Origin: Lytechinus pictus | Lineage: Eukaryota | Assembly (NCBI RefSeq): GCF_037042905.1 | Contig: NC_087251.1 | Span: forward strand, 14,386,001 to 14,450,000 | Length of the DNA stretch: 64,000 nucleotides | Direction of reading: 5' to 3' | Shown: one piece after another, positions 1-64,000 of the stretch | Position numbering within the stretch: position 1 is the first letter of the stretch | Layout of the letters: the number at the start of each line of letters is the position of its first letter | Made by a program: the position numbers and the translations under genes | Notes under the pieces: model-generated | Database searches by the model: none | Told to the model about the DNA's origin: nothing | What the model saw: the letters and a program-made list of their open reading frames with translations, nothing else

Positions 1-600
1 AAGGTCAAGTCCACCCCAGAAAAATGTTGATTTGAATAAATAGAGAAAAGTCAAACTAGCATAACGCAAAAAATTTCATCAAAATCGGATGTAAAATAAG
101 AAAGTTATGGCATTTTAAAGTTTCGCTTATCTTTCACAAAACAGTGATATGCACAACTCAGTGACATGCAAATGAGTCAGTTGATGATGTCCATCACTCA
201 CTATTTATTTTGTTTTTTATTGTTTGAATTATACAATATTTCATTTTTTACAGATTTGACAATGAGGACCAACTTGACTGAACCACATAGTATCAAAAAA
301 TGCTAATTCCATATTTTCAGGGAGGAATTAATCTTTGTTTCACATGTCAATAAGAAGAAAGATTTGAATATTTCATATTTCATATAATAAAATACAAAAG
401 AAAATGTGAGTGGATGGCGTCATCAGTCTATTCATTTGCATACCGACCAGGATGTGCATATAACTGTTTTGTGAAATTAAGCAAAACTTTAAAATGTCAT
501 AACTTTCTTATTTTACATCCGATTTTGATGGGATTTTTAGTGTTATGCTTGTTGGATTTATCTCTTTTTAGTTAAATAAACTTTTTGTTGGGGTGGACTT
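1..600. mobile_element. MITE with long imperfect TIRs (Kolobok-like)
   Basis: AAGTCCACCCC at the window start and GGGGTGGACTT at ~590-600; positions ~1-160 are the reverse complement of ~450-600. Confidence 0.7.
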
Positions 601-1159
601 TGCTGCATGCTTTTTTCTTCTTCAAATAAACATGATGAAAGTGCATATTGTTTCTTAGAATAAGACATTAACACGATCCATGAAGCTTACCCAGTTGCCT
701 CCCCCCCCCCCCCCTCCCGAAAATTCAGCTCAAGTGCTAGTTACAGTTTCCTTTTTTCCCCTCTACAGTTGGGTAATCTAAAATAACCCCATAGTGATAT
801 GCAGTGTATATGCAGTCGCTTATCTTTTTAAAAGAAAATTAATCAATTTTCCAAATGTTCCATGGATATCGGAACAACAAATTAAAGCCTAAAACAACAT
901 TTAACACATCGTTAAACAAAATGACGCTCCTTGCAAATTTGATACTACATCAAAAGTCTTGCGGAATTTGTATACCTGGCAAAATGACAAATTCTTCGTC
1001 TTCGTCCCCTAATTAGTGTATCTCGTAGATCTATAATATTTCAATATGCCCAAAGCAAAATTATGTACATTGTACAATGAATTAGATGAAATGAGATCAA
1101 CGGGAATAGTGTCCCTGACTATAATATCACTCGTCTTTGTGGGAATGGTAAAATCCGCT

Positions 1160-1586
1160 TACAGGGGAAGTTCTCTCTGACGATAAGTTGGTTTTAAATA
1201 AAACCAGAAATTAAAGAGAAAATTAATGGTAAATGTATAATATGAAAATTCATCAAGGAATAAGAGAGTATGATTTTATTTGAAATCTTTAATGCATGGC
1301 GTGAGCAGTTCCCATTATATCATGTAATATAAATGCCATGAATACTTTTAAATGGAACATTATCACTTTTTTAATCTTAAAGGAAGGTGTATGAGTTGAT
1401 GATGTGTCTGATGATATATCTACCGCACAAATAAAATTGCATTTCGAGGAATTTTTATCACACGGGAAATGGAAGACTTGTCTTTGACGTCACATAATAA
1501 AAATCGCAAACCTTCACCAATGCTTTTTTCTATTTTTTCAACCGTTATTAAAACCAACTTATTGGCAGGGTGAAATTCCACTTTAA
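1160..1586. mobile_element. Degenerate MITE (Kolobok-like, TTAA flank)
   Basis: ATAAGTTGGTTTTAA near 1183 versus TTAAAACCAACTTAT near 1547; ends CCACTTTAA. Confidence 0.5.
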
Positions 1587-1920
1587 ATTCAAACGTTTCC
1601 CGGAGGCGTAACTGACACACAAATTTATCTTCATTGTGTAAAAGATTGTATCATTCACTCAAACAAAATAAGATAGCTTGGACAAGTATGTCATGGAATA
1701 TGAAAGAAGCACGTACAGGTAAAATAGTTTGTTGCATTCTTTATGGCATTCATTCAGTTAAAAAAAATAATGAAAATATTGCTCATATTCCATTTTGTCT
1801 CTGGATTCATGGATAATATCAAGGATTATCTCAACTGTACTAAATAGAAATAAAGCTGAAATTCAAATCTTCATAATTGAATATGAGAACTGTTATGATC
1901 GCAATCTGTGACCTCTCTAA

Positions 1921-2969
1921 ATCTCGGGTTACACCAAAACCGAATTCTCCCGAATAAATTCGGACCGATTCTGCCCGAATTCGGCCTGATTCGAATGATT
2001 TCAGAGGATTCGGAACTTATTCTTCTCCGATTCTGGGAGCTCCCGAATAGATCCCGATTCAGCGCAGTATCTCCAAGAATTGACCCGAATCAATTTTGGC
2101 CATTCTGAATAAAGTCGGATGCCACGTGAATATTGGAAAGTATAGAGCCAAAGGCGTCCAGAATCGAGCCGAATGTGTCCCGACTGCACCGATTACAGCC
2201 GAATGACGACCCGAATTTTGACCCGAATCGGAACGAATATGGCCGAATCTCCCCAGAATACTCCGAATACATGTACTCCCCTAATCCGACCGAATGTAAT
2301 CCGAATACATCCCAAAATAATGTGGCCCAAATGAAATTTGTTGTGGTTACATTCGGGAGTATTTTGAAGGGTAATTGGCTGGTTTTGAACGTTTTCATAA
2401 CGAGCCGAATTACCTCCGCGAATGTTTCCGAATCCCTCCCGACTTTTCTCCCATTCGCGAAGGGAAAATTGAAAACTCCCGAAACCACCCGATAGTGTAT
2501 TCGGATGGATTCGCAGCTGATTCGGTTCCGATGTAACTTACACCAAAACCGAACTCTCCCAAATAATTTCGGACCGAATCAGAGGCGAATCGGTCCGGAA
2601 TAGGTCCCGAATCGGAGCACAAGCGCCAAGAATTGTCCAAATGCATTCAAGAATCCAACCGAATACCATCCAGGTACATCTCGAATGTGGCCCGAATGAA
2701 ATTTGTCGTGGCCACATTCGGGAGTATTTTGGAGGGTATTCGGCTGGTTTTGCACATTTCAAAACGAGCCGAATCCGTCTACGAATGTTTCCGAATTTTC
2801 TAGCATTCGATTCGAGAAGGGAGAACAGAATCCCGAATCCTCCCGATTTGATTCGAGGAGCTCTCGAATCAGAGACGAATAGGTTCCAAATCCATCCGTA
2901 TCAGGCCATATTCGGGCAGAATCAGTCCGAATTTATTCGGGAGAATTCGGTTTTGGTTTAACCCCGGCT
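1921..2969. mobile_element. PIF/Harbinger-like MITE packed with CCGAAT/ATTCGG motifs
   Basis: ~75-bp imperfect TIRs (GGGTTACACCAAAACCGAATTCTCCCGAATAAATTCGGAC); TAA on both flanks; internal copy of the TIR near 2538. Confidence 0.75.
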
Positions 2970-3859
2970 TAAAATCCACACTGAATACGAAGAATATGAT
3001 TTATAGATGGATGAAATAATGTACGAGTTATTGAATTGAAAAGAAATATCATAAAGAAATAAGTATTATGTATATACTATTTGAGGCAAGAAGAAAGAGG
3101 GGATGGAGTTATTATTGACCCCCCTCTTCAATTTAAAAGTAGTGTCACCTTCTTTATGACACAACTTAAACATAACAAGTAATCCTCATCTTGCTTTTAA
3201 CATTCACAGCCAGAGGCAGTATTTATTCTGTAAAATAAGTTGTCAAGTAAACTTTGAAACGAAACAGAGCTCTCAAAAAATGCTTTATCATCCCATCCTA
3301 TGTTTATTATGAATTAAACTACGAAAAATAGCGAGAGCCACAGCAACAATAGCAACAACAACAAAACTATCCAAGGCAGCAACGGAATATCTTTGTAAAA
3401 TTCGACACCAATAATGAAGAGACTATAAATTCTCCTTCAATTCCTCCATTCATTACTATGTTTTTTTTAAATGTCCATGTTCTTTTGTCCTATTTCACTC
3501 CTTTTTCTGAAATTTAAATTTTAAAATTGAAATGAGAACATTTTTGTCCAAAATTAAAAAAATCGGAAGAAAATCCAAAAAGCGCCATTTATTTGTGTAC
3601 TACAAAAATACGAGCGAACTTCGTAGCTATAATAATTATGGCGACCAGTCAGCTGCCATATCGTGTATTGGATTCAATAAATTCTAGAATAATTGGCTTC
3701 CCTCGTTATCATTTGTGATTGATTGGATCAATCGCATTCTTTTGTTAGACGGCTCCCTGGTGTGAATTTTCTCTTCCTGCATTTCTTAAATAATTCGTCT
3801 TATTTTTAAATCTATATTACTACTTTTGTGTTTTTGTTTGATTGATGGGTGATGAGCTA

Positions 3860-4048
3860 CACAGTAAAAAAAACACATTGTTTAAGCCTGTCACAGGTTG
3901 TTTAAACTGTTTTAAAACTTGTTTTAAAAGTTTAAACAGTTGTTTAAAAAGTCATAACATTTGTTTAAAAAGTTTTAAACAGTAGTTGTTAGAGTGACGG
4001 GCTTTAACAATTAACGTGCTTAAAATTTTAAACAGCGTGTTTACAGTG
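3860..4048. mobile_element. Small MITE, TA|CACAGTAAA...TTTACAGTG|TA, with TTTAAAC repeats
   Basis: Short TIRs, TA on both flanks. Confidence 0.55.
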
Positions 4049-5751
4049 TAGGGCTGAAAAGGGACGGGGGGTGCTACGGCCGTCATTAGATGAGTCTTTA
4101 ATGAGGTATTCAAAGCATGTTAAGTTGGTTGTATTTGATTATTGTAAACATGCTATTTCAACCGTCAATAGCTCTGTGGTTTTCATCAACGTTACTTTAA
4201 AGTCCCGTTTTGTTATCCATAAATTCAGAACAGATCTTCTCAGAATATGATTTTTCCTTGGTTTCGGGGGCCATTGATTGGTTTCTTAAGTTGATTATGC
4301 CTGTGTTTACCATATTTCTTAGACACGTTAATCTTGCCGCAGCACTGCAATAGCAAGAGATTTAGAAATCTGATTTATGTAACATTTCCGACTTGTTTTA
4401 AATAAACTCTTTTTCCTTTTATACCCCATATCCTCCACCTTCTCCTCATTAATTTTCTTAATTCTTCATCTTTTTCTTCGTCGTCTTCTTCTTCTTCTCC
4501 TCCTCCTCGAGCTCCTTCTTATTTTATACCCTTCTCCCTTTATTTACCTAAGGCTTTATTAGAACTATGAACATTTTCTATCAAAGAAGTTCGATTAGTT
4601 GATTATTTGGTATTTTAGTAACTTAATTATACTATATGCAATTCAAGACATACACAAAAGAAGAGGATTTCCCCCTTTTCAAGTGCGGAAATATTATTTT
4701 GTTATTTTTCAATTGGATTCAAATGCCTATTTATATTAATCATAGCGGAGTAGCTCCATGATCATTCTATAGTTCTATATGCTTGTTTCACTGACGCGGT
4801 TGTTTTGTTGTCTGTGTCATTGATTTATGATGTTTGATGTCAATATCTGGACGCTATAATTTGTTTAAAATCTATTTTAATATTTACCCCATGTGCTATA
4901 AAATCATAAAACCTGACACCTTCCTTCTCAATACAAACTCGATGTCTTTCTATCAAACATTGTAATGAGTATATAAAATCGAATTATCAAAAATTGATCA
5001 TTAACATTCTTTTTACTGGAATGATCATTAACACATATCTTTGCTACCGTGATAGCGTCCCATGCCTGGTTATCCGTTGATTGATTTATTGATTGTATCT
5101 ATTCCTTCTCATTTCAACTTAAACAAAATTTACATTGTAAAGCAGAACATAAACTACATTATGAAAAAAAGAATCCATTGGAAAGCATAGCTTGTTTATG
5201 TTACTACATGGGTTACCTGCAATAAATAAAAACTCATAAAAATATAACTTTTCTCCAATTAAATTCAGATCGTTATTAACAAGGTCCAACAAAATATTAA
5301 AACATACTATGGGGCCAAATTCTTCATGCCTATGCAGAATGTGAACATCAAAATAGGTCATGTCCTACTGAGAGCGGATTTTAATGATTATATAATGTAT
5401 ATACAGACGAGAAAAAAATCACGCTCCCGGATCTTGCTATTATTTTTATCAAAAATATTATTATATCATTATAAAAAGTTGAAGAAGATAAGTATGAAGG
5501 CATATTGTCCCAAAACCTATTTTGATGAACTTATGGTGAGATTATTTTGCCTAAATGTTAAAATAGAACAAAGGAAAATGACTAGAATCGCAGATGAAAG
5601 CAGCATTCTGGGTAGTCTACAGGCACAGACCCTGATCGAAACTTTGATCAACAAGTGAGTTTCCACGCAAAGACTAGCAAATACAAAACTTGCTGTTTCA
5701 ATTCAGGCGAGAGGGACTTCAGTACACAAAGCATTAGCAAGCTGCACATTC

Positions 5752-6940
5752 AGACCCTTAACTATGCCCTCTGCGGAAAAATGCAGTATCTGACATTTTT
5801 TCCCCACTTTTTTTCTGAAAAATAGGCAGTAAACCACCCTTTTTCACATGACACATCCAGTTTTCTAAGTTTCTTTTGGGAAAGCCACTTTTCAGTAACT
5901 GCAAAACGCAGTATCTACACATAACTTATAGGGTTTCCCCATGTATCTACATTTTGCAAAAGTTGAGATAAGCATGTTATTTGATTCTTTCAAAGCCGCT
6001 TGAGACTATTTCAATTCTCAAGTATTCCTCTATCATCAAATTGTAGATTATATATGTGTCAATTTCAGGAACCTCCCCCCCCCCCCCCAAAAAAAAAAAT
6101 ATATATATATATTTTGAGACATTGACGCAAATGTAGATTTGAAGCGAATGCTCAGTTTCCCCATGAAAAAAACGCAGTATCTATAGATGAAGAGCATGTT
6201 GCTAAATTTCATTTTTTCCCCATAAATTCCTCAGTCGATATGAAATAATTTATCAATGTGTAATTCAAGGGGAAATTAATAGCACAGAAAATGAAGGGCG
6301 CCTTCTACTAACAAAGGCGCCCTCTGTGGTAAAGTCCTAAACTTCACGGGAAATGTCTCAAGAAGGTTGGAATTTTTCTACAGAGGGGGCCGTAGTTTGT
6401 AGCGGGCACCCCAGTGTTTTTAAGCTAGTATTACATCAAGATCTGAGTACAAACTCAAGAAGATAAAATCGATAAACACAGCAACTCAGGAGACGTGTTA
6501 ATTACGAACTTTACAAGAATGTTTTGCGTAATTTTTTACTATGATTTTGGGAAATTTACCACAGAGGGCGCCCCCGTGTGTATTTTTTTAAATTGAATTA
6601 CACATTGATACATTATTTCATGGTAATGAAGCAATATAGATTGAGTAAGTGATGATAAAACTGAATGCAATTCTCTTTCATCTGTAGATACTGCGTTTTT
6701 CCATGGGGATACGAGCATTCGCCTCGACTATCTACATTTTCTTAATATCTTAAAAACAACAACAACAACAATATTTGTTTTTGGTGGGGCCAGAAATAGG
6801 CACATTATGTACTCTACAATTTATTTGATGATAAAAGAATACTGCGAAATGAAATAGTTTTGAGCGGCTTTGAGAAAAACATAAAATGCTTAATATCTCA
6901 ACTTGTGCAAAATGTAGATACTGCGTTATTGAAGGGTTTG
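5752..6940. mobile_element. Degenerate foldback-shaped MITE
   Basis: ~5940-6330 is an imperfect reverse complement of ~6555-6930 (GCAGTATCTAC/GTAGATACTGC, CGCCCTCTGTGGTAAA/TTTACCACAGAGGGCG). Confidence 0.6.
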
Positions 6941-8104
6941 CACAGCAGACTACATTCTGGGAGGCATGCCCAATAATACGATAAAGGTTTACAAAAGCAC
7001 GAAGAAGGGGTTGTTTTTTACGATCTGGTAATATTTGAGTAGAATGAAAATGGTATCAATGTTAAAGGGTTATTTATACTTCTTAAATGCATATTGGGCG
7101 TGGATTGGTTCATCCTATCAAGAAAATAGGTAATCAAAATAAAGAAAACATGACGAATTATTTAAAGGGGTGGGTCTATAATACTCTAGGCTGAAATTAA
7201 TATGATTTGAACAGATCACACAAACAAAATACTTAAATTCCATCAAAATCAGACAAGGAATAACAAAATTTTGCACCATTTCGGTCAAACATTTTCGCTG
7301 ATGATGTCATATTTCTTCTTATTTTGTTGTACTTTATTATACTAAACTATATTTATTCAAAATGTTGTCCTCCAATAATTGAAAATTGGATTGATTATAT
7401 CTATATGCACTAGCTTATAGATGGGAAAGGGGGCTGGGGCCATGTATCCCAAAAATTTCATGACCAAGAAATTAAAATAAAAAAACATTGGTATAGAACT
7501 ACATATTTATTTAACTTAATGGAATGCTTCAAATGAAATTAGAAAGAAGGAATGAGTTTAAGTTAAAGAGTGGGGCGAATTTTCAGACGTTTCTTCAATA
7601 CCCTGAGCAAGCCTGGCAAATGATATCAGATCACCTCTTATCATTTTTTATTTCTATTATTTGAAATTATATATATATTCATTTTTTTTTCTTCCAAGAA
7701 TTGACTACTGATTTTATGTGCATTGGCGTACAGACAGGGGGCCTAGAACACCCCCCCCCCAAAAAAAAAAGAGGAAAATAATGATCGAGAAAAAGGGGAG
7801 AATAAATAAGAAAAGGAAAGGATAAGGGGTGAATCATGGTATTATTCTTAAATCATTATCCATCACAACATTGGATTTTTCGCTCTCTTGCAGCTTTATA
7901 AAAAAAAAATTGCCAAATAGGGCCTACGCCAGCATAATTTGCGCACGGACATTCCGGGCCAAGAAAGTGAGCAAACTTCTATGAGATGCTCTTCAATCGG
8001 CTCTCCAAGAATTACCCCAACGAACATTAATCCCTTCTAAATGACTTGTGCCATTCTCTTGCCGCATGACCCGTCCCTTCCTCATACAGTTAACGATTCC
8101 ATCC

Positions 8105-11100
8105 CAGGGGCGTCGATTCATTTTTCCGATGGGGGGGGGGGGGAGGGGGCAAAATCATGAGTAAACTTTCCAAAGGCGCTCGATCACACAAAACAAACAC
8201 ACACATATATGCCTATATATATATTATATGACTCATGAGATAGAGACACATATCTCACCAACAAATTAATGCGTGCGCTGAAATTTCTTTATATTCTGAC
8301 CTGAAAGCTTGATATTCTAAGCATTTTTGGTACCAATGATTACGATGGGTATCTTAAAAAACAATAGGGGGGGGGGCCCGGAATTTTTTTCAGCCATATT
8401 TTCCTCGATCGGCCGCTCGAAGATGATTTTTGGTTTCTTTGAAGGGGTAGTCCTAATAGTAACTTCTTAGCTTTATTCTAATGAATAAACATTAATATAT
8501 AGTATCATTATTTATACAATGCGAGCGCGAAGCGCGAGCTAAATTTTTTTGGAAATCTTATGTATATTTTCCTAAAATTTTGAACATTCTGGGCAATGTT
8601 TGATATCCTGAAAGATAGGTATGCAAATGAATAACTATTACGAACGTGAAGCGCGAGCAGAAATGAACTGATGGAAAGCTACATGTTAAAGACTGCTTGC
8701 AGTTAGCCATGAGACGTTACATATTTCAAAAATCAAATTATGCGAGCGCGAAGCGCGAGCTGATTTTTTTATACATTTTTACCTAAGGAATGGAAATTTT
8801 AAGCACTTTTTGCAACTCAAACAGAATAGGTATGTAACTAAACAATATTGATGCAAGCGCGAAATTTCGAGATTTAGACCTACTAAACGAGACACTCTAT
8901 TCAAGTTTTGTAAATCATGAAAAGGATGAGTAAGTGGAGATCTTCCTTACATTAAAATAATGCGAGCGCAGAGCGCGAGCAGAAAGTTTTTATATACGTT
9001 TATTACTCAATATCGAAAAGGTACCTGTTAAGGACTGCTATTGCACTAAGTCATGATGACGTTACATATTTCAATAATCAAATAATGCGAGCGCGAACCG
9101 CGAGCTGAAATTTTCACATTTCTAAATAAAGAATGTAAGATTGTAATCAAATTTTGTAATCGTGAACAGGATAGGTATATAACTAAACAATTTATTGATG
9201 CGAGCGCGAAGCGCGAGCGGATAAAATCGAGATTTAGACCTAAAACGGGACACTATATTCATGTTTTGTAAATCATGAAAAGGATGAGTAATTGGAAATC
9301 TTCCGACATTAATATTGCGAGCGCAAATTTTTAATATACGTTTTGATCTAATAAAAAAATGATCTGTTAACGGCTGCTTGCAGTTAGCCCTGAAGATGTT
9401 ACATATTTCAATAATCAAAGAATGCGAGCGCGAAGCGCGGGCTAAAAATTGACATTTCTACCTGAAGAATGGACATTCTAAGAACTTTTTTGTAATCGTG
9501 AAAAGGATAAGTATGTAACTAAACAATTTTTTAGATTTAGATTTAGATTTTATTTCCGTTCAACAATTTTTTCAAAATATAATCAAAGTAACAATACATA
9601 TTCAATATAATCGATAATACAGACAAATCAATGAAATTTCGTAACAAATGTTGAATATAAATTAAACAAAACTACAATTTGTTGCAGTAATATTATCAAT
9701 GAAAAGAAACAAGAAATGAACGGAGGGACTTGCCAAGAAAAGCAAAAGCTTGTAGAGAAGGCAAGCCCCTAAACTTAGTTTCAATACTTATTATAAACAA
9801 ACTATATATATACAACTCTATACAAAAATCGAGACGGACACAGAAGACAAACTTAAAACAAGTAATCCACAAATATCAAAATAAAACGAATAAGCGACAA
9901 CAAAAATAAGAGAAAGTAATTCAAATAATAATAATTACAGTGGTAACACCAAAAAAAAGTACTTACAAAATCATAATAGGGAGGGAAAAGTGGCAATTGA
10001 TGAGAGCGCGAAGCGCGAGCGGAAAATTCGAAAATGGGACACTCTATTCATGTTTTGTAAATCATGAAAAGGATGAGTAATTGGAAATCTTCCTACATAA
10101 ATATTGCGAGCGCAAAGCGCGAGCAAAAAATTTTTGATATTGTAAAATGAAACTGGATAATGACTTAAACAGAGAACAAGCTGCATATCTGAATAAAGAT
10201 GCGCGCGCGTGTTTCAGATTTAGACCTAGAATCTGGGTGGGCATTCTAAATACCTTTTTTTATCATGAAAATCGATAAAGTGAGCGCGAAGCGCGAGCTT
10301 AGAATATTTGATATTCCGATCTGAAAAAGGTCAATTTAAGCTCTGTATTTCAGGCACTTTGTAGGAAAATTGTGAGGTGGATATGGATCACATTTAAAAA
10401 AAAGAGCTTATATGCTTTATTATTATTACTTTGAGTTTTGATATAGGACCAGGACATTCCAAGAACATTATGTCATCATATGAAAATGATGACTATATCT
10501 TCTTATTTCTATTCCTAAGCGCGAGATTGAACTTGTCGATATTCTATTCTAAAAAAGGGACAGTTTGATTCTTAAATAAGCCTTATGTGAGAGCGATAAA
10601 CTGTTAATATTATGGCCTGAAAACTGGACATTTAAAGCACTTTTGTATTTATGAATAAGATGCATGAGTTGATATATTTTCAACAATCAATGCGAGAGCA
10701 AATCGCGAGCCGAAATTTTAATATTCAGACCATAAAACAGAAAGTTTTACAGAGCACATCTTAAAAATCAGACAAAATAATGAAAGTTCGATTTTTGAGC
10801 TGAAATATGTTTTCTATGTTGACTTCAAATTTTGATATTTCAAGCTCCATATTGATATGTAAATCACCTAACAGGCAATGCGAGCGCGAAGCGCGAGCGA
10901 TTTTTTTTTATAGTGACATGAAAGATTTTAAAAATTATTTTCCTAGTCTTCCCCTCATCTTATTTTATTCACTCGTTTTCCTCTTCTTGTGTTTCCCCTT
11001 CTTTTTATTCCTCTCTTTTCCCTTCTTTTTCTTTTTTTTCTTTCTTCCCCCCTTTTTCTTTTTTTTTTGCTCCCCAATAGGGGGGCCCGGGCCCCTCGGC

Positions 11101-11126
11101 CCCCCCCCCCCCTGGATCCGCCTATG
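8105..11126. mobile_element. Composite hAT-like non-autonomous element(s) with periodic GCGAGCGCGAAGCGCGAGC motifs
   Basis: CAGGGGCG plus G-run left end; C-run plus GGATCCGCCTATG right end; internal ~110-120-bp subunits; no matching TSD, so probably composite. Confidence 0.6.
9529..9993 (-). mobile_element. 3' end of a CR1/L2-group LINE or derived SINE inserted in the hAT-like element
   Basis: (TTTAGA)n tail, AATAAA on the minus strand, stem-loop core AAAAGC..AGCTTGTAG shared with 12315-12365; interrupts a repeat subunit. Confidence 0.6.
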
Positions 11127-12164
11127 TCATCTGTTTAACAACTACTCAAAAGTTCATAAAGTAAACAGCGTTGTATAACATTGATGGGAAAAAAGAACAC
11201 GGACTGCCAAGGATACTCCAGGCAGCCACACGGACCTACATGGCAAATACACGGCAGTTACACGGACCATCCCGGATGGCTTGTCTACCCGGCAGTCCAA
11301 TGATGGCGCCGGATGTTTTTTACAGTAAAAAACTGTCGTGGTGGCCTCCCGGACGTTCAAGGACCAACACAGTACAGACCACCATGGACCTCCAAGGATG
11401 CCCAAGGCGCCAACACGGATCTCTCCCCGGATCAGATCCGGGATGGTCCGGGCTGTGACTGGGGCTTTAGATCTGATGTAAGTTTTCTTTTAGCCCGGAG
11501 TCCGCATTTAAGGCTTTCTGTGATCGAAGAAAATATACTTGTTTAGAGTCCTTTTTTAAAGTTAATGTACAAGCATTGGTGTAAACCTTTTAGAATTGAC
11601 ACTCATTTTTTCCCTTTCCAGAGTCATAAAGCTGAAACAACTTAGTCTACAGACGGAAATGGCTGATAGAGAAAAGTCTACTCTTTCGTCTCCACGTGGT
11701 TTTAAGAAAACAAAAGTTGCTTTCTTACGTAGCCGAACCATCATTTTGCCACATTGGGGGCTCCAAAAATATTTAAATAGTCAAGCTACGGATAAGGGTG
11801 GGGTACCTTCGACAGGCTCTTATGATTTAAAGTGCCTGAACGTAATTGCGTACAACATGCAGAGCAATGCCTCTTCTAACTTTTCCAAGAGGTTTCATTA
11901 ACATAAAAGTCGCTTAAATGTGCAGAAACGCCCTTTTCCCTCATATCCATCTAAGTATTATAGGCCTATACCTTTATATTGCTACGCATATTACATTCAT
12001 TTCTGCGTGCTAGTCACACCAACAAAGGCAAGGCAGGACCGATTCAAGCTATTGTACTCTCTTGAAAGGCATGCCAGCGATCGCATTGTAGTCGGTATCA
12101 ATAGTGTGACTAAGACACGGAGGCTGCTTTTTGGTGTCATTTCATCGCAATATCGAGTAATACA

Positions 12165-12414
12165 TTCAATTCAATTCAATTCAATTCAATTCATTTATTT
12201 TCTCTTTCAATCTTTTTACATTTACAATGATAGTTCAATATACATATTTACAAAATATAACATTTAAATCATTTTTCTATCATTTTTCTATCATACAATA
12301 ATACCATGAAATCGAAAGGGAAGGAGACCAACTAAAAAGCAGAGCTTGTAGGGTGAAGGCCCCCTTTTATAAGTAATTTTTTATGAATAAAAAATAAGAT
12401 AAAATAAAGAAATT

Positions 12415-12454
<40 letters not shown>

Positions 12455-13290
12455 AATAAAAAATAAACAAATAAAAATAAAAATAAATAAATAATAATAA
12501 AAATAAATGATTCAGTATACACTGTATACAGAAATCATAAAACGATTAAACATATATACAAAGAGAAATTAATAAACACATTTACATATTAAGTTCTAAA
12601 TTACATTACTTTGGGAAAAAACGATAATCTAATATGAATTCAGTAGATATTTTTTAAGTTTTCCTTTGAAATTGTGTATTGAATTACATTGTATATCTTT
12701 TGAAAAAGAATTCCATAATTTTGGACCAGTAAAAACAAATGTCTTCTGTGCAAACGATGTTCTATTCAGAGGTAAATGAAAGGAACTCGCCTGGCGAGTG
12801 AAGTGCTTATGAATTGTATCATTTTTTACAAACATATTATTAAAAGGTAACGGTAATTGTTTATTGATAAACTTGAACATTAACTGTCCGAGTTGAAAAG
12901 AATATAAATCTTTAACCTTCAAGACTTTATTTCTCAAAAACAGAATATTTGTATGTGCCCTGAATTCTGCATGACTAATAATACGAATCACTCTTTTTTG
13001 TAAAATAAAAAGTCTATTAATTTGAGAATTCGCTGCATTACCCCACGCAACAAATCCGTAATTCAAATAAGGTAAAATTAACGTTGAATACAATGATAAC
13101 AAAATATAATGGGGTAAGAAGTAGCTTAATTTTCTAATGACACCGATGTTGCGAGCAATGATTTTACAAATATTATCAATATGTGCTTTCCAAGAAAGTT
13201 TTTCGTCAATGATCAGTCCCAAAAATTTAGTAGATCGCACTCTTTGAATGACAATATCATTTAAAATTACATCTTTTGGTACACTCGTAA
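12165..13290 (-). mobile_element. 5'-truncated CR1/L2-group LINE (C-terminal ORF2 12629-13240, 3' UTR, (TTGAA)n tail)
   Basis: KFLGLIIDEKLSWKAHID...LYSTLILPYLNYG..WG...LQKRVIRII...GPKLWN; (ATTCA)n at ~12165-12195. Confidence 0.88.
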
Positions 13291-14693
13291 TCTTGTTAAA
13301 AGGTATTTACCCCTTATCTAATCAAATTAAGACATGAAAACTGTCATGAAGCATATCAATATTCTAGTCAATATTTTAAATACATCCTATTTCGTGCCGA
13401 ATGCTGATATTTTGTATTAGTTGTTGATGTTAATGATAAAACAGAAAGATATCGATGCACATGCAAATGTTTGACCAAAACATGGAAATGTTGGCATAGA
13501 TTCTCATATTTTTCAAAAAATATTTATCGGACCGTCCAGAAAACGCCTATCTCAATTATGGTGAAATGCGTATTAATTTAAGATTTTCCCCATTGTCTGT
13601 GCTAAAAATATGAAAGTAATTGATTTTCATGAAAATCAAAGATGGCCTCTATAATTGCCAATTTTGACCCCCATGGGACATGATTTGGCAAAGGGATCGA
13701 ACATCAAGATTCATTAACTAGACACTTCAGGCAATACAAGAAAGTTGGTCAAAATATATATCATGATGGTGCACGGGTGACGGGAACCCCCGATTTCCGA
13801 CTCGACTAACTCGGATAGACTACTAGTATTACTCCATAGAGGTAGATTATTTTCATCCACTTAGAACTACATGTAGTAGGTTTCATGAGCCTAATTACAA
13901 TAGGAAGGTATACGATATTCATTCGATTTTTTTTTTATATTGGTGATTGACAAAAGTGTAAGAATATAATTGAAAATCTAACACTGATTCTAGAAATGGT
14001 AACTACTGAACTTCCTTCGCCCAAATTGGGAAGATATAACAATGACTTTGGAACTATTTTTTGACTGGCGGAAGAATTAGGGCTATTTTACTGTTTCAGT
14101 TGATAAATTTGATCCCATCATAGTCCATAGTTATCTTCATAAATGGCGATTTATTTTTAAAATAGGCTGGCCACGATACCCTTTTCTGGTCAGATATGGA
14201 ATGTCAGATATATATCCTATCCAATGGTAGTAAACATTCGACCCACTAATTTCACGTTAATTTTTAATGAATTTTTTAAAGTGCCATTTCAACACACATA
14301 TGGGGAATGTTTTACGCGCGTGACATACTCTGAAGAAATAAATCATCTAGCGCCATCTCTTAGTAAAAAATAGGTAGGCACTTATGATCCAAGTTTGAAA
14401 GGAGACTCGTAAAATGACGTCAGTCTCGCCGATGAATATTCATTAGATCGTGGTCGTGCGTGTTCAATACACACTGCGTGCAGGCATGCAGATAGTTATA
14501 TGCGAGGAACTTTGGCTCCAGAGACATTTTGCAAGTTGTCAAATAACGTGTGTGTGTGTGCGTGTGTGTACCATCGGCTGGTAGTATGCCATACTGTCTA
14601 AGACTTCAAACGCGTCGGAGAGAGTGCATGGCAATTCGGTAAAACGAAGTTTCCAATACAAAGAGATAATAAAATAACACTATGTACAGTACG

Positions 14694-14850
14694 CCCGGGG
14701 GTGCCACTTACATTGACGAGTGGATACCATGCGCGACCAAAAAAAAACACGTAAAAAGGATGTCTTTTTCAATAAGAGAGGGCACGTTACGTACGTAACG
14801 TGATAGGGTGTCAAAAACACAAAAATATTGAAAAAAGGGTATCTATTTCC
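14694..14850 (+). mobile_element. Possible truncated end of a CCCGGGGG-terminated (EnSpm/CACTA-like) MITE embedded in the arm; mirrored at ~23075-23233
   Basis: CCCGGGGGTGCCACTTACATTGACGAGTGGATACC resembles a MITE terminus; present in both arms. Confidence 0.45.
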
Positions 14851-15023
14851 AGTACGTTGAGAGGCAAATGTCAGATCAGGGGAGGCAGGAGTACAATCAG
14901 GTTTTTTTAAAGGGAAGAATAGTGTAGAATAAAAGGTATTATATATACCCAAATGAGCTAGGTGAGGGAAGTGAACAATGATGTTTTTTAAAAAAAGAAT
15001 GAATATATATACCTTACCTGAAT

Positions 15024-17600
15024 ATTATGGTGAAGCCAATTTAAAAGGATCGAGGTGAGACAAGTTTCAATGGAGGTTTTAAAAAAGAATAAACTGTATT
15101 ATGGTGAAGCCAATTTAAAAGGAGGTGAGGCAAGTTTTAATGGAGGTTTTTAAAAAGAATAAACTGTATTATGGTGAAGCCAATTTAAAAGGAGGTGAGG
15201 CAAGTTTCAATGGAGGTTTTTAAAAAGAATAAACTGAATATGGTGAAGCCAATTTAAAAGGAGGTGAGGCAAGTTTCAATTGAGGTTTTTAAAAAGAATA
15301 AACTGTACTACAAATTTAAAAGGAGGCGAGGCAAGTTTCAATGGAGGTTTTTAAAAAAGAATAAACTGTACTACAAATTATGGTGAAGCCAATTTAAAAG
15401 GAGGTGAGGCAAGTTTCAATTGAGGTTTTTAAAAAGAATAAACTGTACTACAAATTTAAAAGGAGGTGAGGCAAGTTTTAATGGAGGTTTTTAAAAAGAA
15501 TAAACTGTATTATGGTGAAGCCAATTTAAAAGGAGGTGAGGCAAGTTTCAATGGAGGTTTTTAAAAAGAATACTACAAATTATGGTGAAGCCAATTTAAA
15601 AGGAGGTGAGGCAAGTTTCAATTGAGGTTTTTAAAAAGAATAAACTGTACTACAAATTTAAAAGGAGGCGAGGCAAGTTTCAATGGAGGTTTTTAAAAAA
15701 GAATAAACTGTACTACAAATTATGGTGAATTAAGCCAATTTAAAAGGAGGTGAGGCAAGTTTCAATGGAGGTTTTTAAAAAAGAATAAACTGTACTACAA
15801 ATTATGGTGAAGCCAATTCAAAATAGGAGGTGAGGAAAGTTTCAATGGAGGTTTTAAAAAAAGAATAAACTGTACTACAAATTATGGTGAAGCCATGCAA
15901 TTTAAAAGGAGGTGAGGCAAGTTTCAATGGAGGTTTTTAAAAAGAATAAACTGTATTATGGTGAAGCCAGTTTAAAAGGAGGTGAGGCAAGTTTCAATGC
16001 ATGGAGGTTTTTAAAAAGAATAAACTGTATATGGTGAAGCCAATTTAAAAGGAGGTGAGGCAAGTTTCAATGGAGGTTTTTAAAAAGAATAAACTGTATA
16101 TGGTGAAGCCAATTTAAAAGGAGGTGAGGCAAGTTTCAATGGAGGTTTTTAAAAAGAATAAACTGTATTATGGTGAAGCCAATTTAAAAGGAGGTGAGGC
16201 AAGTTTCAATGGAGGTTTTTAAAAAGAATAAACTGTACTACAAATTATGAAGCCAATTTAAAAGGAGGTGAGACAAGTTTCAATGGAGGTTTTTAAAAAG
16301 AATAAGCTGTACTAAAAATTATGAAGCCAATTTAAAAGGAGGTGAGACAAGTTTCAATGGAGGTTTTTAAAAAGAATAAACTGTATTATGGTGAAGCCAG
16401 TTTAAAAGGAGGTGAGGCAAGTTTCAATTGAGGTTTTTAAAAAGAATAAACTGTACTACAAATTTAAAAGGAGGCGAGGCAAGTTTCAATGGAGGTTTTT
16501 AAAAAAGAATAAACTGTACTACAAATTATGGTGAAGCCAATTTAAAAGGAGGTGAGGCAAGTTTCAATGGAGGTTTTTAAAAAAGAATAAACTGTACTAC
16601 AAATTATGGTGAAGCCAATTCAAAATAGGAGGTGAGGAAAGTTTCAATGGAGGTTTTAAAAAAAGAATAAACTGTACTACAAATTATGGTGAAGCCAATT
16701 TAAAAGGAGGTGAGGCAAGTTTCAATGGAGGTTTTTAAAAAGAATAAACTGTATTATGGTGAAGCGAGTTTAAAAGGAGGTGAGGCAAGTTTCAATGGAG
16801 GTTTTTAAAAAGAATAAACTGTAAATGGTGAAGCCAATTTAAAAGGAGGTGAGGCAAGTTTCAATGGAGGTTTTTAAAAAGAATAAACTGTATATGGTGA
16901 AGCCAATTTAAAAGGAGGTGAGGCAAGTTTCAATTGAGGTTTTTAAAAAGAATAAACTGTATTATGGTGAAGCCAATTTAAAAGGAGGTGAGGCAAGTTT
17001 CAATGGAGGTTTTTAAAAAGAATAAACTGTACTACAAATTATGAAGCCAATTTAAAAGGAGGTGAGACAAGTTTCAATGGAGGTTTTTAAAAAGAATAAA
17101 CTGTACTACAAATTATGAAGCCAATTTAAAAGGAGGTGAGACAAGTTTCAATGGAGGTTTTTAAAAAGAATAAACTGTATTATGGTGAAGCCAGTTTAAA
17201 AGGAGGTGAGGCAAGTTTCAATGGAGGTTTTTAAAAAGAATAAACTGTATATGGTGAAGCCAATTTAAAAGGAGGTGAGGCAAGTTTCAATGGAGGTTTT
17301 TAAAAAGAATAAACTGTACTACAAATTTAAAAGGAGGCGACGCAAGTTTCAATAGAGGTTTTTAAAAAGAATAAACTGTATTACAAATTATGGTGAAGCC
17401 AATTTAAAAGGAGGTGAGGCAATTAGTTAATGGAGGTTTTTAAAAAGAATAAACTGTATTACAAGTTATGGTGAAGGCAATTTGAGAGGAGGTGAGGCAT
17501 GTCTACAATGATTTTTTTTAAAGAATGATAAGTGTAGAATATAATTCAAATGATGAAGCCATATCTTAAGAGGTGCATGAGGCAAGTCTACAATGAGGTT
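15024..17600 (+). repeat. Tandem array of ~62-79-bp units (consensus TATGGTGAAGCCAATTTAAAAGGAGGTGAGGCAAGTTTCAATGGAGGTTTTTAAAAAGAATAAACTGTA), left arm, roughly 36 copies
   Basis: Directly visible, e.g. 70-bp period between 15101 and 15171; degenerates toward the element centre. Confidence 0.97.
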
Positions 17601-19909
17601 TCTAAAAACAATGAATAGTGAAGAAAAAGATCGCAATTGCTTTTAATAATCCACAAAATTGTGTAGTTATTTATTTCATGCAAATTGCTATTAATTGATT
17701 ATGCTCATTTGTGCATAATTAGTATACTATACCTATTCCTCTAACTCCCTAAATAAAGCTCCAAATGTTCTAATTTTTGGTTTAGAAACTCTTTGTGGTG
17801 TTCTTCGATAATGTATTTCTTGTGTTTTTACCTTTGTATTGCATTGTTTTTTTTCAACGATGCTCAGACTCTCGTAACAGCATAAAATAAATCAGTTTAG
17901 TTCAACAAAACTAAAAACAATTAGGCATTCATGAATTTTGGTTGAAAACGCATATTCCATTGACGTGGTACACAAATATCACAATTTTGAGCCATTTTTG
18001 TCTGATATGCACTTACAAATTGTTTGATAATTTTCAGAACCCAGTACCCGGGCTTCGCAAAACTGGTCTCAAAACATGCAAAAGACTTTTTTTTTAAAAT
18101 CGCAGAGCTCAGAGCCCCCCCCCCCCTGCGTAAATAGGTTAAGTTTGCATTAATTTTGAATTTTTCCATTCCCAAATACGTAATATCCCCTCCCCAAAAA
18201 TGCAATTGTCACTGAAATGGAATATACATAATATATTTTTTAATAAGCCATATTTGCAAAATAATCATCATGTCATCCTTTGTCAACAAGAAATCTGTAC
18301 ATGTCCTCTGGAAGAAAATAATACCTCGGCCGCCTATTAAATTCTAAGTTTTGATTTTGTAAGTATTTTACTTAGCAATTTGGCTGGCTTATCAAAATGC
18401 TTAAACTTGTATGCAGATCAGATCTCAGAATTTACCTTATCCAAATTGAACTAAATACTAATACCCATTGTGATGTTATAAATTTTGAGCCAAATAGTGC
18501 CAAATGTGTGAATGTATTTCTGTGCGTATCATTTTTGTATATGTAGACTTAAGTCTAGTAGATGGCTGACTTACATTTAAGCAAAATATTTAGCCAAAAA
18601 AAAAATGCAATTGAATACCAAAGATGGATAAGTATTTTACTTTTGCAAAATACTGAGTAAAATATACTTGAAATTGTGGCTTTAAGAGTAGCATTGAATA
18701 CCGGCCCTGTTCCTCATCATCATTATCATCCCACTACCACACCAGTTTCTGCAGCACAAACTTTAACTTTCATAGGTTGAGTCCATTTCAAAGCCAACAC
18801 TCTCACTTTAACTTTCTTTTTTCTCTTATAACATGACGTCCACACACTGCCAATCACATCCTTACAACACCAACTGTCAGAGGACAACAGAACTGCAGTT
18901 ACCATAGCATTACCCCCAAAACACCACTCAATTTTGAATTGATCCAAATGAAATATGACTGTGTTGCACAAAAAAAAGCTATGTAGTCATAGTAAATTTT
19001 ATTGACTTGTACATTCATAAGGCTATGCATATATTTTGAGTAATTGTTGTGTTGTCTTCAGTGATAGTTGGTACCCACTGTGCTTATGGCCAACTTTGGT
19101 AAAGGCATACATTGAATAAACTTTTATGTACTGAAAATGATGACAGAATATATTCTAAAAAAATAACATTACAAATGCATGACAGGTAATACAACATATT
19201 TCAACATGAACTATTTCACAATTTGCCAACATGACAATAAAAACTAACCTTAAAAAATAGTAGAAGCTGATGTTGGATGGAAAAGAATATTTTTGTCATA
19301 CAGCTTGAAAGACATTATATATGTATGCACTTAATGGTATCTACATGATCATTAAGTTCTTCTACACAGCTTGATATAATGTTGATTTATCCAGTTTGGC
19401 AAGTACTGTTGTGGTTGAGGCAAGGTTAATGGTTTTTCTGAATACTGAACCCCATTTTGTGTAACGAAATGAAATCTACCAGAGTTACATGACAAAGTAC
19501 AATAGAAGAAAATACCAACAGCTAGGCAAGCTTTTTTACATAAATCTTTTTTTCATATACTCTTTGATATTTTTTCTCAAAACAAATGTGGCCAGCCACC
19601 CAAATATCAACAATAAGTTGCCAGGGAAGGTTCGTAGAAAATAACCAAAATAGTAATTCAGTTTTCCAAACGCATATTTAGAATATTGGTTTATCCGAAA
19701 AAAAAAGAAATTTCTTCATACTGTCAAAATGTGAGGTTGTAAAAGTTGAAGACAAAATACAAGACTTTGATATCCGTGTTTTGCTCACTGCTAAGTAGTT
19801 GAACTACATATTACACATCGCATGCTTAAGTGAACCCCAAATCTTGTTCTCTTATTTGTTGAAGCTCTCACCAAACTTCTTCTGCATTCAATGAAGTACT
19901 AGCGAGGGA

Positions 19910-22900
19910 TATTATTCTTTTTAAAAACCTCCATTGAGGCTTGCCTCACCTCCTTTTAAATTGGCTTCACCATAATTTGTAGTACAGTTTATTCTATTTA
20001 TAAACCTCCATTGAAACTTGCCTCACCTCCTTTCAAATTTGTAGTACAGTTTATTCTTTTTAAAAATCTCCATTAAAACTTGCCTCACCTCCTTTTAAAT
20101 TGGCTTCACCATCATTTGTAGTAGTTTATTCTTTTTAAAAACGGACTTGCCTCGCCTCCTTTTAAATTGCCTTCACCATAACTTGTAATACAGTTTATTC
20201 TTTTTAAAAACCTCCATTGAAACTTGCCTCACCTCCTTTTAAATTGGCTTCACCATAATGTTTATTCTATTTATAAACCTCCATTGAAACTTGCCTCACC
20301 TCCTTTTAAATTTGTAGTACAGTTTATTTTTTTTAAAACCTCCATTGAAACTTGCCTCACCTCCTTTTAAATTGGCTTCACCATAATACAGTTTATTCTT
20401 TTCAAAAACCTCAATTGAAACTTGCCTCACCTCCTTTTAAATTGGCTTCACCATAATACAGTTTATTTTTTAAAACCTCCATTGAAACTTGCCTCACCTC
20501 CTTTTAAATTGGCTTCACCATAATACAGTTTATTCTTTTTTTAAACCTCCATTGAAACTTGTCTCAACTCCTTTTAAATTGGCTTCACCATAACTTGTAA
20601 TACAGTTTATTCTTTTCAAAAACCTCCATTGAGGCTTGCCTCACCTCCTTTTAAATTGGCTTCACCATAACTTGTAATACAGTTTATTCTTTTTAAAGAC
20701 CTCCATTGAAACTTGCCTCACCTCCTTTCAAATTTGTAGTACAGTTTATTCTTTTAAAAAACCTCAATTGAAACTTGCCTCACCTCCTTTTAAATTGGCT
20801 TCACCATAATACAGTTTATTTTTTTAAACCTCCATTGAAACTAGCCTCACCTCCTTTTAAATTGGCTTCACCATATACAGTTTATTCTTTTTAAAAACCT
20901 CCATTGAGGCTTGCCTCACCTCCTTTTAAATTGGCTTCACCATAATTTGTAGTACAGTTTATTCTATTTATAAACCTCCATTGAAACTTGCCTCACCTCC
21001 TTTCAAATTTGTAGTACAGTTTATTCTTTTTAAAAATCTCCATTAAAACTTGCCTCACCTCCTTTTAAATTGGCTTCACCATCATTTGTAGTAGTTTATT
21101 CTTTTTAAAAACGGACTTGCCTCGCCTCCTTTTAAATTGCCTTCACCATAACTTGTAATACAGTTTATTCTTTTTAAAAACCTCAATTGAAACTTGCCTC
21201 ACCTCCTTTTAAATTGGCTTCACCATAATTTGTAGTACAGTTTATTCTATTTATAAACCTCCATTGAAACTTGCCTCACCTCCTTTTAAATTTGTAGTAC
21301 AGTTTATTTTTTTTAAAACCTCCATTGAAACTTGCCTCACCTCCTTTTAAATTGGCTTCACCATAATACAGTTTATTCTTTTCAAAAACCTCAATTGAAA
21401 CTTGCCTCACCTCCTTTTAAATTGGCTTCACCATAATACAGTTTATTTTTTAAAACCTCCATTGAAACTTGCCTCACCTCCTTTTAAATTGGCTTCACCA
21501 TAATACAGTTTATTCTTTTTTTAAAACTCCATTGAAACTTGTCTCAACTCCTTTTAAATTGGCTTCACCATAACTTGTAATACAGTTTATTCTTTTCAAA
21601 AACCTCCATTGAGGCTTGCCTCACCTCCTTTTAAATTGGCTTCACCATAACTTGTAATACAGTTTATTCTTTTTAAAGACCTCCATTGAAACTTGCCTCA
21701 CCTCCTTTCAAATTTGTAGTACAGTTTATTCTTTTAAAAAACCTCAATTGAAACTTGCCTCACCTCCTTTTAAATTGGCTTCACCATAATACAGTTTATT
21801 TTTTTAAACCTCCATTGAAACTAGCCTCACCTCCTTTTAAATTGGCTTCACCATATACAGTTTATTCTTTTTAAAAACCTCCATTGAGGCTTGCCTCACC
21901 TCCTTTTAAATTGGCTTCACCATAATTTGTAGTACAGATAATTCTTTTTTTAAAACCTCCATTGAAACTTGCCTCACCTCCTTTTAAATTGGCTTCACCA
22001 TAATACAGTTTATTCTTTTTAAATACCTCCATTGAGGCTTGCCTCACCTCCTTTTAAATTGGCTTCACCATAATTTGTAGTACAGTTTATTCTTTTTAAA
22101 AACCTCCATTGAAACTTGCCTCACCTCCTTTCAAATTTGTAGTACAGTTTATTCTTTTTAAAAACCTCAATTGAAACTTGCCTCACCTCCTTTCAAATTT
22201 GTAGTACAGTTTATTCTTTTTAAAAATCTCCATTAAAACTTGCCTCACCTCCTTTTAAATTGGCTTCACCATCATTTGTAGTAGTTTATTCTTTTTAAAA
22301 ACGGACTTGCCTCGCCTCCTTTTAAATTGCCTTCACCATAACTTGTAATACAGTTTATTCTTTTTAAAAACCTCCATTGAAACTTGCCTCACCTCCTTTT
22401 AAATTGGCTTCACCATAATTTGTAGTACAGTTTATTCTATTTATAAACCTCCATTGAAACTTGCCTCACCTCCTTTTAAATTTGTAGTACAGTTTATTTT
22501 TTTTAAAACCTCCATTGAAACTTGCCTCACCTCCTTTTAAATTGGCTTCACCATAATACAGTTTATTCTTTTCAAAAACCTCAATTGAAACTTGCCTCAC
22601 CTCCTTTTAAATTGGCTTCACCATAATACAGTTTATTTTTTAAAACCTCCATTGAAACTTGCCTCACCTCCTTTTAAATTGGCTTCACCATATTCAGTTT
22701 ATTCTTTTTAAAAACCTCCATTGAAACTTGCCTCACCTCCTTTTAAATTGGCTTCACCATAATACAGTTTATTCTTTTTAAAAACCTCCATTAAAACTTG
22801 CCTCACCTCCTTTTAAATTGGCTTCACCATAATACAGTTTATTCTTTTTTAAAACCTCCATTGAAACTTGTCTCACCTCCTTTTAAATTTGCTTCGATCA

Positions 22901-22915
22901 CCATAATATTCAGGT
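19910..22915 (-). repeat. Same ~70-bp satellite in inverted orientation, right arm, roughly 43 copies with a ~970-980-bp higher-order repeat
   Basis: Reverse complement of the left array; blocks starting at 19921 and 20891 are near-identical. Confidence 0.97.
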
Positions 22916-23363
22916 AAGGTATATTCATTCTTTTTTTAAAAAACATCATTGTTCACTTCCCTCACCTAGATCATTTGGGTATATATAATACCTTTTATTC
23001 TACACTATTCTTCCCTTTAAAAAAACCTGATTGTACTCCTGCCTCCCCTGATCTGACATTTGCCTCTCAATTAACGTACTGGAAATAGATACCCTTTTTT
23101 CAATATTTTTGTGTTTTTGACACCCTTATCACGTTACGTACGTAACGTGCCCTCTCTTGAAAAAGACATCCTTTTTACGTGTTTTTTTGGTCGCGCATGG
23201 TATCCACTCGTCAATGTAAGTGGCACCCCCGGGCGTACTGTACATAGTGTTATTTTATTATCTCTTTGTATTGGAAACTTCGTTTTACCGAATTGCCATG
23301 CACTCTCTCCGACGCGTTTGAAGTCTTAGACAGCATGGCATACTACCAGCCGATGGTACACAC

Positions 23364-25065
23364 CACTGGCGTAAATCCGTGTTGATGGGTGGGGGGGATG
23401 ACTGAAATATTTTGGCTTTTTTTTTTGCAGTCATGTTTTTAGATATGCAAGGAATTGTCTTGATATGTACCGTGGGTCACGGCATTGGGGAGGGGGCACC
23501 AGCAAAATGTTTGAATCACTGAGTGAGCGCGCTCAGTTGCCAGTTATTCTGACCTAATAGAGACATTTTCTGGACAATGTCATTAAACGGATATGCATCT
23601 CACTGATCAAATAATGCGAGCGCGAAGCGCGAGCTGAATTTTTTTTATATTCACACCTAAAAAGAGACATTATAATCAAATTTGTGTAATCATGATAGGT
23701 ACCTGTCTCGCTAAACAATACGAGCGCGAAGCGCGAGCTGAAGTTTTCGTATATTTTTACCCCAAACAGCGAGATTTTGAGGAATATATTTTAGGAATCC
23801 ATTAAGAGTATGCATATCTCACCATAGTCATCTAATGCGAGTGCCAAGCGCTTGCTGGTTTATAAGAATTACATCTGAACACATGAAACACTTTTTGTAG
23901 TCATTGCAATCATGATTATCATACGCATCTCACTAATCAAATATTGCGAGCGCGAAGCGCGAGCTGAAAATTTAGATAATTCAGACCTGAAGTGGGGCAT
24001 TCTAAGGTTTCTTTCTAGGAATTAACTAGGACCATCCGTAATTCAATATCCAAATGATGCGAGCGCGAAGCGCGAGCTGAAAATTTTTGATATTCAGATC
24101 AGAAGGGACATTTTAAGGACTGATTTTAGGAATTCATGAAGAGCAGACATATTTCACCAATCCACTAATGCGAACGTAATCACGGACAGGAAATGTTTTA
24201 TATATAAGAAGACCTTAACATGGGGCAATTAATTTTTGAGTCATGAAAAAGAAGCATATGTCATTACATAAAACAATGATAACTCAAGTGCTAGGAAATA
24301 TATTTTGTTTATATTGACTTGAAAACGGGATGTTTCAGTACAACATGATTATATATCTCGTTAGCAGACAATACAAGCACCAGGAACAATGAAGACGTAG
24401 GCCCTGGGCAAATTATGTTTCATGAAGTTATGATAAAAAAATTTCTTATGTAATGCAACATAACATAATTATAATATAACATTATAATGAATAATATTTT
24501 CTTTTTTCCCACTATACGCTTCTCTTCCTTTCTCCCTCTTTTCTCCTTTTCCCCTTTTCCCCGTTTTTTTTTTTTTGGTCAGCCGATTGGGAGGGCACGT
24601 GCCCCCCATGCCCCCCCCCCCGTAGTTACGCCACTGTATGTCCATATGGCAAATACCCCTCCAATATTATCATCTTTTTTACCCCATGATGGTTTAATGG
24701 TTTTATTAGAGATTACATTAAAAAAAAATTGACATTCCATCTTAATCCCTTCCCAAAGACACCAACATTGATGAAGTGGAAGAAACGGGAGTTTCTCTTC
24801 AATGTTATGATAAGGACAGAAGTATTTCGTTTGGAAATGGTGAACTGGCTCTTTATTTGCATGTTATGATTCAATAATATTGTTTTATTTGTTAAGCGGT
24901 ATTTCAGGAAGAATTTTCACCAATAAAACAATTATCTCTTGTGATGTTTTTTTTTCTTCATTTCTTTCGTAAAAAGTGGGGGGGATGTTTGTACAGGCCA
25001 TCCCCCCCTCCTCGAAAAGTGGGGGGGATATATCCCCCCCATCCCCCCCGGGATTTACGCCAGTG
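23364..25065. mobile_element. Non-autonomous hAT-type element nested in the right Foldback arm
   Basis: 15-bp TIR CACTGGCGTAAATCC/GGATTTACGCCAGTG; 8-bp TSD GTACACAC (23356-23363, 25066-25073); the left arm shows the empty site. Confidence 0.9.
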
Positions 25066-25283
25066 GTACACACACGCACACACACACACGTTATTTGACA
25101 ACTTGTCTCTGGAGCCAAAGTTCCTCGCATATAACTATCTGCATGCCTGCACGCAGTGTGTATTGAACACGCACGACCACGATCTAATGAATATTCATCG
25201 GCGAGACTGACGTCATTTTACGAGTCTCCTTTCAAACTTGGATCATAAGTGCCTACCTAAAAAATACAGCTGATCTCGAGTGC

Positions 25284-25293
25284 GCGCATGCGC
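25284..25293. promoter_or_regulatory. NRF1-type palindromic site GCGCATGCGC in the proximal promoter/5' leader
   Basis: Exact NRF1 core 30 bp upstream of the ATG. Confidence 0.55.
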
Positions 25294-25323
25294 TCTGCAT
25301 ACATATACGGCAAGCAACGCAAC

Positions 25324-25410
25324 ATGGAGGCCTACCAAGATTACGAAGGACATGCCACAAAGCGGCAAAGAACAGATACCGGAGGAAGAGGGATACAATC
25401 TGGAGCTAGG
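25324..25410 (+). CDS. HNRNPL: hnRNP L coding exon 1 (MEAYQDYEGHATKRQRTDTGGRGIQSGAR)
   Basis: Good start context AACATGG; KRQRTD resembles the N-terminal basic motif of hnRNP L (vertebrate PKRLKTD); phase-0 donor AGG|GTATGA fits the phase-0 acceptor at 36035. Confidence 0.82.
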
Positions 25411-28400
25411 GTATGATATTCATTTTGTAGTTCAATTAGATGAATCACAAAAACCATTTACTGTGTGTGTAATTAAATTTGTAAACCTAAAGTATAAACC
25501 AAATAACGAGCGTGGACCGTGCGTGGTGGTGCTGGTACAGACTACAGACAGTGCATGGATGGTGCACTGCATGTTTCTGACTCTGCAGACCATACCGCTG
25601 GCGTTGGCGTTGCGCACAGTGCAACCTGTGATGTAGACCAAAAGCTTCGGTCTCTGTAGTGTTATGTTGGTTGTTCAGCTGAACTCCGTTGGCTTCACTC
25701 ACCAAATACAGAGACCGAAGTTCTAGCGCGATCTGTACAGGGGACTCAATGGCCATATGTCTATGTGTATTATTAATAGGGAGGACAACGAGCATCCTGG
25801 AACCCGCGACACTGCCTGCGAGGAAGCCGCAGCTCGCAAATGGTCCCAATGTCAAAGTATCTTTGCCAATGTTGATGCAAAATGAAAACACGATAAATAC
25901 AATAAAAAATCTTTTAAAAATATAAATCTTAACATCTTCAAGATAAAAACAACACTCATACTCACAAATACTATACTTGTCCCTACTATTATCGTTCGTT
26001 ATCTAAAAACTGGCCGATGCCGAAGATTTCAGTGGATTTTGTACCCAATTCCTCCCGAGTTTTCTCTCTAAACGCACGGCGAGACCAATGCGGAAGTGAC
26101 CGTGTTTTTCCACATTTTGATCATTAAATTGCTTGGGATTGGCAACTGGTAAGTCTATGAAAAATGTGGGCTAACTTCAGCGAAAGAACTTTTGATAGAG
26201 ATTCTGACGTCAAAAGTACATAGGCCCCGCCCCCTCAATCCAGAAATAATGATGAAAAAACTAAAAAAAAATATGATCCCGTGCATTTTTTGAGCTGCAC
26301 ATTATATGGTCGTTAGAAAATCGTATTCTAGTGTTATTCCTGTTGGTTTCATGCCAATACCTATCAGGGTTTTGGATTCCCAAGCAAAAAACTAAAAATG
26401 ACGTCATCCAGTGCTGTTGAATATTCACGTTTCCGACGATCTTTTCGATCACATGGTTACGATTCCTCATGAATATTGATGAATCGGTAGCGTGGCGCGA
26501 CGCTTGACTTTTACGTCTAGTCTAAAAAACAGTCCTTTTTTTGAAAATATTAAGAGAAATACAGTCGCTGCCATGTAAAGTGAGGAAAATCAATCGAATG
26601 AAAAAAATAAAAGACTGGATATTAGTCTAAATTATTTATGAATGGAATTTTCCACAACTTGAATGGAAAGACCGCATGCGAGAGATCAAATGGCACATGT
26701 TCGACCCCAAGCCTGTCAAGAGACCCAGGGAATTCCCCTGATTGACGCAGAAATTCAAAGCTTGATCGATGGGCTTCAACATTCTATTTGAAGAAATAAA
26801 ATTCAGAGAGGATGAGAGAGCGTGAGAGAGATAGGGGGGGGGGAATATCTGGGATTAAATTGCTGATAATACAATGAAACTGTTATTTAAACTAAAAAGT
26901 TATTTTTATAATTTAGCTCTAAAAAAATAGATATAATTGTTATTTGTTTAGACCTGTTTTTATTACTTTTTCTACTTGCCTTTATCAAAGATTTTCCACT
27001 GTTGCTTTTACTCTGCTTGACTCATTTTTTATATTTTATTTTCTATTTTTTTTTTTTTTTTGGGGGGGGGTGTAAATTGTTACCTAGAGGTATGCAAATC
27101 TGGGCGTATCTTCTGTGATGAACTTGCACCAGCTCCACCATTCCACCTGGGCAGCTTCCTCGTTGGAGTAAAAGAATAAATATATGTCTTCGTGGAGACA
27201 AAAACTGCTGCATTTGATATGATAAACAAAAGAATATGCCTTTAATGTCATAAAGACATTGATATCTTTGCAATACGCCACAGCAGGCATTGTTGCACGT
27301 GTTGCACTGCACCGTATCGTATTTGATTTGATGAATGAAATGAAAATAAGAACGGGTTTCATGACCGTGAACCAAAGGGCACAGAGTAACTTGAACTTGT
27401 AAATGGGGAAATTCCACTCAAACATAAAAGAGTATTCTAAGCATAAAACTGAAATAATTGATATGTTTGATACAGTGCTATATTGTTATGGATGTTTATG
27501 ATTTAGAGGTAAAATTAATGTTTATGATATAGAGGTAAATTATGTTTGTTTCTACTGATACTTTTACCGATGTGTTCAAGTCACCCCCATTAATAAATGA
27601 ACTTTCAAACTTTAACGATGAAAACAAGACCCAACTCGTCTGGCATTTCTCATCATGGATCTCCGCAACTTAGACAGAAGAGCGCAAATTTGTTCAGTTT
27701 TTTTTAATTTTCCGGTAAAAGGAGCACTCATCACAAGTTCTATTTATTATATTAGTTTGATCAGTACATTTTCCAGAATACATAACATTAATTATTTGCA
27801 TGATTCGTTTCAAGAAGTTCATTTTTTCATTTTTTTTCAAAATTTCGACGTGATAATACATTTAATCAATGGCCAAGGACCTGGATTGGAAGAAGTTATC
27901 GGCACGTGCCAAGTTTTTAAGTTTTACTAGGTGAGTACTAAAAAAAATTGTACAGTGGGAATTGGAAGCAAGTTTCAGGACATGTTGCTGATGAAATAAA
28001 AATGAGGTGTAATGAGGCTAATCAGTATTATAAATATTATGTAAAAAATAAAAGTAAACTAGATTCATTTATTTTTAATGGCTGTTACGTTTAAAAAAGG
28101 GGGAAAAAATATTTATAATTACTAAAAATAATATCCTAAAATTGGCAACGGCATGTCATGACTGTGGCTAAGGCCGGTCGTCTAGTACCGTATATGCAGT
28201 GCATCAGTACCGGGTGCGCTGGCCGTGGCATGTCCGTGGCTACGTTCGGAGTTCTGACGGAGAAGAAAAGATGGAAATAACTTCCACCAAAAATATGATC
28301 TAGAAGTCGGATATGTCAAATGATCATCATTTTATAGGTATGAAATATGAATCATCGTTTATTTTTAAAGTAAATCGTAAATTTCTATTTATGGGGAGAG

Positions 28401-31400
28401 TTTTACTTTTTAGAATGCATTTTTCGTAAATAACGTCTCGTGCACAAGCTACCACAGACTACGAGCCGGGCTGCAGCGGCAAATTTAAAATTGAATATTA
28501 ATTTAAGGAGGTCGTTCGAAACTAGCTATTCATCGACCATTTTACGTGACAACTAGCTTCGGGGAAGTTAGGGGGCTGAATCGGTTATCTCTGTCCCTTT
28601 CTGGTCTCACAAAGGCCATAGTTTGACACTTAATATCTTCACTTTTTGGAAACCTTTGGAACTGGGAGTTGGTATGTTTGCTTTGATTTTGTTTTCTCTT
28701 TCATGTCATTGTAAATAAAAATGTGAAGACGTTCAAATAAAAATTTTAGGATTTCAATTTGTCCACCCTATCCAGGTTTGGATAAAACAGGGCAGTGAAG
28801 TTGCGCGACAGCTGAGGTAAGTCACTGTTTTTGTTCCTTTTAACTTGATTTTCCCTGTTTTTTGGCATTCAATGCCAAGAGGGAATATTAATTTGCATTT
28901 CGGTCGCTTTAGTTTTCAAAAGTTTGATTCATTAAAGACAAAAATTGAAGAGCCCCGACGGGGGGATTTTGCATTGTAAGTCCCCTAATGGTGGCTGCAC
29001 GATAGCGAGCCGTCTGTATGAGGAGAAATTAAAAAAATTAAAAAATGTTAAAAAACTCCTCGAAACAGACGGCTGTCAGCTGTCTACCTGTGATGCTGTG
29101 TGTGTGACTGTGGACAGTGTGGTGAAAAGTCTTTAAAATATCCTTTTTGTAAAAAAATATAACTCAGTTCCATTCATTTATGATTTTTTATTATTAAGTA
29201 GGGGTTCATTTTTTTTGTATTCACTGGAGTGCAGAATGGAACCTCAAAAACGAAAAGTTCTGTTGCGATACCTCTCGCTCTCCATCTTTCAAATTCAAAA
29301 CAAAATGGCCGATCGAGACCGAGGCTATATTTTGTTTTTTTGAGGTTCCAGTCTGTGCCTCGATGTCAGGATTTGTGTGTCACTATAGACCTTCATCCAT
29401 ATAATCGTGGTACATGTAAGTGCGTAATTTCTGTTTCCACATTTTATAAAGATTACTATTGTATTGAGATCCCAATCTACCCCAGTCCTGTGTCTCCCTC
29501 GTTTTGCACGGTCGACTCCTGGGTTCCGTTCGCGGGCCGGAGCTCCCTGGGTTATATGTAGGTTAACATTTTTCTCTGTTACTACTTCCTGTGTGCGGAA
29601 ATAAGGCTGGCAATGTTTGGCTTATTCTCTCTTTTTTGGGGGAAACAAATGCTTGATTTTTTTACATTATTTTTTTTCCATTATAACTATTCATCATATA
29701 GCTTGGTAAATTGAAGTCTAAGTATTTTTTCTAAATTAAAAGTAGAAATTGAAAATGAAAATATTCTTGAAATTTTACTTTCCAACAAACGCAAGTTGCA
29801 CAGTAGATATTGGATCTAGACTACTCGATTACTCAAAATAATGAAAATCAGTTATTTGTAGACAAAATAGGCCTACACAATCAATTAGTTAATCCATTAA
29901 TCTACAGAAAGAAAAAAAAAATGTTCCTCAAACAGATTTTCAAAGTTACTTAAAATATAAAGTAATGCTGAAGAGAATATTCCAGAAAAAGGAAGGTTAG
30001 CATGAGAAATTTTACATTTTAAGCTTACATATATATATCTTTTTTTTTTTTTTTTATATCACCTTTATTCAAAACAAAACAAAGGGAAGTTGCAAACAAT
30101 GAAAATAAGTCCAGGTTACTCGTTTTTTTAGGACGAAGTACAGGACTAATAAAATAATTACAGATATACAATATATAACATATCACAATCAAATTTACAT
30201 AAAACGATTATACATTGTACATTGATGATTGCAGAAAAGAAAATTGAAATAGATCAAGCACACACCCTTACAGCTGAAATGAAGAGAGGATAGAGGGGAG
30301 ATAGAAAGAGTGAACTTGATGAAGAGAAATAGGAGGAGGAAAAAGTGTGACGAGCAAAAAGAAGGGGGGAAACAGGATAAAGGGGAAGGCAGAGAAGGAG
30401 AATGAAGAAAAAGAGGGATAAGAAGAAGTAAGGGAGTGCAATACAAAGTTTTGTGAATAAGATATTGCATTATTGGCATATAATTTACTTTACAAAAATC
30501 ATCTACCTACTTATACATCCAGAAGACTAGATGAGCTGACAAGATAGTGGAAAGGTGAAGATAGGGAAATAGTAGAGGGAGAGAGAGAGAAAGAGAAAAA
30601 GAGGGTTGAGAGAAAGAGGGGAGGAAGAGTGGAAAGGTGAGTGAAAGAAGAGAAAAGAGAGAAGAAGCCTTCCCGTACACATGGTACATGTCGTGATTTC
30701 TCGATCTAAAAGATTCATATCTGTCCATTGCGGCTCTGCCCGAGCATTGAAGATGACATAAGACCCCACAAGAGCTAGTTTGCTTATCTTACGAATGGTG
30801 TCCTTACATACTCTACTATTTACAAGAGTATGGCCTCCTGTCAACGACAAGGCTGTTTGCCGATGATTGTGTCATTTACACTTCTGGCACAAATTCTAAT
30901 GACTTTCAAATCCTCCAAGACGATCTGTCAAAACTAGAAGAGTGGCAGAATAAATGGGCCATGTCCTTCAATCCAGCCAAATGTGTCATCATGAAAATAC
31001 CATCCAAGGCAGTACAGATTCCAACAGAAAGAGATTACACCTTCTGTGGCCAAAAACTACAAGAAGTGTCTACATGCTCTTACCTTGGTGTTGAAATGGA
31101 TAACAGGATGCGCTGGGACGCCCAGATCAACAAAGTCTGCTCCAAAGCTTCCAGAGTACTCGGTTTCCTGAGAAGGAACTTTTGGTCTGCTCCCAAGGAA
31201 ATAAAACAACTTTCCTACCAAACGTTGGTGAGACCAATCCTGGAATACGCCTCCCCTGCATGGGATCCCCATTACAAGAAGGATACCCAGAAAATAGAAG
31301 CCATTCAGAGAAAGGCAGCTCCTTTCTGTATGGGGAACTACAGACAAACCAGTAGCGTCACAACCATGTTACGGGCCTTAGAATGGGACTCATTGGAAGA

Positions 31401-34400
31401 CAGACGGAAATACAGTAGACTGAGCCTAATGTTCCAAATAATCAAAGGTCTTGTTGCCATCAACCCCAAAAACTTCATCCAGCAAAACACCCGGCAGACT
31501 AGAGGAAATAGTATCAAGCTCCAGCGTCTACTAGTCAAAAGGGATGTTCATGGATACAGCTTCTTCCCTCGAACTACCAAAGATTGGAACGAGTTAAACA
31601 TGGACACAACATTGATAAACTCATTAGACTCTTTCAAATCCAAACTCAATCAAAAACCTAGCAAGTGACCTGCTTACTTGGTGATTTCACACACATCAAT
31701 AAAGTTGGCGGAGTACAGCAAGTCTGCATATGCCGACTTAACCCAAGACAAGACAAGACAAGACAAGACGGAAAATCTTAATCTGTTGTTTGTTTTCTTT
31801 AGTAATAACACCTCGACTTCCAACTGTGTTTCACAATTGGCTGCCCTAATGTCCTCATTCAGTTGTGCATATCGTTCTAGTTTCCTCACTCTAGCTCTTG
31901 GAATATTGGGCTCAAATGGTACTGTGAGCTCAGCCATCACTACTTGGGGTATATCTCTGAAGAATAGTACCAAATCCGGCTTTCAGTTGTCGGCATAATG
32001 TTAGGGGGAATCGTTCCCCCACCCACTAACCAGGAAGATCTGCAAATATTGTCACAGGAATCATATTTTCTCCTGCTATTCTTTTCAGTTCATTTGCAAT
32101 ATGATGCAATATGCTGTTGTGTCTATAGGTAAACCGGACCTGATCAAGAGCTATCGAGCAGGAATTTAGGATATGCACAAGTGAACCTCTACACCTACAC
32201 AAGCTACATGTTTCATTAAGTTTCTTGCCCCACATTTTCAAGTTTTCTGGAGTTGGGAGACAGTCGATTGCTGCCCGGGTTGCAAAACTTAAGAGACCTT
32301 TTGGGAGACCATACATGATCCCTTTCCATGTGAGGTCACTCTCTTCCTCCTCTAACAATTGTAAAAGATTGCCTTGTTTAGCGAGAGAAGATATACGGTC
32401 AGACCATTTCTCATGTTTGTTCTCTAATATAACACTCTTCAAAACCCATTTTACCCCTTTCCATGATTGAGATTCAGTAACATTTTCTGTTGCATTGATC
32501 ATTTCCATAGATTTTGTAACACCGAAGTTTTTTTGTCTCACCTGCATAGCAGAGTGAGACTATAGGCGCCGCTTTTCCGACGGCGGCGGCGGCGTCAACA
32601 CCAAATCTTAACCTGAGGTTAAGTTTTTGAAATGACAGCATAACTTAGAAAGTATATGGACCTAGTTCATGAAACTTGGCCATAAGGTTAATCAAGTATT
32701 ACTGAACATCCTGCCTGAGTTTCATGTCACATGACCAAGGTCAAAGGTCATTTAGGGTCAATGAACTTAGACCATGTTGGGGGAATCAACATCAAAATCT
32801 TAACCTAAGGTTAAGTTTTTGAAATGTCATCATAACTTAGAAAATATATGGACCTAGTTCATGAAACTTATACATAAGGTTAATCAAGTATCAGTGAACA
32901 TCCTGCATGAGTTTCACGTCACATGACCAAGGTCAAAGGTCATTTAGGGTCAATGAACTTTGGCCGAATTGGGGGTATCTGTTGAATTACCATCATAACT
33001 TTGAAAGTTTATGGATCTGATTCATGAAACTTGGACATAATAGTAATCACGTATTACTGAACATCCTGTGCAAGTTTCAGGTCACATGATCAAGGTCAAA
33101 GGTCATTTAGGGTCAATGAACTTTGGCCAAATTGGGGTATTTGTTGAATTGCCATCATATCTCTATAAGTGTATTGGTCTAGTTCATAAAACGTGGAAAT
33201 AAGAGTAACCAAGTATCACTGAACATCTTGTGCGAGTTATAGTAGTTTTCAAAATCAGCACTGCTGCTATATTGAATCGCGTGATGCAGGTGAGACGGCC
33301 AGAGGCATTCCACTTGTTTATTTAGACACCCACTTGCTCTCTCTGTTAACTTTAGACATGACCGCATGTTTCACTTTTGTATCCCCTTTTGATAGTGTTA
33401 TTTATTATGTATTATTTTGTTCTAAAATGTCTTTTTACAAAATGAAATTTGCATTTTGTTGAATATATTGTAATTGCAATGTTTATTTTAATATTTCATA
33501 AAACGGCTCCACACTAACCCTTTTTTTCTACTGGTCCAACCTATTCATGTCGGACCAGTTTTTCCATTTTTTACTGGTCCGATCCTAAAATCTACTGGTC
33601 CCAAAAAATAAAGAAAACATTAAGAAAAGGCGCGAGTTTAATTTGCTGTCCTTTCTCGTTACCCCCCCCCCAAAAAAAAAAATGAATGAAAGACAAAAAG
33701 AAAGAACTAAAGGAAGAAAGAAGGAAAGGAAGGAAGGAAAGAAAGAACAAAAGTAATAAAGGAATTTAAAAAATGAAAGTAAAGAAATGAAGCAAGCAAT
33801 AAAGAAAGAAAGAACAAAAGTAATAAAGGAATTTAAAAAATGAAAGTAAAGAAATGAAGCAAGCAATAAAGAAAGAAAGAACAAAAGTTAGAAAGTAATG
33901 AAGGAAAGAAAGAAGGAAAGACGCAATAAAAAGAGAAAGAAAGGGTAAAAGGAGAGATGGAAAGAATGAAAAAAGAAAGGAAGAAAGAAAGGTAGGAAGG
34001 ATTGAAAGAAGGAAGAGAGGAATTAAGGAAGAAATAAAGAAAAGGTAAAACGATTGAAAGAAAAAAGAATGAAGGAAAGAAATAAAAAAGGAAGGAAGAA
34101 AGCAAGCAATATAAAAAAGAAAGAAAAGGTAAAATAGATGAAAGGAAGAAAAAAAAGAAAGACAGAAAGGAAGGAATGAAGGAAAGAAAGAATGAAAGAA
34201 GAAAGGAAGCAAGCAGTAAAAAAAAAAAAAAGGTAAAAGGATAGATGAAACAAAGGGAAAAAAGAAAGAAAGAACAAAAGACAGAAAAAAGGAAGGAATG
34301 AATGAAAGAAAGAAAGGGCTGAAAGAAGGAAGAAATAAAAACAAAGGGTAAAGAAAGGATGGATGGAAGGAAGAAAGAAACAAAGAATGAAGGAAAGAAA

Positions 34401-37400
34401 GGGTAAAAAGAAGAGATAAATATAGGACGGATGGACTCAAGAATTACATAAAGAAAGAAAGAAATCCAAAAAGAAAGAGAGAAAAATATTTTTTTAAAGG
34501 ATAGAAAGAATGAAAGGACGAAAGACAAAAAAGGAAAAAATTAAAAATGAAAGACAGTTACAAAAAGATGAAAGAAGAGAGGGAAGAAACAAAGAAAGAT
34601 TGAAAAGAAAGAGAACAGAGGAAGAAAGCTAAAACTATCATCATAAATAAATTAACAGTTTCTTTTTGGCTCAATTAAAATATACTGGTAGCCACGAAAG
34701 AAACCAAGTGTTTCAACACACACACAAATGCATATGTGGGGCTATCATGTATTCAGACAATATCACTCGAAACCTGATCTGTTTGAACTAAATCAGAAGT
34801 GAAAATTTCCCCTTTTACTGCTTACAAATGACCGAGTTACCCCAATTTTTAGGAAATATGGACATTATAAGAGCTTTTCATGAGTGTGAAATGTCAATTT
34901 AGACAGTTCTGTGAGAGATTTCTGCCAGAGGTTAGCCAAGCTTCGTTTGTGCAGCCAGTAGAAAATTTACCATGTGGGCTGTGTGGCCGGCTGGCTGTAT
35001 GTTACCCTGGTAAAAATTGCATGTGATTCATTCTGTGTGTATCTGTGTGTGAATGACAGAAAATCACGGGAGGAAAATGGTTTGCAATTTGAGTCATGGA
35101 ATATTTTTTATGTTTATGTTAGACCAGTGAATTTGACCATTTCTGGAAAAGTTACTGGCCCAACAATGGTTTTTATTACTGGTCATGTCAGACCCATAAG
35201 TCTTGCTATTTTTTGAAAAATTACTGGCCCGACAATAAAATTTTTTACTGGTCATGTCGGACCAGTAAATCTTGCTATTTCTGAAAATCTACTGGCCCGA
35301 CAGCGATTTTTACCGGTCGGGACCGTCGGACCGGCGCTAGTGTCGAGCCCTGCATAAAATCTTGAAATGTACCGCCATGTTTTGCGGCCTTAATTCGAAA
35401 AACTCCACCCTTCGTTTGACATACACTGTAGCAGATTGCAAGTTCAAAAGTTAGTGTATACGAGCACCGTATGCGATTTGCCACCCAGAAGTTGTAGCGG
35501 TCATTGGTTCCCTCATTATGCTTGGACCCCACGTCGAATAAAGGAATTCCAGGAGCATGCCGTTGACTTGATTTCTGTGCAATTTTTTATTTTTTTGATA
35601 TGTCATTTGAAGATATGATCCTAAATTTGCAAGAAAGTTTGTGAACTCAGAACAAAACCACAGAGTTTCGTTTTTAGCGTATTTTTGCAATACCAGTCTT
35701 TTATACACTGGAAATGGAAGTCTAGGTCAAAGGTCATTTGAGGCAACGAACTTAGGAATTTGTTATCAAATTAATGTTTTTTTTTTTTTTTTAAGTACAT
35801 GTAGGCCTACATGTATGTATTTTCCATCTTGGTTGTTTTCAAAGTTAGCATCGCTGAATTGCGTATTACGGATGAGACTGCCAAGGCATTCCACTTGTTC
35901 TTTTTTTCCATTTTTTTATACTTGATTTGTAGAGGGGGGTTCCCTTTACTTTTTGATGTCACTCCTACATACATGTATGTACAAAAACAATATTATGTAT
36001 AATTTACTGTGTATTTACTCACATGTCTTACCAGGACTTATTTGAGGAACAGCACAAAAATTTGCCATCATGTGTCATCCATGTAAGCAACCTTTCCGAG
36101 AATGTGAGTGATGTAGATGTGGTGGAAGCCATGCAGCATTTTGGAAACATCAGGTATTGCCCATCCCCTTTTTCTTTCAATTTATGTGAGTGACTATTGG
36201 TACATGTATGTATGCATGATGATTTAAATAATATTTCACTCAACAGTGCCATTTTGTATAATAGCTACTTCGTCCAATAGCCCTTTATTCCATGTAACAT
36301 TTGGATTAATCGGACTACATGTAAGTGTTAATTGGGCAAAATGAATGAAAAGAAAATAGGAAGTAAACCAACTGGTTATAGACGAAATGGTCATAGAGTT
36401 AGTGATTAGACGAAGTGATGATTGGACCAAATGGCTGTAAGACGAAATGTTGATGGACCAAATGGCATAAGACTAAATGAAGGTAGACCACGTGATGAGT
36501 GGACAAGTTGGCAATACAAATGTGCAGTTTTAAGTGGTCTCACAGGAGCACGTTGTACATGTAGCTCTATCCAGCTATTGATATCGACAGCTGAAACACT
36601 GCTTTATCAATTAAAAATGTTTCTGTTTTCAAAGTTTCATGCATTTATTTGATTTATGTTTACTCATAGTTTCTCCCCAGCAAACTATTTAGTTATTTGA
36701 GGTGCATTAGTAATAATTGAGTTAAAAAACCTTCATTGTTCTTTCTGAGCAGCAATGTTATAGTGCTTATATTGTATATACATGTAGGTGAGTTGTATGT
36801 TAATGGCTCAATAATGTGAATGTTATCTTTTCATGGTCATGTTTCATTTTACAGCTTTGTTCATCGAATCGCGAAGGGTGTGGCTCTCGTGGAGTTTGAG
36901 GATATTAAGAGCGCCAAAAGTTGTGTTGAATTCACTCTGGTGAGTCATGAAAATTCATTTGTTTTGGTGGAAGGTATTGAGATAATTGTTAATAAAGGCT
37001 GAGGTGGACCATCAAAGATTTTGCGGTAAATTTTCCAGTATGAAAAAAGGTTGATATTTTCACTAATTGGAAAGATGATTTTCATTTATTGTACAATGGA
37101 AATATAGCTGAATTAAAATGAAGGAGGGAAAGGAGAAGAATCCTAAGCCGAGACCCCCCCCCCAAAAAAAAAAAAGGAGGGGGAACATGCACTTTTCCTC
37201 TTTGGTGAAGTATCTTTATAAATGCTGACTACAGATTTTTTTTGTTATGATTACATATAGGCTCATTCAACTAATGTTATTAACGTAGGAGGAAAGGCGG
37301 CTACAGTTGACTACTCAAACAGTGCAAGGATCATCCGACCTGGGTGAGTTTGGATTTTTTTTCTGATAGGATCTATAAATAAAATCATGATCTTATTCAT

Positions 37401-40400
37401 TTTGACAAAGCAGGGGCGAAAATGTAAATTTATTCAATTTCCATACAATGCAGGAAATTACGAATGCAATTTAACCCTTCCCCTTGATATACCAGTATTT
37501 ATAATTTATATAGTCATTAATGGATAGATTTGCTGTAAAAATACCTCCATCATGTTTTCTAGCTTTTTCCATCTAGTCCTCTTTTTGTGTATTTATGCAC
37601 ATCTTTAACAGTACCAGAACAAGAAACATTCTTCTTGTGAACTACACACACTGTACATGTATTGTTGTCCAGTGTTAGATAATAAAGATAAAATGAATGG
37701 TTTAACTATTTATGGTTACATGAAAATTCACTGATCAATTGATGTTATTATGTTGAACAGAGAAAATGACAGCGAGGCAAACAATGTACTTCTCATGACA
37801 ATTGTTAGACCCAAGTTCAATATCAGCACGGTAAGTTTAAGTACTCATTTGTCAATAATTTGTGGTCGAATATTACTGCAAATTTTGTATCTTCAGTTTT
37901 AAGAACCTTGTGCTTAATAGTCGTACATCAAGATCTGTTGCATTGGATAAAAGATTTGAAAGATGTATTTCATATTGTGCATTTTTATAATCTCATTGCA
38001 AAGGAACATTTACATTGTAATATCCCTTTTAAGGATCAAGCTTTTCCAATTCTTCACAATCAATATTCAAACAAATGGAAATATTAACTGTGCAAGTATT
38101 TTGCATTTATTGGTATTTTCATCTTTCTCTCTCCATATTTATAATTTTTTCAGGATGTCATTCATACCATCTGCAAAAAATATGGAAATGTCCTCCGCAT
38201 TGTCATCTTCAGGAAGAACGGTACCCAAGCCATGGTGGAATATCCTTTACATCATTTTGCTGTCTTTATTTTTAACCCTTATTCCAATTTCCCCACACCA
38301 AATCTACTTTAATTGTGCCTGTGTTTTCTTTTATGTCTTTAAATGTCTGTGAGTTCCGTGAGCGTGCAGTAGACAAAATCATATGGATGCAAAATTGCAT
38401 GTGAATGGATTAAAAATTGGACAAATGATGCCATAATTGTAATATAGGCTGAATGATTGATATCAAACAACCAATCAAATGACAAGGATTTGTTTTAACG
38501 TGTCATATAATATACAAATAATGAATGTTTATGAGTGAAATAGATGGAATATTTCATTGGGAGGATTAAAACTGACAATAGAGTTCCAGGATAATGTAGA
38601 AATCACAATAGAGAATACCAAGGTTGATGAGTTCCAGGTAAGAAGATTGATGATGATTGAAGGTGAAAGGAATGTAGTAGAGTGGCAGCAAAGGTATACA
38701 GTACTTACAATATATCAAGTAGATGGGACTGTAGTTAATGATGAGTAGAAATCCAAAAAAAAAAAAGCATACAGGACAAAAGTTAAGTTCCAAAAGAAGT
38801 GTTTGAAATGTACTCCTGGGCGATACATATGCTTATTCCAACATCACGCACTTGTTGTCACAATGGCTATATAATCCTAGATCAATGAAAATAAACAAAA
38901 TTCTGGGAGTCTAAAAGTCAATCTTCAAAAGACGGATCCTTTTTAGGATGAACATATGCCCAAGAAAGAATGCATGGTGTACCGTGAAAGTACTATACTC
39001 TGCTGTTGATGATGATGAAAGAACTATCCTTAATTCGTTCAGCACGTTTGACAACATTCAGAGTGCCACACAAGCCAAGCAGAATCTGCACAACTGTGAC
39101 ATCTATGCTGGTTGTTGCACACTCAAGATTGACTATGCAAGGGTATGTGATTTCCTCCATATACTAATTCTTATTTATAGCTAGTACTTTCTATATACCC
39201 TAATAATAAATGACCACCTTGTTATAGACAACTCAGTAGTCTGTATAAAAATGAATTTATGAATATGTCATCTCTGGAGAAATAAATGACACATGAAGCT
39301 TGAGATCCTGTTGCTCTCCGAGCCTATGAAAAAAAAAGTGAAAACAATTTGAAAGAATGAAGTGCAAATGCATTTACATATATACATGTACAGTATGTGC
39401 TATTCAATTTAAAAGATATTTCATTTGATTTTAAATCTATGAAAAGAAAGAGTGTTTGAAATCAGTACAATATATATGGTACATGTATTCCACTTTCTAT
39501 CATGAGACCGATTTCACCTTTTTACTTATTTACATATGCAGCCTAAAACCCTGACTGTCTACAAGAATGACGGAGAGACATTTGACTACACTAAGCCTGG
39601 TTTGAATGCAGGTAAGCTCTCGTGGAATTATGGACAATTTTTTGTTAAAAAGACACATAGAAAATGTTTGGCAATATAAAGAAAAGAAAGAATTGGCCAA
39701 GTTTTCCCACTTGAGTTCATGCCAAGTGGCATTTGTATTGAGCGTACATGTAATGCTGAACCTCTAATTAAGAGGGCTAGTTTGGATATTGTGATGGTAA
39801 ATCAATCTTTCCTTGAACGATGGATACTAGCATGTTGGTTGATTTGATTCTTTTCTCTTTTTTTGAATTAGTTGTTCTCAATCAAAACATAGGACAGAAT
39901 TCATCCTGATTTAAATGAACATCTCTGAAGTGCTACATTTTGAATGTATAAACTGATAGTGCCAGAACTTTATTTTTGATATTTGAGTGAGCATTTGCTA
40001 CTTATTCCTAATATGAGGGCATTTATTATTCAATGGTATTTATGATTATATAATGGAAAGTATATTTAATCAAAATTTGACTAGTTAAGACTAATTTTGT
40101 TTGGTGATTTGTACATTTCATAACAAACTGTGTTTTTTATCACAATTTGATTACGACATACACAAATCATAACTGCATATAAAAGATCATTGTATAAATA
40201 CAGTAGAACTCGTACGCAGTCTTTTCAATTTGATCACAAAGAGATCTTGGCGTTGTTTATGTAAATAGTCCTGATTGATCCAAATCAAGTATTCATGTAT
40301 AAACCTGTATGGTTGTATCTACTGCATTCATTATTTGTATCAATACTTAAATGGTTGATTTGAGTCAATTTAGACTGTTTATGAGAATGGTCCAGGTCTA

Positions 40401-43400
40401 CAGATTAATACGAACAAATGCAATCAAATGTAAACTTCCATAGCCAGTAATGCTGCAGTCACATTTCCCCTATGGTGTCCGCACGGTGAGTCGTAAAAAC
40501 AGCCGTTTAAGGGATTTCTATACAAACAACATACAAGAAACTGCTATAAAACTGATAAACACTTCTGATTTTGACTTGTCGTACAGCCATCTTAGGCGAA
40601 TGTGAATGCGCCATTATTTATCAAAATGGACAGACATAACAGAAAATTATTCAGATTGGATTTACATGTACACTACCTTTTTAAGATATAAATTGTCATA
40701 TATTTTCATCAGTTCTTGCCATTTCTAGCAATTAATTGGAACATTGCATGCAGAAAGTATATACAAAGTAGTCAAATATGAACATATCTTCAGAATGATA
40801 AAAGAAAGAACCATAATCTGAAAAAAATCATCAAATACATGTACATGTAGGTCTTGCTTGAGGAGAAAGTTGAAGAACTAGTTCTTTTAAAAATTCCATT
40901 ACTGACCAATTTATGCACAGATATATTTTTTCTTTCAATAAAAGAAAAAAAAAATTATCATGTGAGTTATTTTGTGATGTACATTATATGATGACGCCTT
41001 GAACAACATTTTGATTCGTGTATGATGTAGATGTAGGGATTTCCAAACAACAAATACAGAAATGCAAGACTATGTTTCTCGTGAATGACAACTTCATGTA
41101 CAATGATTTAATTACGTATACCCTGTACATATTTATAGTTCAGAATATATACTTTTATACATGTACATGTGACTTAACCCTTATTTAACTGGCTGATCTT
41201 TTTACTTTCAAGACTTGCGCATCTTTTTTTAAGACCAAATTTGTGATGCGCGGGTACACAGTTCCGAAATTTTATGCAAGAATTTGTACTAAAAGTGCAT
41301 GTCAGAACCAAAATTGCTCAAATACATTATTTCATGTACAAAGTTAATACAAATTGTGTTTTCAACCAAAAATTATAAATGTACAGTATGTTTATTTTTT
41401 CTTTTGCTGGTTTGAATGGATTTGTTCTATGTTGTTTATAATCACAGAAGAGTCCCCAACAAAGTTCATTAAAAAATTAATAAAAAACAAAGAAATACAT
41501 TTGAAATTTAATACATAGGATATAAATGTTTTTGTAGATATTTTTATTTTTTTAGATATTTGTTAAAAATATCAAAGTCAATGTTTTCACAAAAAGGGCC
41601 ATTATACTAGCTATTTAAAGTGAGTTAAAGGCGAAAACTTGATTTCATACACTAATTTGCATGATTCATTTCTTACAATTTTAAGCAAATATTTTGAAAA
41701 TTTTATTTTATTGTCTGTAGTTTACATCTGGCTCTATGCGCATGCAAAATTTTTGCGGCAATTGCGCGATCAGTGGCCGAGATCAGTAAAAACTGGGACT
41801 AAAATTGCCAAGTTAAATTAGGGTTAAACTCTTTTAACATTACTTTTTGCTTTAGCCATGTTAGCAATTGAGAAGCACTGTCTTTTCTTTTTAATCCTGG
41901 AAGTATGATACACATGAATCATACATGTATTATCTATATGCTTGTCAGTACATTTAAGGATGAATTACTTTTAGCCTAGTATTGCAAAGAGCAAACAGAG
42001 GGTAATCTGCCACTATTTTACAGAAAATACAAATCTTGATAGGAAGATTAACATATCTTGTGTTTTGTTTTTCTTATCAGAAGATTTTACATATTCATGT
42101 TCCTGTAACAACTAACGTCTTGAAATTCAATGTGTAATATATTTTCATGAACTGTACACTACATGTATGTGAGACTTTTGTTGTCAGTACACTACTAGAT
42201 CTTACAGAACAGAGCCTGTACCTCCACAATACATTGCAGTATGCACACGTACATGTATGTAAGTTTTATTTCGAAAATTTTCAAAATCTGTAAGTATGTC
42301 ATTTTTACTCTTGAAACAGCCATTTCAATCTATGATAATTTATTGGTGTGGGAAAGAGAGAAAATGATATGTATACATGTATATATGCATAAACATAACT
42401 TTTCTCAATTGAAGAGTGAACACAAATATCCATAAAATGACATTGCCTAGCAAAGACTTGTAAATCAGGTACATGAGAATACATCCTGGGCAAAAGGCAG
42501 CTCAGAAAAAAATAATAGTATGGGAGGAAACTATAAAAAAATAATATCAAATTTTGAAGAAAAAAAATGATAGAGAACATGAAAGGAATCCACATTAGAT
42601 ATGGTTCCCCACACACCATGATGTTGCGAAGGTTAAAAATTGATGTCTTTGAATATTGCCATGTTTCCTTCTTTGCAATGGCTGTTTTTCCCAGTGTTCT
42701 ATTACACAAGTTATACATTCACATGTATATTAGAAGATAATCAATAATGTCATACAAATGTTAAATCACATGTAATTCTCAGTGTATAAAATGTAGTGTA
42801 TGTGAATAAAGTGGGACAAAGGTATCAAATATATTTTTTTGTAAGAGCAGTTTGAGATTCATGATCCCCACAATTGGGAAACAATACATCTGATTACTGT
42901 GTTTGACAATTCATGCAAATTTTGACTGTGATAACATACAAGGTAAATGACAACTGTGCATTGTAATCTGTGCCAAATGAGTCCCCAAAATCATGCACAC
43001 TCGAATACCATCCAAATATATTTTTTTTAAATCATAAAACCAAGAATTGTTTCAGAGAGTTTATGGTCCTCTTTTGCATATGACACCAGACAGAAGCAAA
43101 AAATTGACATGTGTGTACTACTATGCAGCTTTTCAATAGTTCAATACATTAAGACTTAATACCGGGTAGTTTTGGTAATATGTACTATATACTTCATTAG
43201 AGATAACTTAATTGACATTGAACATGATACACATTGGACATTATGAGTTGTTAAAATGTGCATGGAGAACATCTTATTCATTGACCCAAAATAGGTACAT
43301 ACAACGTTTATCTAGTCAAGAGAAGAATACGAACAATTGAACATTAACTGTAGAGACACTACTGTGAGACACCTCATACTCAAACGATGCCAACCAGATC

Positions 43401-46400
43401 CATCACCACTGCCAATTCTTAAAATAAAAACTCAAAAGATATCAGAAAACCACTCATGATGTACGGTACCTCGTGTCCAACAGGCTGGACATCACTTCCT
43501 CCAGCATTTCAACCAGACTTGCATCTATCTGGATTCAACCTTGACTTTTGGCAAAGACTTCCGGTTTTCACATCACTATGAAGCGCCCATCGAGGCATCC
43601 TTTGGCCAGGTTACAAATTTCTAATGGGCATCGATGACATCAGCCATCATTCAAGAGCTTTTCACAGGAATCTTAATTACTTTTGGTACATTTAAAGGTA
43701 ATATTGAGAACATGAGTGTAAGAGTAAGTGGTGCATATATCAGCCTTCAAGATTGACCAGGATTTACCAGAACTGTCCAGATGCTAATGATGCCTCCAAA
43801 ATTTGTCTTTGTTCTTTAAGTACTGAAATAATTTGCATATATACATATGTGTAATATACTGATGGTGATTTCATTCTTTATACCTTCACATGTGTTTTTT
43901 TTTTTTTGGGGGGGTGCTGTTGTAAATGTGAAGAATCCTTTTTTTGTTAGTTTTGAAGATATCTTTTTAGGTGTTGTTTTATATGTACTTCCTGTGGTCT
44001 GTGTGTGATAATTGGAGGATGAATTTGTATTTACAGTGAAAAAGATTTTAAATTAAGCTCAAGATCTTTGAATTATTCCGAGGTCTATTTATTTTCTACT
44101 CATGAATGGTAATTGTCTGCTCTTCAGGGGATTCTTTTGATTTTTAAGTTGAAAAGAAAGTGCTGGTCAAGACTTTTTTTCATTCCACTTTTCATCATAC
44201 ACGTTTCAGCTTCCCATACATATTGTAAGAAGAGTAAGATATAAACCTTAAAAATATGATATAACCGCCCTTTTATCCCCATGAAGATCAGTGTAAATTG
44301 ATTTCTTATTGCAATTTTTGTACAGCTGCCCAAGGTCGTGCACTTCTTGAAGATCCCCCTGAACCTGCATACAATGGACCTACTCAAATGAGGAGGGATG
44401 GAGGTGGACCTCAGTATGGTGATTATGGTATGCATTTTTCTGTTATATGTTTGTTATGTTTTTTAATTTTTTTATGTGAGGAGGGGGGTTTATTACAAAA
44501 TGCATATTGAATTGCATGTAGGATTCTGAATACATATTGGATGTTTCCTGCTTTTAGTGGCTTCACTTACTCAAAAGGTTCGTAAATTTTTAAAAGGTTA
44601 TGACTTTTATTTGCTGCCTTTCCTTCTCATTTAGTTTCAACTCGATATTTATTTTGAATTACAACTGTATGTACTTCGTTGTTGTATATGTATTGCTTTA
44701 AAATTTGTTGTGAAAGGGATTTTATTTTGATCCTTTGCACGAAAACATGCAAGAATCATTCTCAACTACTACATTGGTGAATTTGTGGTGTCCCCTTCAA
44801 TGGTATTTTCTTATGTGTTTTAAATTCTTACATGTAAGTTGATTGTGTGTATAAGTTAGTAATAAGTGTGTGCACTCAATATAGTGTGCATGCACTTGCA
44901 TCTATTGTATTCATATTCATGTTATACCTGTATGTCATATGTTCAGTCTAATAACTTTACAATCAACCATTTTGAACTTGTTTATTTGGTGTCATTTTTA
45001 AAGGAATGCAAGGTCCTCCCCAGGGTGGACGACGTGGTGGACCTCAAGGTTACCATGATCAGGGCTATGGACCAGGAGGACCCCGTGGGTACCCTGCTGA
45101 CCGTGGAGATTATGGTTACGGTGGTGGACATGATATGATGGGCATGCAGTCCCCTCAGATGCACCAGCTAGGCAATGGTAACCCAGTGATTATGGTCTAC
45201 AACATGAACCCCAATCAGATGAACTGTGACAAACTCTTCAATCTCCTCTGCCTCTATGGCAATGTCATGAAGGTGAGAACATTTTTTTCTTCCCAGAAAC
45301 TTCCAGATGCATATTTTTTCACCCTTTAAAAAAAAAGATTAATACTTAATTGTGCCCTTCAAAACGAAGTTACATTGGTCCGATCATTAGCTTTTATACA
45401 TGTAACAGCAAAATTTTCAGTAGTTCATTGAACATCTTGAATCGAAAGACTAATTTACTCATGTGCTTGTTTCACTTGTTGCATTTTTACATGGCTAATA
45501 TGGTTTTTTAGATGACTAAGAATATAATGTCAAAATAACTTGTCACACAATGTTTCTATCATAGAAGTTGTTGAACTTGTAAATAAATGGTGAGAGATAC
45601 TGGTCTATGTTCCCTACCAGATCAAGTTTATGAAGAGCAAGCCTGGTTGTGCTATGGCCGAGATGTCAGATGCCCTATCAGTGGAGAGAGCTATTACTAA
45701 TCTTAGCAACATTGAGTTCTTTGGCTCTGCTGTCCAGCTTTCGTAAGTTTTATAAATCAGAATTTTACCCCCATTCGAACTAAAGACATGCCTGTTGCTC
45801 TATTTCATTTTGGGGAGAGGGGATGTTCATTTAACTGTTCATAAGTATACAAATGATGCATGGGTTAGAGTGGGTCAGTAGGAACTGTGTGCACAAGGTA
45901 ACTTTGGCATGGTTTAACCCACGAGGCGCAGCCGAGTGGGTTTAGACCATAATGCCAAAGTTACCGCGTGCACACAGTTCCACTGACCCACGAAAGAAAC
46001 CCATGCATCATCTGTTTTATAGAATGGAAAAATTTTATTGAATAAACCACAAAAATTAATGATTTACCGGATGCATGATAATTTCATGCGTCCAGTAAAT
46101 TCAATTTACTGGACGCATGAAAATATTTACTGGACGCATGATTTTTTTTACTGGACGCATGATTTTTTACCGGATGCATGAAAATTCCAAAATGTAATGC
46201 AGACCCTTTGATAACCCTGGAAAACATAAATATGTATGCCTAACTTGATAATATGTTGGCACAAAGGCATCATTATACCCAAAATGCCAGATACAGCTTT
46301 GCATTGACTAGATCTATGAGGCAGCCATAGCTGTGTGTGTATACCGGGGCCGCTCCGGTGGCCAGTGCCTACGGCTGCCTGGGCCCGCACTGGAGATTTG

Positions 46401-49400
46401 GCTGTGCACAGCCAGCCCAGGGCAGTGCCAGTAGATCTATAAACGTTAGATCGTATGTCTGGACTTCTCAACTAACGAGTATGCAGGCAGTTTTAATCCC
46501 TATGACAATTACGGTAACGTATTTGTACTTACAGATCATTTTGCATCCTTTATTTGATTCATTCTGCCTTGATCGAAAATTCAAAATTTTGACGTAAACA
46601 AGCGTAACAGTACATGCGCGATGACATCACAATGACCTTTTCGGACGATAGCTTGTTTACAGTGGATATCGTTTTTATTATCGGGATATCGTTCATGCAG
46701 CCCAGTAAAAATTCTTGCATTGCTCTCAACCAATCAGATTGCAGGGATTTTCCCATCCATTCTATAATACCTCATAATGTAATGCACGATGACACGTTCA
46801 TTTGCAAAACGACATACCCCAAATTTCCCTGGTGTTCTAACAAAGTTGACTTAATTTAATTAACCGTAATCAAATTTTGATAGACAATAAACTTTTATCT
46901 CAAAGCTTATTTACAAGAAGAATTTCAATCTGCGTAGATCGTATTTCAACTCTGGCTTACGAGAATCTGATTATAAAACAACCAAGAACATGTTCCATTT
47001 GGGTTTAATGTATGGAAAGCTTTATGAAGCATCCCCCATTTTATTTAGCATAAAGCAATCTTACTTTGAGACATTAATAAAGTACAAGCTACATGTAAGA
47101 ATTGAAAAAAAAATGACTACTGTGCCATCTCACCCCCTTGTGTTCATGTTGAACAAATGTCTGGACATTTTGAAATGACAGTAACAACAAAAAAGAAGAC
47201 ATGGAGAAGAATTAGTTGCCATTGCGAATGTGCATAATCATGATCAATTTTAATTATCTTGTTTACTGCAGTTTCTCCAAGCAAAGCTCTGTTGCCCTGT
47301 CTCAGGTGCCAGGTGAGCTTCATGATGGTACACCTTCCTGCGTGGACTACACCAAGAGCCGTAACAATCGCTTCAGGAACAAGGAGGCAGCAAGCAAGAA
47401 CCATATCCTTTTATCACCATATTCATTTTGGGATGGATGGAGTGGGGTATAAAGATATTTGTATCATTTTAGTAAACTTTAAGTGTTTACCGGTTCACCA
47501 TGGAAAATGTTTGCTGAGCTTTGTCTCATACAGAGTACACACCCCATTCAAAAGAACACATTCATGCTTGATTTGAGATATCTTTATTAATTAAATTAAG
47601 TCAATATTTAACTGTTTGCCCGCCACGTACACAATCTCCCTGCACCACATTCAGTTTTAGGGGGTTCGTTTGTACTCTCTTTATTCAACTCGTAACTTTT
47701 GATAAGTATATTTTTATGAAAAATTTTGTGTAGTAATATTGAAGAGAAATATTTTTTTCTATGTTTGATATTGTAGATTTTGTAAAGTTCAAACTATAAA
47801 TGCGGTATTCAAGCTTTCATATAGAAGGGTATTCCATTCCTCTTATATAATACGTTATATTGAATTTTTATTTTTTTAGTTCAGTCAGAATATGTGTTCA
47901 TGAACTTTCATTGCTTCCCAAGTCCTGAAGGTTACACTGTGCCTGGCAATTTGAAACCGGCTTTCAAAAGTGACAATAAACTAAATAAACTAAATTCTAA
48001 GGTGCTTTTGAATAGATTTCCCATCTTTTCATAGTACTCTGGGTTCTTTTGAATAGACTTCATGTCTTTTCATACTTAATGCCCTTATTGTTGTTGTATC
48101 AAGTATTACTGTGTATCATTCTCAATTGCATGGAAAGCTGTGCAAGCTATTAGAATTGAAAGGAATGAATACAAGAACTTATTGATTTTCCCAACTACTC
48201 ATTTTGTTCTATACATTCAATTAACTACTTTTCAAAATCAATGTTTATATTATATTTATCAATTAACCTCCAGTTTAATTCAGTTTCCATTCAATTTCTA
48301 CTAGTTCACAATTATCCAATTGCAATTATTGATGCATCAACGATTATAGTTACTTTTGCAATTATTAATGAATTTGAATTTGCATTTTAATCATACTATT
48401 AGGTATTTCTATTCAACAATACTTGCACTTATTAATTATTATTCATTTCAATGATATGTATTCCATTTTTAATGTATTATTATTATTATTATTTTATTCG
48501 GCAATGTATTGATTTATTTTAATGTATATGTAAATGCATCACAATTCGGCTTTGCCGCCATGATGTATGAGTTTTATCAAATAAACCATTTATCTATCTA
48601 TCTATCTACATGTAATAGGTGAGTCTTGAACATAATGTAGGCCTATGTTTTTAAATGTACAAGTTATAGATTGAAGTATTCCTGGTGAACAATTTTAAAG
48701 TATGTTTGTTATTCATCATACTGTAGGGACCATTTTAGTTCATCAGAATGTTTCTGAAAGCAGTTGAAAAAAGAATTCTTGAAAAAACTCAATGTAGACA
48801 AGTGTCAGCTGTGTAATGGATGCTGGATGTGTGTAAAATGCAATGCATGCTTTGCTACCAGTAATTGTACATAGAGCAGTGGGTGTGCATTGTGAATGAA
48901 ATGAGACTTGAGTCAAAGTTGGCAGGCAATGAGTTAAGGGTTTTTCGTACCATCCACAAGTGGTGTGAAGAAGGTATTTCCAAGTACTGAAAATTTGACA
49001 CTGGCTTTTCCACCTTACGACAGTATTGAAATCATTAGTGTTTGCTTTCCTTGACTCCTCCATTACGTATTCAGCAGCCATCCAAGGTTCTGCATTTCTT
49101 CAATGCTCATCCAGAAAGTACTCCACAGACCATCAAACAGGTTTGTCAAGATTCTTTCCTTCAAAGTAGCTTGATAAATTAAAGCTGGATTTGATATATC
49201 ATCTGTTCTTATTGTCATTATTCTCCACTAAATGTGTGTAAGGGTAACACATGTATAGAGGAATTTGTATATTTCCTGTGTTTTTTTTAGGTCCATGTTA
49301 CATTACTTGAGAACTATGTGAAATGTGTCTAACGCGTGCTGCATGCATAATGCTTAGGGAATGCTTGTTAAATTTGAGGGGATGGTTAAAAAATATTTCA

Positions 49401-52400
49401 TGTTGAAAACATCTCTTGGTTTATAGAGACAATTTACATGTATGTGATCATGGTTTTTGTTCTAGATTTTATTAAAGAAAAAATATGTATGAATATGCAA
49501 AACATCAGATGGTGTTAGGGCAGAGGCAAAAATCCACCTTGTTAGGAATCTTAGTATTGATCTTAGATATAAATCTGTATATGATTCATGAGTATGATTC
49601 ATATGATTCGTTTTTTTATTTTAATAGGTCTTTATCAATGCTGGTGCCAATGAGCCAATCGCTGTGAAGATGTTTGACCAGAAGTGTAAGTATTATCAAG
49701 CCTTTTTAAAGTTAATTAGATTAATTTCCAACCTACGTTGTTATGATAGTATCCATATTGTTGTTTTCAGTCATTGTAAAAAAAGAAGTAGGTGTGTAAA
49801 GATTCAAAGTTACATTTATAATATTCTAATGGCAGGACAGATTTCATTAATTGACAATTGTTATGGTAATAATCAAATATTTCATATATCGCTACAAAAT
49901 ATTTAAGTCTCTATGCCAAATAATAATGCAAAGAATAAAAAAGGGAGAATATTTTGTTTCATAATTCTACAATGCAGATATGCATGAATTGAAAAAAAAA
50001 CAATGAGAAGTTCTGAGTAGTTCCTCTCCTGCAAAAAAAAAGAAGACAAAAGATACTAGATGTGTGTAATAATACCCTTTCCCCCGTATTTCTTTCTCAC
50101 GGTTTGTGAAAATTATGGAGATGTGATTTAGCGTGGGGAAATATGTTGCGCCTTGTTTCAATTCTGATGATGTTAATGGTAATTATGATGAAAAATTTAT
50201 ACAATGGAGCTACTTTATATACTGTGATATAATAGTGCAAACTATAATATGAATTGAGCTGAAGTTATTTTAGAGTAAACACAAATCTTGGAAATTAGGA
50301 ACCATCTAAAGGAGACATAAATTTGAAAATTGATTCACTAATACTTGAAAGTCAACCATAGCAGATCTTTTGAGACATGAGATACTCAGTCGAGAGTCTG
50401 ATTACTTTAGTTCTGGCTTATCCAAGTAAATAGTTATTCCTCAAAATTAATGACGGAGGTGTCGTTGAATAGGATGATATACATGTAGAAGAACAACGGC
50501 AGATATGAGATGAAAATTGATGTTCATTTCTAATATATGATTAATATATTATTTGATTATTATATGCAATAGATTCCTAATTCAAAAGAAATGAATTGGA
50601 ATGGTTTCAATTACTTTTCATGTGTCATTAATATATGATTAACTAATTCTTAATTTTCAATGATGAATATAAGTGTGATAGCTTATAATGTATACCATGC
50701 ATGCTCTAAACAAACATAAAGACATCTTACATCTCTTAATTCAATATCTCCATGCTCAGCTCGGGATCAAGATTCCTCCAAAGGTAGAGTGCAAATATTT
50801 ATTCTTCCAATATAAACTTCTCTCTTGCTTTCACCAACAAAGACATGAGCATACACATAAAAATGATTCTTATTACCGTATTTTTCGGAATATAAACCGC
50901 GGCCGTGTATTAACCGCACCCCCAAAATTGGGAGGCTAAAAAATTAATTAAAAAAAATTGACAAACCAAGTTTGATAGCATTTTGGGTATGCCAATTTTA
51001 CTGAAAACCTATGAAAGACAAAAATATACATTACTAAGTTTTGTATTTTAAAAAATGGTTACTTCATTCTTTAACTTTATTTTTCAAAGAATATGAATTA
51101 TTTCTTTGTAGAATAAAAAAAAAGACCATGAAATGGCAGTATTGTATATCAAACGTATAGTCTAAAGACGGAAAAAGAAACAAAAAATGTTGAGAGAAAA
51201 TGAGGGGAAAAAATGAAGAATAGAGGACATTATTTATTGCCTGTTTTCTAACCGATTACGATTACGATCAATTACGATTACATGCCTATTGTAAAGCATT
51301 TTCCATGCATTTTTTAGGTGTATAAAAATGAGTTTTCATTACAAAACAACAAGGGTTCTTTTAAGGAAAAGGAGACCATAAAATGGCATTTTTGAATATC
51401 AAAATTATGGTATAAAAAGGGAAAGTTTTTTTTTAATATTGAGAGAAATAAAGAAAGGACATTATTTATTGCCTGTTTTAATAACCGATTACGATTACAT
51501 GCCTATTGAAGAGCTTTTTCCATGTAATTTTAGCTGAAAAAAGTTTTCATCACAAAACAATCAGGTTTTTTTTAGGAAAACATGATTAAATTGATAGTAA
51601 TTAAATAAATAATATAAAACAACCTTTACGAAGAAGATTTTTCAAAGAAAACTTCGCAAAATATACTCTCTATTTTTAGTAACCAACAAATAATTATACA
51701 TTAAATATTCTATATAATTTTTGGTTGGTTGCTAACGTTAATTACCGAAGAACATTGACAGTTTACTGATGACATTTTATTGTTTCTTTGGATAAACCGC
51801 ACCCAATTTTTTAGGATTACAAAGCGGGAAAAAAGGTGCGGGTTATACACCGGAAAATACGGTAGATGAAATAAAACACTTGCTCAAATGTGATTCTCAT
51901 TGATGTCCAAAATGATATGTTACACAGAGCTGCCAACTGATTGAAAAATCACAGATATCGAAGGGGAATACTATAATACAACAGCACCTCTGAAAAGTGT
52001 GAATTATGGTGGACAGGCGGTGTTGGCTTTTCTTATGTAATCAATGGAAAGCATGCGTATGTCTGTAGATAACTTTAGTTGCACAGTTGGCGCACATACC
52101 AACAGACTATCCTGAATTCTAGCCATGTGTGCTTTTCATACGCAAGAAGCATGGCGAAATAACTGCATGTGGGTGCTGCAGTTAAATGCGCCGATGTCGA
52201 TGAGTATTCCTTTATGTCAAAATAGCTGTGGCATTATAGCATGGTCTGACCGTACACCTGGGGGGTGTTTCATGAAAGGACTTGTCGGACGTTTTATCCG
52301 ACAAGTCCCATTTTATCCGACAGTTACCATAGGAACATTGCCTCTCAGCCAATCAAAATCATGGAAAGATGTCAGATCTGACAAATTGTCGGTTGAAAAT

Positions 52401-55400
52401 ATTGATGAAACACTCCCCAGGTACCAGGTATGTATTTGACCTTTGCTTTTTGTTTGGAAAAAATTTAAACAGTGAACTTCAACGTGGTCTCATCGACAAG
52501 CTGGATTAATGTACATGTATGTTTTGTCAAGCATGGGACACCTGATTTGATTTTTAGGATATTTGTCCAGAGTTGTGGACAAATTTTTAGTTTGTTCCAT
52601 TGGTGGCCTTGATTGACCTTTTTTCTTGCAATTGATGCATCATTCAGCCTCAGATTGTTTCTGAGCCCCTTAATATACACAGTAAATCTTGTGGCTTGGC
52701 CAGTGGAACTGTTGTATTCGGCACTTCTCTCTATTTCATCATAGCACTTGATGGATTTGGGATTTATTGGAGGAATTACATGACAACAAACACTATTTTG
52801 TTGTAATTGATGTATCACCCACCTTCTGCTTTGGCATCTGACTTATTTGCTGGTTGTTGAATCATAATATATTGTGATGGAGAAAATTAAACTAAAGATG
52901 TTGATACGGTCATGCTGGCATTGGCATTGGATCTTGATCAAACTTGATTATATTTCTGAAGAGAAAGGACAGTCCTTGGTATTTAGATTAAGGTGTACCT
53001 GTAAGGGACTTATAAAATGATTGATTGGGGAAAAAACACTAAGTTTTGATGGAAAAAATAATAATTTTGGAGATTAAAAATTACAATTTCCTCTTCCAAA
53101 CGTTGGTAGCTCTGTGCGATGGGATATTAATTCTAGAATACTGAATAAAGTATTTATTTTAGAGAATTACCAGAAAAGATCCAGGAAGCATGATCCATTA
53201 GTTTCTTGCTCCTGAGCTGTTTTGGAGTTACTGATTTTCTAGTTTTCTAGAACTTTTTCTCATTGCCATTGCAAAACAACCAAAAAAAATATCAAAATTA
53301 AACTTATAATGATAGTATAATGAAACAGTCTTAAAATTGTATAACATAGTATACTGTGATATGAAATTGATTGGCCCAAATATTCAAAATGGTGATTTTA
53401 AATATGTGGTTGAAAACCATGATTCATTCTTATTTCATGCATTGACTACACTTTATTGAGCAAGTCTATTGAAGAAAGGTTCAGAATGAATGCATGCTTT
53501 GTCACGGGGCTAAATTCATGCTTGTTTGTATGGTTTGAGTATTATAGTACCAAAGTTTTGAGTTTTGACTCAGCAATTGCACAAAATTTATAACAAATAA
53601 TGCACAATATCTGCTGAAAACAATTGTTTGAACCACTAATTAAAATACACCGTTGTGAATTCAGCCCATATCAGCTTTTTGTTTATAAGATGAAAGAGGG
53701 GGATTTGGTATGAAGCTACTAAAGCTATATGAGATTGATGGGAGGGGGCATGGAACACAATATGCATACAGTGACACACACAAACATTAACAATGTTTAC
53801 TATCTATGGTGATCTTTGTATTTATGAGATTTCCATCTGTAATTGCACATTTTCATTCTTTTTAATTTTAACCAACATATCTGCACTATAGATGTATTGT
53901 AATGTGCATGCCAGGAGACAATTATACTATTGTTAATAACAAATGCTCTTTCTACAATAAACCTGTGTAGTGTATCTAGGACTTTGGTCAAATTGAGCAC
54001 ATTTGCATCGCAGATGCAGTTTAGTTGTGTATTGTGTATGTTTATCTGTTTGTGTTAGTTGAATATAATTGCAAAGCACTCTCCACTTGCTTGTTCAGTG
54101 TATTACTTCTCTATTCATGATCTCAAAGAAGTAAAAGGACGCTTTCAACAATTAGTGAAATATGTTTAGTGTGCATGATCAGTCACATAATATCAGCAGT
54201 CTATAGTCCCAAGACCTTTTTCGATTGCACTCTTATTATTGATCTTATTACAGCAACAAATACAGTGGGTCCAAGAAAAAGGGAACCTTGTTTCAGAGAT
54301 AATGTCTCAAGCATCAAATATGCCTTGAATCAATAGCAAATAATAACAATGGTTTGATTCGAGACCAAGCCTTGTGAATTACAAATCTAAGTCAATTTGA
54401 ATTTGAAGCTTGAATTCACAAATGTTTCAATTTTTGCTGTTATTGATACATGTACAAATCAACTTGTTTTTATTGTCTCACCTGCATAGCAGAGTGAGAC
54501 TATAGGCGCCGCTTTTCCGACGGCGACGGCGGCGGCGGCGGCGACGGCGACGGCGGCGTCAACACCAAATCTTAACCTGAGGTTAAGTTTTTGAAATGAC
54601 AGCATAACTTAGAAAGTATATGGACCTAGTTCATGAAACTTGGCCATAAGGTTAATCAAGTATTACTGAACATCCTGCCTGAGTTTCATGTCACATGACC
54701 AAGGTCAAAGGTCATTTAGGGTCAATGAACTTAGACCATGTTGGGGGAATCAACATCAAAATCTTAACCTAAGGTTAAGTTTTTGAAATGTCATCATAAC
54801 TTAGAAAATATATGGACCTAGTTCATGAAACTTATACATGAGGTTAATCAAGTATCACTGAACATCCTGCATGAGTTTCACGTCACATGACCAAGGTCAA
54901 AGGTCATTTAGGGTCAATGAACTTTGGCCGAATTGGGGGTATCTGTTGAATTACCATCATAACTTTGAAAGTTTATGGATCTGATTCATGAAACTTGGAC
55001 ATAATAGTAATCAAGTATTACTGAACATCCTGTGCAAGTTTCAGGTCACATGATCAAGGTCAAAGGTCATTTAGGGTCAATGAACTTTGGCCAAATTGGG
55101 GTATTTGTTGAATTACAGCCATAAATTTGAAAGTGTGTTGGTCTAGTTCATAAAACTTGGACATAATAGTAATCAAGTATCACTGAACATCCTGTGCGAG
55201 TTTCAGGTCACATGATCAAGGTCAAAGGTCATGTAAGGTCAAAGAACTTTGGCCACGTTGGGGGTATTTGTTGAATTGCCATCATATCTCTATAAGTGTA
55301 TTGGTCTAGTTCATAAAACGTGGAAATAAGAGTAACCAAGTATCACTGAACATCTTGTGCGAGTTATAGTAGTTTTCAAAATCAGCACTGCTGCTATATT

Positions 55401-57088
55401 GAATCGCGTGATGCAGGTGAGACGGCCAGAGGCATTCCACTTGTTGTTGTTTTTTGTCATAATTTTCCAAATTAATTGAGACTTTGTCTCATATGACACT
55501 TCATGATATATACATATAATGGGTGTATAAAAACAAATCAGAACCTTCATAGAAAATTTGATTGGATGGTGATCAAACTTTACCACTTAATCATTATCAT
55601 TCAAATACTAAGTTTTACTTTCAAGTGGTGATTTGCTTTATTGTCACTAATATTTTCACATCAAGAGAAGGTTGAATTTTAATTCATATTGAATTGAGTC
55701 ATGGAGGATATGGTTGGACGTAGGGTAGGGCTGCAAGATATGACAATAATATTGAAATATTGTGACATGGACCCTTCAATGTTCATAAATTTTATTTCAG
55801 AGTGGAATGTTTGGTATTCAAATCTTGTATCAATGAAATTGATCTTTGGAAGTGGGATTACAGTAGCATTGTATTCTTCATTTTCCCAGCTGTATTCCGT
55901 ACTGTCCTTGTCTCCGGTAAACAGAGATCATTAATGACAAGGATGCATGATATGGGAGACATGAAAATCAACAACTTAAAACATTTCAGTGAAGAAATGT
56001 GACACATATTTTTTACTTCCAAGTTTCAATCTTATTAATTGAGGTTCAGAAATCAATGTTCAATACTTTTAATATAGTTATAGAGCCGTTATTGAGAAGT
56101 TGATTATTAGGTAATATTTTTTGTTTATCTCTTGTGTATAGCTGATCGAAGCAGGACTGGATTGGCAGAATGGGCAGACCGAGCCTCTGCAGTGGAAGCC
56201 CTGTGTGTGGCTAACCACCACAACATGGAAAATCCTGGTAAGTCCTTACTCAATCTCTTACTGAATATTGGCACTATTTAGAAGCCAAATTTGATGAAAA
56301 ATTGAAAAATGATACATAAACTCAATTGTCGATACCTAGAATGTCACATTTTAGACTTTTATTCTTCATATATTGAACCGTCAGGGTATAAAAAAGGAAT
56401 TCAATTACAGAAGACGTTTATCCCCTTCAAAACAACCTGTAATCTAACTTCATTGTAATCCTATTGGGGCACGTCATGAAAACAGTGATAGTGTGAATGA
56501 ATGTAATTCCCATTGGTTCAAGATGGTTCCATGACATTTGCTCTGGTGACAATTGCTCTGATGGGCACTCTGCACGTGAAACCAAACATAAAACCCAATT
56601 CTAATCTTTTCATTATTGAGAACCAAAAACTCTATTACAATCCTAACATTATTCCTATGACCTCAGAGATATTAAGACAAGAGCAAGTGTCGCAGGAGCA
56701 TATGTCGTGTCACCTCATGATATCTTTTATGTGCATAATAAATCGACCTATGTTAGAACTCTTTTGACTTTCAAAGGGTAACTTTTACTAATAAATATTG
56801 TCATTGCACTTACCAATATTTTTGGTCCTTCATATTTATAACAGAGATGCTTGAAAGAAGCAAACTTATATATCCAGTATCAAGTTTACGTAGGAAGTTC
56901 AACCCCCCCCCAAAAAAAAAAAAAAAAAATTATTCAGACCTTATAGGCTCCAAGCATAAATTCAAATTGAATATTTTTTTTGGAAGATTCAGGTTGTGTC
57001 TAAATATTTTCCTTTTTTCTTCAATACAGGTGGCAAATGGCCTTACATTTTCAAGCTCTGCTTCTCCAACAGTCCACATGCCCAGTAA
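25324..57088 (+). CDS. HNRNPL: Heterogeneous nuclear ribonucleoprotein L (hnRNP L/LL/Smooth family), 16 coding exons, 535 aa
   Basis: Manual splice join: 25324-25410, 36035-36153, 36855-36939, 37261-37343, 37761-37830, 38154-38239, 39046-39142, 39542-39611, 44326-44427, 45004-45272, 45621-45742, 47272-47402, 49067-49140, 49628-49685, 56142-56237, 57030-57088 = 1608 nt, open frame. Peptides match hnRNP L hallmarks: IVIFRKNGTQAMVEFD, DIYAGCCTLKIDYA, NCDKLFNLLCLYGNV.KIKFMKSKPG, SRNNRF, KNRIQQPSKVLHFFNA, PYIFKLCFS. Confidence 0.95.
30039..30880 (-). mobile_element. Probable 3' end of a poly(A)-tailed non-LTR retroelement
   Basis: T-run at ~30039-30055 with AATAAA on the minus strand, CT-rich 3' UTR and short coding-like remnant (30527-30850). 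Confidence 0.4.
30880..31770 (+). mobile_element. 5'-truncated LINE, RTE-X-like (ORF2 C-terminus to 31668, (CAAGA)n tail)
   Basis: LQDDLSKLEEWQNKWAMSFNPAKC...YLGV...LVRPILEYASPAWDP...FFPRTTKDWN; microsatellite tail at ~31744-31768. Confidence 0.88.
31810..33385 (-). mobile_element. Degenerate R2-superfamily (Hero-like) retrotransposon fragment: CCHC knuckle plus restriction-like endonuclease, interrupted by a Helentron-like element
   Basis: LPTPENLKMWG..CSLC....LVHILNSC...RFTYRHNSIL, then PDLV..ELTVPFE...RKLERY; stop and frameshift at ~31980-32030; frame resumes at 33320-33385 (DTKVKHAVMSKVNRESKW). Confidence 0.8.
32535..33318 (+). mobile_element. Helentron-associated non-autonomous element (HINE/DINE-1-like), copy 1
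   Basis: 5' hairpin GTCTCACCTGC..GCAG.GTGAGAC; (GGC)n; ~165-190-bp internal repeats; 3' subterminal inverted repeat ATGCAGGTGAGAC; inserted in a T-run with no TSD. Confidence 0.72.
33503..35352. mobile_element. hAT-like non-autonomous element containing a GA-rich tract
   Basis: GGCTCCACACTA.../...TAGTGTCGAGCCCTG ends; subterminal TACTGG(T/C)CC repeats. Confidence 0.55.
33680..34630 (+). repeat. GA-rich low-complexity (GAAA/GGAA) tract with a 60-bp direct duplication
   Basis: Directly visible; source of the spurious F/S/L-rich ORFs. Confidence 0.9.
36035..36153 (+). CDS. HNRNPL: hnRNP L exon 2, RRM1 start (DLFEEQHKNLPSCVIHVSNLSENVSDVDVVEAMQHFGNIS)
   Basis: CAG acceptor, AG|GTATTG donor, RRM1 similarity. 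Confidence 0.92.
36855..36939 (+). CDS. HNRNPL: hnRNP L exon 3 (FVHRIAKGVALVEFEDIKSAKSCVEFTL)
   Basis: ALVEFED motif; CAG acceptor and GTGAGT donor. Confidence 0.93.
37261..37343 (+). CDS. HNRNPL: hnRNP L exon 4 (AHSTNVINVGGKAATVDYSNSARIIRPG)
   Basis: TAG acceptor and GTGAGT donor; end of RRM1. Confidence 0.9.
37761..37830 (+). CDS. HNRNPL: hnRNP L exon 5 (ENDSEANNVLLMTIVRPKFNIST)
   Basis: CAG acceptor and GTAAGT donor; RRM2 start. Confidence 0.92.
38154..38239 (+). CDS. HNRNPL: hnRNP L exon 6 (DVIHTICKKYGNVLRIVIFRKNGTQAMVE)
   Basis: CAG acceptor; followed by U12 donor ATATCCTTT. Confidence 0.95.
38240..39045 (+). other. U12-type (minor spliceosome) AT-AC intron 6
   Basis: 5' ATATCCTTT; branch point TCCTTAAT at 39027-39034; ends CAC; splicing restores GA|G TTT GAC = VEFD. 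Confidence 0.93.
39046..39142 (+). CDS. HNRNPL: hnRNP L exon 7 (FDNIQSATQAKQNLHNCDIYAGCCTLKIDYAR)
   Basis: AC acceptor after U12 branch point; GTATGT donor. Confidence 0.95.
39542..39611 (+). CDS. HNRNPL: hnRNP L exon 8 (PKTLTVYKNDGETFDYTKPGLNA)
   Basis: CAG acceptor and GTAAGC donor; similar to vertebrate PTRLNVFKNDQDTWDYT. Confidence 0.93.
41178..41823. mobile_element. piggyBac-like MITE
   Basis: TTAA|CCCTTATTTAACT...AGTTAAATTAGGG|TTAA. Confidence 0.75.
44326..44427 (+). CDS. HNRNPL: hnRNP L exon 9, linker (AQGRALLEDPPEPAYNGPTQMRRDGGGPQYGDY)
   Basis: CAG acceptor and GTATGC donor; phase 1/1 consistent. Confidence 0.87.
45004..45272 (+). CDS. HNRNPL: hnRNP L exon 10, G/P/Y-rich linker and RRM3 start
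   Basis: ORF 45006-45329 peptide PVIMVYNMNPNQMNCDKLFNLLCLYGNVMK; AAG acceptor and GTGAGA donor. Confidence 0.93.
45621..45742 (+). CDS. HNRNPL: hnRNP L exon 11 (IKFMKSKPGCAMAEMSDALSVERAITNLSNIEFFGSAVQLS)
   Basis: CAG acceptor and GTAAGT donor; RRM3. Confidence 0.95.
45854..46770. mobile_element. Non-autonomous element with a ~157-bp palindrome plus TTATAGAATGGA/TCCATTCTATAA inverted repeats (possibly Crypton-like)
   Basis: 45854-46010 folds on itself; inverted repeat at ~46017-46028 and ~46756-46767; TTACTGGACGCATGA repeats. Confidence 0.5.
47272..47402 (+). CDS. HNRNPL: hnRNP L exon 12 (FSKQSSVALSQVPGELHDGTPSCVDYTKSRNNRFRNKEAASKN)
   Basis: CAG acceptor; followed by U12 donor ATATCCTTT. 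Confidence 0.95.
47403..49066 (+). other. U12-type (minor spliceosome) AT-AC intron 12
   Basis: 5' ATATCCTTT; branch point TTCCTTGAC at 49047-49055; ends TAC; splicing restores AAC C|GT ATT = NRI. Confidence 0.93.
47600..48608 (+). mobile_element. Probable LINE 3' UTR remnant with (TCTA)n tail inside U12 intron 12
   Basis: ACAATTCGGCTTTGCCGCC...AATAAACC(ATCT)n end; 5' boundary uncertain. Confidence 0.45.
49067..49140 (+). CDS. HNRNPL: hnRNP L exon 13 (RIQQPSKVLHFFNAHPESTPQTIKQ)
   Basis: AC acceptor after TTCCTTGAC branch point; CAG|GTTTGT donor; RRM4 start. Confidence 0.94.
49628..49685 (+). CDS. HNRNPL: hnRNP L exon 14 (VFINAGANEPIAVKMFDQK)
   Basis: TAG acceptor and GTAAGT donor; phase consistent. 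Confidence 0.88.
50876..51862. mobile_element. Tc1/mariner-pogo (Tigger-like) MITE
   Basis: TA|CCGTATTTTTCGG..TATAA...TTATACACCGGAAAATACGG|TA; TA TSD; internal ~250-bp duplication. Confidence 0.82.
52261..52417. mobile_element. Small Harbinger-like MITE
   Basis: CTG|GGGGGTGTTTCAT...ATGAAACACTCCC|CAG. Confidence 0.65.
54475..55445 (+). mobile_element. Helentron-associated non-autonomous element, copy 2 (one extra internal unit)
   Basis: Near-identical to 32535-33318. Confidence 0.75.
56142..56237 (+). CDS. HNRNPL: hnRNP L exon 15 (SDRSRTGLAEWADRASAVEALCVANHHNMENP)
   Basis: TAG acceptor and GTAAGT donor; RRM4 GL.EW motif. Confidence 0.93.
57030..57088 (+). CDS. HNRNPL: hnRNP L last coding exon (GGKWPYIFKLCFSNSPHAQ*)
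   Basis: CAG acceptor with pyrimidine tract; KLCFS C-terminus; TAA at 57086-57088. Confidence 0.94.
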
Positions 57089-59210
57089 ATGCCATCATTG
57101 GGTTCTCCTCAGCGATCTTGTATAAGACTGGAAAAAGGATGAAAAAAAAATCTCTTATAAAAGATGTGTAGATTCAGTACCATTTCAGTGATTTTCATTC
57201 CATGCACTATCATCTTACAGACAAAAGTTTTGTAAAATAGGGGTAAACTCTTAACAAAAATTCTGATCACAATAATTATAACTTATTTGGACTGTTGTAT
57301 TTTACGTAATGCATGTCCATACTTCAGTTGCTTCACATTTATTGATCGAAGCATTTTATATTGTATACATGTAGGGAATGTTTTGTTTCTAATGCACCTT
57401 TTTAAATGTAGTATTCAGTTAACATAAATTTGTTTTGTGTCTGTCATCTTTTAGGGAGGAGTGTATCATAATTTTTCCCAGTTTCTAATCAAGGATAGGA
57501 CCACTTACCAGAGATTCCTAAAGCATAGATGCGTAATGCATTGTTTTGTCACAAAATTACACATTAGAATGTCAATGTAAAAGTCATTATTGTTTGTATC
57601 AATCATTTCAACAATTTCTTGTTCTTACTCTGTGCTTTTCTTCTTGTGGAAATAATGAATGTAAATAAATAAGATGAGCTGCCGAACAAAGCCATTTATA
57701 CCTATCATGACAAGTGTTTTGTTTTCAGTGTTGAAATGTACTCAATTTATTTTGCACAGTTTCACCACATCATGATGATCAATATATATGTTTGTCCTCT
57801 CATGCTCAATTACTCCTGTATACATATTAGCATTGATCTCTAATAAAACCCAGTTGTGAATTATGAGGGTAAGGCATTCAACCATCTTGTATTACACACA
57901 CATGCATCTGTGTTACCAAAGAATTGTAAAAGCACTCTTACAAATTGATGTACAAATATACAAGAATGTGTGAAAAATGTAGTTTTTGCTGGTATGAGCA
58001 CTTGAGGCACTCAATGTGTTTAGGATGGTAAGACCAATCTGAGTACAGCGTAGCACAATCTTTATCCCTGTATTCTGAACCTGGGTAAACTTTAACCATG
58101 GTCTTAAGATAACTATGTGTAGCCAAATGTGGCATTAATCTCTATCCTTATTTATCATCACATATGGCATTCAAAACATTAATAAATGTGTTGAAATGAT
58201 ACATGCAATAGTTTTCTTCACCAATAATAAGAGGGAAGGATCCCAGAAGAATACAAGAAGCATTATAGTCTAAACATATTTTTTTGACACTTCAAGCTTC
58301 CCGTAATTTTTGCCCAGACTTAACCTTGGGTTTATTGTTCAAAATATGGGCCTTTGCATTTTGTACAAATATGTCTCGTGTTATGGAAATAAAAATTACA
58401 TGTAAAAGTACCTGAATCTGATGTAAATCTTTGCCTGTGGTCACTTGTGTAAAGACCAATGTAAAGTAATCTTTCGGAAAAGCAAGAGTAAGTGTAACAT
58501 TGAATGGATGTTACACATCCTATTTTAAATGTTAATTTGCATGAGATGGATACTGGTTTGTTTTACTGACAAACATTGTAAAAACATATGCTTTAGCATG
58601 ACCAAAGAATACTGTCATTCTGGAGTATAATGTAGGTGTCCATGGCAGAAAAAGGGATTAGTACTTAGTATCCTTGTACATATTTCAGGCTGAATTATGG
58701 AAACTGGCAATTCAATAATCAAAAACTTTTGTTTCAAGATCTACACCTTTGCGTATCACATTTTGTTTTGAAAGACCAGTTGACATGCCTAAATAAATTT
58801 GAATTAAGTCATAATTGAACTGAAATGTTTTTCGCAATGAAAATGAAGTGTCTAATTTTCTTAATCCGGGGTTTAAACTTTCGGTGTTAAAATGTTTTGC
58901 ACAAATGTGGGTTTTACGCAACCCTCACAGCTTAATTGAACCGCCTTAGACTTGTATCTAACTCCAAACACCTGTGATTTTGATCTCTATAAATTTAATT
59001 ATTGGAGAAATGCAACTACTGTTACTGTGTCTAGCTTTACTCTACATTCTTTTTGGATAACATTTGCAGATTTGGTGAAATTAAATCTTTACATACTCAC
59101 CTCATTGAAAAATTATTTATTTCATGGTTGCTTGTTCTGTCTTGTGTAATGTTTAAACACCCTTTTTAAAATATGAACTATACCTTTGCTCCTTATTGCA
59201 TTTAATAAAT
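57089..59210 (+). other. Probable 3' UTR of hnRNP L with several AATAAA signals (~57664, 57842, 58181, 59203)
   Basis: Repeat-poor AT/GT-rich sequence after the stop codon; the true 3' end cannot be determined from sequence. Confidence 0.45.
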
Positions 59211-59368
59211 TTGTTTCTTTAAAATGACAAATTTTCTGCATTTTGTGCATTTTATCTATATTTACTTCCAATTTGTTTGAAAAGCATGTGAATGAAAATT
59301 ATGCTAATGTGAGTCATGTCATATGCCCAGGACAGTGCAAAAAAAAAATCACATAAACATTTTATTAG

Positions 59369-59531
59369 TCTCAAGTTTGGTATGATATTGGGTTACAATG
59401 AATCTCTTGTGTTTTGTAACTGTCAAGAGCCAAAAAGTTTTGAGAAAGAAAGAAAGAATCTCTCAAGTTTGGTGTGATATTGGGTTACAATGAATTTCTT
59501 GTGTTTTGTAACTGTCAAGAGCCGAAAAGTT
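59369..59531 (+). repeat. Direct duplication of ~70 bp (period 92)
   Basis: TCTCAAGTTTGGT.TGATATTGGGTTACAATGAAT...GTCAAGAGCC occurs twice. Confidence 0.8.
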
Positions 59532-59769
59532 ATTGATAAGATCTGTCTCAACTATGGCGATCTATCAAAGTCATAATTCTTCAATCTTTCGGAAACGTAC
59601 AGAATGTCCTTTCAGGGCACAAAGGGGAGCAACAAGACAATGATGAATGCAGTTATACATTCATTCTGTTAAGAAAAATGCTTTGAATGAATATATATAT
59701 ATATATGCATTCTAGATGTTGGTTACTCTGGGCAGAATATGATATCTAAAATTAAATAGAGCTAAATGC

Positions 59770-60172
59770 TGAAAATGTCATCAAAAACAACATTGGAATC
59801 TTAACAAAGATTAAGTTTTTTAAATTAAAAGGCTAATGAACTTTGACCATTATAATATCAATACTGAAAACTTAACCAAGGTTGTTTTTTAAACGTTATA
59901 ACTTTGAAAGCAAAAAGATTTGGACATAAGGGCTATAAATAAAAGTGTCACTACTGATCAGTATGTTAACATATAATATACAGATCATGTGTGCACGAGT
60001 TTTAGGTCACATAATCACGGTCAAAGGTAATTTTAGCGTCAATTAACTTTGGTGATTTATAGTGTTTTATCATATGAATGGCGTTTTGGGTGAATTATCT
60101 TATTTTTCAAAATCAGAGATCCTTCTGCTGTATCGCTTAATGCAGGCGAGCGCCAGAGGCGTTCGTCTTGTT
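59770..60172 (+). mobile_element. Old degenerate copy of the Helentron-like family
   Basis: GGTCAAAGGT core and 3' end ATGCAGGCGAG..CCAGAGGCGTTC..CTTGTT. Confidence 0.5.
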
Positions 60173-61260
60173 TCTCAGGCCGATAAATACAGGTACATGA
60201 AATTTCCTAAAAGCTCAGCTAATGCTTTTATGATCTATTAAGTCCTGAAATGCCTACCTATGAACCGATGTTGTATAACAACACTTATTCTAGATCTACT
60301 AACACCAACCAAACGAAAACAGCTTTTAAATCTTCGACCAACAAATAAGTGGGGGGGGGGGGGCTCTGATGATCCTCCCCCTTCCAAATTAGACACTGTT
60401 GGATCTGTCCATGTAAATGGCGCAATATTTGCATTGATAACGGCCCCAACAAAATTAATGCTTTATAGTAATGATACTTATATAAATAATAAAAGAAATA
60501 AAATGAGAGCAATATAATGATATGAGTGTGAAGGACATCCATTAAAGAATACTATTGGCGATTGGTTTTTATTTTGTGCCCCCCCCCCCCCATTTTTTGC
60601 TCATGAGAGTTCATAGTTGGGAATGCATAATTGAACCGTAATCAATTACATGATGTATATATGGGAAGCGATGGTTCTGTAGGAATGATCAATGGGGAAG
60701 GGGCGAAGGGCCCTACCTTTTTAATCAAATAATTTGCTGACACTTCCCTCCCTCCGCGATCATCAAGCATGGCTGGCGGTGTCACTGCAGAATATGAATG
60801 AGATATGGAGCTCTTATTTTTAGCTGGATCATGCTTAACAAGTTGAAAATAATTCTGCTAATTCTAGGAAATAACCTTTTAAAAAATCCCCGACTGATAA
60901 ACATTATTGAAGAAACTTGAAAGCGAGGGAGCCGAGCAACCGAGCTTGTTATGGGGCAGTCCAAAGGCTTCAGTCTTTGAACTTTGGTTGTTTAGCTGTA
61001 TTATATACGTTGGCTCCACTCCACAAATTGGTGAATGTATGTGATAGTGAAATGTCAGATATTGTTAAATTAATCCCAAGAAGCGACGGTTATTCCAGGA
61101 AGTTGGAAGTAGTAGTCATGGGGGTACTTTTGCATCTTCTAAAGTGAAATTGGAGGTTCCGCGCACACTTTAAGGTGCATTTTGTGAGTTTTCAAAATTT
61201 CTAGTAGGTGCGCACTGCCCCACTCGCGTTGCATGACACTACAAATTGGTAGCAATTACG

Positions 61261-64000
61261 CAGGGTCGTAGCTAGAGGGGGGGGGGGGGTGACACCCCCA
61301 ACATTCATGGCAGTTTGCAAATTCATTTACCAGTTGGCAAAATGGAGGATAGAGGAGAAAAAGAAAGAAAGAATGAAGAAAGAAAGAACGGAAGGAAGGA
61401 AGGAAAGAAAGAAAGAATGGAAGGAAGGAAAGAAAGAAAGAGCCTGATAGAGGTACTACATGTACATTCGAAGTAGATAGAGAAAAGATAACCAGTTTGC
61501 AAGTCCATGTAGGCAGGCTTAGGTTCCTACCAATCGGCAAAATACAAAGAACAAAAAAAAAGATGGAGCTATAAAATACAAAGTAAGCAAAAAAAACTTG
61601 AGTTTCAAATTATACCAGTTATTGACGATTTGACCTACACAATACATGTAATTTTTCAAAATAAGGAGAGGCAGGACTAGGTAAAGAATATGGGGTGGGG
61701 TGAATTTCCAAAGTTGAAATTAAATAATTAAAGCCATTATAGTTGGCAAATTATGGAGTGGGCATATAAAGTGGCAAAACACTGTAGGCTCTACCAGTCG
61801 GTAAAGTGCTGTACAATTACTGCCCAGTTGGCAAAATTCAGATCTGAAAAGAACAGAACACAACTTATGTTAAGCCATATACAGTTGGCAAATTCATGAT
61901 GCCAATTAATTCATCAAGTTTGCAGTTGGCAAAAAACACAAAAAAATGTCATAAGTTAGTAAGACTACATATTATATATTTCATATTACATAAGATTTTT
62001 TTCATAACTTTAATGAAACATATTGCTTAGGGCCTATGTGTTCATCACTTGTGCTCGCATATTGTCTGTTAACTTTAATGAGAGAAATAATCCTATTCAA
62101 AGGGAATAAATCGCATTAAAACATTCCGTTTTTAAGTCAATTGAATTGCTCGCACTTCGAGCTTTTATCATTTTATGTAGTAACATCTTTTTCACAACTA
62201 CTTAAAGTGATTGCCCCCTTTTAAGGTCTAGTGAATATAAAACATTTCCAACCCGTGCTTACGTTCGTATGTTAAGGTCTTAAAGAGGACCTGAGCTTAA
62301 CGCGTAACTCGCTCCCTAGGTTATTGAAAATGTGTCCAGTGTGTGCGCGCAGTGCCTCTGTGTTTGCATCTGTGTTGTTTGGAATGGGATGCACGCACAG
62401 GATCCTCTACATGCACAAGCACACGATTGCCTTCGACATGTAAGATTTGCTCTTCATCATATGCTGCACTTTTTTACCAAGTTACTATATGTCCTAAATT
62501 TCTTTTTATTTGTATTTTTAGAATGGACTTCAAACCAAAAAGGAAAAACTTATAAAGTGGTTTGTGCGTGGATATTTTACAAATTAGAATAACATGGATT
62601 GAAAAGGGAAAGGCGGGGGCAATGCTTAACATATTTTCATTTGGAGGGGGGGGGGGGGGGGCAAGACATAAGGGAACGTATATTCATCTGGTTATTATAT
62701 GTCTTGAATTTCTTTTATTTTTATTTTTAGAATGGACTACATACGAAAAAAAGGAGAAAAAAACTTAACCAGAAGCCTATAGAGTGTTTCGTGCGTGAAC
62801 ATTTTACAAATTAGAATAACATGGATTCAAAAAGTAAAAGCTGGGGCGGCGCTTAACATATTTTTATTTGGAGGAGGGGGGGGGGGGGGTAGGCAAAGAC
62901 AATAGGGTACTTATATTACCAGGTTATAATATGTCTTAAATCTCTTTTTTTAATAAGTATTTATAGAATGGACTACAAACCAAAAAAAGGAAGAAAAACT
63001 TAAGCAGAATTAATAGAGTGTATTGTGCGTGAATATTTAAAAAAATTAGAATAACATGGATTTAAAAAGTAAATCTGGGCCGGCACTTAACATATTTTCA
63101 TTTGGAGAGGGGGAGGCAATAATAAGGGTACATAGTTGGTTGTTTTTGTAGTAATTTGTAAGTTGAGGAAAGCCTTTTTGAACTGATTGCTGAGATATAT
63201 ATAGGCTCTTTTTTTCCGCGAGAGAGTAGCGTTTTGGGAAAAATTCAAATCTGAAGTGTCAAAACTCGCTTCATGGTGCTATTCACTGTTGAGATAAAAG
63301 GGCATTAATTCTAATTATTGAGGTCAAATCACGACCTCAAATATTCGGATATCTTGTAATAAGACATGGAAATGAAACATTTCGAGTATTTTTTTAAATA
63401 TTAAAAAAGATGTGTACCTAACTAAGGAATTAATGCCAGCTGTAGGTTCGAGCTGATTTTGTTTCTATATAGGACCTTCTGACCTGAAAAGGAACCTGAT
63501 ATGGTCTGCATTTAGTGACTTATGAATATGATAGGGCTACATATCTCGCCAATGAAATAATGCGAGCCCGAGGCTCGAGTTGAAAGTTTGTGATATCCCA
63601 CCCCTGAAAACTGAAAATTTTAACATTTAACCTTTTAACATTTTTTTAACCAGAAATATATATAATGAACATTTGTTAAAAAATTAATTGATGCCAGCGC
63701 GAAACGCGAGGAAAAATTTGTTATTATTTCAAACTTAGATACTGGACATTCTTAACATTTTGAAAACCATAAACATGATAAGGTATACCTTACTCACTAA
63801 TAATTAATAGAGCGGGAAGCACGTGCCAAAATCAAGTGATTTTCTAACCAAAAATGTATAATTTATTTCTAAAAAAGTATATATTCGTTAGAAAAAGACA
63901 TATTTAATTTTGGAATACATCGTATTTTGGAAAATCATTAGTTTCCTGCGGCTATTATTATTATTTTTTGTGGGGGGGGGGGTAGGGGCAAGGGGGCACT
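61261..64000. mobile_element. hAT-like composite element running off the window, with CAGTTGGCAAA motifs and three ~210-240-bp tandem units (~62480-63130)
   Basis: CAGGGTCGTAGCTAG plus G-run terminus; repeated GAATGGACT...AAATTAGAATAACATGGATT units; degenerate GCGCGAA motifs. Confidence 0.5.

Follow-up and report, generated by a model that had tools for sequence, protein, structure and literature searches.

A 10.9-kb foldback element of Lytechinus, flanked by a 9-bp target-site duplication and without a coding frame, occupies positions 14373-25257 of the window, the whole 64-kb stretch of DNA analyzed here. Its end lies 66 bases before the hnRNP L start codon at 25324, the distance that a preliminary description of this DNA had given. 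We consider it probable that a gene-less, 9.2-kb Foldback-type element, moved in trans by a Mutator-family transposase, landed in the hnRNP L promoter and left the main start site in place. The observed basis for this reading comprises the anatomy, both duplications, the nested insertion, the separate evolution of the arrays, and the recovery of the right junction from a second sample. The features are as follows.

14348..14363, + strand: left-flank promoter-like segment, presumably a CTCF-like motif; protein-level match to the S. purpuratus hnRNP L model P0003
14364..14372, + strand: left copy of the 9-bp target-site duplication, TAAAAAATA
14373..15050, + strand: left outer arm, non-tandem, with tip, GT microsatellite, abundant-repeat fragment, and degenerate units at the inner end
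15023..17640, + strand: left satellite array, 34 anchored units of 62-82 bp plus degenerate units at both edges
17641..19890 (limits approximate), no strand: non-coding centre of about 2.3 kb, from frame, Pfam, and Rfam scans
19890..22895, - strand: right satellite array, 43 anchored units
22871..23363, - strand: inner part of the right outer arm, 95% match to the left arm, gaps included
23356-23363 and 25066-25073: 8-bp duplication of the nested insertion, GTACACAC
23364-25065, no strand: nested insertion of 1702 bp, putatively hAT-like and non-autonomous, with 15-bp inverted ends CACTGGCGTAAATCC and an 8-bp duplication
25066..25257, - strand: gene-facing tip of the right arm, with TGACGTCA at 25208-25215 and ATGAATATTCAT at 25187-25198
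25258..25266, + strand: right copy of TAAAAAATA, its junction crossed by a contig of run X4
25284..25293, + strand: palindrome GCGCATGCGC, which we take to be NRF1-like; it reads RMR, as does the S. purpuratus model
25324..25410, + strand: hnRNP L coding exon 1 (MEAYQD...SGAR), spliced in frame to exon 2 at 36035

Boundaries and coding content of the element

The 9-bp duplication is perfect, and the termini read GGTAGG...CCTACC, both in agreement with the preliminary description, which had reported GG...CC ends. TAAAAAATA occurs seven times in the window, and the chance of meeting it at a fixed place is 4.5e-5 to 1.1e-4. Because the duplicated 9-mer starts and ends with TA, the arms can also be extended by 2 bp, which leaves a duplication of 5 bp, but the 9-bp reading accounts for more bases.

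Within the centre, said earlier to lack a transposase ORF, the longest stop-to-stop frame was 95 aa. All 37 frames of at least 35 aa were compared with Pfam, and this yielded one sub-threshold match and no transposase; Rfam gave no match over 12000-28000. With regard to a captured host-gene fragment, as in Pack-MULEs, the centre thus showed no Pfam match above the cut-off and no Rfam match. A 150-bp piece of it is 72% similar to window positions 41227-41381.

Without the nested insertion, the element measures 9175 bp. The nested insertion combines an 8-bp duplication with short TIRs, the structure expected of hAT-like elements, in which 8 bp is the predominant duplication size (PMC5499845). 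Three of its six overlapping frames of at least 70 aa were scanned against Pfam and gave no match, and we regard it as a probable hAT-like, non-autonomous element. A further transposon-like end lies within it at about 24612-24636.

Arms and satellite arrays

Each arm is about 3.3-3.7 kb long. The left tip (about 200 bp, GC 0.46, CpG observed/expected 1.05) carries the palindromes TGACGTCA at 14415 and ATGAATATTCAT at 14432, and the right tip has a CpG observed/expected ratio of 1.04. Aligned over 668 columns, the outer arms differ by three substitutions and eight indels of 1-7 bp. The right arm is also broken by the 1702-bp insertion, which the preliminary description had missed, and its statement that the outer arms differ by only a few substitutions and indels is therefore not confirmed as worded. 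Fragments of another, very abundant repeat lie in the left outer arm and at 23082-23233 in the right arm.

The arrays contain 34 and 43 anchored units (34.1 copies on the left according to TRF) together with degenerate edge units, close to the roughly 36 and 43 inverted copies of a ~70-bp unit counted initially. These counts are less certain than the structure. In the right array, higher-order segments recur almost exactly at offsets of 970-1190 bp, and these duplications could include mis-expanded units. Of 23 unit variants in each array, only two are common to both, and eight of eight diagnostic variants, chosen by visual inspection, occur in one arm only. Tip bases 13-45 resemble the ~70-bp unit in the same orientation, with a score of 30 that was reached by 0.4-0.9% of 2000 shuffles. 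The unit has no stable fold (z 0.56).

That the structure is an assembly fold-back artefact is barely credible. The long, near-identical inverted arms and the possibly mis-expanded right-array units would suit such an origin, and read support for the junctions comes from the right junction alone, in run X4. Against it, the arms have diverged in substitutions, indels, and unit variants confined to one arm, and one of them holds a nested insertion flanked by a separate duplication; the 9-bp duplication is direct; and the outgroup model P0003 matches both flanks. The scarcity of common variants between the arrays, together with an independent contig that crosses the right junction, argues against both an assembly fold-back and a private insertion.

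The preliminary description had also called the element young. The inverted arms of a DNA transposon are not re-copied at insertion, so their identity gives no insertion date, and dating by arm identity was rejected. The right junction in a sample with a different exon-1 allele and the abundance of related ends in a second organism likewise leave the claim of youth unsupported.

Classification and comparison with known elements

The element has long modular TIRs with tandem repeats, a target-site duplication, and a non-coding middle, which together constitute a foldback structure. TU elements of Strongylocentrotus purpuratus are foldback transposons with modular long inverted ends, short tandem repeats outermost, and 8-bp duplications. 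The present element is likewise a sea-urchin foldback with modular long inverted ends, but its outer 650 bp is non-tandem and its duplication is 9 bp long.

TIRs longer than 100 bp and duplications of 8-10 bp are hallmarks of MULEs (PMC5499845), and the one copy at hand has both. Since the Foldback layout arises in more than one superfamily (PMC4079207, PMC3169594), the Mutator label depends on the duplication length of that copy. From its sequence, we classify the element as a non-autonomous Foldback-type transposon, likely Mutator-type; the 9-bp duplication, the long satellite-bearing TIRs, and the lack of a coding frame agree with the initial classification. Mobilization by a non-Mutator transposase, P/Galileo-like or other, appears very doubtful. 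The recurrence of Foldback structures across superfamilies (PMC4079207, PMC3169594) and the 2-bp ambiguity of the duplication boundary would accommodate it, whereas the 9-bp reading explains nine of nine flanking bases and lies within the MULE range (PMC5499845), and most foldbacks have been assigned to Mutator (PMC4079207).

The element is a new example of the established Tetris/Rehavkus/Foldback layout known from flies and beetles, and a clean one, in which satellite appears to have grown arm by arm, starting from a duplicate of the element's tip. In common with Tetris of Drosophila virilis (PMC4079207), it has a non-tandem outer flank followed by a tandem array in each long TIR, a non-coding middle, duplications of 8-10 bp, no autonomous copy found, an assignment to Mutator by inference, and a repeat unit with a short stretch in common with the flank. 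It differs in the length of the unit (about 70 bp versus 220 in Tetris, the two being likened by description) and of the arms (about 3.3-3.7 kb versus up to 1.7 kb), in that no separate inner TIR domain was seen, and in its nested second element and promoter position.

With Rehavkus and Rehavkus-like elements, which reach up to 50 monomers in Tribolium castaneum, it has in common a 9-bp duplication, long inverted ends with subterminal tandem repeats, and variable satellite repeat numbers; the Rehavkus hosts listed there are arthropods and annelids, and the group is defined by a PHD-finger transposase, the copy at hand being non-coding (10.1101/2024.12.02.626372, PMC6446971). Muta1 of Aedes aegypti (PMC5499845) and Tm1 of Meloidogyne (PMC3169594) are also foldback-type MULEs with subterminal repeats, which in Muta1 strengthen transposase binding; in Tm1, the duplications are likewise 9 bp long, and there are copies that contain nested insertions. 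Unlike the present element, both have much shorter ends and repeats and a known autonomous partner.

Within the 64-kb window, the tip pattern matched only the element's own two ends at up to three mismatches; the tip and satellite patterns had no match in the metagenome contigs, and neither set contained a further complete copy flanked by a 9-bp duplication of its own. No description of this family was found in the literature searched, although Repbase, Dfam, or supplements may hold one.

The hnRNP L promoter and its probable state before insertion

The hnRNP L gene extends to about 57085. Positions 14350-14370 of the left flank translate as APSLSKK, resembling residues 2-8 of P0003 (APSTGKA) in four of seven residues, a match found after the fact and at the protein level only; 11 of 127,960 six-frame windows scored as high or higher. 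P0003 thus matches both the left flank (APS..K) and the right flank (K.Y, RMR), and its N-terminus apparently reads out an uninterrupted promoter through a mis-extended gene model. The match to both flanks suggests that the segment at 14348..14363 likely adjoined the hnRNP L core promoter before insertion, and gives moderate evidence for the earlier proposal that the element parts an older upstream segment from the gene. The RMR reading common with the S. purpuratus model indicates that the GCGCATGCGC palindrome is likely older than the insertion. No gene that would make the promoter two-way was evident in the left flank (3500-14363 read, with the ORF list and Pfam on one frame).

In this laboratory sea urchin, the element splits the proximal promoter of hnRNP L, a conserved splicing regulator, between two motifs that are apparently adjacent in Strongylocentrotus. 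The site lends itself to a direct test of the importance of a CTCF-like motif close to an echinoderm promoter, and of the ability of an animal Mutator-type end to replace host promoter sequence, as in maize.

Junction and transcription in sequencing runs

A contig of run X4 covers 25230-25411 and continues into exon 2, joining tip, 9-bp duplication, exon 1, and exon 2. It carries T at 25365, differing from the window, so at least two haplotypes carry the right junction. In the raw RNA of run X21, with depth from about 6% of that one run and a start site that is not sharp, 2 reads cover 25310, 35 cover 25356, and 51 cover 25378, all on one strand. Most hnRNP L transcripts seem to start downstream of the element, with the core promoter in place and apparently intact.

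We consider it unlikely that the right tip has taken over from the displaced motif, serving hnRNP L as an outward-reading promoter or as an upstream activating element. In favor of this reading, the tip is CpG-rich (1.04) and has, 109 bp upstream of the ATG, a perfect TGACGTCA palindrome that we take to be a CRE. Its last 28 bp are continuous with exons 1-2, in spliced form, in the X4 contig, and contigs with the window's letter at 25207 occur in both X4 and X1. However, that X4 is RNA is only a guess, and its intron contigs have a depth of 2.9-25. Because a contig combines many reads, the stretch upstream of exon 1 could derive from DNA or pre-mRNA. In X21, coverage at 25310 is just two reads, and all 10 of the 10 reads at 25207 differ from the window there, as from another copy or allele. 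Maize Mu ends, Mutator-type and likewise beside gene 5' regions, produced outward-directed transcripts in 20 of 33 alleles, a promoter activity demonstrated for those maize ends (10.1101/2023.06.05.543741).

Related arm sequences are not confined to this locus. Pieces of arm sequence whose letters differ from the window and whose summed depth is high were present in X1, X21, and X9, and an X1 contig differs at 4 of 159 bases. In X9, DNA of organism B, the summed depth on the tip is very high, indicating abundant related ends. The alignment of the X9 promoter contig ends at 25276, with 12 letters unlike the window, and this contig by itself accounts for the depth of 53.6 in the bin 25262-25397 (59.7 x 122/136); by this arithmetic, no X9 contig joins tip and promoter.

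The same data bear on a further reading, which we regard as possible but doubtful: that the insertion arose recently and still segregates in the host species, whose population would include an empty allele. Both duplications are perfect, and the X9 result is a weak sign that organism B lacks the insertion. On the other side, the right junction in X4 accompanies a different 25365 allele, no empty allele appeared among the contig ends listed for three host-species runs, and the arrays have diverged and duplicated separately, though possibly before landing at hnRNP L.

Proposed history

Returning to the Mutator-type reading, a transposase encoded elsewhere in the genome would have moved the non-autonomous element into the hnRNP L promoter, between the upstream motif and the core promoter. 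The 70-bp unit may derive from a subterminal stretch of the tip that became duplicated, with the units supplying extra transposase-binding sites, and each array would then have expanded by its own unequal exchange or slippage. The 1.7-kb hAT-like element would later have entered the right arm, 192 bp from the arm end. Before the insertion, the CTCF-like motif would have lain about 20 bp upstream of the NRF1-like site, from which about 10.9 kb now separates it. The insertion was presumably tolerated because the core promoter lies downstream, and the main start site was likely left in place.

A broader version, which we regard as rather improbable, is that a Lytechinus Mutator-type foldback family homes to housekeeping promoters beside a CTCF-like motif, that its CpG-rich, CRE-bearing tip replaces the displaced motif, and that an empty allele possibly segregates. 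If so, a promoter arrangement conserved with Strongylocentrotus would have been cut and rewired at hnRNP L by a 10.9-kb element, and a segregating empty allele would provide a natural experiment. Gene models and guide and reporter designs at the hnRNP L locus depend on the haplotype.

Structure of the element

The hnRNP L start codon lies 66 bases past the end of a satellite-armed Foldback-type insertion, as the preliminary description had placed it. The 9-bp duplication claimed there is present at both ends; its sequence occurs 7 times within the window, and its chance of falling at the exact junction is ~1e-4.

Features of the insertion
14373-25257: element, 10,885 bp, bounded by two copies of TAAAAAATA
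23364-25065: nested element; its inverted ends are perfect over 15 bp, and it is flanked by an 8-bp duplication, GTACACAC

The outer arms are nearly alike, as had been described (3 substitutions and 8 indels of 1-7 bp in 668 aligned columns), but their alignment also contains one 1710-bp gap, which is the overlooked nested element. It lies 192 bp inward of the element's right end, and the 8-bp sequence doubled around it is single copy in the left arm; without it, the element measures 9175 bp. The nested element contains another transposon-like end near 24612-24636. A contig of sequencing run X1 covers 23205-23363 with 4 differences, its alignment ending exactly at the nested insertion, and represents a copy or allele without that insertion. 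Within the nested element, 23467-24636 looks like a second transposon whose left end is truncated but whose right end is intact. Related repeats of the GCGAGCGCGAAGCGCGAGC type are also present at 8500-10900 and around 62000-63600.

The satellite arrays comprise 34 (left) and 43 (right) anchored units of ~70 bp, grading to degenerate units at the edges. The reported lack of a transposase ORF in the centre was borne out: no frame there exceeded 95 aa, and the 37 frames of at least 35 aa, all compared with Pfam, gave a single match below the cut-off (DUF7791, 17 bits vs 28.1). An Rfam search returned no matches. A 150-bp piece of the centre (17926-18074) is 72% similar to 41227-41381 in an hnRNP L intron on the opposite strand and is probably a dispersed repeat.

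Evidence against an assembly artefact

An assembly fold-back error would yield mirror copies; the arms instead hold mostly private unit types. The complete units (33 left, 42 right) fall into 23 distinct types per arm, only the two outermost being common to both, and each of 8 variants chosen by eye was restricted to one arm. Near-exact higher-order duplications occur at offsets of 970-1190 bp in the right array and ~800 and 1150 bp in the left. The true unit numbers may differ from those counted.

Four of the 24 listed runs were aligned to 22950-27000. At the right junction, one contig of X4 (organism A, guessed to be RNA) spans 25230-25411 with one differing letter and continues into exon 2, containing the last 28 arm bases, the duplication and the promoter. 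Position 25365 is T in all four runs and G in the window; the X4 haplotype is therefore not the window's. The element is real and composite, not a fold-back artefact.

Distribution and classification

In X9, a DNA run from organism B, summed contig depth, which is not a copy number, reached 184,405 in the bin of the tip (the outermost ~200 bp of the outer arm) vs 26-181 on adjacent single-copy bins, and was ~1957 at 23268 and 39 at 22981. This suggests that the shared tip is abundant in this relative and that the satellite-armed form is rarer there. Organism B carries a Thr-to-Ala change in exon 1, as in the L. variegatus proteins. The family therefore appears not to be limited to L. pictus. 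The element had been called young, a reading we do not retain: arm identity gives no age, and related ends also occur in organism B. With 12 unlike letters, the X9 promoter contig ends at 25276; 25262-25275 is covered by nothing else, a weak sign that organism B is without the insertion at hnRNP L.

The layout is already known from Tetris, as reported (PMC4079207), and from the satellite-bearing Rehavkus-like elements described in Tribolium (10.1101/2024.12.02.626372), and our element is a further example. No description of its family was found in the literature searched, Repbase, Dfam and supplements lying outside that search. The element is probably a Mutator member by the TIR and duplication lengths reported for MULEs (PMC5499845, PMC6446971), an assignment from lengths only, because foldbacks are also reported in other superfamilies (PMC4079207, PMC3169594). 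The interrupted, apparently conserved hnRNP L promoter gives it some added interest as a testable site.

Possible origin of the arms

Tip bases 13-45 and the satellite unit align in the same orientation with a score of 30. Among 2000 shuffled units, 0.4-0.9% matched that score when the tip was taken as 60-200 bases, and 2.5% when it was taken as 40 bases. Past its first three 40-base windows, the outer arm had none that scored above 18 against the unit. The Tetris repeat unit is likewise described as resembling its tip (PMC4079207), and in Muta1 more subterminal repeats reportedly strengthen transposase binding and excision (PMC5499845); by analogy, the satellite units may bind transposase here. 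Each arm also contains part of a different repeat that is far more abundant (right copy 23082-23233, where all four runs show a depth spike and loose ends). This suggests that the arms may have lengthened by repeat capture followed by copying to the opposite end.

A probable displaced promoter segment

Two S. purpuratus hnRNP L models, P0003 and P0010, have an N-terminal extension, MAPSTGKAYKVKRMRLSFSSSN, ahead of the conserved MEAYQ. Its RMR aligns with the GCGCATGCGC palindrome at 25285-25293 in the right flank, and its APSTGKA matches APSLSKK in the left flank (14350-14370). This outgroup match is short, at the protein level and spotted after the fact; 11 of 127,960 six-frame windows reach its score, and a match of this quality would fall within 30-100 bases of the duplication by chance with a probability of 0.003-0.009. 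From the duplication onward the right flank reads KKY vs KAY in S. purpuratus, and the spacing is 41 bases across both flanks vs 33. On our reading, the extension is promoter sequence from before the interruption that has been translated in the model, giving moderate support to the earlier proposal that the element displaced an older upstream segment. The left-flank segment resembles what we take to be a CTCF motif, and the palindrome presumably an NRF1 motif. In echinoderms, domain boundaries and non-dynamic elements are reported to be enriched in CTCF motifs (PMC13317027); across bilaterians, these motifs reportedly tend to sit near start sites (10.64898/2026.10.19.760054).

Transcription of hnRNP L

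Depth in the raw stranded RNA run X21, of which about 6% was read, was 2 at 25310, 35 at 25356, 42 at 25365 and 51 at 25378, with no sharp transcription start found in that portion. Because depth is low at 25310 and rises through exon 1, most hnRNP L transcripts start downstream of the element. All 10 X21 tip reads at 25207 carry a letter other than the window's and therefore come from another copy or allele. Some initiation could occur within the tip, judging from the X4 contig and by analogy with the outward initiation reported for maize Mu ends (10.1101/2023.06.05.543741); since X4 also contains intron contigs, DNA or pre-mRNA could explain that contig. A regulatory effect of the insertion on hnRNP L is hypothetical.

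The host gene and its repeats

A tblastn comparison puts hnRNP L on the + strand, starting at 25324 and ending near 57085. Exon 45003-45275 matches L. pictus hnRNP L at 99%, and the window has the L. pictus state, not that of L. variegatus, where both proteins differ in the parts compared.

Gene-model segments and LINE-type reverse-transcriptase fragments
25352-25618 and 29080-29121: hnRNP L segments of the newer RefSeq models
12629-13306, - strand: LINE-type fragment, upstream, judged by eye
30757-31668, + strand: LINE-type fragment, intron 1
32026-32559, - strand: LINE-type fragment, intron 1

In L. pictus, the newer RefSeq models (XP_063958068.1 and XP_063958069.1) begin within exon 1 in another frame and run into intron 1, despite intact canonical donor and acceptor sites; their start is possibly a mis-annotation beside the insertion. 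Older models start MRNAYIYGKQRN-MEAYQ, where the window reads MRSAY.

A Pfam scan of the upstream fragment gave no matches; the two in intron 1 match RVT_1 and zf-RVT. A very abundant repeat at 25534-25805, ~200 bp 3' of exon 1 (depth spike in all four runs), means that exon 1 is bordered by mobile DNA on both sides. A tandem-unit repeat with 192/163-bp units has two copies in separate hnRNP L introns (32595-33238 and 54559-55365).

Follow-up and report, generated by a model that had tools for sequence, protein, structure and literature searches.

A possible unproductive-splicing switch in the sea urchin hnRNP L intron that corresponds to the site of the mammalian poison exon

The window, the whole 64,000-nt stretch of Lytechinus pictus DNA analysed here, contains an hnRNP L orthologue, as the initial annotation had proposed. 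The best solved-structure matches of the encoded protein were to hnRNP L (E 3e-61), with PTB far lower, and all 15 of 15 matches fell on a single contig (14,411,288-14,443,085), indicating that the urchin carries one hnRNP L gene. The exon at 39542..39611, aligned with fish DTWDYTNPNLSGQ, corresponds to the human exon that precedes poison exon 6A, as judged from the alignment and from a published human/mouse skip-junction primer. This primer encodes N-L-S-G-Q-G and, when aligned to the urchin through fish P0037, places the same phase-1 intron after the RRM2-tail exon, confirming the suggested homology with human intron 6. A phase-1 GT also follows the RRM2-tail exon in 16 of the 19 genomic loci examined (13 + 3), the remaining three not being readable as such. 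The features of this region are as follows.

39542..39611, + strand: constitutive 70-nt exon encoding the RRM2 end (PKTLTVYKND...), with a phase-1 donor; joints 39142>39542 and 39611>44326 in four of four runs
39612..44325, + strand: intron of 4714 nt, defined from the sequence and selectively retained in organism B RNA contigs
43300..43723, + strand: GC-richer, CA-skewed stretch around the internal acceptor, with neither a CA repeat nor a tetramer cluster by composition counts
43481..43484, + strand: internal 3' splice site (CAG|G), weak, with 43484 as the first base included; GT..AG joint 39608>43481, cut +3, depth 46.7 in X8
43484..43928, + strand: minimum included segment in X8 by contig depths, extending past all three proposed donors
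43579..43581, + strand: predicted in-frame premature stop TGA, from the phase-1 reading of the sequence
43607..43729, + strand: three candidate donors, after 43609, 43697 and 43723; GT in the sequence, 6-7 of 9 consensus matches
43929..44325, + strand: 3' part of the intron; in X5 continuous with the next exon at depth 57.1, in X8 a hole and then about 100 nt at the exon boundary
44326..44427, + strand: constitutive 102-nt exon downstream of the intron; joints in four of four runs and RefSeq-named proteins

The block at 43300..43723 stands out by composition, with a GC content of 0.40-0.44 compared with 0.22-0.39 in the remaining intron, in line with its description as GC-richer. The acceptor at 43484 does have the poor pyrimidine tract ascribed to it, with 57% Y (29% T), whereas five coding-exon acceptors have 67-76% Y, and it ranks 31st among the 106 YAG sites of the intron. 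The initial annotation had named membership in a multi-copy repeat as one of the outcomes that would overturn its reading; the block instead matched its own genome once, in a search where the lack of a match does not prove rarity, and it was absent from the repeat families shown for the window. Neither strand of 43300-43723 has an open frame reaching 70 codons that could represent a nested antisense gene, and we found neither an Rfam family near the block nor a stable RNA structure (fold z -1.06) that would indicate a noncoding RNA. Recursive splicing was likewise set aside, because joining to 43484 leaves CAG|GCTGG, which is not a GT donor. The block differed from the sequence of one close relative (organism B, ~95% identical) at 11 of 354 positions. 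This is fewer than in the other X8 intron pieces taken together (179 of 2690, p=0.007) but no different from the repeat-poor ones among them (63 of 1516, p=0.45).

Use of the acceptor was examined in four RNA runs, comprising two RNA-contig runs of organism B (X5 and X8) and two raw-read runs of the window's own species (X19 and X20). These runs were picked for containing this stretch, which biases them toward intron-rich libraries; negative results for joints apply to the joints listed (13 joints were not shown, and raw-run joints were listed from 3 reads). Joining of 39611 to 43484, the junction proposed for checking, was found as an exact GT..AG joint in one of the four runs, X8, where its depth of 46.7 against 156.9 for skipping corresponds to ~23% of the joints leaving 39611. 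The acceptor at 43484 is thus used in RNA of a close relative. The joint is carried by one contig with a short side of 26 nt, and four letters fit both sides. Depth in X8 rises from 19.8 to 60 at 43484, a step that we attribute to splicing at this site because the joint's own depth accounts for the difference. Only this weak site among the 106 YAG sites of the intron has a listed internal GT..AG joint. The same joint was absent among the joints listed in X5, and in X19 and X20 it was not listed (fewer than 3 reads per run, against 39 and 48 for skipping), which excludes 23% inclusion in the two window-species runs (p about 1e-7); block depth in these runs was 1.24 and 0.

The intron is also unusual in its retention. 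Its repeat-poor bins had depths of 15-62 in X5 and 6-55 in X8, compared with 0-3 in two other intron bins and 212-378 in exons; it was retained in both organism B runs, and other introns, including a U12 intron, were empty. Within X8, record 10 spans 43481-43834 at depth 60, and the following contig continues at depth 54.4 to about 43928. Subtracting the skip joint from the exon depth leaves 54.8, in agreement with the depth of 54.4 for the contig in the 3' part of the intron, and the depths close exactly, with 13,279 depth-bases in the bin 43402-43642 both as observed and as summed. A coverage hole follows at 43929-44250 in X8, although holes in filtered contigs prove nothing. The included RNA therefore probably runs on unspliced into the next exon at 44326. 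The initial annotation had instead envisaged a short cassette closed by its own donor after 43609, 43697 or 43723. The GT sites exist, and those after 43723 and 43697 match the consensus at 7 of 9 positions, equal to several constitutive donors. However, no joint from a block donor, including any to 44326, was among the joints listed in the four runs, and the residual depth for such a joint in two X8 bins was 0 and 48 depth-bases, leaving room for none. The cassette form was thus not supported in X8, where the included RNA reaches at least 43928, past all three donors, and so looks more like an intermediate held back in splicing or the product of a 3' splice site lying upstream of the usual one.

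Reading on from 43484 in phase 1 gives 32 further residues and then TGA at 43579-43581, just as had been predicted. How far this stop lies above the 44427 junction varies with the 3' boundary assumed (130, 218, 244 or 846 nt), and the distance exceeds 50 nt for each boundary considered. Judged from the reading frame, RNA joined at 43484 would give a protein cut short after RRM2.

The support for CA-rich control was mixed. There are 46 CA against 22 TG in 43300-43723, which falls in the top ~1% of 10,224 background windows for a window picked after the fact. ACAT occurs 62 times across the intron, compared with 43.4±5.4 in shuffles, part of the excess being due to the palindrome ACATGT; with ACATGT masked, the antisense strand carried tetramers at the same density (139 vs 131). 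The CACA/ACAC sense-to-antisense ratio was 45:49 in this intron and 42:90 over the remaining internal introns of the gene (p=0.018), and the relative CA excess over the other introns was mild (p=0.045 and 0.018). Published hnRNP L tetramers were not enriched upstream of the acceptor (background fraction 0.08-0.24 over five window sizes). The CA skew and the intron-wide ACAT excess claimed earlier were thus recovered, but not a clear hnRNP L-type CA cluster upstream, and the candidate CA cluster of the block is weak.

Evidence from other lineages consists of single records each from metagenome sources. The architecture proposed for the urchin recurs in another lineage: compared with L049, L070 is extended at this junction by 76 nt through an upstream acceptor, which shifts the frame, and three related genomic loci (L076, L077 and L080) have an internal acceptor in common and carry an in-frame TAA at one shared codon position. 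Two proteins from one contig (P0174 and P0175) imply that, in another lineage, a cassette containing a stop sits at this junction, and L067 and L068 have a conserved island in the same intron. A stop-creating insert at this junction was carried by one of 46 read-through loci. Comparison of the urchin intron with 80 metagenome loci returned only short AT-rich chance matches, and the L067 island scored 23 against the urchin block, compared with a background mean of 23.5, indicating no similarity. Three other invertebrate lineages are predicted from sequence to carry an insert that creates a stop, or a conserved island, in this intron; no similarity of these to the urchin block was detected.

Taken together, we propose, with a probability of about 0.5 for the scheme as a whole, that this intron is an unproductive-splicing switch, including feedback, of the single hnRNP L gene. 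By default, 39611 is joined to 44326, as observed, and the full protein is encoded. Under some conditions, 39611 would be joined to the weak acceptor at 43484, as observed in one run of the close relative, and contig depths suggest that the rest of the intron would stay in, lengthening the next exon by 842 nt. The frame then ends at 43579 after RRM2, 846 nt above the next junction, a distance that suggests nuclear detention or NMD of the 43484-joined RNA. The choice of 43484 is probably favoured by hnRNP L itself, acting on scattered CA-rich sites in a negative feedback like that of mammals; this step is drawn by analogy and is the weakest one.

The strongest rival, though an unlikely one, is a classic poison cassette from 43484 to 43723 (or to 43697 or 43609), with the observed RNA being a nuclear intermediate that still contains the downstream intron and the spliced form being cleared by NMD and too rare for contigs. 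Contigs do drop rare variants, so that rare NMD-cleared forms could escape them, and two of the donors (after 43723 and 43697) match the consensus as well as several constitutive ones. According to the available part of PMC5311500, knockout of Upf2 in the mouse raises the Hnrnpl NMD isoform about 60-fold, and in that of PMC4379411 introns retained beside such exons are common. The cassette implied by P0174/P0175 lies at the same junction. Against these points stand the lack of a block-donor joint among the joints listed and the closed depths in X8. Less probable still is that 43484 is a cryptic acceptor under no regulation, used as a leak in one species or condition because the intron is long and slow to splice, and serving no selected function. 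The weak acceptor and its appearance in one run would fit such a leak, as would a block divergence no lower than the repeat-poor background and the lack of a stable RNA structure, an Rfam family or similarity to the invertebrate islands. However, a 23% share is high for noise, the one YAG site with a listed internal joint is a weak one, and the position is that of the mammalian regulated intron, with signs there in three other lineages.

We consider it very improbable that 43484 opens an alternative last exon encoding a truncated RRM1-RRM2 protein with a 32-residue tail. The frame is open for that length, but AATAAA and ATTAAA are absent from 43484-44325 and X5 coverage continues into the next exon. 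In addition, protein searches with the tail gave either no candidate or five weak matches, three of which were examined and proved to be unrelated repeat proteins, and none of the six Lytechinus-named isoforms contains it. Least credible of all is that the joint, seen in a single contig, arose by misassembly or template switching, as the 26-nt side and the four shared letters might suggest, since the joint falls exactly on an annotated donor and a predicted AG and its depth explains the step in coverage.

To our knowledge, few alternative splicing events are common to several animal phyla, SRSF5 being the standard case. If the switch proposed here is real, hnRNP L would be a second such family after SRSF5, with splicing-factor feedback tied to a fixed intron whose sequence is free to change. 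Slightly more tentatively than the switch itself, we suggest that, ever since the bilaterian ancestor, hnRNP L has limited its own level by splicing this one intron unproductively. For more than 550 million years, the site and the premature stop would have been preserved, whereas the sequence would have changed, as would the form of the splicing: a 70-nt cassette, a long extension from an upstream acceptor or a retained intron. This turnover would span mammals, sea urchins and at least three further invertebrate lineages, arthropods not among them. The acceptor at 43484 also offers a defined target in the embryo of a sea urchin whose only hnRNP L gene is free of the vertebrate L/LL cross-regulation. 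No report of poison splicing in an invertebrate hnRNP L was found in the literature searched.

The urchin event resembles that of human HNRNPL exon 6A in the orthologous gene, the same intron and phase, and the predicted in-frame stop after RRM2 with loss of RRM3-4. Unlike the 70-nt human cassette, the included urchin piece is at least 445 nt long, no donor was seen used and the CA cluster is weak. When 53 of the 70 nt of human exon 6A were compared by eye with the block, no alignment was evident. The last bases of the human exon around its stop may resemble the stop context at 43573-43589. In the available portions of PMC7547044, PMC7764535, PMC6885243 and PMC6547761, through which we cite Rossbach et al. 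2009, the human/mouse exon 6A (also numbered exon 7 or 6) is described as a 70-nt cassette with proven NMD and hnRNP L dependence. The paralogous hnRNP LL also has an NMD-responsive poison exon, cross-regulated by hnRNP L according to the accessible part of PMC7764535, which suggests an origin before the vertebrate duplication; with its single gene, the urchin, unlike hnRNP LL, could only regulate itself. The intron position shared with the human poison exon hints that the proposed feedback switch is far older than vertebrates. For SRSF5, the available part of Lareau and Brenner 2015 (PMC4379411) describes unproductive splicing conserved across animals and fungi. As at hnRNP L, a stop-creating event occurs at one homologous intron across phyla, sea urchin included, and its form varies among cassette, alternative 3' site and retention. 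In contrast to hnRNP L, which belongs to another protein family and for which the evidence is one urchin run and metagenome records, SRSF5 has in that account broad EST support and a sequence similarity that reaches the sea urchin.

The genome of Lytechinus pictus (812 Mb) carries a single hnRNP L gene, as all 15 of the 15 six-frame matches fall within one 32-kb span inside the window. An exon of the window shows full identity to proteins named Lytechinus pictus hnRNP L-like, those of Strongylocentrotus and Diadema being next closest, and among solved structures hnRNP L gave the best matches, with PTB far lower. RNA mapping covered 4 of 21 listed runs: X19 and X20 are stranded raw runs of this species, about 6% of each sampled, and X5 and X8 are contig sets from two studies of organism B, a close relative, and the spliced junctions in both show that they contain RNA. 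Junctions 39142>39542, 39611>44326 and 44427>45004 (last upstream exon base > first downstream base) were present in all four runs. The features of the gene and its surroundings are as follows.

14371-25259: tandem arrays of 70-77 nt set as a large inverted repeat whose arms reach 247 nt (99%), resembling a foldback element and lying immediately 5' of the first exon
30757-31665 (+), 32029-32559 (-), 12632-13306 (-): frames like fragments of non-LTR retrotransposon reverse transcriptase, by eye
32578-33239: block of about 500 nt repeated at 54542-55365, up to 99%
25288-25410: first coding exon, intact, reading MRSAYIYGKQRNMEAYQ..., phase-0 donor
38240-39045: U12-type AT-AC intron, junction 38239>39046 (AT..AC) in all four runs, without retention
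about 47403-49068: second U12-type AT-AC intron, by sequence only
39612-44325: 4714-nt intron containing the candidate acceptor and block
43300-43723: GC-richer block, with candidate acceptor 43484 and TGA at 43579-43581
44210-44233: in-frame segment of 24 nt, a candidate microexon, lying 92 nt upstream of the next exon

Both U12-type introns have ATATCCTTT donors and branch-site-like TCCTTAAT and TCCTTGAC. Of the database proteins, P0001 and P0006 begin in a different frame of the first coding exon and have an unrelated N-terminus, probably through a faulty gene model; the expected start is found in P0007.

It is established that the 4714-nt intron is homologous to human HNRNPL intron 6, as had been proposed. 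A human/mouse skip-junction primer listed in PMC8718828 Table S3 reads N-L-S-G-Q-G with its break in phase 1, and the primers given in PMC6885243 show the HNRNPL poison exon flanked by the DQDTWDYTN and GDHPAEY stretches. The homologous exon of fish hnRNP L aligns with 39542-39611, and of 19 invertebrate genomic loci inspected, 16 have a phase-1 GT after this exon. The human poison exon, given as 70 nt in PMC6547761, showed no alignment of its first 53 nt with the block, judged by eye.

The initial annotation placed here a candidate poison exon running from 43484 to a donor at 43609, 43697 or 43723. We indeed found the acceptor, its 32-residue reading, the in-frame TGA and the three GT donors, and the block is not a multi-copy repeat (one match in its own genome). 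Its GC content exceeds that of the remaining intron. The acceptor has a weak pyrimidine tract (57% Y; rank 31 of 106 among the intron's YAG sites), and the TGA sits 130-846 nt above the next junction, depending on the 3' end of the included piece. Rfam gave no match to the block, its RNA fold was nothing unusual, and protein searches returned no homologue of the 32-residue tail.

Use of the acceptor was observed in the relative: the X8 junction 39608>43481 has GT..AG borders and, with the cut moved by +3, equals 39611>43484. Its depth was 46.7 versus 156.9 for the skip junction 39611>44326, a 23% share, and X8 depth jumps from 19.8 upstream to 60 at 43484. The junction was absent among those listed for X5, X19 and X20. 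X19 and X20 gave 39 and 48 skip reads with block depths of 1.24 and 0, and a 23% inclusion is therefore excluded there (p about 1e-7), which argues against constitutive use of the acceptor in Lytechinus pictus. An NMD target would be expected at a low steady-state level; in the data given in PMC5311500, the mouse Hnrnpl NMD isoform rises about 60-fold in Upf2 knockout.

The downstream closure of the cassette was not borne out in visible RNA. X8 record 10 spans 43481-43834 without a break, and in bin 43402-43642 three known records sum exactly to the observed 13,279, the following bin leaving 48 depth-bases, so that there is no room for a donor junction from 43609, 43697 or 43723. An X8 contig at depth 54.4 goes on to about 43928; exon depth minus the skip junction is 54.8, with an exon-boundary residue of about 100 nt at that depth, and the hole between this contig end and the exon boundary carries no evidential weight. 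In X5 a contig at depth 57.1 reaches the exon from about 43883; the mid-intron contig has depth 18 and the 5' part 50. From these X8 and X5 depths we infer a visible isoform that uses the upstream 3' splice site and keeps the remaining intron. Retention is selective: repeat-poor bins of this intron have depth 15-62 (X5) and 6-55 (X8), and bins in two other introns, one U12-type, have 0-3, which is within-run evidence only because the runs were chosen for holding this stretch. These estimates leave out bins 38341-38581, 40269-40509 and 40992-41714, where multi-copy repeat fragments draw reads from both strands.

The X5 5' intron contig (depth 50) stops just upstream of an AATAAA plus 10-nt A-run at 40937-40954, which may be a poly(A) site within the intron or a spot of internal priming at which this contig arose. 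The candidate microexon has a good pyrimidine tract and an AGA/GTAAGA donor, with no junction among those listed in the four runs; fish proteins P0037 and P0136 differ by a 12-residue cassette at the matching junction.

The intron had also been described as having a C/A-rich stretch upstream of the acceptor and many ACAT/ACAC motifs throughout, and this held in part. hnRNP L motifs reported in PMC3384337 rank CACA and ACAC high and TACA and CACC low; the set was not enriched upstream of 43484 (131-800-nt windows, fractions 0.08-0.24 versus a 200-kb genome background), and motif clusters are commoner on the antisense strand. On the sense strand the remaining introns of the gene are rich in TG, and relative to them this intron shows a modest CA excess (CA:TG 354:366 versus 500:629, p=0.045; CACA/ACAC sense:antisense 45:49 versus 42:90, p=0.018), clearest in 43300-43723 (46:22), a stretch picked after the fact. 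The intron-wide ACAT excess is real, and the palindrome ACATGT accounts for part of it, occurring 2.97 times per kb in this intron against 1.85 in the remaining internal introns of the gene and 0.55 in the background. The CA content is a weak signal with no cluster.

Homologous junctions were surveyed in 80 of 165 confirmed metagenome loci plus cluster members, and three lineages show signs there, independent hints of stop-creating events in other phyla. In a quick tree they and a nemertean form a group separate from arthropods and deuterostomes (SH-aLRT 96); another analysis gave only 83/90 for P0091. Proteins P0174 and P0175 come from a single 2197-nt contig: the N-half has a foreign 21-residue tail and then a stop directly after the homologous exon, a foreign head stands at the start of the C-half, and the junction residues would fit a cassette rather than a retained GT..AG intron. 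The sole difference between transcripts L070 and L049 is a 76-nt insert in L070 that shifts the frame and has a pyrimidine tract and TAG at its end, an upstream acceptor. In three related genomic loci the intron is 606-789 nt, the few neighbouring gaps measured being about 55-60 nt, and they share an internal donor, an internal acceptor lying 113-149 nt upstream of the exon and an in-frame TAA at an identical codon. These long introns, each with a conserved internal donor, an island holding acceptor and stop, and a 5' part skewed towards CA, are:

L076:2704-3371, CA:TG 21:3
L077:10348-11136, CA:TG 32:19
L080:1737-2342, CA:TG 25:5

L067:7694-7825 and L068:1081-1216 have a common CA-rich intronic island (137 nt, 86% identity, E 6e-35; other matched segments 74-80%) flanked by acceptor and donor, with a stop in L068 and an open frame in L067 using those sites; the island is itself a strong candidate for an hnRNP L regulatory exon. 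A stop-type insert occurs in just 1 of 46 read-through loci, many of them intronless or plainly spliced, and two mite-like loci have other introns CA-richer than the homologous one. No similarity to the block was found (L067 island tested; all loci compared with the intron). L005 and L007 differ by a 78-nt in-frame alternative exon right after the same junction, skipped in L005; among L011, L012 and L018, the last, from a related but not identical organism, has about 16 extra residues. Across animals, the homologous junction is a hotspot of alternative splicing.

Between Lytechinus pictus and organism B, the single close relative compared, 11 of 354 block sites differ (6 of 374 in two coding exons), below all other X8 intron pieces shown (179/2690, p=0.007) but not below the repeat-poor ones (63/1516, p=0.45); a 1-nt insertion at 43719 in X5 and X8 lies 3' of the stop. 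The best reading, at roughly 0.5, is that acceptor 43484 with intron retention would form a dose-limiting switch for hnRNP L, acting through NMD or nuclear detention and under hnRNP L control. A classic cassette, with its fully spliced product removed by NMD, is a tentative second, since contigs drop rare variants, although the visible X8 RNA does not end at the proposed donors; its function would be common to both. An unregulated leak of this stop-creating acceptor is doubtful, its use as a last exon giving a truncated protein is improbable, and still less probable is that the GT..AG junction is an artefact.

Taken together, a real, used and stop-creating acceptor lies in the homologue of the mammalian autoregulatory intron, in a differing form. 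Among the papers listed by literature searches, judged by title and the opening of the abstract, none reported such an event in invertebrates, and Rossbach 2009/2014 or their supplements may cover invertebrate conservation. We do not class the urchin event as an exon 6A member, because a short cassette was looked for and the included piece was not closed as one; as a dose-limiting switch, it would work like HNRNPL exon 6A.
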